A stretch of DNA of 64,000 nt from Thermoanaerobaculia bacterium. GTDB taxonomy: Bacteria; Acidobacteriota; Thermoanaerobaculia; UBA5066; Gp7-AA6. Below are positions 1-64,000 of this stretch, in pieces. Positions within the stretch are counted from its first letter, which is position 1. Each line of letters begins with the position of its first letter. Location of the stretch: NCBI GenBank assembly GCA_035500755.1, contig DATJXB010000227.1:2853-66852 (forward strand). Direction: 5' to 3'. The position numbers and the translations under genes are program-made. Under the pieces are notes generated by a model. That model saw only the letters and a list, made by a program, of their open reading frames with translations, ran no database searches and was not told where the DNA came from.

Positions 1-1355
1 GGGACCGGAATCGTGGCGGTGCCGCCTTCCAGGTGCGCCGTTCCGCGAAAGAAGGTGTCGGCCTCGCGGCCTTCGAGGGCCACGTAGCGAATCTCCTTCG
101 TCGGATCGCTCGGGTGTGGCTCGACGAAATTCTTGTCGCCGGTCACGATGAGATCTCCCTCCGCGTACACGGCCAGACCGTTCGAGACTCCCCAAACGCC
201 CCAGCCTCCGAGCTGACCTCCGGCTCCTCCGGCCCCCTTGACTCCCGTTCCTCCGATGATGGCCCCGCTGTCCGCGCCTCCGAGACCAACCACTCCGATC
301 GAGTTCACGCCTTGCACGGCGCCTCCGAAGACGCCGATGTTCGTCTGAGAGGAGCCGAAGACGCCGAATCCGCCGGCCGTGTTGATGCCCGCGACCCCGG
401 AATTGTTGGCGTTCGGCGTGTCGCCGTGGACGCCGTCCGCGGCCTGGCTGTGGCCGTAGACGCCCCAGCCGAACGTGCTGTTGCCATGAACGCCGGTCGC
501 GCCGGTTCCGTACACACCGTCGCCCGATGCGCTCGACCCGAACGCGCCGGCGCCGTTGCTGTCGTTGAAGCCGGCCACGCCCGAAGCCGAACCGGTCGTG
601 GTGTGGCCGTGGATGCCGTCGAAACCGGCGCTATCGCCCCACACCCCGGCGCCCGAAACACTGTTGCCGTAGACGCCGCTGCCGCTCGACGTGTTGAAGC
701 CCGCGACGCCCGACGCCGACCCGACGGTCGTGTGGCCGTGGACGCCGTCCGCGCCCTGACTCTCGCCCCAGACGCCGGCGTTCGTGTTGCTGGTACCCCA
801 GACGCCGAAGAACGAGTGGCTGTCGCCCCAGACGCCGGCGGCGCCGGCGAACCCGGTGGCTCCCTGTGTCACTCCATAGACGCCGCTGCCGCCTCCCGTG
901 TTGGTCGCGCCGACGGTCGCGGATCCTCCGTCGGAGAGCGTGAGCGGCGCCGCGACGTTCGAGGCGAAGATCGCGGCAGGCGCGGGCTTGAGCGCCTGGC
1001 GCGGCGAGAGCGTCGTCGGGCTCCCGCCGCTCGGACACGCGACGGCGGTCTCGAGCCAGCGCGGCGCGCCCGTGAAGGCGCTCGCGCCGAAGTCGATCGC
1101 CACGGTGAAGAGACCGTTCGTCACCGTGGTGTTCGACAGCGTCTGGGTCGAGCCGATTTGCGTGCCGTTGGTCGCGGCGTCGTAGAGCTTGAAGCGGAAG
1201 TCGCAGGCGCCCGTCTGCGGCGCGCCGGCGTTCTGGAGTTGACCCTGGTACGTGAAGGCCGTGCCGATCTGGGCGCGGGCGATGCCGCCTGACGCCGCCA
1301 GAGACAGCAGGACGAGAGTCGTGGGCCGCGCGGAGAAACGACGATGTCGAAGCAT
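1..1355 (-). CDS. Secreted glycine-rich repeat protein (tail-fibre / beta-helix-like); 5' end complete, 3' end lies beyond window start (451 codons visible)
   Basis: Not in the ORF track because there is no stop inside the window. Manual minus-strand translation from ATG 1355-1353 gives MLRHRRFSARPTTLVLLSLAASGGIARAQ (signal peptide), then IGTAFTYQGQLQNAGAPQTGACDFRFKLYDAATNG. Many G-[VA]-[WYHF]-G units follow (GVYGVTQGATGFAGAAGVWGDS, GVHGHTTVGSASGVAGFNTS, GIHGHTTTGSASGVAGFNDS). I translated codon by codon only at 1201-1355, 549-599 and 3-119; the rest was read quickly. The frame is open down to nt 3 (...KEIRYVALEGREADTFFRGTAHLEGGTATIPV). Confidence 0.8.
   Translation of the reverse strand, partial: MLRHRRFSARPTTLVLLSLAASGGIARAQIGTAFTYQGQLQNAGAPQTGACDFRFKLYDAATNGTQIGSTQTLSNTTVTNGLFTVAIDFGASAFTGAPRWLETAVACPSGGSPTTLSPRQALKPAPAAIFASNVAAPLTLSDGGSATVGATNTGGGSGVYGVTQGATGFAGAAGVWGDSHSFFGVWGTSNTNAGVWGESQGADGVHGHTTVGSASGVAGFNTSSGSGVYGNSVSGAGVWGDSAGFDGIHGHTTTGSASGVAGFNDSNGAGAFGSSASGDGVYGTGATGVHGNSTFGWGVYGHSQAADGVHGDTPNANNSGVAGINTAGGFGVFGSSQTNIGVFGGAVQGVNSIGVVGLGGADSGAIIGGTGVKGAGGAGGQLGGWGVWGVSNGLAVYAEGDLIVTGDKNFVEPHPSDPTKEIRYVALEGREADTFFRGTAHLEGGTATIPV
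150..935 (-). repeat. Degenerate in-frame tandem coding repeats (Gly-rich units) inside the 1..1355 gene
   Basis: The clearest DNA copies are 564-620 vs 693-749 (both start gttgaagcc and end gtggccgtgga[tc]gccgtc, 129-nt period). A second pair is 761-780 vs 821-840 (tcgccccagacgccggcg, 60-nt period). Confidence 0.7.
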
Positions 1356-1384
1356 GGTTTTCCCCCTCTCTTCGAATGACGAAG

Positions 1385-2146
1385 TCAGTTCCACTGGAGG
1401 CCCAGAGCTTTCGCGAGGAACACGGCCATCTGGCGCCGGGTGACCAGGCCGTCGGGGCAGTAGTCGCCGCCGCCGCAGCCCGAGGTGATGCCCGACGACG
1501 AGAGCGCCTCGATGAACGGGAACGCGGGATCCGTTGCGGGCACGTCGGCAAAGGTCGGGGTCGCAGGCGCCGGGCTCACCTGGAGGACGTACCCGACGAC
1601 AATGCGGCTGATCGCGGTCGAGCCGTCGTTGGTCGTGTTGCCGGCGACCACCACGTAGCGGTTGCTGGCGTTGTCGATGACCACGTCGTCGTCGTACAGG
1701 CCCTCGTACACGGACGACATGCCGCCGGCAAAGGCGTTGCCCGAGCACGCGGTCACGGGGGCGTCGGCACATCCGGGCTGCCCCGACGCGACGATGCAGG
1801 CTTCACCGAGCCCGTCGCACGACGCGACGTCGACCTGATACTCGCCGGCCGGGGAGGAGTCGGTGCCGTAGACGATGACGGCCGTCAACCGCGCCCCCGA
1901 CGGCAGATGCAGCGGCGCCATGAATCCGAGCCCGGTGAGGCTGGTCAGGTAGCGGCCGCGTCCCGCGTAGATGTTGGAATACTGATTGCCGCTGCCGAGG
2001 GGCGAGAGCTGGGCGGCGTCGATCTCGATGCTGCCGCCCTGAGTTCCGTAGAGCGCGGGCGACGCCGCGACGGGGTCCTGGGCCGTCCCCCACGAGGCGT
2101 TCAGAAGGAAGCCGATCACGGCGAAGAGCCGGGCGTCGATCTTCAC
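1385..2146 (-). CDS. Secreted protein of unknown function with C-terminal SLH-like module (paralog B, 253 aa)
   Basis: The real start is GTG 2146 with AAGGAGG 6 nt upstream, not the track start at 3241. Signal peptide VKIDARLFAVIGFLLNASWGTAQ. The C-terminus FADVPATDPAFPFIEALSSSGITSGCGGGDYCPDGLVTRRQMAVFLAKALGLQWN resembles one S-layer-homology module. Paralogous to 2185..2991. Confidence 0.8.
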   Translation of the reverse strand: MKIDARLFAVIGFLLNASWGTAQDPVAASPALYGTQGGSIEIDAAQLSPLGSGNQYSNIYAGRGRYLTSLTGLGFMAPLHLPSGARLTAVIVYGTDSSPAGEYQVDVASCDGLGEACIVASGQPGCADAPVTACSGNAFAGGMSSVYEGLYDDDVVIDNASNRYVVVAGNTTNDGSTAISRIVVGYVLQVSPAPATPTFADVPATDPAFPFIEALSSSGITSGCGGGDYCPDGLVTRRQMAVFLAKALGLQWN

Positions 2147-2184
2147 GAAGACCTCCTTTGCACTCTCGGCCGGGTCGTGCCGGC

Positions 2185-2991
2185 TCAGTTCCACTGGAGT
2201 CCGAGCGCCTTGGCCAGGAAGACGGCCATCTGACGCCGCGTGATGAAGCTGTCGGGACAGTAGTTGCCACCGCCGCAGCCGGCGGTGATGCCGGAGGCCG
2301 AGATCGCCTCGACGAACTGGAACGCCGGATCCGTCGTCGGGACGTCGTTGAAGGTCGCGGTCGCCGGCGGCGGGCTGACCTGGAGGACGTAGGCGATCCG
2401 GATCCGGCTGATCGCGGTCGACCCGTCCGTCGTCGTGTTGCCGGCGAAGAGCACATAGCGCGACCCGGTCTGAACGGTGATGCCGTCGTCGCTCAGGTCT
2501 TCGGCATGGCTGGCGTACCCGGGGGCATAGCTGTTGCCGGAGCAGACGGTGACGTTCGCGTCGTCGCAGCCCGGATTGCCGAGAGCCATGGCGCAGGAGT
2601 AGCCGTTCGGGTCGCAAGCCATGAGCGAGGCCTGGACTTCGCCGCTCTCGCTCGCGTCGTAGTAGTCGATCTCGATGGAAAGGACGTAGGCGCCGGGCGG
2701 AAGGGAGACGGGAGCCATGAGGTTCTCGCCGAAGGAGTTCGTCACGTACCGAAGCTGAGAGTTGTTGATGGCGGCGTATTGAATGCCGCTGGCAACGGGA
2801 GAGAGCTCGGAGGCGTCGACCACGGCGTAACTGACCTGAGACGTCCCGTAGGTCTTGGGCTGGGCGATGGGGATGCGCGCCCGCCGGAGCGGATCCGCCT
2901 TTCCCGGCACGAACACGGTCTGGGCGCGGACGCTCGCGGCGAGCAGAGCGGCGCACGCGAGCGTCACGAGGGTTCGAAGGCTCTTCGGCAT
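2185..2991 (-). CDS. Secreted protein of unknown function with C-terminal SLH-like module (paralog A, 268 aa)
   Basis: ATG 2991 is preceded by AAGGAGG. Signal peptide MPKSLRTLVTLACAALLAASVRAQ. C-terminus FNDVPTTDPAFQFVEAISASGITAGCGGGNYCPDSFITRRQMAVFLAKALGLQWN. Shares the GNTT[TN]DGSTAISRI core with paralog B. Confidence 0.85.
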   Translation of the reverse strand: MPKSLRTLVTLACAALLAASVRAQTVFVPGKADPLRRARIPIAQPKTYGTSQVSYAVVDASELSPVASGIQYAAINNSQLRYVTNSFGENLMAPVSLPPGAYVLSIEIDYYDASESGEVQASLMACDPNGYSCAMALGNPGCDDANVTVCSGNSYAPGYASHAEDLSDDGITVQTGSRYVLFAGNTTTDGSTAISRIRIAYVLQVSPPPATATFNDVPTTDPAFQFVEAISASGITAGCGGGNYCPDSFITRRQMAVFLAKALGLQWN

Positions 2992-3030
2992 GGGTCCTCC
3001 TTTTCGTTCGTCCTTCTCGGAAGTTCCGCG

Positions 3031-3318
3031 TCACCGGCCGCTTCGAATCGGCGTCGTCACCGGCGCCCGGGACGGTGCCGGGCTCTCTCGACAGGAAGAC
3101 GTCCGCAGAATCCCCGCGGCGGCAGCGGCCGCCAGCCCCAGCGCCGCGGCAGCGGCAAGACGCGCCCGCCGGTTCGGCGAGAGAATCCGGCGTCCGCAGG
3201 CGCTGCAGTAGACCTCGTTGCCCACGAGCGGACAGCCGCACCGGCCGCAGGCTTCGGCGAGTCGCGAGTCGTCGTTCGGCATGGACGCAGTGTTCGCGTC
3301 GTCGAGCCCCGGCGTCAT
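3031..3318 (-). CDS. Small zinc-ribbon protein with one predicted TM helix (95 aa)
   Basis: ATG 3318 lies inside track ORF 3031..3606; the upstream part of that ORF is Arg/Pro-rich junk. Sequence: MTPGLDDANTASMPNDDSRLAEACGRCGCPLVGNEVYCSACGRR (CxxC-x11-CxxC), then LAAAAALGLAAAAAAGIL (hydrophobic helix). It sits 13 nt after the upstream stop. Confidence 0.55.
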   Translation of the reverse strand: MTPGLDDANTASMPNDDSRLAEACGRCGCPLVGNEVYCSACGRRILSPNRRARLAAAAALGLAAAAAAGILRTSSCRESPAPSRAPVTTPIRSGR

Positions 3319-3331
3319 GGGCGGCGTCCTC

Positions 3332-3949
3332 TCATTTCTCTGACTTTTTCGTTCCGCGGTCCCCGGTGAGGCGCGAGAACGCGGTCTTTGCGACGGCCGC
3401 CAGCATCGCGTCGAGACGCCGGACCCCCGGGTCAGGCGCCATCGTCGCGCCGACCGTGAGGTCCGTTGCGTCCTTCTGCGCCTCGAGGATCCGCCCGCGA
3501 GTGGAGAAACCCGTTCCGGTGTTGACCGACGCGACGTCGACCGAGAACGCCCAATCGCCGACGCCGGCGACCTCGTCGCCCACCGCCATCGCGTTGGCCA
3601 CGGCATGGCGCTCCGGGTGAAGACTGCGATTGACGTCCTTGCCGACGCGGGCGTAGATCGACTGGACGTCCGCCTCGCTCCTGGCCTCGTGCGAAACCTC
3701 GAGCTTCACGACGAGCTGCTCGGTCGGGCTCGCGTGATCCGCTCGCGTGCCGTACTCGCAGACGCTTCCGGAGCCGGAGGACTCCAGCTGTCTTCCGAAG
3801 ATCGCGCCGACCTCCTCGGCAGTGAGGAGCAAACAGGCGCGATCGGATGGGGCCGCGGCCCGGTCTGCCGCCCTGCCGCAGGCCGACGCCAGGGCGCCGA
3901 CGACGCACGCGATCAAGACCCCCGCGACCACGGAGAAAGGCGATCTCAT
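3332..3949 (-). CDS. Lipoprotein of unknown function (205 aa)
   Basis: ATG 3949 with GGAGG upstream. MRSPFSVVAGVLIACVVGALASAC is a signal peptide plus lipobox. The rest (LLLTAEEVGAIFGRQLESSGSGSVCEYG...) has normal composition, unlike the track's upstream extension to 4267. Confidence 0.75.
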   Translation of the reverse strand: MRSPFSVVAGVLIACVVGALASACGRAADRAAAPSDRACLLLTAEEVGAIFGRQLESSGSGSVCEYGTRADHASPTEQLVVKLEVSHEARSEADVQSIYARVGKDVNRSLHPERHAVANAMAVGDEVAGVGDWAFSVDVASVNTGTGFSTRGRILEAQKDATDLTVGATMAPDPGVRRLDAMLAAVAKTAFSRLTGDRGTKKSEK

Positions 3950-4048
3950 CGGCGGACCTCCTTCGCCACGGGCAGAGTGAGCCCGCGGTCGGACGGAGCG
4001 TCGCCGCGGAGGGGCGCGCCGGTCCTTTCCGGTGGCGTCCGATTTGTC

Positions 4049-4061
4049 TTCTGAATTTCTG
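4049..4061. promoter_or_regulatory. Direct repeat TTCTG-AAT-TTCTG inside an AT-rich island between the regulator operon and the secreted-protein operon
   Basis: The sequence ttctgaatttctg lies in the locally AT-rich stretch 4041-4066 (gatttgtcttctgaatttctgggtaa). This is the only sizeable non-coding gap (3950-4089) in the 12-kb minus-strand cluster. Confidence 0.25.
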
Positions 4062-4089
4062 GGTAACGCGAGAGAGCCGAAGGAAGGGC

Positions 4090-6969
4090 TCAGGCGGCCG
4101 GCTTGCCTCGAGCGGCGCTTTCGGCCTCCCGGGCCGTCTGGCCATAGCCGGACGTCCGGGCTTCGCGGGCGACCGCGGACAGCGCCGCCAGGGCGTCCGC
4201 GTGCCTCGGTCCTTCCAGATCGATCTCGGCCTCGACGAGGCGAGCCTCGAGACCGTGGCCGACCCACTTCAGGCGCTCGGCCCGGCGCCGGGCTTCGGCC
4301 GCCAGGGCGCGGGCGCCCTCGACGTTGCCCGCCGCGGCCTCCACCCTCGCCGCGGTCAGGAGGACCTCGAGCACGGCCTCATTCTGGTTGCTCTCCGCCG
4401 CGAGCACGCGCGCCTTCCGCACGTCCTCTCGAGCCGCGTCGCGGCGCCCCAGCTCGAGCTCGGCGCGCGCCCGGGTCGAAAGCGCAATCGCCAGGTTTGC
4501 GGCCTGATGCTGATTCTCGAACTCCTTCACCGATTGCGCCGCGAGCGCGATCGCCTCCGCGTTTCGGCCCTGCACCCGCCGTAGCTGCGCGATCTGGATC
4601 CTGATTTCGGCCTGCCCGATCGTGTCGCCGGACTGCGCCAGGAGCGCGAGGGCCTTCGCGTACCGGCGATCCGCTTCTTCCAGGTTCCCGCGATCGAACT
4701 CGATGTTGCCGAGATCCTCGTGACGGCCGCCGATCGCGTCGGGGTCATCGAGCTTTTCGGCGACGTCGAGCGATTCGCGGTAGGCTTTTTCGGCTTCGTC
4801 GAGGCGGCCCTGCGCCCGGAAGGCGTCGGCGATGGCGTCGAGGCTGTAGGCCTCGTAGGCGCGATGTCCGATGTCGTGGCTGATCGAGAGCGCCTCTCCG
4901 TGCAGACGGGAAGCGCCCGCGAAATCGCCCTCCTGGACGAGGAAGTTCCCGAGAACGTCGAGCGCCCACGCGGTTCCGGCGCGGTCGTTCGTCTCGCGCC
5001 GCAGCGCGATGACGCGCTCCGCGTGCGCCCGGGCTGAGTCGGTTTTTCCCTGGAGCCATTCGACCAGACACAGGTCGGCGTAGGCGGTGCCGACCCCGGC
5101 CTTGTTGCCGATCGACTCGTAGGAGGCAAGTGCCTGGGCGTAGAGCCCGGCGGCGCCGTCGAGATCGCCGGCGTCGAATCGATCGTTTCCGATGCCGATC
5201 CGCGTCAGCGCGAGGCCGTTCACGTCGCCGTCCGCCTCGTAGAGGCGAGCCGCCTCGCGGCGGGCGTCGCGGCTGCGGTCGGTCATGCCGAGGCTCCCGG
5301 AGGCGCCCGCCTCCTGAATACGGGCTCGCGCGAGCAGGCCCGTCCGGCCGTCGGCCGCCGCCTTCTCGCCGGCACGGTGGGCGGCGGCGAGGGCCCGAGC
5401 GGAGTCGGAGAGCGCCGCGGCCGCGGAGGCCTCCGCCAGATCGAGGCGCGGATCGTCGCGTTCCGGCGACGGCATGCGGCGTAGACGGGCGATCGTTTCG
5501 AGCGCCTCCTTCGCCCGGCCTGCCGCCGTCTGGTCGGCCGCGAGCTTCAGCCCGTAGTCGAGATCGTCCGGAAAAAGCAGGACCAGACTTCGGTCGATCT
5601 CGACCGCGTGGTCCCAGCTCTTCTCGGCTTCCGCGAGACGGCTCTCGACGACCAGCCGATCTTCGCGAGAGAGTCCGCCGGAGGCCTCCGAAGCCCTCCG
5701 GGCTTCGGCGCGGGCGTTGTCGTCGTAGCCGAGGGCGGACCAGGCTCGCGAGAGAGCGAGGCGGACGAGCGGATTCGTCGGATCTTTCTCGGCGGCGGAC
5801 TGGAGGTCGTCCTTCGCCGTCTTCGCGTCGAGGCGGCGCAGGCGGTCGAGCCCCTCGGCGTACAGGCGGGCCGCCTCCGGATTCCGCGGCAGCGCCGCCG
5901 CGATCGAATCGGATTGCGCGCTGCTCGCCGGCGGGAGCCCGAGACGCGTCCGCAGCGACGCGCCGAGGGAGGCGATGAGGTCGAGCACGTCCGCCGCGGA
6001 GCCGGTCTGGGAGGCGGTCGCGAGCACTTCGCCGGTCGCCGCGTCCTGCACGACGACGTCGAAGCGCAGGCGTCCGTCGGGCGGCGCGGCCACGGCGAGG
6101 TAGGAGCCGGTAACGACGAGGTCGGATCCGAGGTGCCGGCGCAGCTGCGCGAGCGTCTCCGCCGAGAGCGTGCCCGCGGGGAGTGCGACGCGCTCGCGCG
6201 CGACGTCGTCCGCGGCGACGATGCGGATCGACTCGCCCGCGCCGAGCTCGGCGCCGATCATCTCCGTCGCGGCCGTCGAGACCCAGGCGGTCCCGTCGCG
6301 GGGCGCGAGGTCGCGGAACCCCAGCACGGCGAGGGAGCGCCGGGCGCGCGCCGGCGAGGGCGGCCTGGCCCCGGGAACGGCGTGCCTCGACGCGACCCAG
6401 GCGGCCAACGCGACGGCTGCGGCGGTGGCAACGCCGAGCCAGCGGCGCGTGCCGGAACGCTCCGCGGACGTGAGGGCCTGGGGCGCGGGTGCGGCCGGCA
6501 ACGGCGCGCCCTCCTCCGATGGCGCCGGTCTCGGGTCCGGCGGCGGGGGAGGCGCCGCGTCGCACGCCGGGCTGGCGGCGTCCACGCGCTCGGCCGGACC
6601 GATCCACCGGTACCCGACTTTCGGGACGGTCTCGATGTACCCGCCCTCGCCGGGGGCCTCGCCGAGCGCTTTGCGCAGCGACCAGATGTTCTTGGTGAGG
6701 TTCGCCTCCTCGACGACGAGCCCGGGCCAGATCTCCTGAAGGAGGCGCTCTTTCGTCACGAGGCGCCCGGCGTTCTCGAGCAGGAGGACGAGCGTGTCGA
6801 AGACTTTCGGGGTCAGGGGAACGGGGCGCCCGTCGCGCAGCAGTCGCCTCTCGCCGACCTCGAATCGGAAGGCTCCGAATCGGTAGCACACGCCGGGATC
6901 GGCTGGCATGGGAAGAGCCAATGATATCGAGACTTCGTCCGGCCCCGAAGGGCCGGCGGCCCGCGTCAC
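4090..6969 (-). CDS. Membrane-bound ToxR/CadC-like transcriptional regulator: OmpR-type winged helix, TM, periplasmic domain and TPR-like repeats (959 aa; alternative start ATG 6909)
   Basis: YRFGAFRFEVGERRLLRDGRPVPLTPKVFDTLVLLLENAGRLVTKERLLQEIWP...VPKVGYRW is a Trans_reg_C-type wHTH. A Pro-rich linker follows, then a TM helix around residues 177-197 (WLGVATAAAVALAAWV). Next is RSLAVLGFRDLAP...LVVTGSY (TolB-N-like), then long helical A/L/R-rich repeats. GTG 6969 overlaps the upstream stop (GTGA). Confidence 0.85.
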   Translation of the reverse strand: MTRAAGPSGPDEVSISLALPMPADPGVCYRFGAFRFEVGERRLLRDGRPVPLTPKVFDTLVLLLENAGRLVTKERLLQEIWPGLVVEEANLTKNIWSLRKALGEAPGEGGYIETVPKVGYRWIGPAERVDAASPACDAAPPPPPDPRPAPSEEGAPLPAAPAPQALTSAERSGTRRWLGVATAAAVALAAWVASRHAVPGARPPSPARARRSLAVLGFRDLAPRDGTAWVSTAATEMIGAELGAGESIRIVAADDVARERVALPAGTLSAETLAQLRRHLGSDLVVTGSYLAVAAPPDGRLRFDVVVQDAATGEVLATASQTGSAADVLDLIASLGASLRTRLGLPPASSAQSDSIAAALPRNPEAARLYAEGLDRLRRLDAKTAKDDLQSAAEKDPTNPLVRLALSRAWSALGYDDNARAEARRASEASGGLSREDRLVVESRLAEAEKSWDHAVEIDRSLVLLFPDDLDYGLKLAADQTAAGRAKEALETIARLRRMPSPERDDPRLDLAEASAAAALSDSARALAAAHRAGEKAAADGRTGLLARARIQEAGASGSLGMTDRSRDARREAARLYEADGDVNGLALTRIGIGNDRFDAGDLDGAAGLYAQALASYESIGNKAGVGTAYADLCLVEWLQGKTDSARAHAERVIALRRETNDRAGTAWALDVLGNFLVQEGDFAGASRLHGEALSISHDIGHRAYEAYSLDAIADAFRAQGRLDEAEKAYRESLDVAEKLDDPDAIGGRHEDLGNIEFDRGNLEEADRRYAKALALLAQSGDTIGQAEIRIQIAQLRRVQGRNAEAIALAAQSVKEFENQHQAANLAIALSTRARAELELGRRDAAREDVRKARVLAAESNQNEAVLEVLLTAARVEAAAGNVEGARALAAEARRRAERLKWVGHGLEARLVEAEIDLEGPRHADALAALSAVAREARTSGYGQTAREAESAARGKPAA

Positions 6970-7424
6970 CCTCGACGCAGGCGGTCGAGGATCCTCGTCG
7001 CAGTCTCCGCCTCGCCCACGCCGTCGAGCCTCGGAACGGAGGCGCGCAGGGCCGCCAGTCGTTCGGGCTCGGCGGCGAAATCGTGGGCGAGGAGCACCAG
7101 CACGCCGGCCGGCAGGTGCGGTGCGAGCGCGGCGAGGACGTAATAGCCCTGGTTCCGGGCGAGGTGATCGAGAAGGCGCTCCCGATCGCCGTCGAAGCGC
7201 GCGGCGAGCGCCGCCGTCTCGCCGACGAGCCTCTCGGGCGGCGTCCGGTCGAAGACGAGGTCGAGAAAGACCGCGTCGACGGGGCGCGCCGCGAGGATCC
7301 CGAGCGCGGCCGCGGCGTCGCCGGCCGCGAGGAGCTCGAGCGACGCGTCGCCGCCTCCCAGCCGGACGAAGGCGTCGCGGTACTCGGTGCCGTCCTCCAC
7401 GACGAGAACCGCGCGGCGGCTCAC
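6966..7424 (-). CDS. Stand-alone receiver-like protein, atypical (152 aa)
   Basis: GTG 7424 overlaps the upstream stop (GTGA). VSRRAVLVVEDGTEY...PVDAVFLDLVFD has the acidic pocket (E10 D11) and a putative acceptor D55. An insertion follows before GYYVLAAL...VLVLLAH. I saw no conserved beta5 Lys. Confidence 0.7.
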   Translation of the reverse strand: MSRRAVLVVEDGTEYRDAFVRLGGGDASLELLAAGDAAAALGILAARPVDAVFLDLVFDRTPPERLVGETAALAARFDGDRERLLDHLARNQGYYVLAALAPHLPAGVLVLLAHDFAAEPERLAALRASVPRLDGVGEAETATRILDRLRRG

Positions 7425-9919
7425 GCCGGTTTCTCCGAAGCCGGCAGCGCGATCGCGATGCCCTTGCGGAAGCCCGGCCGCGCGGACGCGACGACGTCGA
7501 TGGAGCCCTCGTGCCGCCGGAGGATGTCGGCGACGACGCCGAGCCCGCGATCGGACGGCCGATTCCGGATGTCGTCCCGCGTGAGGGCGCCGGGCAGATC
7601 GTCGTGCAGCACGATCGCCAGGCGCGCTTCGCCCGTCGCCGGGTCGCGGGTCGCGCGGGCGGCGAGGCCCAGACGGCCGGCCGAGAGGGCGTTGGCGAAG
7701 AGGTTGCGCCAGAGCGTCTCCCAGTCCGCCGGCGAGATCCGGACGAGGGGAAGCGCGTCGGCGGGAATCGTGTCGAGGAGCTCCAGCGCGGGCGCGTCGC
7801 GATCGGCTTCGGCGGCGACGTGGGCCAGGAGCGCCTGGAGCGCGTCGAGGCGGACGGGCAGCGACGCGGCGCGGTCGACGGTGCGCTCGATTTCGGCGCC
7901 GGACGCGAGCTGGAAGCAGCGCGCGGCGCGGCGCAGGAGACGGGTCGCGCGCCGGATCGCGCCGGGCGCCGATCCCCCGTCGCGGCAGAGGCGCAGCGCC
8001 CGGCGGCTCCGGCGCAGCGCCTTCACGCCCGAGTGGAGCATCGAGAAGACCGGGTCGCGGCGGCCGAGGTTCAAACGCACGCCGTCGGCGCGCGCGAGGT
8101 TCTCGAGAGCGGCAGACGCGTCTTCCGCTTCGGCGACGAGGCCGGGCGATCCCCCCTCCCCGTAGAGGCGCGAGACCAGGAGGCCCGCCGTCGCGCGCCG
8201 CGTCCCGGCGTCGCCACCGGCCAGACGCTCCGCGGCGTCGGCGAGGAGCAGGCCGCCGTGTTTGAGAGCCTCGTGGCGGAGGCGCCCGACGATGCGTCGG
8301 GCCGAGACGGCGCGGTCGGGATGTGCGGCGAGCCACTCGGCGAGCGTGAGGCCCGACCGGCGCCGATGTCGCGCGATCGCGACGCCGGCGAGGGCCACGG
8401 CGGCGAGGGTGGCGCCGACGAGCCAGCGGACCGAGCGGCGCCGGTCGAGGCGGGCGGCGGCTGCCGCCGCCTCCGATGCCCGCAAGCCGTCGGGAGCCTC
8501 GGCAAGGGAGCGGCGGTAGAGACCGAGAGCCGCGGCGTCGTCGCCGCGCCGCTCGGCGGCCTGGGCGAGGCGGAAGAGAGCCTCGGTCGAGCCGGCTTGT
8601 TCCGCTTTGCCCCAGGCCCGCATCGCCTCGTCCGCGCGGTCCGGGTCGCGCTCGAGCAGGAGGGCGAGAGACTCCCAGGTTGCCGCGCGGGCGGGGTCGG
8701 CCTGGAGGGCGCGTCCGAGAGCGCCTTCCGCCTCCCTCCACTCCGACCGGCGCTCGTGGATCGACGCGGCGAGCTCCGGCGCGCGCGCGAGCGTGGGATC
8801 GAGCCGCTCCGCCTCGGCGAGGAGGGCGAGCGCGGCGTCGAGCGACGCCGGGTCGCCGCGCGACGCGTACACCTGCGCCTTGCGCCAGCGGTCGACCGCG
8901 CCCGACGCGGGCTCTTCGGGTGCCGCGGCCGGTGCGGGTGAGAGCTCGGCGCTTCCCCGGCCGCGGCGCGACAGCGCCACGCGCAGCGGTTCGGCTTCCG
9001 CGCGCTCGCGCGGCGAGGCGCTGGCGAGGAACCGGTCGAGGCGCTCCGAGGCCGCGCTCGCGTCGCCATACTCCGCCCAGCGTCCGGCCGAGAGACGGAG
9101 CAGACGGCGCAGATCGGGGCGGAGGATCGACGCCCGATCGAGGTGGGCGAGCGACTCCTCCTTGGCGGCACGGTCGGGCTGCTCCCACTGGAGGTTCGCG
9201 AGGGCGATGAGGGCTTCGACGCGATCCGGTTCCGCGGCCAGCGCTTCGCGGCAGGCGCGAATCGCGGCGGCCGACCGGCCGGAGCGGGCCTCGACGGCGG
9301 AGAGCGCGAGGAGGGCCTCGACGTAGGACGGCGAGAGCGCGAGCGCCGCGCGGAGGCTCTCGCGCGCCTGCTTGAGGCGGCCCGCCGCGAGCGCCCGCTT
9401 GCCGTCGGCCAGCGCGAGGCGCGCCTCGATCGGCGGCCCCGAGGCGGGAGGGGCGATCGCGTCCGCCTGCGTCTCGAGCTCGAGGTCGGCCAGGCGCGGG
9501 GCGATCCACGCCGCGGTCGCGCCCTCCTTCGCGAGCGCCCGCGCCAGATCGGCGTAGCGAGCGGCGGCTTCCGTCCAGCGGCGCCGCTGCTCGGCGCGCC
9601 GGGAAAGCAGGAGGAGCTCGGGCGGCGAGAGGCGCGAGGGCTCGAGCTCGGCCGCGGCGGCGAGCAGGTCGCCGCCCTCCTCGACGTCGTCGGCCGCGAA
9701 CGCCAGGTCCGCCGCCCGCAGGGCGAGCGCCGGAGACGGGTCGAAGCGGCGCGCCGCGCGGAGGAGGCGCCGGGCCGCGGCGAGGTCTTCCGCCGCGAGC
9801 CGGGAGTCCGCTTCGGCCGAGAGCGACGCCTCGTCGGGCACGCAGTCGTTCGAGGCCGGCGTCGGCTCGGGAGGCGCCGCCGCCAGCGCGGCGCAGGCGA
9901 GGAACGCGGCGGCGATCAC
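7421..9919 (-). CDS. Sensor kinase-like protein: signal peptide, ~480-aa periplasmic TPR-like region, TM, His-containing helix, HATPase-like domain (832 aa)
   Basis: GTG 9919 overlaps the EBP stop (GTGA). Signal peptide VIAAAFLACAALAAAPP. TPR-like helices (SPSYVEALLALSAVEARSGRSAAAIRACREALAAEPDRVEALIALANL...). TM helix WLVGATLAAVALAGVAIA at about residues 499-516. RLRHEALKH carries H549 (codon 8275-8273). C-terminal N box WRNLFANAL, G1 DDLPG, G2 RGLGVVADI. The track ORF 7421..11425 is a false 5' extension through the EBP gene. Confidence 0.75.
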   Translation of the reverse strand: MIAAAFLACAALAAAPPEPTPASNDCVPDEASLSAEADSRLAAEDLAAARRLLRAARRFDPSPALALRAADLAFAADDVEEGGDLLAAAAELEPSRLSPPELLLLSRRAEQRRRWTEAAARYADLARALAKEGATAAWIAPRLADLELETQADAIAPPASGPPIEARLALADGKRALAAGRLKQARESLRAALALSPSYVEALLALSAVEARSGRSAAAIRACREALAAEPDRVEALIALANLQWEQPDRAAKEESLAHLDRASILRPDLRRLLRLSAGRWAEYGDASAASERLDRFLASASPRERAEAEPLRVALSRRGRGSAELSPAPAAAPEEPASGAVDRWRKAQVYASRGDPASLDAALALLAEAERLDPTLARAPELAASIHERRSEWREAEGALGRALQADPARAATWESLALLLERDPDRADEAMRAWGKAEQAGSTEALFRLAQAAERRGDDAAALGLYRRSLAEAPDGLRASEAAAAAARLDRRRSVRWLVGATLAAVALAGVAIARHRRRSGLTLAEWLAAHPDRAVSARRIVGRLRHEALKHGGLLLADAAERLAGGDAGTRRATAGLLVSRLYGEGGSPGLVAEAEDASAALENLARADGVRLNLGRRDPVFSMLHSGVKALRRSRRALRLCRDGGSAPGAIRRATRLLRRAARCFQLASGAEIERTVDRAASLPVRLDALQALLAHVAAEADRDAPALELLDTIPADALPLVRISPADWETLWRNLFANALSAGRLGLAARATRDPATGEARLAIVLHDDLPGALTRDDIRNRPSDRGLGVVADILRRHEGSIDVVASARPGFRKGIAIALPASEKPA

Positions 9920-11538
9920 CGCTCGCCGCGCGCGGAAAGTCCTAGCCGGTTGAACCGCAGCCGGACGGCCCGCGCCTCCCGCCGGGAGCCGGTCATCGCC
10001 TCCGCCATCTTCGCGAAGTCGCCCCCCGTCTCCTGAAACAACGCCCGAAGCGCCGCTCTTTCGAGCTCGCGGCGAAACGCCGCGACACTCGGTGCCCGCG
10101 GGCGCTCGAGCGCCAGGCTCGCCCGAGGCGCGTCTTCGGGGCGCGCGCCGGCGAGGAGGTCGAAGAGCATCCGGGCGTCGAGACGCACGACGGCGCGTCC
10201 CGACCCGTCGACCGAGGCGCCGGCGCCCGCGTACACCGCGGCGGCGAGCGCGTCGTGGACGACCATCTCGAATTGCCGGACGTTGCCCGGCCACGGGTGT
10301 CGCTCGATGGCCGTCCAGGCTTTGCGGGGGAGGACGAAGACGACGGCCGCCTCGGTCCGCCGCACCGCCTCTTCCGAGAGGGCGAGGGCGAAGGCCCGGT
10401 CCGGCTCGGGACCCCCGGCGGCGCGGACGAGGGAAGCGATGGCGCGCGCGTGGCGTGGGTCGCCGAAGAACGCGTCCGCGGTCACGCGCGCGAGCTCCGG
10501 CAGGTCCTCCCGTCGCTCGGCGAGCGGCGGGATCTCGAGCGCGAGCGAGGGGTTCAGGCGCATCAACAAGTCGGCCCGCAGGCGGCCCTCGCCCCCGGGC
10601 CGGCGCCGGTCGGCGTTCGACGCGGCGACGACGCGGGCCGTGTGCGCGATCTCCGAGGCGCTTCCCACCCGGCGGATGAGGCCATCGTTGAGCGCCGTCA
10701 GCAGCATCTTCTGAGCGTCCGGCGCCAGGTTTTCGACTTCGTCGAGGAAGAGCGTGCCTCCGGCCGCGGCCTCGAAGACGCCGGGCCGGTCGAGGGTTGC
10801 TCCGGTGAACGCCCCGCGGACGGAGCCGAAGAGCGCGGCCTGGAGAAGCCCTTCGGGAACTGTGGCGCAGTCGAACGCGACGAAAGCGCCGGTTCGGCCG
10901 GATAGGGGATGGATGACGTCGCGGACCAGAAGGCTCTTTCCGGTTCCGGTCGGTCCGGTCACCAGCAGCGGCATCGGCGTTGGCGCAAGGGCGGTGACTT
11001 TGCGGCGCAGCGCCCGCATCGCGGCGCTGCCGCCCCAGAAAAAGCGCCCCGTTCGGGCGGGCACGTCGCGCTCGGCGAGGATGCGGCGCAGGGCCGCGGC
11101 GACGCCGGCGGCGCCCGACTCGTCGCCGGCCGCGGCGTACGTGAACGCATCGGCCCGAAGCGCCAGCGCCTCCTCCTCGAAGGGGATGTCCTCGTACGCC
11201 GTCGTCAGGAGAACCGGGAGGTCGGGCCAGCGCCGGCGCAGACGCTCGAGGACGAAGAGTCCCTGGCGCTCGCGGCGCTCCCGCCGCAGGCGCTTTCCGG
11301 CGGCGGTCTCGCCGAGCGCGCGATGGTCGGGGAGGAGCTCTTCGTCCGGCAGGTCGAAGCGCAGGTCGAGCACGGCGGCGTCGGGAGCCCGAGGGCCCCC
11401 GAGCAGCGGCTCGGCCTCGCGCCACGAGCGCGCCGGGAGAAGGTCGATCTCCGGGGCGAGGCGCGCCAGCAGCTCGGCGAGGCGCGGCTGGTCGTCGAGG
11501 ACGAGAGCGCGCGGCCGGCGGCGAACGGTCCTCGTCAC
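9916..11538 (-). CDS. Sigma-54-dependent transcriptional activator (NtrC family EBP) with atypical N-terminal receiver (540 aa)
   Basis: GTG 11538 overlaps the upstream stop (GTGA). Receiver motifs ALVLDDQ...AAVLDLRFD (D58). Walker A GPTGTGKS, the sigma-54 contact loop VRGAFTGA, Walker B LFLDEV, PWPGNVRQ, and a C-terminal Fis-type HTH FAKMAEAMTGSRREARAVRLRFNRLGL. Confidence 0.9.
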   Translation of the reverse strand: MTRTVRRRPRALVLDDQPRLAELLARLAPEIDLLPARSWREAEPLLGGPRAPDAAVLDLRFDLPDEELLPDHRALGETAAGKRLRRERRERQGLFVLERLRRRWPDLPVLLTTAYEDIPFEEEALALRADAFTYAAAGDESGAAGVAAALRRILAERDVPARTGRFFWGGSAAMRALRRKVTALAPTPMPLLVTGPTGTGKSLLVRDVIHPLSGRTGAFVAFDCATVPEGLLQAALFGSVRGAFTGATLDRPGVFEAAAGGTLFLDEVENLAPDAQKMLLTALNDGLIRRVGSASEIAHTARVVAASNADRRRPGGEGRLRADLLMRLNPSLALEIPPLAERREDLPELARVTADAFFGDPRHARAIASLVRAAGGPEPDRAFALALSEEAVRRTEAAVVFVLPRKAWTAIERHPWPGNVRQFEMVVHDALAAAVYAGAGASVDGSGRAVVRLDARMLFDLLAGARPEDAPRASLALERPRAPSVAAFRRELERAALRALFQETGGDFAKMAEAMTGSRREARAVRLRFNRLGLSARGER

Positions 11539-11942
11539 GGCCGCGCCGCCTTCGCCGCCGCGGAGAGCTCGCGGCAGCGCTCGGCGACTTCCCGCGTCAG
11601 ACCGTCGAGGCGCTCGAGCCCGGGTCGATCCAGCGCGTCCAGCCGCGCGGCGAGTCTCCGGATCTGGTCGATTGCGCGGCCGAGCTCCGCAAGCCGGTCG
11701 GCGAGGGCGCCGGCTTGAAAGAGGCCGCCCTGCTCCTGCCTCCAGGCGTCGAAGAGCGTCGCCGCGGCCGTCGACCCCGACCGGTCGCGCCGCGTCTCGA
11801 GGACGTCGGCGCGCAGGCGGGCGCGCAGGGCTTCGGTGTCCGCTTCGAGGACGTCGGGCGCCGAGAGCCGCACGGACTTGCCGACGTCGTGCCGCAGCCG
11901 CTCGGCCGCCCGGACCGCTTCCGCCGAGAGTCGCGCGTCCAT
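11535..11942 (-). CDS. Small all-helical protein of unknown function, first gene of the signalling operon (135 aa)
   Basis: ATG 11942. High GC3 and normal composition: MDARLSAEAVRAAERLRHDVGKSVRLSAPDVLEADTEALRARLRADVLE...LDGLTREVAERCRELSAAAKAARP. There is a single early His (H18, codon 11891-11889). The stop overlaps the EBP start. Confidence 0.7.
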   Translation of the reverse strand: MDARLSAEAVRAAERLRHDVGKSVRLSAPDVLEADTEALRARLRADVLETRRDRSGSTAAATLFDAWRQEQGGLFQAGALADRLAELGRAIDQIRRLAARLDALDRPGLERLDGLTREVAERCRELSAAAKAARP

Positions 11943-12055
11943 GTCGTCCCGGCAAGGATACGCCCGCGGAGCGCCCGTCGTGTCATCAATGCTCCGATTC
12001 GGATGACCGAAATGCCAAAACAGAGCATCAAGGGGACGCCTGGGCGCTCTTTTCC

Positions 12056-12071
12056 GGGCACGCCGTTTGAA
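12056..12071 (+). promoter_or_regulatory. Candidate sigma-54 (-24/-12) promoter upstream of the SPFH gene
   Basis: GGGCACG-ccgt-TTGAA compared with consensus TGGCACG-N4-TTGCW. The GG-to-(-12) spacing is correct. Mismatches are at the first T and at the conserved -12 C (A here). It lies 36 nt before ATG 12107 and is divergent from an operon encoding a sigma-54 activator. Confidence 0.3.
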
Positions 12072-12106
12072 ATCCCCTGGGACGAGGTGACGAAAGGAGA
12101 AGCGCC

Positions 12107-13402
12107 ATGGACGAGTCCCTTCCCGACGACGGCTCCCCTCCGGAGGCGAAATCGAGCGGTCCTCTTCGGCTCTTCGACCGCTGGCGTTCCCGATGGCCCG
12201 GACCGGGCGGCGGCGTTCGAGTCCCGTGGAAACAGTTACGGCGGTTTCTTGCCGTCGTCCTTCTCGTCGGGGCGGGCGTCCTGGCGTGGAAGGGAGCCCG
12301 GAAGAGCTTCCAGGCCGTGGCGCCGGGACACGTCGGCGTCTGCGTCAACCGGTTCACCGGCTCGCTCGAGGCCCTGGAACCCGGGACGCACTTCCGGCCG
12401 CCGGCCTTCTTCGAGATCCATCCGGTGCGGATCTCGGACCAGCTGCTCTCGGCCGACGCGGGCGCCTTCAGCGTGACGACGAAAGAGGGCGTGATCGCGC
12501 GGATCACGGTGCAGGCCCGCTGGGCCGTGGACCGCAAGCAGCTGTTGTCGAAGTGGGCGGCCCTGCCGCCCCAGCCCGCGCGCGAGCTCGTCGCGCCCGT
12601 CCTCTTCGCGGCGTTCCGGGCGGCCGCGCCGCGCTACGAAGTGACGCGCCTGATCTCCGAGAAGCGCGAGGAGCTCGCGTCGATCGCCGCGGTGTCGGCC
12701 CGCGAGCGCCTCGCCGAGAGCGGCGTCGTCCTGAAAGAGGTCCTGATCGGCGACCTGGTGCTGCCGGAGGAGTTCGAGAAGGGCCGGATCGCGATGGTCG
12801 ACGAGGTCCAGTCGACCGAGCGCCTCGACGTCACGCTCAAGCGCAAGGCGAAGGAGGTCGAGGAGACCCGGCTGACGGCCGAGGCGCAGAAGGCGCGCCA
12901 GGTCGAGGAGGCCGAGGCGTCGGCCGCGCAGCGGGTCATCGCGGCCAGGGGCGAGGCCGAGGCGATGAAGCACGTCCTCGAGCTCAAGGCCAAGCAGATC
13001 GAGCAGAGGAAGCTCGAGGCCGAAGCCGAGCGTCAACAGGTCGTCGAGCGCGCCCACGCGGCGGCCGAGGCGTCGCGCATCCAGACGCTCGCCGACGTCG
13101 ACCGCCGCAAGGCGATGGCGGACGCCGAAGCGTACGCGACGCGGGTGACCGCGCTCGCCGACTTCGAAAAGCTCGAGCGCGAGGCCGTGCTCGTGTCGGC
13201 CAACCCGCTGCTGATCCCGAAGGCGTTCGCCGACCGGCTGTCGGACCGCGTCCAGGTGATCCTGACGCCGTCGATCGGCGCCGAACAGCTGACCGGCGAA
13301 ATCTTCAAGCGCGTCGCCAACGGGGAGCCGCCGCTCGCGCCGGCTCCCGATCCCCCCGCGACCGTGTCGGCGAGCAAGCGCTCGTCGGCGGCCGTCCACT
13401 GA
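12107..13402 (+). CDS. SPFH/Band-7 (prohibitin/HflC-like) membrane protein with long coiled-coil tail (431 aa)
   Basis: AAAGGAGA SD. TM helix LRRFLAVVLLVGAGVLAW. SPFH core VAPGHVGVCVNRFTGSLEALEPGTHFRPPAFFEIHPVRISDQ...FSVTTKEGVIARITVQARW. E/A/K/R-rich coiled coil EAEASAAQRVIAARGEAEAMKHVLELKAKQIEQRKLEAEAERQQ. Confidence 0.85.
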   Translation: MDESLPDDGSPPEAKSSGPLRLFDRWRSRWPGPGGGVRVPWKQLRRFLAVVLLVGAGVLAWKGARKSFQAVAPGHVGVCVNRFTGSLEALEPGTHFRPPAFFEIHPVRISDQLLSADAGAFSVTTKEGVIARITVQARWAVDRKQLLSKWAALPPQPARELVAPVLFAAFRAAAPRYEVTRLISEKREELASIAAVSARERLAESGVVLKEVLIGDLVLPEEFEKGRIAMVDEVQSTERLDVTLKRKAKEVEETRLTAEAQKARQVEEAEASAAQRVIAARGEAEAMKHVLELKAKQIEQRKLEAEAERQQVVERAHAAAEASRIQTLADVDRRKAMADAEAYATRVTALADFEKLEREAVLVSANPLLIPKAFADRLSDRVQVILTPSIGAEQLTGEIFKRVANGEPPLAPAPDPPATVSASKRSSAAVH

Positions 13403-13439
13403 GGAATCCAGGACGCCTCGCGTCTTCGAGGAGGAAATC

Positions 13440-14903
13440 ATGAAAGAGCTGGTCCGGACCCTGATGCCCCGCTTCGTGATCGTTCTGCTCGCCTGCACCG
13501 GATTCGCCGTGTCGTGCGCCCTCGCGTTCGGCCAGACGCGGGGCGAGCCCGAAGGCTCCGACGTCTTCGTGACGCCGCGCGAGGCGTTGCTGCGCGAGAA
13601 GCCGTCGCCCAACGCCCGGGTGCTCGACCGCCCGGCTCAGGGAACGCGCCTTTCTCTCGTGGCCTCGCGCGACCGCTACCTGAAGGTGGCCTCGGCCGGC
13701 TGCGAGGGCTGGATCGCCCGCGACGTCGCGATTCTGTTCCCGCCGGGCGAGGCGGCCACCCGCGAAATGGTGGTCGTCGGGAAGAGCTTCGGGAAGACCG
13801 ACGCGAGCCGCCGCCTCGCGGTGGCCGTCCTCGTTCGGGCCTCCGAGCGCCTGCGCGAGGCGAGGACGCCGGATCCCGACGTCGAAGTGCTCCTCGGCGA
13901 GACGGCCGAGGGGCTGGCCGAGCGAGCGGGTCCCTATCCTGCCGGCGCCGGGCTCGTCGAAGAGACGGGCGCGTCGGGCACTCGCGGGCGCTACGACGGT
14001 TCCGCCTTCCGGCGCGCCGCGGAGATGCTCGCGAAGGACGCGAGCCCCGACCATGCGCGGACTCGCGAACGCGCGGCCGCGGGCCTCCTCCGGTTCCAGT
14101 ATCCGGTGCGGGGTGCGTCTTATCCCGTCCTGCTCCAGGAGTCGGCGGCCTGGCTCGCGCTCGTCGAGACCGCCGACGACGCGGCGGTGCTCGCCGCCGC
14201 CGCCGAGCGTGCCGGGGGCGCCGCGCTCGCCCTCGGCCGGTTCGAGCTCGCGCTCGGCAAGACCGAGGACATCGGCAGGCTGCGCGACCGGCTGTTCGCC
14301 GCGGGGCAGCGGCTCAACACCCTCGCACCCGATCGCCTCGACGGCCGCCGGCTGATCTCGCGCGCCGCCGTGCTCGGCTCCATGCGCGGCAACGGAACGC
14401 CGTCGTTCCCTCAGCAGGCGAGCGTGGTCACGGGCTCCCGGCAGCGCGTCGTCCGCATCGACGGGAAGCTCGGCGCCCTTCAAGTGACCGTCGAGACGCA
14501 GGCGGGCGCCACGAAGGACCTCCAGGCGCATCGGACGACCGTGCCGATCCTGCCGGTGCCCGGCTCCCTCCGCGTGTCGCCGGACGGACGCTCGGCCGCG
14601 TGGGTCGAGGTGCTGTCGTCCTCGCGTCTGGTGCCCGTCATGACGTCGCTCGACCGCGACGAGGAGGTGCGCGAAATCGCGTTCCTCTCGACCGGGCGCC
14701 CGCTGCGCGACCGGGAGCTCGCGCACGTCGTCAGCTCGCTCTCGGGTTTCTCCCACGACGGCCAGCGTCTGGGGCTCGTGATCGAAGCGTGGAACGAGAC
14801 GCCCGGCCCCGCGCCCCGGTACTCGGTGGTCTCCGTCGCGACCGGGGAGCTCCTCTTCGAAACGTCGGAGGACATGAAGAGCTACCAGCGGCTGCTTCGC
14901 TGA
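13440..14903 (+). CDS. Secreted protein with N-terminal SH3-like module, helical middle region and PD40-like C-terminus (487 aa)
   Basis: Strong SD GAGGAGG. Signal peptide MKELVRTLMPRFVIVLLACTGFAVSCALAFG. VTPREALLREKPSPNARVLDRPAQGTRLSLVASRDRYLKVASAGCEGWIARDV resembles bacterial SH3. Later LRVSPDGRSAAWVEV and SGFSHDGQRLGLV resemble TolB/PD40 SPDG repeats. Confidence 0.75.
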   Translation: MKELVRTLMPRFVIVLLACTGFAVSCALAFGQTRGEPEGSDVFVTPREALLREKPSPNARVLDRPAQGTRLSLVASRDRYLKVASAGCEGWIARDVAILFPPGEAATREMVVVGKSFGKTDASRRLAVAVLVRASERLREARTPDPDVEVLLGETAEGLAERAGPYPAGAGLVEETGASGTRGRYDGSAFRRAAEMLAKDASPDHARTRERAAAGLLRFQYPVRGASYPVLLQESAAWLALVETADDAAVLAAAAERAGGAALALGRFELALGKTEDIGRLRDRLFAAGQRLNTLAPDRLDGRRLISRAAVLGSMRGNGTPSFPQQASVVTGSRQRVVRIDGKLGALQVTVETQAGATKDLQAHRTTVPILPVPGSLRVSPDGRSAAWVEVLSSSRLVPVMTSLDRDEEVREIAFLSTGRPLRDRELAHVVSSLSGFSHDGQRLGLVIEAWNETPGPAPRYSVVSVATGELLFETSEDMKSYQRLLR

Positions 14904-14954
14904 ACACGTCGTCAGGACGCGCGGCCGCGAGCCGCCCGTCGGAAAGGAACTGTC

Positions 14955-15497
14955 ATGCGCTGCCTCCCTCGGATCCTCGTCGCCGCCTGCCTCGGACTGA
15001 TCCCGGTCCTGCTTCGCGCCCAGGACGCCGCCGCTTCCCCGGAGTCGGAGCCCGTCGCGGCGCCGGCACCTCCGCCGGTCGAACCGGCGCCGGGGGCCGA
15101 CGCGGTCCTCACGGCCCCGTCGGATCCTCCGCCGTCGAGCGGCGGGGAAGACGCCGCGGGAACGCTCGAGGCGCCGGCGGCAACGGACGCCTCGCCGTCG
15201 GAAACGGCGCCGGCGGCACCGGCCTCGAGCGCCGTCGACATCGAGTCGCTGCCTTCGTTCCGGCCGTCCGTCCCGTCCGTCGACGTCGCGACCGCATCGC
15301 TCAAGACCGTCGAAGAAGTTTCGGCGGGCCGCGCGAGCAACTGGTTCTTCCTGGCGGTGCTCGGACTGGCCGCCGTTCTCATCGTCACGCGGACGACCCG
15401 CGCGAAGTCGACGGAGACGGTCTCGATCCAGGGCGACCGCACGGCCGGCCCGTTTCCCGCGCCCGCCCCGGGGCCGCCGGTCGTGCGCCGCTCCTGA
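14955..15497 (+). CDS. Pro/Ala-rich secreted protein with C-terminal TM anchor (180 aa)
   Basis: Signal peptide MRCLPRILVAACLGLIPVLLRAQ. Low-complexity P/A/S region. TM helix WFFLAVLGLAAVLIV followed by basic TRTTRAK. Confidence 0.6.
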   Translation: MRCLPRILVAACLGLIPVLLRAQDAAASPESEPVAAPAPPPVEPAPGADAVLTAPSDPPPSSGGEDAAGTLEAPAATDASPSETAPAAPASSAVDIESLPSFRPSVPSVDVATASLKTVEEVSAGRASNWFFLAVLGLAAVLIVTRTTRAKSTETVSIQGDRTAGPFPAPAPGPPVVRRS

Positions 15498-15507
15498 CGC
15501 CGCCGCC

Positions 15508-15543
15508 GAAGCGGGGCGGCTCTCACGCGGGCTGCCCCGCTTC
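15508..15543 (+). terminator. GC-rich hairpin after the Pro-rich gene (possible terminator or attenuator, no U-tract)
   Basis: gaagcggggc (15508-15517) pairs perfectly with gccccgcttc (15534-15543), and the stem can extend by three more pairs. It begins 11 nt after the stop at 15497. Confidence 0.4.
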
Positions 15544-15591
15544 GCAGCGACCGGCGCCGGAGGCCTCGGGGAGCCGGAGTAGACTCCCGCC

Positions 15592-16173
15592 GTGCCCGAA
15601 GGCCCCGAAGTCGAGACGGATCGGCTGCAGGAAACGATCGGCGAAGAAAGCGAGCGCGCGAAGGAGGGGTTCCTCAAGCGCATCGCGCTGACGACCGCGA
15701 TCTTCGCCGCCCTCGCCGCGATCTCGGCGCTGCGCGCCGGCGCGACCGTGAACGAAGCGCTCATGCTGCGCACCGAGGCGGCACGCCTGCAGGCCGAGGC
15801 GTCCGACCAGTGGTCCTTCTACCAGGCCAAAGGCATCAAGGCCGCGATCGAAGAGGCCTCGCGCACGTCGTGGCTGGCCGCCGAGAAGGCGCCGCCCGCC
15901 GACTCCCTCGAGCGCAAGGAACGATACGTCGCCGAGCAGAAGGAGATCGAGGCGAAGGCGCGGGAGAAGGAGAAGGAGCGGGACGAGAAGCTCGCGGAGT
16001 CGGCCCACCTCCTCCACCGGCACCACGGCTTCGCGTACGCCGTGGCGATCCTGCAAGTCTCGATCGCGCTCGGCGCCGTCGCCGCGCTGACGCGCAGCCG
16101 GCCCGTCTGGTTCGGCTCGCTCGCCCTCGGCCTCTCCGGCGTCGCTCTCGCGAGCTGGACGCTGCTCGGCTAG
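15592..16173 (+). CDS. DUF4337 family membrane protein (193 aa)
   Basis: GTG start. ALTTAIFAALAAISALRAGATVNEALMLRTEAARLQAEASDQWSFYQAKGIKAAI matches the family pattern as I remember it (TM, N-x-A, DQW-x-[FY]YQAK). There is a K/E-rich helix and a C-terminal TM pair. Confidence 0.75.
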   Translation: MPEGPEVETDRLQETIGEESERAKEGFLKRIALTTAIFAALAAISALRAGATVNEALMLRTEAARLQAEASDQWSFYQAKGIKAAIEEASRTSWLAAEKAPPADSLERKERYVAEQKEIEAKAREKEKERDEKLAESAHLLHRHHGFAYAVAILQVSIALGAVAALTRSRPVWFGSLALGLSGVALASWTLLG

Positions 16174-16183
16174 CCCGGTCGCC

Positions 16184-17215
16184 TCAGGGGCACGTGGCGA
16201 ACGCGCCCGTGTCCTGGATGGGTTGATAGGCGGCGTTCAAAGGGTTGACGTATTCCTCGGAGACCCCGGTGTGCGTGTCGAGCACCGTCAGCGTGACCTG
16301 GACGTTGGTCAGCCCGGCCGAGAACACCCAGGAGTCGCCATTCAAGGCGCACGCCGCGAGGACCTTGACGACGAGCTCGATGTTCGTCGGGTCGAAGAAC
16401 CAGAAGTAGCCGCTGTCGGGCGTCAGCGCCACCGCCGTGGCCGGCCCCGAGGAACCGTCCGGCTTCTCCCAGGTCGCCGACAGGAGATACCGGCCGCCGG
16501 TCAGGCAGAGGTGCTGATCGTCGGTGAGGCAATCCGTCGCGCCGCCGGCGGCCACCGTGACCGAGACCGACGACGACGTCGAGCCGCCGGCGGTCGTGGC
16601 GGTGAGCGTCACGGTGTACGTCGCCGCCGTCCGGAAGGTGTGCGTCGGATTCTGGAGGGTCGACGCGTTCGCGGCGCCCGACGCGGGGTCGCCGAAATCC
16701 CACGACCACGACGTCGGCGAGCCCGTGGACGTGTCGACGAAGCGGACCGGCGAGCCGGCGACGGGTCCGGTCGGCGAGGATCGGAAGCTCGCGGCGGGCG
16801 GATTCCCGGCCGCCTGCACGACCACCACCCCCTGCATCATGTACATGTGAATGCTGCAGTAGTAGTTGAAGTTGCCGGCCGTGTCGAACGTGTGGGAATA
16901 GCTGTAGCCGGACGAATGCTGCCCCGAGTCCCAGGCGCCGTTCCACGTGCATTCGCCGCCGTAGTAGCCGCCGGCCTGGCACGTGCCCGAGGTGGTCGAG
17001 TGCGTGCTCCCGACCCAGTTCCACTGCACCGTGTCTCCCGCGTGGATCGTCGTCGTGTTGGTGCCGCTCGTCTGGTCGACGAAGCTCGTCCCGTTAGATC
17101 CGATGTTCACGACGAACGTGGCCGCCGGCGCCGAGGCGGCGGCCGAAAGGAGCGCTCCGAGCGCGGCGAACGCCGGGGCCGCCAGCCGGGCGGCGCGGAT
17201 CGGAAGTCGTTTCAT
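16184..17215 (-). CDS. Secreted cupredoxin (type-1 copper) - PKD - C-terminal domain fusion protein (343 aa)
   Basis: Signal peptide MKRLPIRAARLAAPAFAALGALLSAAASAPA. Cupredoxin ligands are H in WVGSTHSTTSG and C/H/M in YYCSIHMYMMQG. PKD motif WSWDFGD...NPTHTFRTAATYTVTLTAT. The C-terminal ~120 aa is unknown. Confidence 0.85.
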   Translation of the reverse strand: MKRLPIRAARLAAPAFAALGALLSAAASAPAATFVVNIGSNGTSFVDQTSGTNTTTIHAGDTVQWNWVGSTHSTTSGTCQAGGYYGGECTWNGAWDSGQHSSGYSYSHTFDTAGNFNYYCSIHMYMMQGVVVVQAAGNPPAASFRSSPTGPVAGSPVRFVDTSTGSPTSWSWDFGDPASGAANASTLQNPTHTFRTAATYTVTLTATTAGGSTSSSVSVTVAAGGATDCLTDDQHLCLTGGRYLLSATWEKPDGSSGPATAVALTPDSGYFWFFDPTNIELVVKVLAACALNGDSWVFSAGLTNVQVTLTVLDTHTGVSEEYVNPLNAAYQPIQDTGAFATCP

Positions 17216-17217
17216 GG

Positions 17218-17239
17218 GACCTCCTAGCGTAAGGAGGTC
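17218..17239 (-). promoter_or_regulatory. SD-sequestering hairpin in the 5' leader of the cupredoxin-PKD gene
   Basis: The minus-strand RNA reads GACCUCCU-UACGCU-AGGAGGUC-CC-AUG. This is a perfect 8-bp stem whose 3' arm is the SD itself (AGGAGG at 17225-17220), 4 nt before ATG 17215. Confidence 0.5.
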
Positions 17240-17317
17240 GCGCCGCCCGGAACGCGTTTAATCGAGCCCTAACGTTGCCGGGCTGGCGGCGGGCGGCGAG
17301 CGCCGTTTTGCGCTCGT

Positions 17318-17677
17318 TCAGGTCCCGAGTGACGGGACGGCCTCGGCAAAAACGTCGGGCCGTCCGAACCAGCCGACGTTGCCGAGGATGACGAGCGGGC
17401 CGATCACGGCGCCGGCCACGACGAGCAGCGGGAGGACGCCCCAGTGACCCAGGCCCCGGTCCCCGGCCCGCCACCAGACGTGGATGGATCCGATCCAGGC
17501 GGCGAGCACGAGACAGATCGCGCCGATCGTCCAGGGCGCCGTCGGCGTGTCTTTCGGCAGGCCGCGCTCGAAGAAGTCGGCCGCGGCGGTCAGGACGGCG
17601 AGGGCTCCGATCGCGAAGCCGACGAGGATTCGCCGTCCGACGATCCCGTTCGGCCGATGCGCTGCGACCACGCTCAT
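17318..17677 (-). CDS. Small integral membrane protein, unknown function (119 aa)
   Basis: Three to four hydrophobic helices: ILVGFAIGALAVLTAAA, WTIGAICLVLAAWIGSI, VLPLLVVAGAVIGPLVIL. Confidence 0.6.
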   Translation of the reverse strand: MSVVAAHRPNGIVGRRILVGFAIGALAVLTAAADFFERGLPKDTPTAPWTIGAICLVLAAWIGSIHVWWRAGDRGLGHWGVLPLLVVAGAVIGPLVILGNVGWFGRPDVFAEAVPSLGT

Positions 17678-17756
17678 GGCGTCACCTCATTGTCGGCGGG
17701 GCCGATGAAGCCGGGAGTATCCGGCCGGGCGGCTGAGGTTTCCGTGAAGCTGGCGT

Positions 17757-18128
17757 TCAATCGGCGGCGGGAAAAGCCGGCGCCGTGGCCGGAGCGCGCG
17801 CCGCCGTGGTCCGCCCCTGGCGGCCGAAGGACAGCGAGGCCGGATCGAACGGCGCGCCGCACCGGGCGCACGCCGAGGGACGCGGCCGGTTCCCGGTGAC
17901 CAGCGTCATCGTGAAGCAGCTGCGGCAGGGAATCTGGACGTGCTTCGCGGAAAACTCCAGACGCGTCAGCGAGACCGCGTCGTAGCGGTAGCGCAGGGTG
18001 TGGCCGCGCAGACAGGTCGAGGCGCCGAGCGAAAAACCGGCGTCGCGGTCCGTCGGCATCTCGACGTAGATCCGGTCGCCGCACGCCGGACAGCTCAGGG
18101 GCCAGGAGACGGGGCGTCGCTGGGACAT
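17757..18128 (-). CDS. Cys-rich zinc-finger protein, unknown function (123 aa)
   Basis: ATG 18128 lies inside track ORF 17757..18482. MSQRRPVSWPLSCPACGDRIYVEM...STCLRGH...IPCRSCFTM...CARCGAPF contains three CxxC pairs. Confidence 0.55.
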   Translation of the reverse strand: MSQRRPVSWPLSCPACGDRIYVEMPTDRDAGFSLGASTCLRGHTLRYRYDAVSLTRLEFSAKHVQIPCRSCFTMTLVTGNRPRPSACARCGAPFDPASLSFGRQGRTTAARAPATAPAFPAAD

Positions 18129-18153
18129 GGCGCGAACCCTCCGGTTCGCGAGA

Positions 18154-18594
18154 CTAGAGCGGCGGCTCGGAGACGGCGTGAACCCCGGTCGAAGACGGCG
18201 TGAGCGTTTCGGGCTCGAGGCGGGTCGTGTCGACGGTCGGGGCGTCGCGGCAGGGGAAGGCGCTCGAAAGGGCGCGGGTCGCGGTGCCGATCGCGGGAGC
18301 GTCGGGATCCGCGCGCCGGAGGGCGGCGACGACGATCTGCTCGAGGAAGTCCGTCTCGACCGGCGGCGGGCAGATCGCCTTGCCTTCGTAGAGAAAGTCG
18401 AACGTCGCCGTGACGAATCCGTGGCAGAACGACGGGTCGTCGCCCAGGCAGTTGCCGAGGACGGTCCGCACGGATCCCACATGGGCCAGCAGGCCCGGTG
18501 GCGGCGGCCCGCCGGTGGCGCACCCCAGGCCGGCGAGGACGAGGGCCGCGAGCGGCAGGCCGAGCCCCGCGCGCCGGCAGACCGGGACGTTCAT
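18154..18594 (-). CDS. Lipoprotein, unknown function (146 aa)
   Basis: MNVPVCRRAGLGLPLAALVLAGLGC is a signal peptide plus lipobox. The mature part has several Cys residues. Confidence 0.65.
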   Translation of the reverse strand: MNVPVCRRAGLGLPLAALVLAGLGCATGGPPPPGLLAHVGSVRTVLGNCLGDDPSFCHGFVTATFDFLYEGKAICPPPVETDFLEQIVVAALRRADPDAPAIGTATRALSSAFPCRDAPTVDTTRLEPETLTPSSTGVHAVSEPPL

Positions 18595-18712
18595 TCAGCT
18601 GCTTTCAGTACCACACTCGCGCGGAGGGGGTTAGGATGCCGGCCTGATTCGCTTTCGTTGGATGTGCCTCGCCCCCGGCCCGGACTAGAGTGAATTCCTC
18701 AGGAGCGCCCCC

Positions 18713-20968
18713 ATGAACGTCTTCGAGCAGGAAGTCGCCGACACCCAGAAATGGTTCGAGAGCCCGCGGTTCGCGGAGACGACGCGCCTGTATTCGGCGC
18801 GGCAGGTCGTCGAGCAGCGGGGGACGATCGCCCACGACTACACGGTGGCGCGCGAAGCCGCCGCCGGGTTCTACGCCCGCCTGCGCGAGCTCTTCGCCGA
18901 GAGGAAATGCGTCACGACGTTCGGGCCGTACTCGCCGGGACAGGCGGTCGTCATCAAGCGGCTCGGGATCGAGGCGATCTACCTCGGCGGCTGGGCGACG
19001 TCGGCGCGCGGCTCCATGACCGAGGATCCGGGGCCGGATCTGGCGAGCTACCCGCTGTCGCAGGTGCCGGACGAGGCCGCGGTGCTCGTGCGCGCGCTGC
19101 TGACCGCGGACCGCAATCAGCAGTACCTGCGGCTGCGCATGACGGAGAAGCAGCGGGCGTCGACGCCCGCCGCGGACTTCCGGCCATTCATCATCGCCGA
19201 CGCGGACACCGGCCACGGCGGCGACCCGCACGTGCGCAACCTCGTCCGCCGCTTCGTCGAAGCGGGCGTTCCGGGGTACCACATCGAGGACCAGCGGCCC
19301 GGCACCAAGAAGTGCGGCCACCAGGGCGGCAAGGTTCTCGTGCCCGAGGACGAGCAGATCAAGCGTCTGAACGCCGCGCGCTTCCAGCTCGACGTCATGA
19401 AGGTGCCGGGGATCCTCGTCGCCCGGACCGACGCCGAGGCCGCCAACCTGATCGACGGACGCGGCGACGAGCGCGACCAGCCGTTCATCCTCGGCGCCAC
19501 CAACGTCAGCCTGCCGTCGTACAAGGCCGCGTACCTGGCGATCCTGAAGCGCTTCTACGACCTGGGCGTCCGCGAGCTCAACGGACACCTTCTCTACGCG
19601 CTGAGCGACGAGGAATACAGGGCCGCCGACGCGTGGCTCGAACGGCGCGGCCTCGCGCAGGCCGCGGCCGAGAACACGGCCGCGTGGCGGGAGAAGAAGG
19701 TGAGCGTCGACGCCGCGTTCGACGGCGTCGCCGGGCGTTTCCTCGAAGCGTGGGAAGAGGAGGCGGGCCTCGAGACGTACGGCGAAGCGGTCGCCGAGGT
19801 GCTGGAGTTCCGCGCCGGCGAGGGCGAGCCGCTCGAGATGAGCGCCGCGCAGTGGCGGCGGTTCGCCGAGCGCGCGTCGCTGTGGGCGGCCAAGGAGAAA
19901 GCGCGGTCGCTCGGGATCCAGATCATCTGGGACTGCGAGCACGCCAAGACGCCCGAGGGCTATTACCAGATCCGCGGCGGCATCCCGTACGCGATCGCCA
20001 AGTCGCTCGGCGCGGCGCCCTTCGCCGACCTCCTCTGGATGGAGACGAAGACCGCGGACCTCGCCGACGCGAAGCAGTACGCCGACGCGATCCACGCCGT
20101 GTTTCCCGACAAGATGCTCGCGTACAACCTGTCGCCGTCCTTCAACTGGGACACGACGGGCATGACCGACGAGCAGATGCGGCGCTTTCCGGAAGAGCTC
20201 GGCAAGATGGGGTTCGTCTTCAACTTCATCACCTACGGCGGCCACCAGATCGACGGCGTCGCCGCCGAGGAATTCGCGAGCGCGCTGAAGCAGGAGGGCA
20301 TGCTCGCGCTCGCCCGGCTGCAGCGCAAGATCCGTCTCGTCGAGTCGCCTTACAAGACGCCGCAGACGCTCGTCGGCGGTCCGCGCGTGGACGCGGCGCT
20401 GCTGGCGTCGTCGGGGCGCACGGCCACGACGCAGGCGATGGGCAAGGGCTCGACCCAGCACCAGCATCTCGTCCAGACCGAGGTGCCGAAGAAGCTGCTC
20501 GAGGAGTGGCTCGCGATGTGGAGCGAGCACTACGAGCTCCCGCAGAAGCTCGCGGTCAAGCTGCTGCCGCAGCGGTCGGGGTCGGAGCTGCTCGAGTTGA
20601 CGATCGGCAGCGACGGCCACGACCGGCTCGCCAACGTCGTCTTCGCGCCGATCCAGGACCGCCGCGGGCGGAACATCCTCTCGGTGCGCGACCAGAACAC
20701 CTTCGAGGAAGCGCTCCGCAAGAAGCGCCTGATGTCGCTGGTCCACCTCTGGCTCGTGCACCGCTACAAGAGCCACACGGTGCACTACGTCACGCCGACC
20801 GACGACAACCTCTACCAGACGGCCAAGATGAAGTCGCACGGCCTCTTCGCGACGGTTCAGACGGAGGTCGGGCAGATCATCGTGGCGGAGGTCAACCCCC
20901 CGCGCGTCGAGGAGCTCCTGGCGCCGGATCGGGTGGCTCTCTGGAGGCTGATCCGCAAGGAGGGCTAG
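18713..20968 (+). CDS. aceA: Isocitrate lyase, long form (ICL2-like, 751 aa)
   Basis: The ICL signature [12 protein letters not shown] is present. The N-terminus [24 protein letters not shown] is typical of ICL. The length and an internal insertion resemble the ~760-aa mycobacterial ICL2 and eukaryote-like ICLs. Confidence 0.93.
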
Positions 20969-21009
20969 GCCGGGGTAGAATTTCGCGTTCCCCACGGGAG
21001 ACGCAAGCC

Positions 21010-21885
21010 ATGTCGCTCCTGGTCAAGTTCAACCTGATCCTGGTTCTCTGCTTCGGGATCGCCCTGGTCCCGGCGCACCTGATCACGCGGGAGCTCCTGC
21101 AGCGGCAGGCTCGGACGCAGGTCGCGCAGCACGCGCGCCTGATGATGCAGACGGCGCTGGCGACCCGCGGCTACACGAACAAACAGATCAAGCCGCTGCT
21201 GGCCGACCGCCTGGCCGAGGAGTTCCTGCCGCAGACGGTTCCGGCCTACGCGGCGACCGAGATCTTCAACACGCTCCGCGAGACGCACCCCGAGTACACG
21301 TACAAGGAAGCGACGTTGAACCCGACCAACCCGCGCGACCGGACGGTCGACTGGGAGGCGGACGTCGTCAACTCGTTTCGCGCCGACCCGAAGCTTCCCG
21401 AGATCGTCGGCGAGCGGGATGCGCCGCTCGGCCGGGCGCTCTACCTCGCGCGCCCGATCGCGATCACGGATCCCGGGTGTCTCTCGTGCCACACGACGCC
21501 CGACGCCACGCCGGCCTCCGTCGTCCGCCGCTACGGCTCTTCCGGCGGCTATGGCTGGAAGATGCACGAGATCATCGGCGCGCAGATCGTGTCGGTGCCG
21601 CTCGCGGTCCCGCTGAAGATGGCCTCGCAGGCGCACGAGGCGATGCTCGTGTCGCTCGTCGGCGTGTTTCTCTTTCTGCTCGTGCTCCTGAACGTCCTGC
21701 TCTGGTTTTCGATCATCCGGCCGATCCGGCGGCTCTCGCACATGGCCGACCAGGTGTCGACGGGCAACCTCGACGTCCCCGAGGTGCACCTGCACAGTCA
21801 CGACGAAGTGGGCCGGCTCGCCGGCTCGTTCAACCGGATGCGCATCAGCCTCGTCAAGGCCCTCAAGATGCTCGAGGACGAGTAG
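21010..21885 (+). CDS. Membrane sensor: periplasmic DUF3365 (Tll0287-like, c-type haem CxxCH) + HAMP, no output domain (291 aa)
   Basis: ATG 21010 lies in the tail of track ORF 18751..21885. TM1 LILVLCFGIALVPAHLI. Periplasmic domain with CLSCH. TM2 LVSLVGVFLFLLVLLNVLLWFSII. HAMP RPIRRLSHMADQVSTGNLDVPEV...DEVGRLAGSFNRMRISL. The protein ends 10 residues after the HAMP domain. Confidence 0.8.
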   Translation: MSLLVKFNLILVLCFGIALVPAHLITRELLQRQARTQVAQHARLMMQTALATRGYTNKQIKPLLADRLAEEFLPQTVPAYAATEIFNTLRETHPEYTYKEATLNPTNPRDRTVDWEADVVNSFRADPKLPEIVGERDAPLGRALYLARPIAITDPGCLSCHTTPDATPASVVRRYGSSGGYGWKMHEIIGAQIVSVPLAVPLKMASQAHEAMLVSLVGVFLFLLVLLNVLLWFSIIRPIRRLSHMADQVSTGNLDVPEVHLHSHDEVGRLAGSFNRMRISLVKALKMLEDE

Positions 21886-21909
21886 CGGCGTGACGGAGGC
21901 CGCGCCCGC

Positions 21910-23157
<1,248 letters not shown>

Positions 23158-23167
23158 CGGGCGCGCC

Positions 23168-23623
23168 TCAGTCGAGCGAGCGCAGGTAGAGCGCGATCGA
23201 GTCGGCGTCCTCCGCGGTCATGCGGAAGGGCGGCATCGGCAGGTCCGGGGCGTTGCCGTCGCGGGCGATGCCGGTGCGCAGCAGGCGGACGATCGCTTCC
23301 GGATCGGACAGGGCGAGCTCGCGCAGGTTCGGCGTCGTCAGCGCAAACCGGGCCGTCGGGTAAGGAGACAGGAGCGGCAGGGGGGCGCCGCGGAACTCCT
23401 GACTCGGGATGATCCGTCCGTCCTGCTCCCGCGGCGAGTGGCACTGGACACACATCGCGACGTCGTGGGTCAGGTAGCGCCCGCGCTCGATCGAGACGCC
23501 GGGACGGGGCGTCGTCGGGCCGGCCGGAGGAGCCGGGTCCCTCGAGCCGGTCAGCAGGACGAGGGCGGCGACGGCGGCAATTCCGAGTGCGGCTCGCGGC
23601 GCGGCGGCGCGGGCAGGTTCCAC
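23168..23623 (-). CDS. Class I c-type cytochrome, membrane-anchored or secreted (151 aa from GTG 23623; the track start 23704 overlaps the ECF sigma gene)
   Basis: Haem motif CVQCH plus a distal MPPF Met. N-terminal hydrophobic AALGIAAVAALVLL. The start codon is uncertain. Confidence 0.75.
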   Translation of the reverse strand: MEPARAAAPRAALGIAAVAALVLLTGSRDPAPPAGPTTPRPGVSIERGRYLTHDVAMCVQCHSPREQDGRIIPSQEFRGAPLPLLSPYPTARFALTTPNLRELALSDPEAIVRLLRTGIARDGNAPDLPMPPFRMTAEDADSIALYLRSLD

Positions 23624-23696
23624 GTCTCTTCGTCGAAGCAGGATTCGTGCCGGTGCCCGTGATTTCCGGGGAGGCCGGGCGAACCACCCCGTTGAG

Positions 23697-24242
23697 ATGC
23701 CCATGACGCCCGCCGTCCCGGAAGCCCCGCCCGCGCCCGGCCAGAGCCCGTCGGAGCGGTTCGTGACGCTGCTCGAAGCGCATCGCGGGATCCTGCGGCG
23801 GATCGCCGCGGCCTATTGCCGCGACCCGGAGGATCGAAAGGACCTCGTGCAGGAGATGACCGCCCAGCTCTGGCGGTCGTTCCCGCGCTTCGACGAGGGG
23901 CAGCGGTTTTCCACCTGGATGTACCGCGTGGGCTTGAACGTCGCGATCTCGTCCGTGCGGCGAGCGGCGGTTCGCTCCCGGCACGCCGCCCCCGGCGATC
24001 CGGAGGTTCTCGTCGCCGCCGCGGCGGCGACGGACGCGGCGCCCGGCGACCGGGACCTCCTCCTGCTCGAGCGGTTTCTCTCGAGGCTCGACGCCTTCGA
24101 CCGGGCGCTGCTCCTTTTGTATCTGGACGGGCACGCGCACGCGGCGATCGCCGAAGTTCTCGGCATCTCGGAATCGAACGTCGGCACACGGCTCGGCCGC
24201 CTCAAGCAGCGGCTGCGCCGGGAGCTCGACGACAACGCCTGA
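23697..24242 (+). CDS. ECF-type RNA polymerase sigma factor (181 aa)
   Basis: Region 2: DLVQEMTAQLWRSFPRFDEGQRFSTWMYRVGLNVAIS. Region 4: LLLLYLDGHAHAAIAEVLGISESNVGTRLGRLKQRL. Confidence 0.88.
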   Translation: MPMTPAVPEAPPAPGQSPSERFVTLLEAHRGILRRIAAAYCRDPEDRKDLVQEMTAQLWRSFPRFDEGQRFSTWMYRVGLNVAISSVRRAAVRSRHAAPGDPEVLVAAAAATDAAPGDRDLLLLERFLSRLDAFDRALLLLYLDGHAHAAIAEVLGISESNVGTRLGRLKQRLRRELDDNA

Positions 24243-24253
24243 CGGGCGAAAGG

Positions 24254-24940
24254 ATGGCGACCATGGACCTCGACGAACTGCGGACGCGCTGGCAGGAGCA
24301 CGATCGGAAGCTCGACGCGTTGCTGCGCTGGAATGCGCTCGCCGTCCGGAGCGCGGCGGCCGGCCGCGCGGAAGCGGCGGCGCGCTGGGCGGGCCGGGGC
24401 CTCGTGTTCGAGCTCGTCCTCGCGCTCGTGCCGATTCTCTGGCTCGGCTCCTTCGCGGCCGATCATGTCCGGGCGCCGCGGTTCTTCGTTCCCGCCGTGG
24501 CGCTCGACGTCTTCGCGATCGCGACCGTCGTGGCGCTCGCGCGGCAGCGGGCCGCGCTCTCGGCGCTGGACTGGTCGGGGCCGGTCGTGGACATCCAGAA
24601 GCAACTCGCCGCCGTGCGCCTCGGCCGCGCTCGCCTGACGCTCTGGACGCTGGCCCTTTCACCGCTTCTCTGGCCGCCGCTCCTGATCGTGGCGCTCGAG
24701 GGGTTTCTCGGCGTCGACGCGTGGGCGGCTTTCGGCGCGCCCTGCATCGCCGCGAACTTCCTCTTCGGCGCGGCCGTTCTCGGCGCCGCGGTCTGGGTCG
24801 CTCGCCGCTTCGCCGGCGCCCTCGAAGGGCCGGGGTTCGGGCGCCGCGTGCTCGCGGTTCTGGGCGGCGGAAGCCTGGCCGCTTCCGAGGCGGCGCTCGA
24901 AGCCGTCGAGCGCTACGCCCGCGGCGAGGATTCGCGTTAG
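24254..24940 (+). CDS. Polytopic membrane protein following the ECF sigma gene (possible anti-sigma, no ZAS motif; 228 aa)
   Basis: ATG 24254 lies 12 nt after the sigma stop. Cytoplasmic helix MATMDLDELRTRWQEHDRKLDALL, then about 5 hydrophobic helices. The function is inferred from position only. Confidence 0.6.
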   Translation: MATMDLDELRTRWQEHDRKLDALLRWNALAVRSAAAGRAEAAARWAGRGLVFELVLALVPILWLGSFAADHVRAPRFFVPAVALDVFAIATVVALARQRAALSALDWSGPVVDIQKQLAAVRLGRARLTLWTLALSPLLWPPLLIVALEGFLGVDAWAAFGAPCIAANFLFGAAVLGAAVWVARRFAGALEGPGFGRRVLAVLGGGSLAASEAALEAVERYARGEDSR

Positions 24941-24949
24941 GTTTGTCCG

Positions 24950-25813
24950 GTGAGTTTCTCGAGTCGCGTCCGGAACCTGTGGCGCGGCGGCCCGCCGGCG
25001 AGACTCGACGCGGCCGGGCATGCGTCGCTCCCGGGACGCTGCAACGTCTGCGGGCGCCGGACGCTCTTTCTTTACGACGACCCGGCCCTCTACCGCGAAT
25101 CGCTCCTCTGCGTGCACTGCCTGACGACGAGCCGCTACCGCTCGATGGCGCGCGGCCTCCTGACCGCGCTCGAGCGGCTGGCGGGGGTTCGGGCGCGGAG
25201 CCTGGCGGCGCTGCCGCGCGGAAGGCGCCGTCCGCTCGCCGTCTACGACACGCAGGTGCCGTTCGACAACGGCGGCTCGGCATACCCCCTCCCGTGGCTT
25301 CTGGAGCGCTGTCCGTGGATCGCCCTGACGGTCTCGCGGTGGGACGCCGCGCGGGCCCGGGGCGAGGCGCTCGGCGCGGGCGTCACGAACCAGACCCTCG
25401 AGCGGCTGACCTTTCCGGACGCCTCCTTCGACGTCGTGCTGACGAGCGACGTGCTCGAGCACGTCCGCCTCGAGGCGCCGGCGCACCGTGAGATCCGCCG
25501 GGTCCTGAAGCTCGGCGGCTACTACGTCTTCACCGTGCCGCACTTTCGCGACCGGCCGACGGTCGAGCGTGTCCGGATCGTGGACCCTTCAGATCCGGCG
25601 CGCGACCAGGACATCCTGCCGCGCGAGTACCACGGCGACGCGAACGCCGAGGACGGCCGCGCGCTCGCCTACCGTTCCTTCGGCGTCGACCTGGACGAGA
25701 AGCTCCGGCGCCTGGGGTTCGACGTCGCGTACACCAAGCAGGATTTTCCTGAACTGGGCATTCGGAACACCGAGCTCTTCCTCGCGCGGGTCGCGGGACC
25801 GCCCGCTACCTGA
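24950..25813 (+). CDS. Class I SAM-dependent methyltransferase with N-terminal 4-Cys zinc ribbon (287 aa)
   Basis: CNVCGRR...CVHCL, then FDVVLTSDVLEHV and LKLGGYYVFTVP (MTase motifs post-I/II). Confidence 0.75.
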   Translation: MSFSSRVRNLWRGGPPARLDAAGHASLPGRCNVCGRRTLFLYDDPALYRESLLCVHCLTTSRYRSMARGLLTALERLAGVRARSLAALPRGRRRPLAVYDTQVPFDNGGSAYPLPWLLERCPWIALTVSRWDAARARGEALGAGVTNQTLERLTFPDASFDVVLTSDVLEHVRLEAPAHREIRRVLKLGGYYVFTVPHFRDRPTVERVRIVDPSDPARDQDILPREYHGDANAEDGRALAYRSFGVDLDEKLRRLGFDVAYTKQDFPELGIRNTELFLARVAGPPAT

Positions 25814-28058
25814 GTCCGCCGGGCCACCAGTTCCAGCGCCCGGCCAGGCGCAGCAGCGCGGGGCCGATGACCATCCGAACGGCGATCGCATCGATGAGCA
25901 CCGCGACCGAGAGCGCGAAGCCGAGCATCTTGATCGGCAGGAAGCTGCCGAGGGTGAAGCCGGCGAAGACGACGATCATGATGGCGGCGGCGCTCGTGAT
26001 GACCGACCCCGTGCGGGCCAGGCCCTCGGCGATCGCCTCGGATTCGCCGAGGCCGCCGCGGCGCGCCTCGGCCACGCGCGCGACGAGGATGACCTCGTAG
26101 TCCATCGACAGCCCGAAGACGATGCAGAAGACGATCACCGGAATGATCGGAAACACGCTTCCCGTCGCCCCGTCGAGGCCGACCAGCCGGGCGCCGAAGC
26201 CCTCCTGGAAGACGAGCACCAGCGCCCCGAACGCGGCGCCGACGGACAGGAGGTTCAGGAGAACCGCCTTGATCGCGACGAGCAGGGACCGGAAGCCCGC
26301 GAAGAGGGCGAGGAAGGTGCAGAGGACGACGAGCACCACGACGCGCCGGAAGTGGCGGGCCACGACGTCCTCGTAGTCGGCGTCGAAGGCGGGCCGGCCG
26401 CCGACCCGGATCCTTGCGCCCGGCAGGCCCGTGATCTCCGCGGCGTTCCAGGTGCGCACCTCCCGGGCGAGGGTTCCCTGGTCGCGGGGCGTCAGGCTCA
26501 GCGCCGGAATGCACTCGAAGAGCGTGGCCGTGCCGTCGCTCGCCTCGAGCGTCCGGCGGACGGCGGGCGAAAGCAGCGGCAGGAAGCGCAGGCCGTCGGG
26601 GCGGTCGAAGATCGCGGGCAGGCACTGGATGCGCTCGAAGCGGCTGTCCTGGCGCAGCTTCTGGAAAAGGCGAACGGCGCCGTTCCAGCCTTCGTCGCTG
26701 TCGAGGAGGACGCCGGGCGGAAGGTCGAGCACGACGCGCAGCGAATGGATCAGGTTCGCGCGGCCCATGGTCTCGAGGGCGTGGTACGCGCGGACCGACT
26801 CGGAGCCTTTCGGGAGCCAGTCGCCGAACGGGATCCCCGTCTCCAGCCGCCGGGCCTGGGCCGCGAGCAGCAGGAGCGGGGCGCTCGCGAGGACGAGGGC
26901 GACGACGGGCCGGCGCGTGACGCGGGCACCCCAGCGCCGCCACGCCGCCGAGCCGTGGGCGGCTCGCTCGGGGCGGGGGCGTCGGACGCGCAGCCAGTCG
27001 ATCCGTTTCCCGAGCAGGGCGAGGAGAGCCGGCAGCAGCGTCACGGAGAGCAGCAGGGCGAACACCGTGACGAGCAGTCCCGCCAGGCCGACCGAGCTCT
27101 GTTCCGAAAGCGGGATCGTCAGAAGCGCGGCGAAGCCGATCGTGACGGGAAAGGCGGAGAGCAGGATCGTCCATCCGGCGCGCCGCGCGGCCTCTTCGGC
27201 GGCCGGATGTCTCGCGCCGCGCGCGGCGAAGGCTTCGCGAAAGCGGCTGACCGTCAGCAGCGCGTAGTCGATGCCGAGCCCGAGGCCGATCATCGAGGCG
27301 ATCGTCTGGATCAGGATCGAGATCGTGAAGAAGCGGGAGAGGAAGGCGGCCACTCCGAGCGCCAGGGCGATCGACAGCAGGCCGACGCCGATCGGCAGGA
27401 CCGCGGCGAGCGCACCGCCGAAGGCCAGGAGCAGCAGCAGGAGCGTCAGCGGCAGGACGCGGAGCTCCGCCCCGCGGGCGTCCGCCGCGCTGGCGATCCG
27501 CAGGTCGAAGTTGAGGGGCACTTCGCCGGTCCACCCGAACCAGACTTTCGGATACGTGGGCGCGAGTTTCGCGGACAGCCCGCGCGTGGTCTCGCGCAGC
27601 CTCGGGAGGAGCTCCTCGACCGGGCGTCCTCCGGAGTCGAGGCCGACGATGACGAGAAAGCCGCCGGCGCGCCCGGCGAAAATCGCGTCGCGCGTGTCGA
27701 GCGACGAGAGCGTGCCGACGACTCCGGGCACTCGCTTGAGGTCGCGGACGATCGTCTCGAGGGCCTCGCGGCCCTCCGGTGTCGTGGGCAGCGGGACGCC
27801 CTCGACGACCAGCAGGACCCGGTCGGTGAACGGGGAGCGGAAGCGCCGCTGGAGCTCGTCGTGGACCGCCTGCGCCTGCTCCAGCGGCATCCGCGCGGCG
27901 ACCTCGAGGTGGTTCTCGATGTTCCGCGCGCCGGGGACGATGACGATCGCCGCGGCGAGCCAGACGAAGACGACCAGCCAGGGGCGGCGAACCACGATTT
28001 CCGGCCAGCGGGAGAGACGCGCGCGCCACGAGCCGGGGCGCGCCGGGTCAGCCGTCAC
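25806..28058 (-). CDS. MMPL/RND-superfamily transporter (750 aa)
   Basis: Two sets of ~6 TM helices separated by soluble loops. Motifs GLGIDYALLTVSRFRE and GLSMDYEVILVARVAE are MMPL-type. Confidence 0.88.
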   Translation of the reverse strand: MTADPARPGSWRARLSRWPEIVVRRPWLVVFVWLAAAIVIVPGARNIENHLEVAARMPLEQAQAVHDELQRRFRSPFTDRVLLVVEGVPLPTTPEGREALETIVRDLKRVPGVVGTLSSLDTRDAIFAGRAGGFLVIVGLDSGGRPVEELLPRLRETTRGLSAKLAPTYPKVWFGWTGEVPLNFDLRIASAADARGAELRVLPLTLLLLLLAFGGALAAVLPIGVGLLSIALALGVAAFLSRFFTISILIQTIASMIGLGLGIDYALLTVSRFREAFAARGARHPAAEEAARRAGWTILLSAFPVTIGFAALLTIPLSEQSSVGLAGLLVTVFALLLSVTLLPALLALLGKRIDWLRVRRPRPERAAHGSAAWRRWGARVTRRPVVALVLASAPLLLLAAQARRLETGIPFGDWLPKGSESVRAYHALETMGRANLIHSLRVVLDLPPGVLLDSDEGWNGAVRLFQKLRQDSRFERIQCLPAIFDRPDGLRFLPLLSPAVRRTLEASDGTATLFECIPALSLTPRDQGTLAREVRTWNAAEITGLPGARIRVGGRPAFDADYEDVVARHFRRVVVLVVLCTFLALFAGFRSLLVAIKAVLLNLLSVGAAFGALVLVFQEGFGARLVGLDGATGSVFPIIPVIVFCIVFGLSMDYEVILVARVAEARRGGLGESEAIAEGLARTGSVITSAAAIMIVVFAGFTLGSFLPIKMLGFALSVAVLIDAIAVRMVIGPALLRLAGRWNWWPGGLR

Positions 28059-28148
28059 GGCGTTTCCCGGGCGCGCGCAGCCTTCTCATTCGGGACGGAT
28101 CATGGCACGGCCCTTCCGGAAGGGCACGGACAAATTCGGCGGGGCGCC

Positions 28149-28673
28149 TTACCAGCGCTGCGGGACGCGCTCGAGCTTTTCGGTGTTGTAGCCCCACGCG
28201 TCGATCTTCGCCACGAGCGAGTCGTAGTCGGCGTCGGGAATCGCCGGCGTGCGCGCCATGATCCACACGAAGTCGCGGCTGTTGCGGGCGACGATGGTCT
28301 CCGTGTAGTCGGGGTTGACGTAGGCGATCAGGTACTCGGCGAGGATGGGTCCGAGCTGGAGTCCCCACTTCGCGTTCGAGCCGTCGTCGCCGACGTAGGC
28401 TCGAGGCTTGAGCGTCTTCAGCTTCCCGTCGAAGCTGCCCTCGCGATAGGTGAACGTCGTCGCGACGCTGCCGTCGGCGTTCAGCGTGTACGACTGGACC
28501 GCGTTGAAGGCGTCCTTGACGAAGGGCGTCGGGATGTTGGCGATGACGTACCAGTCGCCCATGAGGCGCGACAGGTCCACCTGGGGCACGCGAATCGGCT
28601 CCGGGGCGATCGTGCGGCAGCCGATCCATGCCGCCGCCAGGAGCGTCAGCAGGGCGGCGGCGCGGACTCGCAT
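28149..28673 (-). CDS. blc: Bacterial lipocalin (outer-membrane lipoprotein Blc)
   Basis: Lipobox LLAAAWIGC. VDLSRLMGDWYVIANIP, ...IAYVNPDYTETIVARNSRDFVWIMARTP and YNTEKLERVPQ are typical Blc motifs. Confidence 0.88.
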   Translation of the reverse strand: MRVRAAALLTLLAAAWIGCRTIAPEPIRVPQVDLSRLMGDWYVIANIPTPFVKDAFNAVQSYTLNADGSVATTFTYREGSFDGKLKTLKPRAYVGDDGSNAKWGLQLGPILAEYLIAYVNPDYTETIVARNSRDFVWIMARTPAIPDADYDSLVAKIDAWGYNTEKLERVPQRW

Positions 28674-28788
28674 GTGGTCCCGAGTTTAGACGCGTTCGGC
28701 GGCGGCCTCGCTCCCATTGTCGTATAAAGTTCGCCCGTGGCCCGGCCGCTGCCGGCCGGGCGCTTGAGAAATCAGAAGGAGCGTCCTC

Positions 28789-29412
28789 ATGCGCAGGCTT
28801 TCAGTCCTCCTCTCCCTGGGGTTGGTCCTGGTCCTTGCCGGTTGTTCCTCCTCGTCGTCTTCCACTTCTTCGTCCACGGTGGCGCCCAAGGGCGGAACCC
28901 TGGCGGTCGACGGACCGAAGCCCATGGTCGTCTACCAGGCCTGGGCCCTCAACATGCTCGGCGGCGGCGGCGGCACGACCGTCACGATCGGGATCTATCG
29001 CTGGACGACGGACGCCGAGCGGTCCGCTCTCATCAACGTGCTGAAGACCGAGGGCAACGCGGAGCTCGTGGCCGACATGAGCCAGCTGCCGCAGGTCGGC
29101 TACATCTACACGCAGGGCACGCTCGCGTACGCCCTCTTCTATGCGCGCGAGAACGTACTTCCGGACGGGACGAAGCAGATCGTCCTGGCGACCAACCGGC
29201 CCCTCTCGTTCGCGGGCGCGATCGCTCCCGGCGCGCGGCAGAAGTACGACCTCGGCATCGCCGAGCTGCGGATTCCCACGAAGGGCGAAGGCGAGGGCAA
29301 GGTCATCGTCCAGGGGATGGCGACGATCGACGACAAGACGGGCAAGATCGAGATCAACAACTACTCGGGTCAGCCGACCCGTTTGATGCAGATCCGGGCG
29401 ATTCCGCAGTAG
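28789..29412 (+). CDS. Lipoprotein, unknown function (207 aa)
   Basis: MRRLSVLLSLGLVLVLAGC lipobox followed by a Ser-rich linker. The remainder has globular composition. Confidence 0.75.
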   Translation: MRRLSVLLSLGLVLVLAGCSSSSSSTSSSTVAPKGGTLAVDGPKPMVVYQAWALNMLGGGGGTTVTIGIYRWTTDAERSALINVLKTEGNAELVADMSQLPQVGYIYTQGTLAYALFYARENVLPDGTKQIVLATNRPLSFAGAIAPGARQKYDLGIAELRIPTKGEGEGKVIVQGMATIDDKTGKIEINNYSGQPTRLMQIRAIPQ

Positions 29413-29552
29413 CCTCGCCTCCGGATGCCTTGTGGGCGCCGGGGCCGGCCTTCTCGGCCAGCCCTGGCGCTCCGCTCGCGGCGGTCCCGCCGCGACCGGA
29501 GTACATTAGTCGGCACGAGCTTCGTGCGGCTTCTTTGGAAACGGAGGCGAAC

Positions 29553-30083
29553 ATGAGGCAACGCTGGACCTCGAGCCTCGGAAGGATTCTTCTGGCCGTC
29601 GGCGTCGGTCTCGTCCTGGCCGTGGGGGCCCGCGCGCTGGAGCGCGAGGGCGATCAGGGGGAGTCGGCGCAGGAGAGAAAGCTCAAAGGCCGGACCACCG
29701 CGCCGGCCGCCGCCGACGTCGACGGTGCCGTGACGCTCGACGCCCTGCTCGCGAAGAAGGACAAGGGGGCCTTCTCGGAGGCGAAGGGCGCGGCGGTCGT
29801 GGGATGGGTCGTTCAGGTCGAGCGCGAGGAAGACGGCGACATGCACATCACGCTGGCGCCGTCGAAAGGCGAGACGGATACCCAGAAGTGGGTCGTCGTC
29901 GAAGTCACGCCCGCGTGGCAGAAGAAGTCGGCGACGCTCTCACCCGCAGCGCTGCGCAAGCTCGTCGGCACCAGGGTTCGGGTGACGGGATGGATCTACT
30001 ACGAGCCCGACGAGGAGCAGCCCGATCCCCGCGGCACGCCCTGGGAGATCCACCCGGTCACGGCGATCGCCCCGGCGCCCTGA
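29553..30083 (+). CDS. Secreted or anchored protein, unknown function (176 aa)
   Basis: ATG 29553 with GGAGG 5 nt upstream, in the tail of track ORF 28737..30083. Signal/anchor SLGRILLAVGVGLVLAVGARA. Confidence 0.65.
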   Translation: MRQRWTSSLGRILLAVGVGLVLAVGARALEREGDQGESAQERKLKGRTTAPAAADVDGAVTLDALLAKKDKGAFSEAKGAAVVGWVVQVEREEDGDMHITLAPSKGETDTQKWVVVEVTPAWQKKSATLSPAALRKLVGTRVRVTGWIYYEPDEEQPDPRGTPWEIHPVTAIAPAP

Positions 30084-30107
30084 ACGCGTCAGGCAGAAAA
30101 GCGACGA

Positions 30108-30135
30108 GGGCCGCGCCCCTCGCGGAGCGCGGCCC
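30108..30135. terminator. GC hairpin between convergent genes (possible bidirectional terminator, no U-tract)
   Basis: gggccgcgc (30108-30116) pairs with gcgcggccc (30127-30135), with a 10-nt loop. It lies between the stops at 30083 (+) and 30156 (-). Confidence 0.4.
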
Positions 30136-30155
30136 CGTCGAAAGTCCGTCGGAGA

Positions 30156-31070
30156 CTACTGAGACTTCGGCGCGCCTTCTTTGGAGGCGCGGTAGCCGGC
30201 TTTGATCGCGTCCTGCTCGGTCATGTACTGACCCTGCTTCGTCTTGCCGTACCAGCGGTCCCCCTCGTAGTGGTAGACCTTGGTCTCGGTGTTGACCCAG
30301 ACCATTCCCTTGGCCGGCGCGGGGCGCGCCGCGGCCGTCGCGCCGCTCGCAGGGTTCGACGATCCGGTGGACGTGGACGAGGCGCCGGTGGCCGCCTCGG
30401 GCGCCCTGGGCTGAGCCTTCGCCGGCGCGGCGGCGGAGCTCGCGGCCGCCGGAGCCGACTTCGACGCGGCGGCGGCGCCGCCGCTCGCGACGACGAGCGA
30501 GGAAATCTTCGAGATCGTGCTGGCGGAGACGCCCGCCTTCGAGAGGTCGTTGACCGACGAATACGGCCGTCCCGCGACGATCTTCTTCGCCGTGGCGGGG
30601 CCGACTCCGGGCAGCGCCTCGAGGTCCTTCTCGGAGGCGGTGTTCAGGTCGACGGGTCCGGCCGCGGTCTTGGCCGCCGGCTTCGCCGGCGCCGCGGACT
30701 TCTCCGACGTGGCGGGTTTCTCCGAAGCGGCGGCCTTCTCGGTCTTCGCCGGCTTCTCGGAGGCGGTCGACTCCGCCGGACCGGCCTTGGCCTTGGACTT
30801 CGAGACCGTGACCATCGAGGAGATCTTGTCGATCGTGCTCGCGGGGACGCCGGCCTTCGAGAGGTCCCCGACCGAGGAGTAGGGGCGGCCGGCGATGATC
30901 TTCTTCGCCGTCGCCTCGCCGACGCCCGGCAGGGCTTCGAGCTCCTGCTGCGTGGCGGTGTTGAGGTCGACCTTCGAGGACTTCTTGGCCGCGAACGCAT
31001 GGGCGGCCGGGACGAGCAGCGCCGCGAGGAGCAGGGCGAGGAACCGGTGCGCTCGATTCGAGTGAAGCAT
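30156..31070 (-). CDS. ComEA-like protein with two helix-hairpin-helix modules, low-complexity linkers and a conserved-looking C-terminal motif (304 aa)
   Basis: ATG 31070 with GGGAGGGAAG upstream. Signal peptide [19 protein letters not shown]. The module [37 protein letters not shown] repeats as [37 protein letters not shown]. The tail is [39 protein letters not shown]. Confidence 0.8.
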
Positions 31071-31167
31071 GGTCGTCTTCCCTCCCTTTCTGATGGGCGA
31101 AGACTCCTCCCCGGGCGATGAACCGAACATGAACAGATCGGGTCGCGCTCCTCGCGACGCCCCGGCT

Positions 31168-31653
31168 TCAGACGGCCAGGACGGCGGCGGAACCCTTGAG
31201 CTTGTGGATGATCCGGCCGAGCCGAACGTTCAGGGCGTGGCGCCGGTCGAGGAACGGCAGCGGGGGAGGCTGGCGGACCCCCAGGCGGCGGCGCACGCGC
31301 AGCAGCACGAAGTTGTCCGGCGCGGCGCGCAGGCCCTTCTCGACGGCCTCGATCGCGTCTTTGCGCGAGCGGGCGAGCAGATGGATCTGCGCCAGGCACC
31401 AGAAAATGTGGGGGTTGCGCGGGTCGGCGTACTGCGCCTTCTTGCAGAGGTCCAGGCCCTTCTTCTGCTCCTTCAGGTGGGCGAGGCAGAGAGCGTAGGT
31501 CGCCATCGCCGAGGCGGGGACGTTCTCGCGCCGCGCCGAGTGGCGGTCGACGTACGCGGACAAGAACTCCTTGGCGCGGGGCCACTGCTCGCGCTTGACC
31601 GCTTCGCGGCCGGCGTCGAGCAGTTCTTCGTCGGAGTACTCCTGGAGCTCCAT
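31168..31653 (-). CDS. TPR-like helical protein, unknown function (161 aa)
   Basis: [35 protein letters not shown]...[35 protein letters not shown] forms TPR-like pairs. Confidence 0.65.
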
Positions 31654-31718
31654 GAAACCCCTCCCAGAGGCGCCGGGCGGCGCCCGTCAGGGCATTTTAG
31701 AACAGTTCCGAGGCCGCC

Positions 31719-32219
31719 CTACGGCAGCTTTTCCTGCAGGATGCGTGCCGCCTGATCCGCGCGGAATTCGGCGAGCTTCCGGGCGAGCTCGGGCCGCTTT
31801 CCGGCCAGGATCGCGACGGCGAAGAGCGCGGCGTTGACGGCGCCCGGCTTTCCGATCGCGAAGGTCGCCACCGGGATGCCGCCCGGCATCTGCACGGTCG
31901 CGAGCAGCGAGTCGAGCCCTTTGAGCGACGCGCTCTCCATCGGCACGCCGAGGACGGGCAGCGTCGTGTGCGCCGCGGCCACGCCGGCCAGGTGGGCGGC
32001 GCCGCCGGCGCCGGCGACGAGCACCTCGATGCCTTTACCGGCCGCCGCGGTGACGTACTCGGACGTTTCTTTCGGCGTGCGATGCGCCGAGAGGACGCGG
32101 CTCTCGCTCGGGACGCCGAACTTCTCGAGCGTCTCGGAGACGTTCTTCATCGTTTCCCAGTCGGACTTCGATCCCATCAGGATGCCGACGAGCGGGCCGC
32201 TCGTCCCGGGTGCCGTCAT
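31719..32219 (-). CDS. purE: 5-(carboxyamino)imidazole ribonucleotide mutase
   Basis: [14 protein letters not shown]...SAHRTP...[23 protein letters not shown]...[16 protein letters not shown] 32219 lies 1 nt after the icd stop. Confidence 0.93.
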
Positions 32220-32220
32220 C

Positions 32221-33672
32221 TCATTCCCCCTGTCCGAGCGAGAAGCCCCGCTCGCCGTCGAATTCACTCAACGTTTCGGTTTTGACGAAGTCGAGCCCGG
32301 CGCCCGCGATCCGCGAGAGCAGGGCCACGATGTCGGCGTGGCCGACGTTTTTTCCGGGCGCGCCGAGGAAGCGGCAGCGGCACTCGTCGACGCGAAAGGT
32401 CTCCGGCTGCCCGTCCGGCCAGACCTTGATGCCGCGAGACGTCAGCATGCGGAGCTCGAACTCCGGCGCCGCCAGCGGCTGGAGGCGTCTGGCGAGCGCG
32501 TCGCTGTCCGGGTTGTCCCAGCCGACGTAGACGTCGACGCCGACGGTGCGCTGCCGGGCGCGGGCGCGGGCCGGGTGCGCCGCCGGGGACGCCACCGGAC
32601 GGCGCGTGGTCCCGTAGCCCACCGCCTTGAGCTTCTGCGGGAGCTTGCCGAGGCGGGCGACGACGGCTTCCGCGAACTCCTTCGTGCCGACCTTCTGCTT
32701 CGAGATGCCGTCCTTGTGCACGTCGTAGGTGTGAACGCCGTCTTCGAGGGTCGCGAGCCACGCGTTGTGAACGCGCTGGGCGACGTCGGGCTGCTCGATG
32801 TGGATCAGCATCATCACGGCGCCGAGCAGGAGCCCCGACGGATTGGCCAGGTTCTGGCCGGCGCGGCGCGGCGCGGAGCCGTGGATCGCCTCGAACATCG
32901 CGCACTGCTCGCCGATGTTGGCCGAGCCGGCGAGGCCGACGGAGCCGGCGATCTGCGCCGCGACGTCCGAGAGAATGTCGCCGTAGAGATTCGGCATGAC
33001 GATCACGTCGAAGGCCTCGGGCGAATCGGCGAGCTTGGCCGCGCCGATGTCGACGATCCAGTGCTCCTTCTCGAGGTCCGGATAGTCGGCGCCGATCTCG
33101 TCGAAGACCTTGTGAAACAGTCCGTCGGTCATCTTCATGATGTTGTCTTTGGTGAAGCAGGTGACCTTCCGGCGGCTGTGGCGACGGGCGTACTCGAAGG
33201 CGTAGCGGACGATCTTCTCCGAGCCCGGACGGGTGATGAGCTTCAGGCATTCGTAGACGTCGGGTGTCAACCGATACTCGATGCCCGCGTAGAGGTCCTC
33301 TTCGTTCTCGCGGACGATGACCACGTCCATGATCGGGTGCTTCGTCGCGACGAACGGGTGGTACGACACGCAGGGCCGCACGTTCGCGTAGAGGCCGAGT
33401 GTCTTGCGCGCCGTGACATTCAGACTCTTGAAGCCGCCGCCTTGCGGCGTCGTGATCGGAGCCTTCAGGAAGACCTTCGTCCGCCGCAGGGAATCCCAGG
33501 CCTCGCGGGCGATGCCGGCGCTGTTGCCGGCGAGGTAGACCTTTTCGCCGATCTCGATCTCCTCGATCGCGAGGCGGGCCCCCGCGGCCTGAAGGACGTG
33601 CAGCGTGGCCGCCATGATCTCGGGGCCGATGCCGTCGCCGCGGGCTACCGTGATCGGAACGGGGTTGGCCAT
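32221..33672 (-). CDS. icd: NADP-dependent isocitrate dehydrogenase, Thermus-type with C-terminal extension domain (483 aa)
   Basis: ATG 33672. ITVARGDGIGPEIM, SLNVTARKTLGLYANVRP, VIVRENEEDLYAGIE, NLYGDILSD, AIHGSAP. The C-terminal ~90 aa (VGVDVYVGW...RCRFLG...ETLSEFDGERGFSLGQGE) resembles the extra domain of the Thermus thermophilus enzyme. Confidence 0.93.
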   Translation of the reverse strand: MANPVPITVARGDGIGPEIMAATLHVLQAAGARLAIEEIEIGEKVYLAGNSAGIAREAWDSLRRTKVFLKAPITTPQGGGFKSLNVTARKTLGLYANVRPCVSYHPFVATKHPIMDVVIVRENEEDLYAGIEYRLTPDVYECLKLITRPGSEKIVRYAFEYARRHSRRKVTCFTKDNIMKMTDGLFHKVFDEIGADYPDLEKEHWIVDIGAAKLADSPEAFDVIVMPNLYGDILSDVAAQIAGSVGLAGSANIGEQCAMFEAIHGSAPRRAGQNLANPSGLLLGAVMMLIHIEQPDVAQRVHNAWLATLEDGVHTYDVHKDGISKQKVGTKEFAEAVVARLGKLPQKLKAVGYGTTRRPVASPAAHPARARARQRTVGVDVYVGWDNPDSDALARRLQPLAAPEFELRMLTSRGIKVWPDGQPETFRVDECRCRFLGAPGKNVGHADIVALLSRIAGAGLDFVKTETLSEFDGERGFSLGQGE

Positions 33673-33834
33673 GTCGTTTGCGTCTCCACCTTCCTCCCGC
33701 GAGTCTCCAGGCGGGGAGGGCGACGAACCTATCATCGAAGCCGGCGCCTCCGGAGAAGCCGAACAACCTCTCCGGCCGGCGACCCTGGACGTCCGGACGG
33801 GCGCCGGAGCGCGATTTCGGGTTTAATCTTGGGG

Positions 33835-34758
33835 ATGGTGAAACGGGTCCTCTGGATCCTCCTGGCAGTGGGGATCGCCGTGGCCGGGGCCTGGGGTTAC
33901 GGCGAGCTCGTGCGGCGGGAGAACGACACGGGCCAGCCCCTGCGCCTGCTCGCGATCGCCGAGGAGCAGAGCCTCGCCCTGTCCTTCTCGCGACGCGGGC
34001 GCCTGACGACGCGCGTGCCCGAGGAAGGCGAAGCGATCGCCGCCGGCCAGGAAGTCGCGCGCATCGAGGAGCCCGGGCTCTCCGAAGACGCCTCCGACAT
34101 CGAGCGCCAGATCTCGCAGGTCAAGGCCCGCGACGCGACGCGCCTCGAAGAGATCGAGAAGCTGCGCGCCCAGTTCGCCTCGGTCGCCTCGGACGAACGG
34201 CGGATCGCCCGGCTCGTCAAGGAAGGCGTGTCGCCGGCGGCGAGCCTCGAGTCGCTCCAGCACCAGCGCGACGCCATCGCCGCCGACATTCGCGCGCGCG
34301 AGGCGGAGAAGGGACAGCTCGACGCCGAGCAGCAGGCGCTCGCCGTGCGTCTCGACAAGATCCGGCACTTCGAAAAGGAAGGCGTCCTCGCCTCGCCGAC
34401 GGGCGGCGTCGTGCTGACCCGCCACCACCGCCTCGGCGAGTGGATCGAGCCGGGGCAGGCGATCGTGACCCTGCAGATCGAGACGCCGTACCTCCGGGTC
34501 GAGGTGCCGGAGGAACGGCTCGCGGCCTTCGCCGTCGGCAAGAGCGTCACCGTCTGGCCGCAGGCCCGCCCCGACGCGCGTTTCCAGGCGAAGATCGTGT
34601 CGATCAAGCCGCGCTCGGAATTCGCGACGCGAAAGAACTGGGGCCTCCAGAGCCGCGACCTGCAGACTTTCTCGGTGCGCCTCCAGCCGCTCAACGGCGC
34701 GGTCGTTTCGGGCCAGGCCTTCGTCGTCGAAGCCGGTCAGTCGCCGCCGAAAGCGTGA
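33835..34758 (+). CDS. HlyD-family membrane fusion protein (307 aa)
   Basis: ATG 33835. TM helix VLWILLAVGIAVAGAW. Coiled coil QISQVKARDATRLEEIEKLRAQ...REAEKGQLDAEQQAL. Beta-barrel tail VVLTRHHRLGEWIEPGQAIVTL. Confidence 0.85.
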   Translation: MVKRVLWILLAVGIAVAGAWGYGELVRRENDTGQPLRLLAIAEEQSLALSFSRRGRLTTRVPEEGEAIAAGQEVARIEEPGLSEDASDIERQISQVKARDATRLEEIEKLRAQFASVASDERRIARLVKEGVSPAASLESLQHQRDAIAADIRAREAEKGQLDAEQQALAVRLDKIRHFEKEGVLASPTGGVVLTRHHRLGEWIEPGQAIVTLQIETPYLRVEVPEERLAAFAVGKSVTVWPQARPDARFQAKIVSIKPRSEFATRKNWGLQSRDLQTFSVRLQPLNGAVVSGQAFVVEAGQSPPKA

Positions 34759-35723
34759 GCTCGCCCCGGCCCCTCGAGGTCGAGCGGCTGACCCGTCGCT
34801 TCGGCGATTTCGTCGCCGACGACGCCGTCACGTTTTCCGTGGGACCGGGCGAGACCTTCGGGCTGCTCGGGCCGAACGGGGCCGGGAAGACGACGCTGAT
34901 CCGCATGGTGACGACCCTGCTGCCGCCGACGTCGGGCACCGCCCGCATCGCGGGCCGGGACGTCGTCCGCGAGAGGGCCGCCGTGCGCCGGGCGATCGGC
35001 ACGGTCTCCCAGGCGCAGACGACCGACGAGAACCTGACGGTGCGCGAGAACCTCGCGGTCCAGGGAAAGATGTACGGCCTCTGGGGGCGGACGCTGCGCC
35101 AGCGGATCGAGCACCGCCTGAAACAGGTCGGCCTGTGGGAGCGGCGCAACCAGGTCGCCCGGCACCTGTCGGGCGGCATGCGGCGGCGCCTCGAGATCGC
35201 CCGCGGCGTGCTGCACCGGCCGCACGTTCTCTTCCTCGACGAGCCGACGACGGGTCTGGACCCGCAGAGCCGCCGGGCGATCTGGGACATGTTCGGCGAA
35301 CTGAAGGCCCATGATCCCGATCTCGCGATCATCCTGACGACCCACGCGATGGAAGAGGCGGACTTCCTCTGCGACCGCGTGGCGATCCTCGACCAGGGAA
35401 GGATCCTCTGTGCGGACTCGCCGGCGGCGTTGAAGCGCGGCCTCGCGACGGGCGAGCGCGTCGAGCTCGAGACCGACCGCCCGATCACCGACGAGGACCG
35501 ACAGGGCATCGTCGACGAAGGCGCGACCGACGTCGTGTTCGCGTCGCCGACGCTCGTCTCGTTCACCGCGAAGCCCGGCGAGGCGACGGGCCGCCGCGTC
35601 GCGCGCCTCCTGGAGATCGAGGGGTATCACATCGTCCACCTGAGGATCGCCCTGGCGACGCTCGAGGACGTCTTCTTCTCCTACACGGGGCGGGCGCTGC
35701 GCGAGCAGCCCCCGGCGTCGTGA
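34755..35723 (+). CDS. ABC transporter ATP-binding protein (322 aa)
   Basis: The GTG start overlaps the HlyD stop (GTGA). Walker [10 protein letters not shown], signature LSGGMRRRL, Walker B VLFLDEPT. Confidence 0.92.
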
Positions 35724-36844
35724 GCCGGGAGAGCGCGGCCCGCGGGCCGATGCTCGCGCTGCTCGGCGTCCTGGCGATCGGGCAGCGCGCGTTTCTGACG
35801 CTGTGGCGGCAGCCCGTGCTCGTCGTGTCGACGATGATCTTCCCGGTCGTCTACCTGCTCGTCCTCGGCAACGCCATGAACCGGCCGCTCGAGCGCGTGC
35901 CGATCGCGGTCGTCGACGAGGCCGGCAACGCCTACGCCGCCGAATGCCGGCGCGCGGTCCTGGCGCTCGAAACCGGGCGCCGCCTCGTCGCGGCGAGCTT
36001 CGTGGCGGACCGCGCCGAGGCGCTCGACGGGTTGCGGCGCGGCCGCTACCGGGGAATCTGGGTGCTGCCGTTCGGGCTCTCCCCGTCGGGGCCGGCGCCC
36101 TCGTTCATCGGCGACAACACGGACCGCTTCTCCTTCGAGACGCTCGAGGCGGCGCTGCGGCAGGTCTGGCAGGAGGTCTCGGCGCCGCCGGACGTCGCGC
36201 CGGCCGCCCCGTCGGTCCGCCTCGAGGCGTATCCGTATCTCGACTACCTGACGTACCTCGGGCCGGCGGTCGTGTGCCTGGCGATCTTCATGGGGTCGAT
36301 GGTCTCGGGCGGTCTACAGGTTCTCGAGGACCGGATGTACGGGTACCACGAGGGCTATCTCGTCACGCCGATCACCACGGGGACGCTCGTGGCGGGGCAC
36401 GTGCTGGCCGGCGCGATCGTCGCGTCACTCGCCGGCGGCCTCGTGCTGACGGCGATCCTGATCATCACGCCGCTCCCGATGGCGGGCAACGCGAGCGTCG
36501 CGGCGGCGGGGATGACCGTCTTTCTGACATCGACGGCGATCGCGGCGCTCTGGTTCCTCCTCTTCGCGCGCGCCCGGAGCGCGACGCTCCTGCGCGGCAT
36601 GTTCGGGATCATCAACGTGCTGCTGTTCTTCCCGTCGGGCGCGCTGTACCCGGTCGAGTCGTACCCGCCGTGGCTGGCGAAGCTTTCGGCCGCCGACCCG
36701 CTGACCTACGGCGTCCGCGCCCTGCGCAACCTGCTGCTGCGCGGGGCGGCGCCGCCGGCCGTCTACGCGGACTGGGTGTTTCTCGCGACCTTCACGATCG
36801 TCGCCGCGGTGCTGACGAAGGTGTTGTTCCGGCGGGAGGTTTGA
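35720..36844 (+). CDS. ABC-2 type transporter permease (374 aa)
   Basis: The GTG start overlaps the ATPase stop (GTGA). N-terminal TM helix, a large loop, then 5 C-terminal TM helices, which is typical ABC-2 topology. Confidence 0.85.
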
Positions 36845-36885
36845 TCGGCGGTCCGCAAGGAAACGTCGAGAACCTGCTGCGTTCG

Positions 36886-38091
36886 CTACGCCCCGCGGAA
36901 GTAGTTCTCGAACTCCTCCGGGTGGGCCGCGCGGGCGCGCGCCTCCTCGAGCTCGACGACGCCGTCCTTCGCGAGACGCGCGAGCGACTCCTCGAGCGTG
37001 ATCGAGCCCTGCTTGCGCGTGATGGCGATCTCCTGGTGGAGGTGCTGCAGCGCGTTCTTGCGGATGTGCTGGCGGGCGCCGTAGCTGACGTAGAGGAGCT
37101 CGGCCGCCGCGGCGCGACCGCCGCCCTTCTTCGGCAGGAGCGTCTGCGTCAGCACGGCCGCGAGCGACATCGAGAGCTCCTGCCGGATCGTGTTCTGCCG
37201 CTCCGCCGGGAACGAGTCGGCGATGCGCGACACGGTCGACGCGACGTCCGTCGTGTGCACGGTCGAGAAGACGAGGTGCCCCGTTTCGGCGGCGGCGAGG
37301 GCGATTCGCATGGTCTCGGGGTCGCGCATCTCGCCGACGACGATGACGTCCGGCGCCTGGCGCAGCGCCGCCCGCAGCGCGGTCGGAAAGTCCGGCGCGT
37401 CGACGCCGATCTCGACCTGCTCGACGAGGCTCGCGCGGTGCGGGTGCTCGTACTCGACGGGGTCCTCGATCGTGACGATGTGCCGGGGATCGCGCCGGTT
37501 GATCTCCTCGACGAGCGCCGCGAGCGTCGTCGTCTTGCCGGAGCCGGTCGGGCCGCCGACGAGAACGAGGCCGCGGGGCAGCTTCGTCAGAGCCTCGGTT
37601 CCGGGCGGCAGGCTGAGCGTCGAGAGCCTTGGCGGCTGGGTCGGCAGGGCGCGGACGGCGGCGGCGGCGCGGCCGCGCTCGCGGTGCAGGTTGACGCGGA
37701 ACCGGCCCACGCCGCGCACGCGGTGGGAGCCGTCGGCGATCCCGGCGTCGCGGTACTGCGCGCGCGCGTGCGCGCCGAGCGCCGGCAGGACGGCCTCTTC
37801 GATCTCTTCGCCCGACAGCGGCGGCGCGGCGAGCGGCGTCACGCGGCCGTCCAGGCGGATCGCCGGCGGCGAGCCCGCCACGAGCAGGAGGTCGCTGCCG
37901 GCGCGGCGGACCAGCTCCTCGAGCCAGGCGTCGAGCCGCGTGGCGTCGGCCGGCTCGGCCCGGATGGCGCGCGCGCCGGAGACGGGCTGATCCGCGTTCA
38001 GCTCGCGGATGAGTCGGTTGATGTCCTCGGTGTCGTCTTCCACTGTTTCTTCGAACGGATACGGACGGGGCGTCCGTTTCGTCCAGGGCAT
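36886..38091 (-). CDS. pilT: Type IV pilus retraction ATPase PilT/PilU family (401 aa)
   Basis: Walker [39 protein letters not shown] (His box). There is an N-terminal ~60-aa acidic extension. Confidence 0.88.
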
Positions 38092-38118
38092 AAGCTTAGG
38101 GCAATCCGGAGGCCTGCC

Positions 38119-38598
38119 ATGAGCGCTCCCGAATCCCCGCGGCCGCCGCTGCCCCCGTTCGACGCCTCCACGGCAGTCCAGAAGGTGCGCCTCGCCGAGG
38201 ACGCCTGGAACACGCGGACCCCCGAAAAGGTGGCGCTGGCCTACACGCCCGACAGCGTCTGGCGCAACCGCGCCGAGTTCATTTCAGGGCGCGAGGCGAT
38301 CGCCGCCTTCCTGAAGCGCAAATGGGCCCGCGAGCTCGATTACCGGCTCATCAAGGAGCTCTGGGCGTTCCACGAAAGCCGGATCGCCGTGCGCTTCGCG
38401 TACGAGTGGCACGACGACTCGGGAAGCTGGTTCCGGTCGTACGGCAACGAGAACTGGGAGTTCGACGACAAGGGCTACATGCGCCGGCGGATCGCGTCGA
38501 TCAACGACCTGCCGATCGCGGAGCCGGATCGGAAGTTCCGCTGGCCGCTCGGCCGGCGCCCGGACGACCACCCGGGGTTGAGCGAGCTCGGACTGTAG
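38119..38598 (+). CDS. DUF1348 family (NTF2/SnoaL-like) protein (159 aa)
   Basis: [26 protein letters not shown]...[37 protein letters not shown]...[26 protein letters not shown]...[18 protein letters not shown] closely matches the family as I remember it. Confidence 0.9.
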
Positions 38599-38616
38599 GG
38601 TCGGGCGCGCGCCCCC

Positions 38617-39636
38617 TCAGCCCTCGAGCGGCAGGCGCCAGTCCGTGTGCGGCGCGTGGTTCTCGAAGATCCAGCCGCGGAAGAGCCGTCCATAGGTCGT
38701 CGGCTGCCAGCCGATCTCGTCGAAGAAGGGCCGCAGCGCGAGGTGCAGGCGCCGCAGCTTGTAGAACGGCACCCCGGGGAAGTAGTGGTGCTCGAGGTGG
38801 TACGACGACGAGAGGTACCAGAACTCCCAGAACCGCGACGGCTTCAGGATCGAGCCCCACTTCGCCGGATCGGCCGGGTCGATCGCGTAGTGCTGCCCGA
38901 GGCGGTTCAACGCGAAGGCGATGGGGAAGACGAAGAACACGGGAACGAGATAGACGCGCGCGAGCACGCCGAAGCCGCCGAAGGCGTAAAGGGCCGCCAT
39001 GACCCCGACGTGGAAGAGGATGGTGACACGCCGCTCCCGCGCGATGCGCCGCCGGATCTCGGGCGGATACGTGGCCGTTTCCCGGCGCGCCGCGCGGAAG
39101 TAGATCGGGAAGAGCGCGGGCGTGAAGTAGAGCAGCTTGTACCAGGCGCGGTTGATCTTCGGCGAGAGGTAGTGCCGCTTGGGGTCCGCCACCGGGTCGC
39201 CGAGCTCGGCGTGGTGCGTCAGATGCCAGCGCGTGAACTGCGTCGCGGAGATTCCGGAGGGCACCGCGTAGAGGAGCGAGAGGAATCGGTCGCCGCGCGG
39301 ATGCGGCCCGTTGAAGACCGCGTGGTGCAGGGCGTCGTGGAGCAGCACCGTGAAGTTGAAGACCGTCCAGCCCGAGACGACCGCCGCCGGGATCCAGATC
39401 CAGGGCTGCGGGTATCGCCACGCGACGGCGGCGGCGGCGAGGACCATCAGGAACTGCCGCGCCGCGACGGCGGCGTGGCGCGCGGGGCTCTTGCGGTGGA
39501 GCTCCTTCAGGAGCTCGTGGGGGATGCTCCTGTTGAGACGGTGCCGGAGCTCCTTCGAGGCTTTCGCCCAGTAGTGCTCGCCCGGCGCGATTTCGTCGGG
39601 GCGGGGAGACGTTCCGGCGTTCGGGTTGGCGCTCAT
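38617..39636 (-). CDS. Membrane fatty-acid desaturase family protein (339 aa)
   Basis: Three His boxes: HDALHH, HLTHHAELG, HLEHHYFPGVPFY. Confidence 0.88.
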   Translation of the reverse strand: MSANPNAGTSPRPDEIAPGEHYWAKASKELRHRLNRSIPHELLKELHRKSPARHAAVAARQFLMVLAAAAVAWRYPQPWIWIPAAVVSGWTVFNFTVLLHDALHHAVFNGPHPRGDRFLSLLYAVPSGISATQFTRWHLTHHAELGDPVADPKRHYLSPKINRAWYKLLYFTPALFPIYFRAARRETATYPPEIRRRIARERRVTILFHVGVMAALYAFGGFGVLARVYLVPVFFVFPIAFALNRLGQHYAIDPADPAKWGSILKPSRFWEFWYLSSSYHLEHHYFPGVPFYKLRRLHLALRPFFDEIGWQPTTYGRLFRGWIFENHAPHTDWRLPLEG

Positions 39637-39689
39637 GCGACGGCGTCGTCCCCGGAGAACCTCCGGAGAGACGGCCTTATTCTACGGCC

Positions 39690-40847
39690 GTGGGCGACTC
39701 GCGCGTTTTGCTCGGCCGCCTCTACCGCGCGGCGCTCGAGGGCGCGGATCCGGAGGCGGCGGTGCGCCGCGCGCTCGCGCGGCCGGACGTGGCGCGCGCG
39801 CTCGCGGGAGCGAGGACGGTCGGCCTCTTCGCCGCCGGCAAGGCGGCGGCCGCGATGGCCCGCGGCGCCCGGTCGGTCGGCGGGGCGCGGCGGCTCGTCA
39901 TCCTGCCCCGCGGACACGCCAGACTCGGCCTGCCGACGCGCGACGTCGCGCTCGCGTCGCATCCCGAGCCGGACTCGTCGAGCGCGCGCGCGGCCCGGCG
40001 CGCCCGCCGCTTCTTTCGCGGCTTCGGGGAAGGCGACGTGATCCTCTGCCTGGTGTCCGGCGGGACGTCCTCGCTTCTGGCGCTCCCACGCCCCGGCCTG
40101 ACGCTCGCGGCCAAGCGGCGCGCCGTGCGCGCGCTGGCGAACCGGGGCGCCTCCATCCTCGCGTTGAACCGGCTGCGGACGTCGCTCTCGGCGGTCAAGG
40201 GCGGCCGCCTCGGGCGCGAGACGCGCGCCCGCCTGGTCACGCTCGTTCTGTCCGACGTGCCGGGCGACCGCGCGGCCGCCGTCGGGTCGGGGCCGACGAT
40301 CCGCGGCCGGCGCGGAGACGTCGTCCGGGTCGTCGCGTCGAATCGCGCGGGTCTCGACGCCGCGGCGCGCGCCGCTCGGGCCGCGGGCGTCCGCGTGGTG
40401 CGGTGGCCGAAACGGCTTGCGGGGGAGGCGCGGCGAGCGGGAGAACGGCTCGGGCGCGCCGCGTCGGCGCTGCCGCGCGGGACGGTGCTTCTCGCGGGCG
40501 GCGAGACGACCGTGACGCTGTCCGGCACGCGCGGCCGCGGCGGACGGAGCCTCGAGCTCGCGCTCGGCGCGGCCATGGCGCTGGAGCCGCGAGCCGGCGT
40601 GACCGTCCTCGCCGCGGGTTCGGACGGCCTCGACGGCAGCTCGGGAGCCGCCGGGGCCTACGCGGACGGCCGGACAGTCGGGCGCGCGCGGCGCCTCCGC
40701 CGCGACGCGCGGGAAGCCCTCGCGCGCCACGACACGCGGGCTCTTTTCGCCGCCCTGGACGACCTCTTCGTGACCGGCCCGACCGGCGGGAACGTCGGCG
40801 ACTGGGTCTTTCTGGCGCGAGAACCGCTTCGGGGGCGCCCCGTATAA
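39690..40847 (+). CDS. Glycerate 2-kinase / hydroxypyruvate reductase-like (DUF4147 + MOFRL) protein (385 aa)
   Basis: GTG start. LVSGGTSSLLALP, LSAVKGGRLG, LVLSDVPGD, GSGPT, LLAGGETTVTL, GRGGRSLELAL, AAGSDGLDG, TGPTGGNVGD. Confidence 0.8.
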   Translation: MGDSRVLLGRLYRAALEGADPEAAVRRALARPDVARALAGARTVGLFAAGKAAAAMARGARSVGGARRLVILPRGHARLGLPTRDVALASHPEPDSSSARAARRARRFFRGFGEGDVILCLVSGGTSSLLALPRPGLTLAAKRRAVRALANRGASILALNRLRTSLSAVKGGRLGRETRARLVTLVLSDVPGDRAAAVGSGPTIRGRRGDVVRVVASNRAGLDAAARAARAAGVRVVRWPKRLAGEARRAGERLGRAASALPRGTVLLAGGETTVTLSGTRGRGGRSLELALGAAMALEPRAGVTVLAAGSDGLDGSSGAAGAYADGRTVGRARRLRRDAREALARHDTRALFAALDDLFVTGPTGGNVGDWVFLAREPLRGRPV

Positions 40848-40861
40848 TCCACCGTTCGCCC

Positions 40862-42436
40862 ATGCCGACAACGCCCAGGAACCGGGAGCGCGCCGCCCTC
40901 GAGCGGTACACGGAAGAGCCGAACCGCTTCGGCGCCTACCGCCTCGCGCTGGGCTTCCCGAATTCCTACGAAGTCGGCATGTCGAACCTGGGCTTCCAGT
41001 GGGTCCACCGCCTGTTCAACCGCGTTCCGGACCTCGCCTGCGAGCGCTTCTTTTTCGAGGAAGGCGAGCCCGCGGCGACGTTCGAGACGGGGACACCGCT
41101 GTCGGAGTTCGGCCTGCTCGCGTGGTCGCTGTCGTGGGAGATGGACATCGTCAACATCCTGCGCACGCTCGACGCGGCCGGCATTCCGCGGCGCCGCGAG
41201 CTCCGGGACGAGCGGCACCCGCTGCTGCTCGTCGGCGGCGACATCGCCCGGATGAACCCGGCGGCGCTGTCGCCGTTCGTCGACGCCTTCGCGCTCGGCG
41301 ACGGCGAGCGTCTGGTGCCCCGGATCGCCGAGCTGCTGCAGGCCGGCCTCGACCGAGGCGCGTTTCTCGAGGCCGCGGCCGCGCTGCCGGGCTTCTTCGT
41401 GCCGGACGTCCAGGGCGCGCGCGCCGAGGGCGCCGGCGAGGGCCGCGTCGTCGTGCAGCAGCCGATGTCGCGCAAGGAGATCGGCCCGGCGTTCGAGGTG
41501 CCGCACACGACGATCCTGACGCCGCGCACGGAGCTCGCCGACAAGCTCCTGATCGAGATCTCGCGCGGCTGCACCGAGATGTGCCGCTTCTGCTGGGCCG
41601 CGTACGCGATGGCGCCCGTCAAGCAGTATCCGGCGGCGTCGATCCTCGACGCCGCGCGCCGGGCGCGGCCGCTGACCGACCGCGTCGGTCTGATCGCGAC
41701 GGCGGTCTGCGATCACCCCGAGATCTCGACGATCCTCGAAGGTCTCGCGGGCCTCGGGTACCACATCGCGCTTTCCTCCATCAAGATCGACGCGATCGAC
41801 GACCGGATCCTGGAGGTGCTCGTGCGGCAGGGCGAGCGCGCGCTCGCGATCGCCCCCGAGGCCGGCAACGAGCGGCTGCGCCGCTTCATCAACAAGAAGG
41901 TCTCCGATGCGATGCTGGACGAGAAGGCGCGCCTCGTCTTCGCGCGCGGGTTCACGCGCCTGAAGCTCTACCTCCAGGTCGGCCTGCCGTCGGAGACGGA
42001 CGCCGACGTCGCCGACATCGTCGGGCTCGTGGCACGGCTGCACGAGATCGCCGTGGAGGAGGGACGCCGCCTCGGGCGCATCGCCGAGATCGTGCCCTCG
42101 GTCAACGCCTTTATCCCGAAGCCGCACACGCCGTACGAGGACGAGGCGCTCCACGACGAGGCGGAGCTCCAGGAGAAGCTGGTGTTCCTGCAGCGCGAGC
42201 TCTCGAAGATCCCGAACGTCGTCTTCCGCGGCATGCCCGTCGGCGAGGCGGTCTGGGAGGCGTTCCTCGCCAAGGTGGACGAGTCCGGCGCCGACATTCT
42301 CGAGGAGGCTGCCGCGGGCACGCCCGTGCGCCGCCTCTTGAAGACCCATCGTGACCGCATCGCCGCCGTCGTGCGTCCCGGAAGCGTCCGGCCGCCGTCG
42401 TCGGCCGCCCCGTGGAGTTTCATTGCGAAGCGTTGA
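40862..42436 (+). CDS. Radical SAM protein with B12-binding-like N-terminal region, unknown substrate (524 aa)
   Basis: ATG 40862. The CxxxCxxC cluster motif is ISRGCTEMCRFCWAAY. The N-terminal part LALGFPNSYEVGMSNLGFQ...LLLVGGDIARMNP looks Rossmann-like. Confidence 0.85.
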   Translation: MPTTPRNRERAALERYTEEPNRFGAYRLALGFPNSYEVGMSNLGFQWVHRLFNRVPDLACERFFFEEGEPAATFETGTPLSEFGLLAWSLSWEMDIVNILRTLDAAGIPRRRELRDERHPLLLVGGDIARMNPAALSPFVDAFALGDGERLVPRIAELLQAGLDRGAFLEAAAALPGFFVPDVQGARAEGAGEGRVVVQQPMSRKEIGPAFEVPHTTILTPRTELADKLLIEISRGCTEMCRFCWAAYAMAPVKQYPAASILDAARRARPLTDRVGLIATAVCDHPEISTILEGLAGLGYHIALSSIKIDAIDDRILEVLVRQGERALAIAPEAGNERLRRFINKKVSDAMLDEKARLVFARGFTRLKLYLQVGLPSETDADVADIVGLVARLHEIAVEEGRRLGRIAEIVPSVNAFIPKPHTPYEDEALHDEAELQEKLVFLQRELSKIPNVVFRGMPVGEAVWEAFLAKVDESGADILEEAAAGTPVRRLLKTHRDRIAAVVRPGSVRPPSSAAPWSFIAKR

Positions 42437-42446
42437 GAGGAGAGCC

Positions 42447-43904
42447 GTGAAGAAAATCGAAGGTCGAAATCCGAAAGCCGAAGGTCTGGGCCGGACACTG
42501 TGCCTCGGGGCGGCGCTGCTCCTGGGCGCCGCGGCGGTGTTCGCGGTCGACGCGCCGCTGACGCCCGATCCGGCGGCGTTCAAGGCGCGGCGCGAGAAGT
42601 TCATGTCGATGATGGCGCCGAAGTCGATCGCGGTCCTCCGGACGGCGCCCACGCGGGTCATGACGAACGACGTTCACTATCCCTATCGTCAGGACAACGA
42701 CTTCTACTACCTGACGGGGATCACCGAGGACGACGTCACGGCGGTCCTCCGTCCGGACGCGCCGGACGGCAAGAAGTACGTCCTGTTTCTGCGGCCGCGC
42801 GACCTGAAGCGCGAGGCCTGGGCGGGCGCGCGGGTCGGTCCCGACGAGGCGCTCGCCGCCTACGGCGCGGACGCCGCGTTTCCCCTGAAAGATTTCGACT
42901 CGAAGATGGCCGACTTCGACCGCACGACCTACAAGACGAGCGGCTATCTGATCGGGGCCGAGAAGCTCTACCTGTCCGACGGCCATGACGAGGGTTGGAT
43001 GTCGACCTTCGACAAGAGCTACCAGCAGCTGCGCGCCCACGACGAGGGCCCGGCCTCGATCGTCGACGCCCGCGGCATCATCCACGAAATGCGCCTGATC
43101 AAGGACGCCGAGGAGCTGCGCTTCATGCGCCGCGCCGCCGAGGTGTCCGCGCAGGGCCACGTCAAGGCGATGCAGGCCGTGGCGCCGGGCAAGTGGGAGT
43201 TCGAGGTCCAGGAAGCGCTCGACGGCTGGTGCTCGATGAACGGCGTGCGCCGCATGGCGTATCCGTCGATCGACGGCTCCGGGCCGAACTCCTGCGTCCT
43301 CCATTACGAGGACAGCTCCCGGCAGGCGAAGGACGGCGAGCTTTTCCTGAACGACTCGGGCGCCGAGTACGGCATGTACGCGACCGACATCACGCGCACG
43401 TATCCGGTCAACGGCCACTTCTCGCCCGAGCAGAAGGCGATCTACGAGATCGTGCTCGACGCCCAGAAGAAGGGGATGGCGATCGTCAAGCCGGGGATCC
43501 CGCACGACCAGATCGAGGCGACCTGCGCGCTCGCCCAGGCCGAGGGACTCGTGAAGCTGGGTCTCTTGCAGGGCGATCCGGCGACGCTCGTCAAGAGCAT
43601 GGGCCACCGGAAGCTCACGCTGCACGGGGTGTCGCACTGGGTCGGCCTCGACGTCCACGACCAGTCCGCGTACCGGGGAGCCGACGGCAAGTCCCGCGTC
43701 CTCGAGCCCGGCATGGTGTTCACGATCGAGCCGGGGATCTACATCCCGGCCAACACCGCGGGCGTCGACCCGAAATGGTGGAACATCGGCGTGCGGATCG
43801 AGGACACGGTGCTCGTCACGAAGGACGGTTATGACTGCCTTTCGTGCGGGGCGCCGCGCGAGGTCGTCGAGGTCGAGAAGACCGTCCAGTCGGGCAAGAA
43901 GTAG
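42447..43904 (+). CDS. pepP: Xaa-Pro aminopeptidase (M24B), exported (485 aa)
   Basis: GTG 42447 with GAGAGGAGAG upstream. Signal peptide LCLGAALLLGAAAVFA. YPYRQDNDFYYLTG, metal-ligand context LFLNDSGAEYGMYATDITRT, HGVSHWVGLDVHD, FTIEPGIY, GVRIEDTV. Confidence 0.9.
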   Translation: MKKIEGRNPKAEGLGRTLCLGAALLLGAAAVFAVDAPLTPDPAAFKARREKFMSMMAPKSIAVLRTAPTRVMTNDVHYPYRQDNDFYYLTGITEDDVTAVLRPDAPDGKKYVLFLRPRDLKREAWAGARVGPDEALAAYGADAAFPLKDFDSKMADFDRTTYKTSGYLIGAEKLYLSDGHDEGWMSTFDKSYQQLRAHDEGPASIVDARGIIHEMRLIKDAEELRFMRRAAEVSAQGHVKAMQAVAPGKWEFEVQEALDGWCSMNGVRRMAYPSIDGSGPNSCVLHYEDSSRQAKDGELFLNDSGAEYGMYATDITRTYPVNGHFSPEQKAIYEIVLDAQKKGMAIVKPGIPHDQIEATCALAQAEGLVKLGLLQGDPATLVKSMGHRKLTLHGVSHWVGLDVHDQSAYRGADGKSRVLEPGMVFTIEPGIYIPANTAGVDPKWWNIGVRIEDTVLVTKDGYDCLSCGAPREVVEVEKTVQSGKK

Positions 43905-43923
43905 CGCCGCGGCGGCCCGCGCC

Positions 43924-44808
43924 TCAACGCGTCGGGACGAGAACGCGGACGGTCTCGTCGCCGACGCGGCAGGAGACCGGCGTCTTGAGCACGGCGTCGC
44001 CGTCGACCTGCACCTCGACGGGTCCGTCGAGCGAGCGCATGGAGACCTCCCGGCCGCGGACGATGCGCGCGAGGCCGTCCTCGAGGTGGCCGGCGCGGCC
44101 GGCGGCCATCAGCTGGAAGAGCTGCGCGAGCTTGCGGCGGCTGCGGTGCGCGAAGAGCAGCACGTCGAACGCGTCGGCGTCGAGCCGCGCGTCGGGCGCG
44201 ATCACCCACCGCCCGCCGTAGTGGCTCGCCCGGCAGGCGACCGCGAAGGTCGCCGCGTGCACGTCGCCGTCGACGGTCACTTCCAGGCGCGGAAACTCGT
44301 AGACGAGGAACTGAGCGAGCGCCGTCGGCAGGATCCCGGTGCGGCCCAGGAGCCGCTTCCAGGCGAAGCGCATGTTGGCCATGACGCGCGCGTCGAGGCC
44401 GGCGCCGGCCCACAGCAGAAACGGCCGGCCGTCGGCGTGCGCCAGACGCAGCACGTGGGGCCGTCCTTCGTGGAGGAGCGCCTCGGCGCGCGCGAGGTTC
44501 GTCGGGATGCCGAGCTCGATGGCGAGCACGTTCGACGTGCCGCCCGGCAGGACGGCGAGCGGCACCTCCGAGTCCTTGAGCCCCCACGCGGCCTCCGAGA
44601 TGGTGCCGTCACCGCCGCAGACGGCGACGACGTCGAGCCCGCGGGGCACGAAGGTGCGGACGATCTCGGTCGCGTCGCCGGGGCCGCTCGTCGGCGCGTT
44701 GACGAGCTCGAGCCCGCGCCGGCGCTGCCGGTCGATGAGCGCGCTCATCGCGCCGCGGCGGTCGCGCTGTCCGGCCGTCGGGTTGTAGACGAGGACGCCG
44801 CGTTTCAT
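43924..44808 (-). CDS. Diacylglycerol/lipid kinase family protein (YegS/BmrU-like, 294 aa)
   Basis: ATG 44808. MKRGVLVYNPTAGQ, VAVCGGDGTISEA, LAVLPGGTSNVLA. Confidence 0.85.
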   Translation of the reverse strand: MKRGVLVYNPTAGQRDRRGAMSALIDRQRRRGLELVNAPTSGPGDATEIVRTFVPRGLDVVAVCGGDGTISEAAWGLKDSEVPLAVLPGGTSNVLAIELGIPTNLARAEALLHEGRPHVLRLAHADGRPFLLWAGAGLDARVMANMRFAWKRLLGRTGILPTALAQFLVYEFPRLEVTVDGDVHAATFAVACRASHYGGRWVIAPDARLDADAFDVLLFAHRSRRKLAQLFQLMAAGRAGHLEDGLARIVRGREVSMRSLDGPVEVQVDGDAVLKTPVSCRVGDETVRVLVPTR

Positions 44809-44812
44809 TCGG

Positions 44813-45835
44813 CTAGAAAAGATCTCCGTCCCGCCGGGGGGCAACGACCCCGAGGTGGCGGTAGGCGGCGGGCGACGCGACGCGGCCACGCGGCGTGCGC
44901 TGCAGAAACCCGGCCTGAAGGAGGTACGGCTCGTAGAGGTCTTCGAGCGTGCCGCGGTCCTCGCCGAGGGAGGCCGCGAGCGCGCCCACGCCGACGGGGC
45001 CGCCGCCGAACTTTTCGATGATCGTGGCGAGGATCCGGCGGTCGAGCTCGTCGAAGCCGTGCTCGTCGACCTCGAGGCGCGCGAGCGCCTGCTTCGCCGT
45101 GTCGAGCGCGATCTCGTCCTTGCCCGCGACCTCGGCGAAGTCGCGCAGGCGGCGCAGCAGCCGGTTGGCGATGCGCGGCGTGCCGCGGCTGCGGGCGCCG
45201 ATTTCGCGCGCGGCCTCCGGCGTGATCCGGATCGAGAGGATGCGCGCCGAGCGTTCGATGATCTCCGACAGCGCGGCGACGTCGTAGAAATCGAGGCGCA
45301 ACGTGATGCCGAAGCGCCCGTGCAGCGGCTGAGAGAGCAGCCCGGGGCGCGTCGTCGCGCCGACGAGGGTGAACGGCGGCAGATCCACCTTCATCGTGCG
45401 CGCCATCGGCCCTTCGCCGATGAGCACGTCGAGCCGGAAGTCCTCCATCGCCGGATAGAGGATTTCCTCGACCGTCGGCGAGAGCCGGTGGATCTCGTCG
45501 ACGAAGAGCACGTCGCGCGGCTGCAGGTTCGTGAGGATGCCGGCGAGGTCGCCGGCGCGCGCGATCATCGGTCCCGCGGTCAGGCGCAGGCCCGCACCCA
45601 TCTCCCGGGCCACGATGTGCGCGAGCGTCGTCTTGCCGAGGCCGGGCGGTCCCGTCAGCAGGACGTGGTCGAGCGGCTCGCCGCGCCCGCGCGCGGCCGC
45701 CAGGAAGACGGAGAGGTTCTCCCGGACCTTGGTCTGCCCGATGTACTCGCCGAGGCTCTGGGGCCGCAGCTTCGGCTCGACCGCCGCGTCGTCTTCGAGC
45801 GCGGTGCCGGCCAGGATTTCCCGTGCGTCGGTCAC
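44813..45835 (-). CDS. ruvB: Holliday junction branch-migration helicase RuvB
   Basis: [52 protein letters not shown]. Confidence 0.95.
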
Positions 45836-45854
45836 GGCGCCCTCAGTCTATCGC

Positions 45855-46445
45855 CTAGACCGACGTCAGCCGCCGCAGCGCCTCCTTCAAGAAGTCGCCG
45901 AACTCTCGGACGCCGCCGGTGCGGGCGGTCGCGTCCACGGCCCGCTCGGCTTCGCTCCTGCGATAGCCGAGGTTGACGAGCGCCGAGACGACGTCGTCGG
46001 CGGCGACCGCGGCCGGGGCCTTTGACGGGGCATCGCCGGGCAGACTGGCCACTTTCTCGGCGAGCTCGAGGACCATGCGCTCGGCCGTCTTCTTGCCCAC
46101 GCCCGGCACCGCGACGAGGCGGCGCACGTCCTGGGAGCGGAGCGCGGCGACGAGCTCGGTCGGGGGAATCCCGGACAGCACGGTCAGCGCGACGCGCGGC
46201 CCGATACCGGTCACGCCGTTCAACAGCAGAAAGAGTGTGCGCTCGCGTTCGGTCAGGAAGCCGTAGAGCGCGAGGGCGTCTTCGCGGACGTGCGTGTGGA
46301 TGAAGAGCGACGCCGGCGACTCCGCGTCCGGCAGCTCGTAGAACGTCGAGAGTGGGATGTGGACGAGGTAGCCGACGCCGCCGACGTCGAGCAGCACCTG
46401 GTCGGGGGCCTTGGCCGCGAGCCGGCCGGTGAGGCGTCCGATCAT
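45855..46445 (-). CDS. ruvA: Holliday junction DNA-binding protein RuvA
   Basis: MIGRLTGRL...VLLDVGGVGYLVHIP...LYGF...ERTLFLLLNGVTGIGPRVAL...LVAVPGVGKKTAERM. Confidence 0.95.
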   Translation of the reverse strand: MIGRLTGRLAAKAPDQVLLDVGGVGYLVHIPLSTFYELPDAESPASLFIHTHVREDALALYGFLTERERTLFLLLNGVTGIGPRVALTVLSGIPPTELVAALRSQDVRRLVAVPGVGKKTAERMVLELAEKVASLPGDAPSKAPAAVAADDVVSALVNLGYRRSEAERAVDATARTGGVREFGDFLKEALRRLTSV

Positions 46446-46478
46446 GGAGCGATTCTAGCGGCGCCCCGGGACGCGGGC

Positions 46479-48440
46479 TCAGCTCCGGCGGTTGTTGTTG
46501 TTCGTCGGTTCCCGCAGGAACGTGGCGAGCAGCGTCTCGTTGACTTCGACCTGGCGGACCGAACGCTGCTGCTGCAGGTACGCGCGCGTCAGGCGGTCGG
46601 CCTCCCGCGTCCGAATCGAGTCGCGCAGCTGCTCCTTCTGGGCCTCGAACGTCGTCTTGTTGCCCTCGGTCCGCGTCAGGACGCGGAAAAGGACGTAGCC
46701 GTTGGCGACGGCCACCGGCGGGCCCGACTGGCCCTGCGCCGTGCGGAAGACCGCGGCCGCCAGATCCGGCGCCGCGCCGACCTCGGGAACCGGGCCGGAA
46801 GGCCCGAACTCGGTCGTGGTCTTGACGTCCGTGCCGTAGCGGCCGGCGAGGGCCGCGAGCGTCGTGCCGGAGGAGAGCTCCTTGGAGGCGGGCTCGAGCT
46901 GCGCCAGGGCATCCTTCTCGCGGCGCTCGGCCTTCCAGTCGGCCTCGACACGGGCCTTGAGCTCGGCAAACGGCGGCACGCCGGCGGCGCGCTCCTCGGC
47001 GGGGCGGACGAACACGATGCCGCGGGCGGTCGTGACGGGCACGTCCGAGACCTTGCCGATCGGCGTCGTCCAGGCCTCGTCGGCGAACTTCTGGTTCGTG
47101 CCGATGCCCGGGATCGAATCGCCGCGCGCCGCCCACTCGGTCGTGTTGTACGTGACGGCGTCGGACTGGAGCTTGCGCAGGTCGTCGTCCGAAGCCGAGC
47201 GCATGCCTTTCAGCTTCTCGGCGAGCTCGTGCGAGAGCCGCTCGACCTCCGCCGACCCCTGGCGCTGGGAGAGCTCGGCCGCGAGCTGGGGGCGCACTTC
47301 GTCGAACGAGCGCTGGCGCGCCGGCGTCTTCGACTCGACCTTGATGATGTGGTAGCCGAACTGGGTCTTGATGGGGCCGCGGATCTCGCCCGGCGCCATG
47401 CTGAAAGCGGCCTCCTCGAACTCGGGGACCATCTGCCCGTGGGAGAAGGGCGGGAGCTTGCCGCCGGTGGTCTTGCCGCTCGCGTCGTCCGTGTTTTCGT
47501 TGGCGAGCTTGGCGAAGTCGGCGCCCGGCTGCTTCGCGCGCGCGGCGATGTTCTCCGCGCGGGCCCGCGCGACCGCGTCCGCGTTGTCGCCCTCGCCCGG
47601 CTTGATCAGGATGTGCGCGGCGTTGACCTGCTCGGGGGCGGCGAACGCGTCTTTGCGCTGCTCGTAGGCCGCCTTCAGCTCCGCCTCGGTCGGCGTGATC
47701 TTCGCGCCGACGCGGGCGCGGTCGATCAGGAGGTACTTGACCTTGCGCTGCACGGGGGCGCGGTAGCGGTCCTTGTGCTTGTCGAGGTAGCCCTGCAGGT
47801 CGGCGTCGGTCGCCTGGGCGTTGGAGTCGAGGCGCGCCGTCGGGATGAGGATGTACTCGATCGTGGCCTTGTCGTTGCGCGCCGCGTACTCGCGGGCGAG
47901 CTCGGCGTCGGGGACCACGACCGAGGCCTTGACCAGGCCGGCGTACTTCTCGAGGAGCATGTCCTCGCGGAGCTCTTCCTCGAAGCGGTCGGGCGTCACG
48001 CCGTTCGAGCGGAGCATCTTTTCGTACTTTTCGCGGCCGATGAACTGGTTGTTTTCCTGGAAGAAGGGCAGCGTGACGATCTTCTGCGTGAGCTCCTCGT
48101 CGGAGACGTGCAGGTCGAGCTTCTTCGCGGCTTCGAGGCGGAGCATGCGCTCGATCATCGCGTCGAGCACGTTGCGCGGCAGGTCGAGCGCGCGCTCGAG
48201 CTCGGGCGAGAAGTTGCCCTGGTACATCTGGCGGTAGCGCTCGACCTGGGCGCGGTACTGGCGGTCGAATTCGACGGCCGTGATCCGTTCGTTGCCGACG
48301 CGGGCGACGATCTGGTTGCCCCGGTTCGACGGATCGGTGCTCGATCCGGACCAGAACACGAAGCCGAGGATGAAGACCGCGATCACCAGAAACAGCGTCC
48401 ACTTCAGGTGGTGGAAGCTGTTGCGCATCGTCTTGAGCAT
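46479..48440 (-). CDS. ppiD: PpiD-like periplasmic chaperone / parvulin peptidyl-prolyl isomerase, membrane anchored (653 aa)
   Basis: ATG 48440. TM helix KWTLFLVIAVFILGFVFW. SurA-N-like region. Parvulin core VNAAHILIK...FGYHIIKV. Confidence 0.85.
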   Translation of the reverse strand: MLKTMRNSFHHLKWTLFLVIAVFILGFVFWSGSSTDPSNRGNQIVARVGNERITAVEFDRQYRAQVERYRQMYQGNFSPELERALDLPRNVLDAMIERMLRLEAAKKLDLHVSDEELTQKIVTLPFFQENNQFIGREKYEKMLRSNGVTPDRFEEELREDMLLEKYAGLVKASVVVPDAELAREYAARNDKATIEYILIPTARLDSNAQATDADLQGYLDKHKDRYRAPVQRKVKYLLIDRARVGAKITPTEAELKAAYEQRKDAFAAPEQVNAAHILIKPGEGDNADAVARARAENIAARAKQPGADFAKLANENTDDASGKTTGGKLPPFSHGQMVPEFEEAAFSMAPGEIRGPIKTQFGYHIIKVESKTPARQRSFDEVRPQLAAELSQRQGSAEVERLSHELAEKLKGMRSASDDDLRKLQSDAVTYNTTEWAARGDSIPGIGTNQKFADEAWTTPIGKVSDVPVTTARGIVFVRPAEERAAGVPPFAELKARVEADWKAERREKDALAQLEPASKELSSGTTLAALAGRYGTDVKTTTEFGPSGPVPEVGAAPDLAAAVFRTAQGQSGPPVAVANGYVLFRVLTRTEGNKTTFEAQKEQLRDSIRTREADRLTRAYLQQQRSVRQVEVNETLLATFLREPTNNNNRRS

Positions 48441-48571
48441 TCGGAAACCCCTCCGCCGATTCGTTCGAGAACGCGCGACTATAGCAGGGCAACCTCGGCT
48501 CGGGGAGGCGCGCCGCCCGCGTCTCGCGGCCCCGCCGGGGGCCTCGGACACCTGCGGTCGCGGGCCAAGTG

Positions 48572-48580
48572 TGCTATAAG
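48572..48580 (+). promoter_or_regulatory. Candidate extended -10 promoter element (TGcTATAAG) for the FecR-like/mre transcription unit
   Basis: gtgcTATAAG lies in the relatively AT-rich divergent spacer 48441-48613, 34 nt before ATG 48614. I saw no good -35 element. Confidence 0.3.
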
Positions 48581-48613
48581 CAATCGGGGTAAGTCCCGCA
48601 GTTTCGGGAGTTT

Positions 48614-50053
48614 ATGCGAAAGCGGAAGTCCGGCCAGCCGGCGGGAACCGATCTGGATTGGTTCGTCATCCCGATCGAGAAGATCCGTCAGTGGGCGGTC
48701 ATCATCGTCCTGCTCCTCGTCGCCGGCGGCGTCGGGTACTTCGTCACGGTGCGCAACCGGCGCTCACCTCAGGAGAAGGCGCGCGCCGAGATCGCGCAGG
48801 CCGACGCGCTGCTCGCGCGGGCGACCCGGTCGACCGGGGCCGCGAAGCCGGGCTCCAACACGGCGCAGGCGCACGACTTCCTGCGCGACGCCCGCGAGTC
48901 GTTCTCGAACGCGAAGTACGAGGAAGCGTTCCGCCTCGCGGTCGAATCGGAGTCGTATTCGCGGCGCGCGCTGGGAAGCTCCGGCGCGGGCGAGCAGGGC
49001 GACGCGACGTTCGTGTTCGTCGAGGGGGACGTGTCCCTCCAGCGCGCGGGCCGCTCGACGTTCGAGCCGGCGCGGCAGCGCGAGCCGCTCTTCGACGGCG
49101 ACTTCGTGAAGGCCGGGCGCACGGGCTCGGCCGAGATCATGTTCTACGACGGCACGCTCTACACGATCCGCCCCGGATCCCTCTTCGAGTGCCGCAAGCC
49201 CGCCGCCTCGGAGGTCTCGGGCAGCCAGATCAAGATGATCTCGGGCGCCGTCAACGTCTACACGTCGGCGTCGAGCTCGACCGTGTCGACCGACCTGGCG
49301 ACCGCGGCGATCGGCCGCGATTCCCGCGTGTCGGTCGACGTCGCTCCGGGCGACAAGACGGAAGTCACGAGCTTCCGCGGGCACACGACCGTGTCCACGG
49401 CAAAAGAGTCCGTCACCCTCGAGGGCCGCGAGCGCGTCGCCGCGGCGTCGACCGGCGCGTTCACGCCGAAGTTGGCCCTGCCCGACACGCCGCAGCCGGG
49501 ACTGCCGGCCGACAACCGGATCTACGACCTGAAGACGGGCGACCAGGTCGAGCTGAAGTGGTCGAAGGTGCCGGAGGCCACGCGTTATCGCCTCCAGATC
49601 TCCCGCTCGCGGCTCTTCGTGCCGGACTCGACCGAGGTGGACCTCGACGACCGGGTCCAGACGACGGCGCGCGTAAAGGTCTCCAAGGAGGGGTCGTACT
49701 TCTGGCGGGTCGCCGCGATCGACGCGAACGGGCTGACGTCGGACTGGAGCCCGGTCCGGCGCTTCAAGATGATGACCGAGCCGCTCAAGGCGAGCACCGG
49801 CGACGGGACGCCGCCGGACCTGACGGTCTTCCCGCCCCAGCAGATGGGCAACCTCTTCCTGGTCTACGGGAAGACCCAGCCCGGCGCGGTCGTGACCGTC
49901 AACGCCGAGCCGGCCGACGTCGAAGCCGACGGCTCTTTCAAGAAGACGATCACGATCGAGCGCGACGGCGCTTCGGTCCTGGTCGTCAAATCGGTCGACG
50001 CTTCCGGCAACGAAACGGTGCGGCGTGTGAGAGTGTTCGTGGAGTCCCTGTAA
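48614..50053 (+). CDS. Bitopic membrane protein with FecR-like, FN3-like and Ig-like domains (479 aa)
   Basis: TM helix WAVIIVLLLVAGGVGYFV. FecR-like GDVSLQRAGRSTFEPARQREPLFDGDFVKAGRTGSAEIMFYDGTLYTIRPGS. FN3-like VELKWSKVPEATRYRLQISRS...YFWRVAAIDANGLTSDWSPV. Ig-like tail VVTVNAEPADVEADGSFKKTITIERDGASVLVVKSVDASGNE. Confidence 0.8.
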   Translation: MRKRKSGQPAGTDLDWFVIPIEKIRQWAVIIVLLLVAGGVGYFVTVRNRRSPQEKARAEIAQADALLARATRSTGAAKPGSNTAQAHDFLRDARESFSNAKYEEAFRLAVESESYSRRALGSSGAGEQGDATFVFVEGDVSLQRAGRSTFEPARQREPLFDGDFVKAGRTGSAEIMFYDGTLYTIRPGSLFECRKPAASEVSGSQIKMISGAVNVYTSASSSTVSTDLATAAIGRDSRVSVDVAPGDKTEVTSFRGHTTVSTAKESVTLEGRERVAAASTGAFTPKLALPDTPQPGLPADNRIYDLKTGDQVELKWSKVPEATRYRLQISRSRLFVPDSTEVDLDDRVQTTARVKVSKEGSYFWRVAAIDANGLTSDWSPVRRFKMMTEPLKASTGDGTPPDLTVFPPQQMGNLFLVYGKTQPGAVVTVNAEPADVEADGSFKKTITIERDGASVLVVKSVDASGNETVRRVRVFVESL

Positions 50054-50058
50054 CGTGA

Positions 50059-51105
<1,047 letters not shown>

Positions 51106-51142
51106 GGACGACCGGCGCGACGACGCGTCGCGTTCCCGAAGC

Positions 51143-52027
51143 ATGAGACCCCACAACGCCCGCGTCGAGATCGCCGCCGTCAATCCCCGGCGGGGCGGGG
51201 CCGTGCTCGCGACGGTGCTCGTCGCGTGCGTGCTCGCGCTGTCGGCGCAGGCGCCGGCGCGGAGCGGACGGGGATCGGTCCTCCAGTCGTGGGTGCTGTC
51301 GCTCTCGGCCCCGATCGCCGGGGCGGTCGGCTCGGTGTCGCACGGCGTCTCCGACGCGATCGGCTCGACGGTCGCGCTCTTTCATGCCCGCGAGGAGAAC
51401 GAGCAGCTGCGGCGCGAGCTCGACGCGCGCGAGCGCGAGCTCCTCCAGCTCCGGGCCGAAGCTCTGGCCGTCGCCGAGGGCAGCCGGCTCCTCGGCGCGG
51501 CGTCGGCCCTGCCGGGGGTGCTCGGCAGCGTTCCGATTCTTCTGATCGAGCATCGGGCGGGCGCGCAGAACGCCCTCATCGGCGCGGGTTCGTCCGACGG
51601 CGTCTCGCCGGGCTGCCCGCTCGCCGTGCCGGCCGGCATCGTCGGCCGGGTCGTCACGGTGGGCCGGGGCGTCTCCCGCGCCCAGCTCCTCCTCGACGCC
51701 TCGGCGGCGGCGGGCGCGCGCATCGCCCGCACCGGCGAGCTCGGCGTCGTGCGAGGCGATGGTCACGGCGCCCTGGTGCTGAACAACATCGCGACGACGT
51801 CGTCGGTCGCGCATGGCGACGTCATCGAGACAGCGGGCATCGACGGCATCTACCCGCGCGGCGTCCCGATCGGACGCGTCGAGTCGGTGTCGCGCGGGAG
51901 CAAGCTCTTTCTGGAGATCCGGGTCACGCCCTCGGCGGACTTCTCGCGCCTGACGGACGTGCTCTTGCTGGCGCCCTCGCCGGCGATCAAAGAGGGCGCG
52001 GAGGCGGGGCGGAGTGCGGCGCGGTGA
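51143..52027 (+). CDS. mreC: Rod shape-determining protein MreC
   Basis: TM helix, coiled coil ENEQLRRELDARERELLQLR, then beta domains GIVGRVVTV...GDVIETAGIDGIYPRGVPIGRV. Its position follows mreB. Confidence 0.88.
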   Translation: MRPHNARVEIAAVNPRRGGAVLATVLVACVLALSAQAPARSGRGSVLQSWVLSLSAPIAGAVGSVSHGVSDAIGSTVALFHAREENEQLRRELDARERELLQLRAEALAVAEGSRLLGAASALPGVLGSVPILLIEHRAGAQNALIGAGSSDGVSPGCPLAVPAGIVGRVVTVGRGVSRAQLLLDASAAAGARIARTGELGVVRGDGHGALVLNNIATTSSVAHGDVIETAGIDGIYPRGVPIGRVESVSRGSKLFLEIRVTPSADFSRLTDVLLLAPSPAIKEGAEAGRSAAR

Positions 52028-52530
52028 AGGTCGGCCGCATCCTGCTGCTTCTCGCGGGGGCGGTCGTGCTCGAGTTCTTCGTCGGCCGGTCGCCGTATCG
52101 CCGCTTCGTGCCGGTCGACTGGTTCCTCCTGGCGACCGCGACGGTGGCTCGGAGCGGCGACTTCGTGCGCGCGGTGTTGACGGGGACGGCCGCGGGGGCG
52201 CTGGAGGACGCGCTGCTCGGCCAGCCTCTGATCGGGATGAACGCGTTCGCGAAGGCGATTCTGGGTTACGCCCTGGCGCTGGTGGCGGTGCGCGTGGTCT
52301 TCGGCGGCGCGTTCGCGGTGGGACTGGCCCTGTTCGCCGCCTCGATCGCGAACGAGGCGATCGTCGCGCTGCTGTCGGCGCTGCTGGCGCAGGCGCCGCT
52401 CGTGATCGTCACGCCGGACGCGCTCTGGCGCGCGCTGGCCACCGGGATCGCCGGCGGAGCGCTCGAGTCGGCCTTCCGTTTCCCCTGGGGCGACTGGTGG
52501 CAGCGGCGCCGGCTGCGGCGGCTGCGGTGA
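52024..52530 (+). CDS. mreD: Rod shape-determining protein MreD
   Basis: The GTG start overlaps the mreC stop (GTGA). It is a small polytopic membrane protein in the canonical position. Confidence 0.75.
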   Translation: MKVGRILLLLAGAVVLEFFVGRSPYRRFVPVDWFLLATATVARSGDFVRAVLTGTAAGALEDALLGQPLIGMNAFAKAILGYALALVAVRVVFGGAFAVGLALFAASIANEAIVALLSALLAQAPLVIVTPDALWRALATGIAGGALESAFRFPWGDWWQRRRLRRLR

Positions 52531-52537
52531 CGACGCC

Positions 52538-54424
52538 GTGCTGAGGATCCGCGAGGACCGGCAGGCCGTCGCGCGGCGCATCGAGGTCGCCCGCGTCGCG
52601 GTCGGCGCGATGCTGTCGCTGCTCGCGGTGGCGTACTGGATCGTGCAGATCGTGCACGGCGACTACTACTTCTCGCTTTCCGAGAACAACCGCATTCGCG
52701 CGGTCAAGGTCACGGCGCCGCGCGGCTACGTGCTCGACCGCCACGGCGTGCCGCTCGTCGAGAACGAGCCCGCCTACACGCTTCATCTCTATCGCCGCGA
52801 GGCGAAGGACCTCGAGGGCTCCGTCGCGTTCATCATCGACCTGCTCGGTTTGAACCCCGAGGTCGTCCGTTCGCGCGTCGAGCGCGGCCGGCGCGACCCG
52901 GAGTTCGTGCCGATCCCGATCGCCGAGAACCTCGGCATCGAGGAGGTTGCGGCCGTGCAGGCGCGCGCCGCCGAGCACCCCGAGTTCGCGATCACGGTGT
53001 CGCAGCGGCGGCTCTACAAGCACGCCGGCGCCGCGGCCCATGCGCTCGGCTACCTCTCCGAGGCCACCCCCGACCAGATCAAGAACTCCAACGACGCCTA
53101 CGGCGTGGGCGACTGGATCGGCCAGAAAGGCGTCGAGAGCGCCTACGAACGGCTGCTCGCGGGGACCAGCGGCGAGCGGCGCGTCATCGTGGACTCGCAC
53201 GGGCGCGAGGTCGCCGAGGAGGCGCGCCTCGAGGCGAGCCCGGGGCAGAACCTCTTCCTGACGCTCGATTCGAAGCTCCAGGACGTCGCCGAGGAGTACT
53301 TCAAGACGCGCGTCGGCTCGGTCGTCGCCATGGATCCGCGCACGGGCGAGATTCTGGCGCTCGTCTCCTCGCCGTCGTACGACCCGAACTGGTTCACCCG
53401 CCGCGTCACGTCGGCCGAGTGGGCGGGCCTCCTCGAAAATCCGGACCGGCCGCTGCAGAACCGCGCGATTCAGAACATGTATTCGCCGGGATCGGTGGTC
53501 AAGCCCTTCCTCGCCTACGGCGCGCTCGCCCGCGGCCTCGTGGATCCGGAGTGGCGGGTCTTCTGCCCCGGCCACGCGACGTTCTACGGCCGCGAGTTTC
53601 ACTGCCACAAGAAGGGCGGCCACGGGCTCGTGAACCTGCGCGAGGCGATCAAAGAGTCCTGCGACGTGTACTTCTACACGCTCGGGCAGAAGCTCGGCGT
53701 GGACCGGATCAACGAGATCCTGACCGGCTTCGGATTCGGCACGGTGACCGGCGTCGACCTCTCCTTCGAGAAGGCCGGGCTCGTGCCGTCGGAGGAGTGG
53801 GCGCGCACGAAGCGCGGCGCGCGGTGGTACCCGAGCGAGACGATTTCGGTCGCGATCGGGCAAGGGCCGATCCTGGTGACGTCGATGCAGGTCGCCCGCG
53901 CGCTTTCCGCGCTGCTCGAGGGCGGGCGGTTGCCGACGCCGCACCTCTTCTACGCCTCCCAGGACCCGCGGACGGGCGCTCAGCTCCGGTACAAGGCCGA
54001 GTTCCTCCAGGGGCCGACGCTCGAGGCCGACAAACTCGCGATCGTCAAGTCCGGCATGTGGGCGGTCGTCAACGAGGCCGGCGGCACCGCCTACGGGTCG
54101 CGCGTCAACGGCGTCGAGATGGGCGGCAAGACCGGCACCGCGCAGGTCGTCGGGCACGACACGGCGATCAAGGCCGGGGCCGACAAGTCCAAGCTCGAGA
54201 CGCACGCGTGGTTCGCCGGCTTCGCGCCGATCCAGGACCCGGGGATCGTCGTCGTCGTCTTCGTCGAGAACGGCGGCCACGGCAACCTCGCCGCGGCGCC
54301 GCTGGCGAAGGCCCTCGTCGAGGCGCGCTACGGCATCGCGCCGGCGCCGCCGCCCCCGTCGGTCCGCGCGTCCGGGACGTCCGCGCCGGGCTTCGCGCGG
54401 GCCGCCCAGAGGCAGGCGCCATGA
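52538..54424 (+). CDS. mrdA: Penicillin-binding protein 2 (elongasome transpeptidase)
   Basis: N-terminal anchor, then the SxxK motif SVVKP, the SxD motif SCD, and KTGTA. Position is between mreD and rodA. Confidence 0.92.
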   Translation: MLRIREDRQAVARRIEVARVAVGAMLSLLAVAYWIVQIVHGDYYFSLSENNRIRAVKVTAPRGYVLDRHGVPLVENEPAYTLHLYRREAKDLEGSVAFIIDLLGLNPEVVRSRVERGRRDPEFVPIPIAENLGIEEVAAVQARAAEHPEFAITVSQRRLYKHAGAAAHALGYLSEATPDQIKNSNDAYGVGDWIGQKGVESAYERLLAGTSGERRVIVDSHGREVAEEARLEASPGQNLFLTLDSKLQDVAEEYFKTRVGSVVAMDPRTGEILALVSSPSYDPNWFTRRVTSAEWAGLLENPDRPLQNRAIQNMYSPGSVVKPFLAYGALARGLVDPEWRVFCPGHATFYGREFHCHKKGGHGLVNLREAIKESCDVYFYTLGQKLGVDRINEILTGFGFGTVTGVDLSFEKAGLVPSEEWARTKRGARWYPSETISVAIGQGPILVTSMQVARALSALLEGGRLPTPHLFYASQDPRTGAQLRYKAEFLQGPTLEADKLAIVKSGMWAVVNEAGGTAYGSRVNGVEMGGKTGTAQVVGHDTAIKAGADKSKLETHAWFAGFAPIQDPGIVVVVFVENGGHGNLAAAPLAKALVEARYGIAPAPPPPSVRASGTSAPGFARAAQRQAP

Positions 54425-55518
54425 TCGGGGGAACGCTCCAGACCGGGCGGCGCCTGGACCTCGTCGTCCTCGGCTCGGCGCTGTGCCTCGCAGCGCTCGG
54501 CGTCCTGTTCGTGGCGTCGGCGACGACCGGGACGCGCTTCCAGGGGCTCGCGGCGCGGCAGGCGATCTGGATCGCCGTCGGCCTCGGCGCCATGGTCGCG
54601 GCGATCCTCTTCGACTACCGGATGCTCCTGAAGTTCTCGTTCGCGATCTACTGCGCCTGCCTGCTGCCGCTCGTCTACCTGCTCGCCTTCGGCGCCCGGA
54701 TCGCCAACGTCCGGTCGTGGATCCGTTTCGGCCAGTTCCAGTTCCAGCCGGCCGAACTCGCGAAGATTGCCACCGCACTGCTCGTGGCGTATCTCTTCGA
54801 GAACGAGGACGACGCCCGACTGCACCTGTCGACGGTCTTCAAGCTCGGCGCGATCGTCGGGCTCCCGGTGCTGCTCGTCTTCTTGCAGCCGGACATGGGG
54901 CTCGCGCTGACTTTTCTGCCGCTCATCTTCGTGGGCCTCTTCTTCGGGGGGCTTCCCGCGCGCGGCTGGATCGCGATCTTCCTCGTCGTCGCCGTGATCG
55001 CGGGCGCCGGCTGGTTCATGCTCAAGGACTACCAGAAGGCGCGGATCGGGACGTTCCTGAATCCCGACGCCGACGTGCTCGGTTCGGGGTATCAGGTCCG
55101 GCAGTCGAAAATCGCCGTCGGGTCGGGCGGTTTCTCCGGAAAGGGGTTCCGCGGGGGCACGCAGAGCCAGCTGCGGTTCCTGCCGGTACAGCACACCGAC
55201 TTCATCCTCGCGGTCATCGCGGAGGAGTGGGGGTTCCTCGGCGTCATCCTGGTGCTCGCGCTCTTCGCCACGCTCTTCTTGCGGGCCTTGAAGCTGGCGC
55301 AAACCGCGCGCGACCGGGGCGGCGTCTTCCTCGTGTTGGGCCTGACCGGGATGATGTTCTTCTCGGTCGTGATCAACGCCTCCATGATGATCGGACTCGC
55401 GCCGACCACGGGCATCCCGCTGCCATTCGTGTCGTACGGGGGCTCGTCGGTGGCCACGACCTTCCTCGCGATCGGCCTGATCCTCGGCGTGCAGTACCGG
55501 CGCTTCGCCAACGCGTGA
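54421..55518 (+). CDS. rodA: SEDS glycosyltransferase RodA
   Basis: The ATG overlaps the mrdA stop (ATGA). FQPAELAKI, QPDMGLAL, GSGYQVRQSKIAVGSGGFSGKG, LPVQHTDFILAVIAEEWGF, PFVSYGGSS. Confidence 0.93.
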   Translation: MIGGTLQTGRRLDLVVLGSALCLAALGVLFVASATTGTRFQGLAARQAIWIAVGLGAMVAAILFDYRMLLKFSFAIYCACLLPLVYLLAFGARIANVRSWIRFGQFQFQPAELAKIATALLVAYLFENEDDARLHLSTVFKLGAIVGLPVLLVFLQPDMGLALTFLPLIFVGLFFGGLPARGWIAIFLVVAVIAGAGWFMLKDYQKARIGTFLNPDADVLGSGYQVRQSKIAVGSGGFSGKGFRGGTQSQLRFLPVQHTDFILAVIAEEWGFLGVILVLALFATLFLRALKLAQTARDRGGVFLVLGLTGMMFFSVVINASMMIGLAPTTGIPLPFVSYGGSSVATTFLAIGLILGVQYRRFANA

Positions 55519-56999
55519 GGAAAGAGCTCCTCGTCAACGCCGCTCCTCCCGAGACGCGCGTCGCGCTCATGGAGGACGGCCGCGTCGTCGAGGTCCTTCA
55601 CGAGCGCCGCGGCCGCCAGGGTCTCGTCGGCAACGTCTATCTCGGCCGCGTCCACCGGGTGCTGCCGGGCATGCAGGCGGCGTTCGTTTCGATCGGTCTC
55701 GACCGGGACGCCTTCCTCTACGTCGAGGACGTGGCGCGGCGCGCCGAGGAGTTCGACTTCGGCAACGGATCCGAGACCGCCGTCGAGCCGGGCGGCGACC
55801 GGCCGCGCATCGACGACCTGCTGCGCGAAGGCCAGGAGATCGTCGTGCAGGTCACCAAGGACCCCTTCGGAGGAAAAGGACCGCGCGTGACGACGGCCGT
55901 GTCGCTCGCGGGGCGCACGCTCGTGTACCTCCCCGAGGCCCGCGAGATCGGCGTCTCGCGACGGGTCGCCGACGAGGCCGAACGCGAGCGGCTGCGCCGG
56001 CTCCTCGAGGGTTTCGGCGGGGACGGCGGTTTCATCGCGCGCACCGCGGCGCGGGGCAAGACCGTCGAGGAGCTCGCGCCCGATCAGACCTACCTGACCG
56101 GGCTCGCCGCCCGGATCCGGCGGCGGCGGGAGAGCGCGGGCCCGCCGGCCCTGCTCCACCGCGAGCTCGACCTCGCGCTGCGTGCCGCCCGCGACGTCGC
56201 GGCGGACGACTGCGACGCGATCCGCGTGGACGACCCGGCGACGCACGCGCGCCTCAAGGAGCTGCTCGACGCCGTGGCCCCCGCGCTGTCGCGGCGGCTG
56301 GAGCTCTGGCGCGAGCCGACGCCCCTCTTCGATGCGTTCGGGGTGGAGGCCGAGATCGAGAGCGCCTTGAAGAGCCGCGTCCCGCTCTCCTCGGGCGCGT
56401 CGATCGTGATCCACCAGACCGAGGCGCTCGTCGCGATCGACGTCAACACGGGCCGGTTCGTCGGGCAGAGCGGTCTCGAGGAGACGGTCTTCGCGGCGAA
56501 TCTCGAGGCGGCTCCCGAGGTGGCGCGGCAGATCCGGCTGCGCGACCTCGGCGGTCTGATCGTCGTCGATTTCATCGACATGGAGGACCCCGAGCACCGC
56601 CGAGAGCTCTTCGACCGCTTCGAGGCCGAGCTGTCCCGCGATCGGTCGCGGACGCGCCTCTTGCCTCTGTCGGAGTTCGGCCTGATCGAGATCACGCGCC
56701 AGCGCTCGCGCGGGAACCTCGAGCGCGTGCTCACGCGCGCGTGTCCCGAGTGCGCGGGAAGCGGACGCGTTCGGACGGACGTGACGGGGGCGCTCGATCT
56801 GCGGCGCGCCCTGCTTCGGCCGCCGAATCTCTTCTCGGCGGGGGAGAAAGTCAGGGTCCGCGTTTCGCGGGGCGTCGCGGAAGCCGTGTCGGAAGACCCC
56901 ACGATCCTGGCGGATGCGGAGAAGAGCCTCGGCATCAGGGTCGAGCTCGAGCTGGACGAGTCCGCGCCGCCCGGAGGCTTTGCGATCTCGCGAGGCTAA
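55515..56999 (+). CDS. rng: Ribonuclease G (RNase E/G family)
   Basis: The GTG overlaps the rodA stop (GTGA). S1 domain GNVYLGRVHRVLPGMQAAFVSIG. Catalytic core LVAIDVNTGRF and GGLIVVDFIDM. Zn-link CPECAGSGRV. Confidence 0.92.
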   Translation: MRKELLVNAAPPETRVALMEDGRVVEVLHERRGRQGLVGNVYLGRVHRVLPGMQAAFVSIGLDRDAFLYVEDVARRAEEFDFGNGSETAVEPGGDRPRIDDLLREGQEIVVQVTKDPFGGKGPRVTTAVSLAGRTLVYLPEAREIGVSRRVADEAERERLRRLLEGFGGDGGFIARTAARGKTVEELAPDQTYLTGLAARIRRRRESAGPPALLHRELDLALRAARDVAADDCDAIRVDDPATHARLKELLDAVAPALSRRLELWREPTPLFDAFGVEAEIESALKSRVPLSSGASIVIHQTEALVAIDVNTGRFVGQSGLEETVFAANLEAAPEVARQIRLRDLGGLIVVDFIDMEDPEHRRELFDRFEAELSRDRSRTRLLPLSEFGLIEITRQRSRGNLERVLTRACPECAGSGRVRTDVTGALDLRRALLRPPNLFSAGEKVRVRVSRGVAEAVSEDPTILADAEKSLGIRVELELDESAPPGGFAISRG

Positions 57000-57082
57000 G
57001 TCTTTCCGTGTCAGAGGTTAGGCGTTGAAATAATCAGCCCACCTGACCCGTTAGTTAGATCAGCACGCGATACCTTCCTTCC

Positions 57083-57120
57083 CGGCCCCGACACAAATAA
57101 GTCGGGGCCGCCTTTTTTTT
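57083..57120 (+). terminator. Strong Rho-independent terminator of the mre-rng unit
   Basis: cggccccgac (57083-57092) pairs with gtcggggccg (57101-57110) as a perfect 10-bp stem with an 8-nt loop acaaataa. It is followed by cc and T8 (57113-57120). Confidence 0.85.
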
Positions 57121-57133
57121 GGGGTTCGGATTC

Positions 57134-58552
57134 TCAGCGGCCTGCTTCGCGGGCCAACGAGAGCGCGACCTCGCGCTCCTTCGCGTGATCCACGATGGGG
57201 CCGGGATAATCGCGACCGATCAAGCAGCCCGCCGACCGCTGCTCCTCGGGCGTCATCGTCCAGGGCTCGTGGATCTTTGCGGCGGGAACGCGGGCGAGCT
57301 CGGGGACGAAGCGGCGCGTGTAGGCGCCGTCGGGGTCGCAGCGCTTTCCCTGGAGCACGGAGTTGAAGATGCGGAAGTAGGGCGCGGCGTCGGTGCCGCT
57401 GCCCGCGGCCCACTGCCAGCCGCCGTTGTTGTTGGCGAGATCGGCGTCGGCGAGCTCGTGCTCGAACCAGGCCTCGCCGATCTTCCAATGGGCGTGGAGG
57501 TCCTTGGTGAGGAACGAGGCGGCCGACATCCGCGCGCGGTTGTGCATCCAGTGCGTCGTCGCAAGCTCCCGCATCCCCGCGTCCACGAACGGGAAGCCGG
57601 TCCGTCCCGCCCTCCATGCGTCGAGGCCCGCCGCGTCGCTGCGCCACGGGATCCGGTCGAACTCGGGGCGGAAGCTCTCCCCGGCGACGCGCGGAAAGTG
57701 GAAGAGGACGTGGTGGTAGAAGTCGCGCCACGCGAGCTCGAGCACGAGCTTGCGGAGCGATGCGCGCGCGCGCGCCGTTGCGCCGGCCCAGGCGGTCTCG
57801 GCCGCGGCCCGGATGGTCCGCGCCGAGATCGTGCCGAAGTGGAGGTGCGGCGACAGGCGCGTCGTGCCCGGGCGGTCCGGCCGGTCGCGGTCCTCGGCGT
57901 AGCGCGCCGCCGCCGACGCGAAGAAGCGCTCGAGCCCCGACCGCGCTTCCCGCTCCCCGCCCCGCGGCGCGAGAGGATCGCGCGGCGCGTTGCGCCACGC
58001 CCGCACGCGGGAAAGCGGGACCGACGGCAGCTCGGGCGAGGCGAGGCGGCTCGGGGCGGACGCCGGTGCGGCCTTCTCGACGGCGAGCCATTTCTTCGAG
58101 AAGGGCGTGTAGACGGTGTACGGGTCGCCCGCGTCGGTCGCGAGCGCGTCCGGAGCGACGAGGAGCTCGTCGGCAAACAGCCGGAGCGACGAGCCCGCGG
58201 CCTCGAGCGCCGCCGCGGTTTCCCGGTCGCGCCGCTCCGGGTAGGGCCCGATCTCGGCGTTCGCGTAAACGCCGGCGGCGCCGGTTTCGGCGAGGAGCGC
58301 GGGCAGCGCGCGCGTCGCCGGGCCCTGCCGGAGGACGAGCCGCCCGCCCGCCTTCGCGAGGCTTTCGGCGAGGTCCTCGAGGCTGTCCCGGAGAAACGCG
58401 AACCGCGCCGGGCCCACGCGGAGGTCGTCGGCGTAGTGGTCGTCGAGCACGAAGACCGTCACGACCCGGTCGGCGTCCCGCGACGCGCGCGAGAGCGCCG
58501 TGTTGTCCTCGACGCGAAGGTCGCGGCGAAACCAGTGGACGAGGACCGTCAC
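57134..58552 (-). CDS. phrB: Deoxyribodipyrimidine photolyase / cryptochrome family flavoprotein (472 aa)
   Basis: GTG 58552 overlaps the tspO stop (GTGA). VHWFRRDLRVEDNTAL, TRLSPHLHFG, LAWRDFY, TGFPFVDAGMREL, WMHNRARM, NNNGGWQWAAGSGTDAAPYFRIFN. Confidence 0.93.
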   Translation of the reverse strand: MTVLVHWFRRDLRVEDNTALSRASRDADRVVTVFVLDDHYADDLRVGPARFAFLRDSLEDLAESLAKAGGRLVLRQGPATRALPALLAETGAAGVYANAEIGPYPERRDRETAAALEAAGSSLRLFADELLVAPDALATDAGDPYTVYTPFSKKWLAVEKAAPASAPSRLASPELPSVPLSRVRAWRNAPRDPLAPRGGEREARSGLERFFASAAARYAEDRDRPDRPGTTRLSPHLHFGTISARTIRAAAETAWAGATARARASLRKLVLELAWRDFYHHVLFHFPRVAGESFRPEFDRIPWRSDAAGLDAWRAGRTGFPFVDAGMRELATTHWMHNRARMSAASFLTKDLHAHWKIGEAWFEHELADADLANNNGGWQWAAGSGTDAAPYFRIFNSVLQGKRCDPDGAYTRRFVPELARVPAAKIHEPWTMTPEEQRSAGCLIGRDYPGPIVDHAKEREVALSLAREAGR

Positions 58553-59022
58553 CGGTTCAGCGCCACGATCCTCGCGTTGAGGAACCCGGCGAAGGCCACC
58601 CAGGCCGCGTACGGGATCAGCATCGCCGCCGGCGCCGCCGACACGCGGGCGGCGAGAAGGACGAGGGCGACGCCCGTGATCCAGAGGGCGGCGATCTCCA
58701 CGAGGCCGAGGTCCGGCCGGCGCAGGCCGAAGAAGACCCAGCACCAGGCCGCGTTGAGGACGAGGTTGACCAGAAGCGCGGCGGCGTAAGCGCGAGGCGG
58801 TTCGGCCGCGCGGGACCACACGAGCGCGCTCGCCACCGCGATCAGAACGTAGAGGACCGTCCACACCGCGCCGATGACCGAGCCGGGCGGGGTCCACGAG
58901 GGCTTCGCGAGGCCGTCGTACCAGGGGCCGATGCCCATGGCCGTGAAGCGGCCGCCGAGTACGGCGGCGGCGAGGACCAGCGGGCCCGCGAGCGCGAGGC
59001 CCGTGCCGAACGTGCGGCTCAT
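58549..59022 (-). CDS. tspO: TspO/MBR tryptophan-rich sensory protein (157 aa)
   Basis: ATG 59022 overlaps the SRPBCC stop (ATGA). WYDGLAKPSWTPPGSVIGAVWTVLYVLIAVA, LLVNLVLNAAWCWVFFG, IPYAAWVAFAGFLN. Confidence 0.88.
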   Translation of the reverse strand: MSRTFGTGLALAGPLVLAAAVLGGRFTAMGIGPWYDGLAKPSWTPPGSVIGAVWTVLYVLIAVASALVWSRAAEPPRAYAAALLVNLVLNAAWCWVFFGLRRPDLGLVEIAALWITGVALVLLAARVSAAPAAMLIPYAAWVAFAGFLNARIVALNR

Positions 59023-59477
59023 CGCCCGCTCCCGGGAAAGATCCCGGCGATGGCCGTGCGGCGGTAGTCGAAGATCGCCTCGAGCTCTCGCTGGACGCGC
59101 AGGGCGTGGACGATCCGGCCGAGAGGACCGAAGGGCAGGGCGTATTCCACGTGGTCTTCCATGACCACTGCCGCATCGTCGGCGCGGAAGCGGTGCGTGT
59201 GGACCCAAGCGGCGTAGGGCCCCTTCTCCTGCAGGTCCGCGAACTCGGCGGGCGGGTTCCAGCGCGTGATGCGCGTGATCCAGCCGAGGCGCAGCAGGCC
59301 CCACCGGATGCGGTACTCGATCCGGCTGCCGGCTTCCAGAGGGCGCGGGGCCTCGCCGTGGATGCGGAAGCCGAGCCCCGGCGGGGTGATGCGGGCGAGG
59401 TTGGCCGGATCGGAGAAGAACGCGAAGACCTCGTCGAGCGGGGCCTCGATCCTCTGGCGGCGGTCGAGCGTGTACAC
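59019..59477 (-). CDS. SRPBCC (cyclase/dehydrase-like) ligand-binding protein (152 aa)
   Basis: GTG 59477 (no clear SD, so the start is uncertain). YTLDRRQRIEAPLDEVFAFFSDPANLARITPP...WVHTHRF has the typical SRPBCC pattern. Confidence 0.7.
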   Translation of the reverse strand: MYTLDRRQRIEAPLDEVFAFFSDPANLARITPPGLGFRIHGEAPRPLEAGSRIEYRIRWGLLRLGWITRITRWNPPAEFADLQEKGPYAAWVHTHRFRADDAAVVMEDHVEYALPFGPLGRIVHALRVQRELEAIFDYRRTAIAGIFPGSGR

Positions 59478-59539
59478 CGCCGGAGAGCGTAGCCCACGGG
59501 CCGGGTCAGGCGGGGATGTGTCGAGATCCGCGCGAGGGG

Positions 59540-60550
59540 TCAGGACAGCGGCTGGAGCCCGAAGAGCGGCAGCGTGACGACGTTCTTCAGGCCGGGCGGG
59601 GCGCTGACGATGAACGGCACGGCGTTGACGACGGTGCCCACGGTGGAGCGGTCGCCGTGAAAACCGCCCGCGACGGTCACGTGAACGGGCGGGTCGCCCT
59701 CGACGTCGATGCGGTCGGCCGGGGAGCTCGCGCCCACCGCCATCGTCAGGTCGAGCGCGACCTTGATCTCGTCGCCGGCCTGCACGAGGGCGACCTGGTG
59801 GAGTCCGAGAACCGAGCCGGCCGCGACCCCGTCCGTCTCGCGCTCGGCGAGGACCGGTTCGATGGTCTCGGTGATCTCGTCGATGCGGAGCCCGAGCCCC
59901 AGCGCGATGATCGCGGCCGATTCCGAGAGGCCGACGTGGCCGAGTCTCTTCGCGTCGACGCCGGCGGCGAACTCCCGGGGCGTCAGGCCCGCGCCGACCT
60001 TCGCCCGGAGCGGCCCGCGCCGCTTGGCCGCGTCGACGACGCGCGTCACGCGCACGGAATCGACGCGCACGCAGGCCGACGCGACCGCGAGGACGAGGCG
60101 GTCCATCACGAGGCCGGGGTTGACGCCGGTGCCGAGAACCGCGACGCCTTTCTCCACGGCGAGGCGGTCGATCTTCCGCGCCATCGGCAGGTGGCGCAGC
60201 TCCGGGTACGCGAGCTCTTCGCACGTCGAGACGACGTGAAAGCCGGCGGCGATCGCCTCTTCGATCTGCGGCAGGATGACGTGGAGGCGCGACCCGGTGC
60301 ACAGCAGCACCACGTCCGTGCGTCCCCGCGCCGAGGCCGTCTCCCCGTAGAGCGCCGCGGCCGTCGGCCGGGCGACCCCCGAAAAGGAAGCTCCGAGGAG
60401 CTCCGCGAGCGGGCGGCCCGCCTTGTCGGGAGCGGGGTCCGCCGCGCCGAGGAAGGCGATGGACGGGCGGCCCGCCAGGGCCTTGCCCACTTCCACGCCG
60501 ATCGGGCCGAGACCGATCAGGGCCACGCGAGCTCTGGCGGACGGGCTCAT
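59540..60550 (-). CDS. Dihydrodipicolinate-reductase-like NAD(P)-dependent (amine) dehydrogenase family protein (336 aa)
   Basis: Rossmann N-terminus VALIGLGPIGVEVGK. VLGTGVNPGLVMD. The overall layout resembles the DapB-like / 2,4-diaminopentanoate dehydrogenase family. Confidence 0.6.
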   Translation of the reverse strand: MSPSARARVALIGLGPIGVEVGKALAGRPSIAFLGAADPAPDKAGRPLAELLGASFSGVARPTAAALYGETASARGRTDVVLLCTGSRLHVILPQIEEAIAAGFHVVSTCEELAYPELRHLPMARKIDRLAVEKGVAVLGTGVNPGLVMDRLVLAVASACVRVDSVRVTRVVDAAKRRGPLRAKVGAGLTPREFAAGVDAKRLGHVGLSESAAIIALGLGLRIDEITETIEPVLAERETDGVAAGSVLGLHQVALVQAGDEIKVALDLTMAVGASSPADRIDVEGDPPVHVTVAGGFHGDRSTVGTVVNAVPFIVSAPPGLKNVVTLPLFGLQPLS

Positions 60551-60639
60551 TGGCCGGGGATTCTACAGGGAAGCCGGCAACGGGCGTTCGTCCCGGAAAT
60601 CGGAAATCGAACGGCGGGGACCCGGGTTGAGAGGAGGTG

Positions 60640-60984
60640 ATGAAACGCGTCCTTCTTGCGGCGCCCGCGCTCCTCGTGGCCGCGCTCACGGCCGCCTGCG
60701 CGAGCGGCGGCGCCAAGGCCAAGGATCCCGGCCTCGGACGGCGCACGCTCGACTGCGTCGTGGTCCAGCGCGAGCACGACGCCGCGGGCTCGAGCGCGTC
60801 GTCGTACCGCGGCAGCGGCACCGGCAGCTACTACATGGTCTTCGAGACGCGGGAAGGTCAGGCGACCTCGCGCTACCGCCTCGAGGTGACGCGCCAGCAG
60901 TATCAGCGCTTCGAAGAAGGCGACCGCGTCAAGATCACGCTCGACAACAACATCCTGGTGAACGTCCAGCCCAACAACGACTGA
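60640..60984 (+). CDS. Small lipoprotein, unknown function (114 aa)
   Basis: MKRVLLAAPALLVAALTAAC lipobox. A GAGAGGAGG SD lies just upstream; a GTG at 60637 is the alternative start. Confidence 0.65.
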   Translation: MKRVLLAAPALLVAALTAACASGGAKAKDPGLGRRTLDCVVVQREHDAAGSSASSYRGSGTGSYYMVFETREGQATSRYRLEVTRQQYQRFEEGDRVKITLDNNILVNVQPNND

Positions 60985-61024
60985 ACGGATCAAACCGCGC
61001 GAGGCGCGCCGGTATGATCGATCC

Positions 61025-62692
61025 GTGTCCCCGGCGTGGCTTCCGAAGACCTTCGTCGTCTTGCGCGGCTACACGGCCGCGCAGTTCTGGAGCGATCTTC
61101 AGGCCGGGGTCGTCGTCGGCGTCGTCGCGATCCCGCTCGCGCTCGCCTTCGCGATCGCCTCGGGCGTGCCGCCCGAGCGCGGCCTCGTCACCGCGGCCGT
61201 CGCCGGGTTCCTGATCTCGTTTCTCGGCGGGAGCCGCGTCCAGATCGGCGGCCCGACCGGCGCGTTCGTCGTCATCGTCTACGGCATCGTCGCGAAATAC
61301 GGCCTCGACGGGCTGACGGTGTGCACCGTGCTCGCCGGCATCCTGCTCGTCGCGATGGGCCTGGCGCGCTTCGGCGGGGCGATCAAGTTCATCCCCTACC
61401 CGGTCGTGACGGGATTCACGAGCGGGATTGCCGTGATCATCTTTTCCTCCCAGGTCAAGGACCTCCTCGGCCTGAAGATGGGCGCGGTTCCGGCCCCGTT
61501 CGTGGCGAAGTGGGAAGCCCTCGCGGCGAGCCTCTCGACGGCGGCGCCGGCCGCGGTCGGCGTGTCGCTCGCCTCGCTCGCGATTCTCATGCTCTGGCCG
61601 AGGGTCTCGCGCAGGATCCCCGGGCCGATCGTCGCGATCCTCGCGACGTCGGCCGGCGTGGCGCTGCTGCACCTGCCGGTCGAAACGATCGGGTCGCGCT
61701 TCGGGGCGATCCATGCGTCGGTTCCCGTCCCGTCGCTGCCGCCCGTGACTCTCGAGCGGGTCCGCGAGCTCTTCTCGCCGGCCGTCACCGTGGCCCTGCT
61801 GGCCGCGATCGAGTCGCTGCTGTCGGCCGTGGTCGCCGACGGCATGATCGGGAGCCGTCACAAGTCCAACGTCGAGCTCGTCGCTCAGGGCCTGGCCAAC
61901 GTCGCGTCGGGGCTGGTCGGGGGTATGCCGGCCACGGGCGCGATCGCCCGCACCGCCACGAACGTCAAGAACGGCGGCCGCACGCCGGTCGCGGGCATGA
62001 CGCACGCCGTGACGGTGCTGCTCGTCCTGATCTTCCTCGGCCCTCTGGCGCGCTTCATCCCGATGGCCACGCTCGCCGCGATCCTGACGGTCGTCTCGTA
62101 CCACATGAGCGAGTGGCGCGCCTTCGCGCACCTCTTCAAGACGCCGAAGAGCGACGTCGCGGTGCTCCTGACGACGTTTCTCCTGACGGTCCTGATCGAC
62201 CTGAGCGTGGCGGTCCAGGTCGGCGTCGTGCTGGCGGCGTTCCTCTTCATCAAGCGCATGGCGGACGTCACCAACGTCTCCGCGGTCACCCGTGAGCTCA
62301 GCGACGCGCCGGACGGGACGATGGACGGCGACGCCGACGGCGTGGCGCGGCGCCGGATCCCGGAGGACGTCGAGGTCTACGAGGTCAACGGGCCGTTTTT
62401 CTTCGGCGCCGCGGACAAGATCAAGGACGTCCTGAACTTCGTCGCGAAGAAGCCCCGGTTGTTCGTCCTCCGCATGCGCCACGTGCCGGCCATGGACGCC
62501 TCGGGCCTGCGTGTCCTCGACGACCTCCACCGGTCGCTGACGCACCACGGGATCCGATTCGTGATTGCGGGGATCCAGGCCCAGCCGCTCGCGGCCCTCG
62601 AGCGCGCCGGACGGCTCGACGCGTACGGCCGCGGCAACGTCGTCGCCGACCTCGACGAGGCGCTGGGGGCCGCGGATGCGACCGGGCCATGA
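61025..62692 (+). CDS. SulP-family anion permease with C-terminal STAS domain (555 aa)
   Basis: SDLQAGVVVGVVAIPLALAFAIASGVPP, GGPTGAF, and the STAS tail VEVYEVNGPFFFGAA...FVLRMRHVPAMDASG. Confidence 0.9.
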   Translation: MSPAWLPKTFVVLRGYTAAQFWSDLQAGVVVGVVAIPLALAFAIASGVPPERGLVTAAVAGFLISFLGGSRVQIGGPTGAFVVIVYGIVAKYGLDGLTVCTVLAGILLVAMGLARFGGAIKFIPYPVVTGFTSGIAVIIFSSQVKDLLGLKMGAVPAPFVAKWEALAASLSTAAPAAVGVSLASLAILMLWPRVSRRIPGPIVAILATSAGVALLHLPVETIGSRFGAIHASVPVPSLPPVTLERVRELFSPAVTVALLAAIESLLSAVVADGMIGSRHKSNVELVAQGLANVASGLVGGMPATGAIARTATNVKNGGRTPVAGMTHAVTVLLVLIFLGPLARFIPMATLAAILTVVSYHMSEWRAFAHLFKTPKSDVAVLLTTFLLTVLIDLSVAVQVGVVLAAFLFIKRMADVTNVSAVTRELSDAPDGTMDGDADGVARRRIPEDVEVYEVNGPFFFGAADKIKDVLNFVAKKPRLFVLRMRHVPAMDASGLRVLDDLHRSLTHHGIRFVIAGIQAQPLAALERAGRLDAYGRGNVVADLDEALGAADATGP

Positions 62693-63747
62693 GCTCCGGG
62701 ACATCCGGCTGGGAGGGCGAGGCGCTTCTCGAGCGCCGGGACGCGAAGACGGGCGCCCTGATGCTCGTCGCGATCCACTCGTCCCGCCTCGGGCCCGCGA
62801 CGGGCGGCACGCGGCTGAAGACTTACCCCTCGGAGGATCTCGCGCGCCGGGACGCGCGGCGTCTCGCCGAGGCGATGACCTACAAGTGGGCGGCGGCGGA
62901 TTTTCCGCGGGGCGGCGGCAAGGCGGTCCTCGCCGTTCCGGACGGGTTCGGCGGCGCGGCGCGCGAGGGGCTGCTGCGCCGATACGGCGCGTTTCTCCGG
63001 GAACTGTCCGGCCGCTTCGCGACCGGTCCCGACGTCGGCACCTCTCCGGCGGACATGGACGTCATCGCGGAGACGGGCGCGCCGTACGTCTTCAGCCGCA
63101 CGCCGGCGCGCGGCGGCGCCGGAGGATCGGGTCCCTGGACGGCGCTCGGCGTCTTCGCCGCGATCGAGGCGGTGGGCGAGCGGCTCTTCGGCGACCGCTC
63201 GCCCCGCGGCCGCCGCGTCGTCGTCCAGGGCGCCGGGAGCGTGGGCGGACCGCTGATCGAGCGCCTCCTCGAGGCGGAGGCGCGCGTCGCGGTCGGCGAC
63301 CCGAGCCCGGAGGCGATGGGGCGCTTCCGCGGCGTGTCCGGCGTCGAGCTCCTGGCGCCCGAGACCTGCCTCGAGGCGGAGGCCGACGTGCTCGCGCCGT
63401 GCGCGCTCGGCGGCGTGCTCGACGCGGCGATGATTCCGCGCCTGCGCTGCCGCGCCGTCGTGGGCGCCGCCAACGACCAGCTCGCCGAGCCCGCGGATGC
63501 CGGGCGCCTGCGGGCGCGCGGGATTCTCTACGCGCCGGACTTCGTCGTCAACGCGGGAGGCGCTGTCGCCATCACCGGGATCGAGGCGCTCGGGTGGACG
63601 CCCGCTCGGGCCGAGGCGGCGGTGCGCGCGATCGGCGGGACGCTCCAGCGCGTCCTCGCGCTGGCGGACCGGAACGGCCTCACGACCGACGGCGCGGCGC
63701 GGCGGTTGGCCGAGGAGCGGCTCGCCGCGGCTCAGCCGAGGCGGTAG
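62689..63747 (+). CDS. Leu/Phe/Val (Glu/Leu/Phe/Val family) amino-acid dehydrogenase (352 aa)
   Basis: The ATG overlaps the SulP stop (ATGA). GPATGGTRL, catalytic-Lys context FPRGGGKAVL, NAD fold VVVQGAGSVGG, GAANDQL. Confidence 0.85.
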   Translation: MSSGTSGWEGEALLERRDAKTGALMLVAIHSSRLGPATGGTRLKTYPSEDLARRDARRLAEAMTYKWAAADFPRGGGKAVLAVPDGFGGAAREGLLRRYGAFLRELSGRFATGPDVGTSPADMDVIAETGAPYVFSRTPARGGAGGSGPWTALGVFAAIEAVGERLFGDRSPRGRRVVVQGAGSVGGPLIERLLEAEARVAVGDPSPEAMGRFRGVSGVELLAPETCLEAEADVLAPCALGGVLDAAMIPRLRCRAVVGAANDQLAEPADAGRLRARGILYAPDFVVNAGGAVAITGIEALGWTPARAEAAVRAIGGTLQRVLALADRNGLTTDGAARRLAEERLAAAQPRR

Positions 63748-64000
63748 GGCGCCCCGCTCCGCGCGACGTCGAAATCCTTCGAGCGCCCTTTCGGAATCGA
63801 GAGCGACTTCCAGCGGCCGCCGGCGAAGTGCCGCGCGAGGAACACGATCTGACCGACGTGGTAGGCGTAGTGCGTCAGCTGGCGATGGACCGCCTGCATC
63901 ACCGTGTGGGCTTCGCCGCGGATCGGAATCGTCCGGAGCAGGTCCTCGTCGCTCAGGTTCTCGAGCGCCCCGAAGAGAGCCGACCAGCCCGACTCCCAGG
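63732..64000 (-). CDS. DinB-superfamily (DUF1572-like) protein, C-terminal 89 codons (5' end beyond window end)
   Basis: Not in the ORF track. Manual minus-strand translation gives WESGWSALFGALENLSDEDLLRTIPIRGEAHTVMQAVHRQLTHYAYHVGQIVFLARHFAGGRWKSLSIPKGRSKDFDVARSGAPYRLG*. The stop is plus-strand tca at 63732-63734. Confidence 0.7.
   Translation of the reverse strand, partial: WESGWSALFGALENLSDEDLLRTIPIRGEAHTVMQAVHRQLTHYAYHVGQIVFLARHFAGGRWKSLSIPKGRSKDFDVARSGAPYRLG

What the first reader, a model, noticed from the sequence alone, without database searches (positions are those of the whole stretch)
4090..11942. Five signalling genes joined by four consecutive GTGA overlaps: possible split His-Asp-His-Asp relay ending in a sigma-54 activator
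Minus-strand order from 11942 to 4090 is as follows.
(1) A 135-aa all-helical protein with one early His (H18) in RLRHDVGK.
(2) An NtrC-type sigma-54 activator (receiver D58, GPTGTGKS, GAFTGA, Fis HTH).
(3) An 832-aa protein: signal peptide, ~480-aa periplasmic TPR-like region, TM, RLRHEALKH (H549), then HATPase-like N/G1/G2 boxes.
(4) A 152-aa stand-alone receiver-like protein (D55).
(5) A 959-aa ToxR/CadC-like wHTH-TM-periplasmic-TPR regulator.
Every junction is the tetranucleotide GTGA (plus-strand tcac at 11535-11538, 9916-9919, 7421-7424 and 6966-6969). That implies tight translational coupling and fixed stoichiometry. The set comprises one kinase-like ATPase, two receivers, one small His-bearing helical protein, two different DNA-binding outputs and two separate periplasmic TPR sensors. 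This is not a textbook two-component layout. The parts list fits a four-step phosphorelay, but that is inferred from motifs alone.
Basis: partly seen in the sequence, partly recalled or inferred. Interest (0 to 1): 0.75.

Follow-up and report, generated by a model that had tools for sequence, protein, structure and literature searches.

The report
Conserved four-gene sigma-54 signalling cassette
Four of the five genes form a conserved, undescribed bacterial signalling unit: a kinase-like membrane sensor, two unusual receiver proteins, a small His-bearing protein and a sigma-54 activator. It probably switches on a neighbouring membrane-scaffold (SPFH) operon, while the fifth gene is only a neighbour.

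Summary
The five minus-strand genes and all four GTGA junctions exist as described. Comparative data split them. g1-g2-g3-g4 (11942→6966) are syntenic in every related locus long enough to show it. That covers about 50 Thermoanaerobaculia (Acidobacteriota) species and, in diverged form, one complete locus from another uncultured lineage. The CadC-like g5 is adjacent only in this species and probably starts at an ATG 60 nt further downstream.

H18, H549, D55 and D58 are invariant. The g3 cytoplasmic part models confidently and matches histidine kinases by fold, with intact N/G1/G2 boxes. Its conserved His lies about 190 residues before the N box. g4 and the g2 receiver are paralogues. Both share a conserved ~30-aa insertion after the phospho-Asp and both lack the catalytic Lys, which makes them "pseudo-receivers" by strict definition. 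g1 is a confident five-helix bundle with no HPt, Spo0B or other detectable relative.

I also found the likely output. Two CTCC-N5-GGAG palindromes and a conserved sigma-54-type promoter (GGCAC-N6-TGAA, 12057-12071) face the divergent Band_7/SPFH operon.

A His-Asp-His-Asp relay fits best, but the order of transfer is inferred. This is a new variant of a known kind, of moderate interest.

The parts
11535..11942 (-). g1: 135-aa helical protein with an invariant His18-Asp19 dyad (motif RL[KR]HD[VL]GK). It is the candidate phosphotransfer or accessory protein of the activator g2.
   Evidence: ORF and GC3. H18, D19, R25, D46 and D113 are invariant in 33 orthologues. AF2 gives pLDDT 92 and pTM 0.85 for a five-helix bundle. 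There is no significant PDB fold or sequence match and no Pfam Hpt hit in 31 members. A 4-nt overlap with g2 is found in 33/33 loci.
9916..11538 (-). g2: 540-aa sigma-54 enhancer-binding protein. It has an atypical receiver (D15, D16, D58, T113; no Lys), an AAA+ domain (GPTGTGKS, GAFTGA) and a C-terminal Fis-like helix-turn-helix.
   Evidence: Pfam Sigma54_activat E=1.3e-45. Response_reg scores only 19.6 bits against a cut-off of 30.2. A profile search against PDB hits Spo0F, LuxO and NtrC receivers. Orthologues are 62-78% identical.
7421..9919 (-). g3: 832-aa sensor. It has an N-terminal hydrophobic segment, a periplasmic TPR region, one TM helix (about residues 497-515), a helical region carrying the invariant R-x-x-H549-E-x-x-K-H-G-G motif, and a divergent HATPase_c (CA) domain.
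   Evidence: Pfam finds TPR only. AF2 of residues 494-832 gives pLDDT 88.5. The top 50 Foldseek hits are histidine kinases and close relatives such as ZraS, CpxA and HK853 (E from 1e-7, probability 1.0). N739, N743, D773, G792 and G794 are invariant. HATPase_c is hit weakly in 3 of 15 homologues and in several distant ones.
6966..7424 (-). g4: 152-aa stand-alone atypical receiver (E10, D11, D55; no Thr/Ser, no Lys). It is a paralogue of the g2 receiver and has the same ~30-aa insertion after the phospho-Asp.
   Evidence: Response_reg is hit below threshold in 40 of 44 family members. All PDB profile hits are receivers except one de novo design, with D55 aligned to the phospho-Asp. hhalign against the g2 receiver gives probability 98.2% and E=3.4e-14. 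A 4-nt overlap with g3 is found in 39/41 loci.
11992..12004 (.). Distal upstream activator site: the palindrome CTCCGATTCGGAT (family consensus CTCCGAAATGGAG).
   Evidence: In most relatives that carry the promoter it starts 64-66 bp before the -24 GG; three loci have a single site at -54/-55.
12013..12025 (.). Proximal upstream activator site. It is degenerate in this window (TGCCAAAACAGAG) but a perfect CTCC-N5-GGAG in many relatives, 20 bp from the distal site.
   Evidence: Its position at -44 relative to the promoter is conserved. Only 5 of the 8 outer positions match in the window.
12057..12071 (+). Sigma-54-type promoter GGCACGCCGTTTGAA. The -24 GGCAC and the spacing are canonical, but the -12 element reads TTGA instead of TTGC. 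It lies 36 nt upstream of the Band_7 start codon.
   Evidence: It is the only match in 64 kb, against 0.18 expected. The same element occurs in 36 of 56 fetched loci; in the two Thermoanaerobaculia clades it sits at a consistent position, while at least one further match (L054) looks like chance.
12107..13402 (+). Divergent target gene: a 431-aa SPFH/Band_7 membrane protein.
   Evidence: Pfam Band_7 E=2.4e-17. It is found in 29 fetched loci, two pairs of which are the same contig: adjacent to g1 in clade 1 and 1.5-5 kb upstream in clade 2.
13440..14903 (+). Second gene of the probable target operon: a 487-aa secreted protein with a weak bacterial SH3 signal.
   Evidence: It is conserved next to Band_7 in 25 fetched loci. 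Pfam SH3_3 E=0.002, below threshold.
4090..6909 (-). g5: a CadC/ToxR-like one-component regulator (winged helix, TM, TPR). It is a neighbour, not a member of the conserved cassette. Its probable start is the ATG at 6909, not the GTG at 6969.
   Evidence: Trans_reg_C E=1.9e-16 and TPR_12/TPR_MalT. It has no homologue next to the cassette in 52 other loci. It is called as 939 aa in the near-identical strain L053.

Best explanation
g1-g4 form one operon that encodes a self-contained, two-component-type signalling cassette. g5 is an unrelated neighbour.

Proposed mechanism:
1. The periplasmic TPR domain of g3 senses an envelope or periplasmic cue.
2. The kinase-like module of g3 uses ATP to phosphorylate the invariant His549.
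3. The phosphoryl group moves to Asp55 of the stand-alone receiver g4.
4. It then moves to His18 of the small helical protein g1.
5. It ends on Asp58 of the receiver of g2.
6. Phosphorylated g2 assembles on two CTCC-N5-GGAG palindromes (11992-12025). It activates sigma-54 RNA polymerase at the GGCAC-N6-TGAA promoter (12057-12071), which transcribes the divergent SPFH/Band_7 operon (12107-14903 and perhaps beyond).

Shown here: gene order and its conservation, domain identities by profile and fold, invariance of the four candidate phospho-sites and of the ATP-binding boxes, paralogy of the two receivers, and conservation of the promoter and palindromes.

Inferred: that g3 autophosphorylates, that any phosphotransfer occurs, the order of transfer, that g2 binds the palindromes, and the nature of the signal.

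My confidence that g1-g4 are a single TCS-type signalling unit ending in sigma-54-dependent transcription is about 0.85. That the Band_7 promoter is its target, about 0.7. That the route is exactly H549→D55→H18→D58, about 0.4. The score given is for this last, full statement.
For: Synteny and coupling:
- The four genes are syntenic in every Thermoanaerobaculia locus long enough.
- They are also syntenic in the one distant-lineage locus that covers the whole cassette (L056); two others show parts of it.
- The tightest coupling pairs g3 with g4 (39/41) and g1 with g2 (33/33). That is the pairing expected for kinase plus first receiver and phosphotransferase plus final regulator.

Candidate phospho-sites and kinase features:
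- H549, E550, K553 and H554 are invariant in 40/40 orthologues. The motif H-[ED]-x-x-K-H occurs in at least 105 of 111 full-length representatives from the exhaustive search.
- The CA fold matches histidine kinases, and the N, G1 and G2 residues are invariant.
- g4 D55 and g2 D58 align to the phospho-Asp of solved receivers, and the acidic pairs are invariant.
- The g1 dyad H18-D19 is invariant in 33/33 and is conserved in the distant clade as VKHDLGK. From my own recollection, an acidic residue after the His also follows the phospho-His in DHp-type H boxes and in Spo0B.

Output:
- g2 is a complete sigma-54 activator.
- The promoter and paired palindromes are conserved in position in 15 or more loci. 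In a second clade they face both Band_7 and the cassette's own operon.
- A canonical GGCAC-N5-TTGCT promoter precedes the cassette operon in the distant locus L056.
Against: - g1 has no sequence or fold similarity to HPt, Spo0B or ChpT. There is no Hpt hit in 31 members, and the best Foldseek E-value is 0.3, to generic helical bundles.
- H18 sits near the end of helix 1, next to a conserved loop, with other invariant acidic residues (E33, D46, D113). This could equally be a catalytic or binding site.
- Both receivers lack the active-site Lys and g4 also lacks the Thr/Ser. By the definition in PMC12632262 they are therefore pseudo-receivers, many of which are not regulated by Asp phosphorylation.
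- The conserved His of g3 lies about 190 residues before the N box. The profile alignment to ZraS places the DHp-equivalent helices closer to the CA domain, where no His is conserved.
- No fused (hybrid) forms that would fix the order were seen among the 150 best representatives.
- No experiment exists.
Confidence: 0.4

Rival explanations
1. A branched ordinary two-component system. g3 phosphorylates the g2 receiver directly, as ZraS does ZraR or NtrB does NtrC. The paralogous single-domain receiver g4 competes for the same phosphoryl groups, acting as a phosphate sink or kinase modulator. g1 is an accessory regulator of g2, for example an aspartyl-phosphate phosphatase of the Spo0E/CheZ kind, a connector or an anti-activator, and uses its invariant His-Asp and acidic residues catalytically or for binding.
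For: - g2 and g3 are adjacent in all loci.
- The best structural and profile match of g3 is ZraS, the kinase of a sigma-54 activator.
- g4 and the g2 receiver are close paralogues, as expected for competitors.
- g1 lacks any HPt or Spo0B signature and has a cluster of invariant H, D and E residues next to a conserved loop.
- From general knowledge, simple systems are far commoner than relays.
Against: - The tightest gene coupling is g3-g4 and g1-g2, not g2-g3.
- The alpha-1 regions of g4 (GTEYVDAF) and g2 (QPRTAELL) differ, which argues against one shared docking partner.
- This model does not require an invariant His in g1.
Confidence: 0.35
2. A switch that does not depend on Asp phosphorylation. 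The two Lys-less receiver-like domains are true pseudo-receivers controlled by protein-protein contacts or a ligand. g3 acts as an ATP-dependent scaffold or a kinase with another substrate. g1 is an adaptor. Output through g2 and sigma-54 is unchanged.
For: - The catalytic Lys is absent in both receivers and the Thr/Ser is absent in g4.
- Both score below the Pfam Response_reg threshold.
- A conserved, Arg-rich ~30-aa insertion lies at the active-site loop.
- The His of g3 is in a non-canonical position.
- PMC12632262 describes such pseudo-receiver mechanisms.
Against: - The phospho-acceptor Asp and both metal-binding acidic residues are invariant across phyla. That is hard to explain without phosphoryl or Mg chemistry.
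- The ATP-binding residues of g3 are invariant.
- PMC12632262 notes that substitutions at T or K do not necessarily abolish phosphorylation.
Confidence: 0.15
3. g5 is a second, translationally coupled output of the same pathway, so the system has two DNA-binding outputs and two TPR sensors.
For: g5 is adjacent on the same strand, and a GTG overlaps the g4 stop codon. Both g3 and g5 carry TPR regions.
Against: - No g5 homologue lies next to the cassette in 52 other loci; it is adjacent only in the near-identical strain.
- The gene caller starts it 60 nt further downstream, at an ATG.
- An AT-rich -10-like box lies in the 56-nt gap.
- In other genomes g4 is typically the last gene, followed by convergent genes.
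Confidence: 0.05

Closest known systems
Vibrio quorum-sensing relay (LuxN/LuxQ/CqsS → LuxU → LuxO)
   Same: It is a His-Asp-His-Asp relay ending in a receiver-AAA+-HTH sigma-54 activator, with the small His protein encoded next to the activator gene. LuxO is among the best NCBIfam and PDB matches of g2.
   Different: In Vibrio the first receiver is fused to the kinase (hybrid kinase), whereas here it is a separate protein. LuxU is a canonical HPt four-helix bundle, whereas g1 has no HPt signature. The LuxO receiver has the full active-site quintet, whereas g2 lacks the Lys and carries a 30-aa insertion.
Bacillus sporulation phosphorelay (KinA → Spo0F → Spo0B → Spo0A)
   Same: It has four separate proteins with the same logical parts. 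Spo0F is the best PDB sequence match of the g2 receiver. From my recollection, the phospho-His of Spo0B is also followed by Asp (RHD).
   Different: Spo0B is a dimeric DHp hairpin plus a pseudo-CA domain, whereas g1 is predicted to be a monomeric five-helix bundle. The output, Spo0A, is not a sigma-54 activator. The Bacillus genes are not in one operon.
ZraS/ZraR and NtrB/NtrC-type two-component systems
   Same: They pair a membrane or soluble histidine kinase with a sigma-54 activator encoded side by side. ZraS is the top fold and profile match of g3.
   Different: They have only two components. Their H box is a canonical HisKA about 110 residues before the N box, and their receivers are canonical. 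g3 falls below Pfam thresholds for HATPase_c and has no HisKA hit.
Phage-shock (Psp) response: PspF-PspA
   Same: A sigma-54 activator controls a membrane-maintenance protein from a divergent promoter, and a small all-helical protein is encoded with the activator system.
   Different: PspF has no receiver and is controlled by direct PspA binding. The target here is an SPFH/Band_7 protein, not PspA. g1 shows no PspA similarity. The functional analogy is speculative.
Myxococcus RedCDEF four-component system (from my own knowledge, not checked here)
   Same: It is a four-gene operon with a kinase, receiver-only proteins and a kinase-like phosphotransfer protein that together form a non-textbook relay.
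   Different: It has different domain types and no sigma-54 activator in the operon. No homology was tested.

Membership tests
Histidine kinase (DHp + HATPase_c) | CA domain with the GHKL alpha/beta fold | tested here: met
   AF2 pLDDT 88.5. The order of secondary-structure elements matches a CA domain. The top 50 Foldseek hits are histidine kinases and close relatives, with probability 1.0.
Histidine kinase (DHp + HATPase_c) | Conserved N box Asn, G1 Asp and G2 Gly-x-Gly for ATP/Mg binding | tested here: met
   N739, N743, D773, G792 and G794 are invariant in 40 orthologues. The equivalent residues are invariant in the distant clade. The ATP lid is very short.
Histidine kinase (DHp + HATPase_c) | Pfam HATPase_c and HisKA models above the gathering score | tested here: not met
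   The window protein has no hit. There are sub-threshold HATPase_c hits in 3 of 15 close homologues. Of three distant homologues with hits, one marginally reaches the cut-off (27.0 against 26.4 bits). No HisKA-type hit was found anywhere.
Histidine kinase (DHp + HATPase_c) | Phospho-acceptor His on the DHp helix about 110 residues before the N box | tested here: inconclusive
   The invariant His549, in the H-box-like motif RHExxKH, lies about 190 residues before the N box, on the first helix after the TM segment. No His is conserved at the canonical distance.
Histidine kinase (DHp + HATPase_c) | Autophosphorylation on His | not testable with these tools
   Needs biochemistry.
Response-regulator receiver domain (g2 N-terminus, g4) | Recognisable homology to receivers | tested here: met
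   Profile searches against PDB return receivers (Spo0F E=2e-5 for g2; all but one of the weak g4 hits are receivers). Forty of 44 g4 family members hit Response_reg. However, scores are below the Pfam cut-off: 19.6 and 16 bits against 30.2.
Response-regulator receiver domain (g2 N-terminus, g4) | Acidic pair (DD) and phospho-acceptor Asp | tested here: met
   g2 D15 and D16 are kept in 37/38 and D58 in 38/38. g4 E10, D11 and D55 are kept in 48/48.
Response-regulator receiver domain (g2 N-terminus, g4) | Conserved Thr/Ser at the end of beta-4 | tested here: inconclusive
   g2 T113 is invariant, so the feature is met there. g4 has Leu/Ala-Tyr at the aligned position, so it is not met there.
Response-regulator receiver domain (g2 N-terminus, g4) | Conserved Lys at the end of beta-5 | tested here: not met
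   The g2 position aligned to the LuxO Lys is Ala or Thr in all 38 sequences, with no Lys or Arg in the following residues. No conserved Lys was found in the corresponding region of g4. By PMC12632262 both are therefore pseudo-receivers.
HPt histidine phosphotransfer domain (Pfam Hpt) | Sequence or fold match to HPt; HxxKG motif on an exposed helix of a four-helix bundle | tested here: not met
   No Hpt hit in any of 31 members at E<=1. No HPt structure appears among the top 50 Foldseek hits, and the best E-value is 0.3. The motif is HD[VL]GK, not HxxKG. The fold is a helical bundle, which is compatible but not specific.
Spo0B/ChpT-type phosphotransferase | Dimeric DHp hairpin plus a C-terminal pseudo-CA alpha/beta domain | tested here: not met
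   g1 has 135 aa and is all-helical apart from a short hairpin. It has no alpha/beta domain and no PDB sequence hits.
Sigma-54 enhancer-binding protein | Sigma54_activat AAA+ domain with Walker A and the GAFTGA loop | tested here: met
   Pfam E=1.3e-45. GPTGTGKS and GAFTGA are present.
Sigma-54 enhancer-binding protein | C-terminal Fis-type HTH (Pfam HTH_8) | tested here: inconclusive
   No HTH_8 hit at E<=0.1. The last ~45 residues resemble the pattern by eye and look similar in the one relative inspected, L022.
Sigma-54-dependent promoter | -24 GG and -12 GC elements with canonical spacing (TGGCAC-N5-TTGCW) | tested here: inconclusive
   The GGCAC and the spacing are canonical, but the -12 element is TTGA/GTGA in nearly all Thermoanaerobaculia loci. 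The distant locus L056 has a canonical TTGCT. Canonical GG/GC sites exist elsewhere in the window. Function was not tested.
ToxR/CadC-like membrane one-component regulator (g5) | N-terminal OmpR-type winged helix, then TM, then a periplasmic sensor | tested here: met
   Trans_reg_C at residues 47-121, a hydrophobic segment near residues 178-196, and a TPR_12/TPR_MalT C-terminal region. It is not linked to the cassette in other genomes.

The most novel reading that the evidence does not exclude
g1 is the founding member of a new structural class of histidine phosphotransfer protein, unrelated to both HPt and Spo0B/ChpT. The g4/g2 receivers represent a Lys-less receiver lineage in which residues of the conserved Arg-rich insertion take over the role of the catalytic Lys. 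Together with a kinase whose phospho-His sits on a separate membrane-proximal helical bundle (a CheA-like separation of His and dimerisation domains), this would be a distinct, phylum-spanning branch of His-Asp phosphorelay. It would also use a non-canonical (-12 A) sigma-54 promoter to control an SPFH membrane-scaffold response.
Probability: 0.3. Interest if true: 0.7.

Novelty: new variant of a known kind. Interest (0 to 1): 0.5.

Why it matters
If the cassette works as proposed, it adds a compact, operon-encoded four-protein phosphorelay to the short list of known ones. Every component is divergent enough to escape Pfam and NCBIfam models.

It would show that receiver domains can keep the Asp and the Mg-binding pair for phosphotransfer while losing the "essential" Lys. 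It would define a new small phosphotransfer or accessory protein family. It would also give a first regulatory handle on SPFH/Band_7 proteins in Acidobacteriota, a dominant but little-studied soil phylum.

The conserved promoter and palindromes make the output directly testable. If it turns out to be a branched ordinary two-component system, it is a useful but unremarkable annotation of four hypothetical protein families.

Tried and rejected
- **g1 as a paralogue of the His-bearing helix region of g3** (both read RLRH[DE]). BLASTP was insignificant and hhalign gave probability 0.2%. Rejected.
- **g1 as a minimal HD-domain phosphohydrolase**, because LHDxGK is the classic HD motif. There is no upstream His, no Pfam HD hit in 31 members and no HD-domain structure among the Foldseek hits. 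Rejected, although a metal or catalytic site formed by H18, D19, E33, D46 and D113 is not excluded.
- **g1 as HPt, Spo0B or PspA.** No support.
- **Sequence-only search of the g3 cytoplasmic domain against PDB.** The single sequence gave nothing. The profile gave only ZraS at E=0.14. Fold search was needed.
- **Defence-system check.** PADLOC hit only the generic AAA+ region of g2 and the TPR of g5.
- **The GC-rich hairpin after the g4 stop as a terminator.** It folds no better than shuffled sequence, z = -0.45.
- **Generic sigma-70 and terminator scan of 3600-12200.** Uninformative.
- **CTCCG-N4-GGAG search over the whole window.** Not enriched: 51 matches against 68 expected. The palindromes are supported by positional conservation, not by counts.
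- **Rosetta-stone fusions** (kinase-receiver or g1-g2). None seen among the 150 best representatives. This is judged from protein lengths and match positions only.
- **Literature searches** for a described equivalent found none.

Full report
**Observation**

The window is about 70-78% G+C. Five minus-strand ORFs occupy 11942→4090 exactly as described. Each has third-position G+C of 0.87-0.91, and the high-GC3 frame switches at the proposed junctions.

**Domain content**

- Pfam and NCBIfam recognise a full sigma-54 activator core in g2 (Sigma54_activat, E=1.3e-45). Its receiver scores only 19.6 bits.
- g3 hits TPR repeats only, with no HisKA or HATPase_c.
- g4 gives only a 16-bit Response_reg signal.
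- g1 hits nothing meaningful.
- g5 has Trans_reg_C plus TPR_12/TPR_MalT.

**Distribution and synteny**

The g3 cytoplasmic part (residues 494-832) has only 22 close homologues among 5.8 billion proteins. A scan of one genome per species found 50 loci, all in metagenome-assembled Acidobacteriota, most of them labelled Thermoanaerobaculia.

tblastn of the five window proteins against all loci shows g1, g2, g3 and g4 in the same order in every locus that extends far enough. g5 is never there. The few apparent g1 gaps are filled by an HMM search.

A near-identical strain (g1 99% identical) has the same five genes. Its gene caller starts g5 at an ATG 60 nt further downstream, 56 nt after the g4 stop. 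In the window that interval contains an AT-rich TATCAT box 13 nt before the ATG.

Start-codon positions in the orthologues give a 4-nt overlap for g1/g2 in 33/33 loci, for g3/g4 in 39/41, and for g2/g3 in only 18/38.

Conclusion: the unit has four genes. Two junctions are strongly conserved overlaps, one is variable, and the g4/g5 "overlap" is most likely an artefact of taking the longest ORF.

An exhaustive profile search finds 434 cluster representatives (E<=1e-3). Many are 850-1000 aa TPR proteins from other uncultured lineages, labelled Deltaproteobacteria, Oligoflexia and Kiritimatiellia. One such contig (L056) carries g1-, g2-, g3- and g4-like genes in the same order; two others show the g3-g4 or g2-g3-g4 part.

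**g3**

AlphaFold2 with the family alignment gives a confident model (pLDDT 88.5). Its C-terminal ~120 residues have the strand and helix order of a histidine-kinase CA domain, with a very short ATP lid. The top 50 Foldseek hits are histidine kinases and close relatives (ZraS, CpxA, LvrB, HK853, DesK and others; E from 1e-7, probability 1.0).

The N-box Asn residues, the G1 Asp and the G2 Gly-x-Gly are invariant in 40 orthologues. His549 sits in the motif R-L-x-H-E-x-x-K-H-G-G, which is also invariant. In the wider family the motif reads IRHEVLKHNT, and H-[ED]-x-x-K-H occurs in at least 105 of 111 full-length representatives. From my own knowledge, it resembles a HisKA H box (H-E-hydrophobic-basic).

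However, this His lies on the first helix after the membrane, about 190 residues before the N box. The only profile alignment to a solved kinase (ZraS, E=0.14) places the DHp-equivalent helices nearer the CA domain, where no His is conserved. So g3 is kinase-like by fold and by ATP-site conservation, but the geometry of its His is non-canonical. It could resemble CheA, where the His domain is separate from the dimerisation domain. I could not inspect coordinates.

**g4 and the g2 receiver**

Profile searches against PDB return receivers almost exclusively. D55 and D58 align to the phospho-Asp. Forty of 44 g4 family members give sub-threshold Response_reg hits.

The two families are paralogues over their full length (hhalign probability 98.2%, E=3.4e-14). 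This includes a conserved ~30-residue insertion directly after the phospho-Asp, which is rich in invariant Arg in g2. The acidic pair and the Asp are invariant, and g2 keeps the Thr.

The position aligned to the catalytic Lys is Ala or Thr in all g2 orthologues. g4 has neither the Thr/Ser nor a conserved Lys. By the definition of PMC12632262 both are "pseudo-receivers". The same paper notes that substitutions at T or K need not abolish phosphorylation.

**g1**

His18 and Asp19 are invariant in 33 orthologues, as are R25, D46 and D113. The distant clade reads VKHDLGK. AF2 predicts a compact five-helix bundle (pLDDT 92, pTM 0.85) with His18 near the end of helix 1.

There is no Hpt or other Pfam family in 31 members, no PDB sequence match, and no significant fold match. 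The best Foldseek E-value is 0.3, to generic bundles. It is not related to the helical region of g3.

g1 is therefore a new family. Its invariant His makes it a candidate phosphotransfer protein, but nothing ties it to known ones.

**Output**

The 164-bp region between g1 and the divergent gene contains GGCACGCCGTTTGAA (12057-12071, plus strand). This is the only match in the window, against 0.18 expected by chance. The -24 GGCAC and the spacing are canonical for sigma-54, but the -12 element is TTGA rather than TTGC. It lies 36 nt before the start of a Band_7/SPFH gene.

The same element is aligned in the relatives. In most of them it is preceded, at fixed distances of -64 and -44, by two palindromes CTCC-N5-GGAG set 20 bp apart. 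In the window these are 11992-12004 (good) and 12013-12025 (degenerate).

Band_7 and a following 487-aa secreted protein are found near the cassette in 29 and 25 fetched loci, two pairs of which are the same contig.

In a second Thermoanaerobaculia clade, the same promoter type faces a 507-aa secreted-protein gene that is followed directly by g1-g4. Where Band_7 is divergent, a second such promoter faces it. In the distant locus L056, a canonical GGCAC-N5-TTGCT precedes a secreted-protein gene followed by g1-g4.

The most economical reading is that g2 binds the palindromes and activates sigma-54 transcription of the SPFH operon here. In other lineages it would also activate its own operon.

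**Mechanism**

The parts, their universal co-occurrence, the invariant His/Asp/His/Asp residues and the pairing of overlaps (g3 with g4, g1 with g2) fit a four-step relay, H549→D55→H18→D58. The relay would end in sigma-54 activation.

The main rival is a branched ordinary system: g3→g2 directly, g4 as a sink, and g1 as a phosphatase or modulator. A minor rival is a pseudo-receiver switch that does not use phosphorylation.

I give these about 0.4, 0.35 and 0.15. None can be separated further without complex modelling or biochemistry.

**Comparison and novelty**

The closest logical analogues are the Vibrio LuxU-LuxO relay and the Bacillus Spo0F-Spo0B-Spo0A relay. The closest structural relative of the sensor is ZraS. 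The cassette fails several family-membership tests:
- no HPt signature in g1;
- no catalytic Lys in either receiver;
- no canonical His-to-N-box spacing in g3;
- no HisKA hit, and HATPase_c below threshold in the window protein;
- no -12 GC in the promoter.

Literature searches found no description of it. I rate it a new variant of a known kind. It is interesting to two-component specialists and useful for annotating Acidobacteriota, but it is not categorically new. Interest is 0.5.

Noticed in passing
window 31735-31750 (-) and 23637-23652 (-): There are two canonical sigma-54-type sites with GG at -24 and GC at -12 (CGGCACGCATCCTGCA and CGGCACGAATCCTGCT). The first lies about 49 nt upstream of a 172-aa TPR protein gene (31168-31686, minus strand). 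So this genome appears to use canonical -12 GC promoters elsewhere, which makes the -12 A of the Band_7 promoter a regulon-specific feature.
   Followed up: partly
window 11955-11960 (-) and 6921-6926 (-); relatives: AT-rich -10-like boxes lie 12-13 nt upstream of start codons. TATCCT precedes the g1 ATG and TATCAT precedes the ATG 6909 of g5. Clade-2 relatives have GATAAT 8 nt before the g1 ATG. This suggests constitutive, nearly leaderless transcripts for the cassette and an independent promoter for g5.
   Followed up: no
window 6939-6956 (-): A GC-rich hairpin with a TTCG tetraloop (CCGGCCC-TTCG-GGGCCGG) follows the g4 stop codon directly. It folds no better than shuffled sequence (z = -0.45), so it is weak evidence for a terminator.
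   Followed up: yes
L022 4804-6327 (+) and L056 1213-2940 (+): In other lineages a large secreted protein gene sits between the sigma-54 promoter and g1. It is 507 aa with no Pfam hit in L022, and 575 aa with a faint Reg_prop/beta-propeller signal in L056. It is absent at this position in the window's clade. It may be a periplasmic partner or ligand of the g3 TPR domain.
   Followed up: partly
window 14955-15497 and 15592-16173 (+): A 180-aa secreted protein and a DUF4337 protein follow the Band_7 and 487-aa genes on the same strand. They were not detected next to the cassette in other loci at E<=1e-5, so their membership of the target operon is uncertain.
   Followed up: partly
L001, L002/L011, L044, L049: Several long-read MAG contigs show g2 or g3 split over different frames (multiple tblastn segments). 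This is most likely caused by assembly indels. It explains why public gene calls for these proteins are truncated to 312-521 aa instead of about 830.
   Followed up: partly
window 7421-9919 (-), loop near residues 612-622: A motif R-L-N-L-x-x-[KR]-D-P, in a loop between two helices of the g3 cytoplasmic region, is nearly invariant in both the close and the distant families. It has no assigned role.
   Followed up: no
window 3332-3949 (-) and downstream, via L053: In the near-identical strain, g5 is followed on the same strand by small genes and by two genes with weak SLH (S-layer homology) hits. This suggests that g5 belongs to a different, envelope-related neighbourhood.
   Followed up: no
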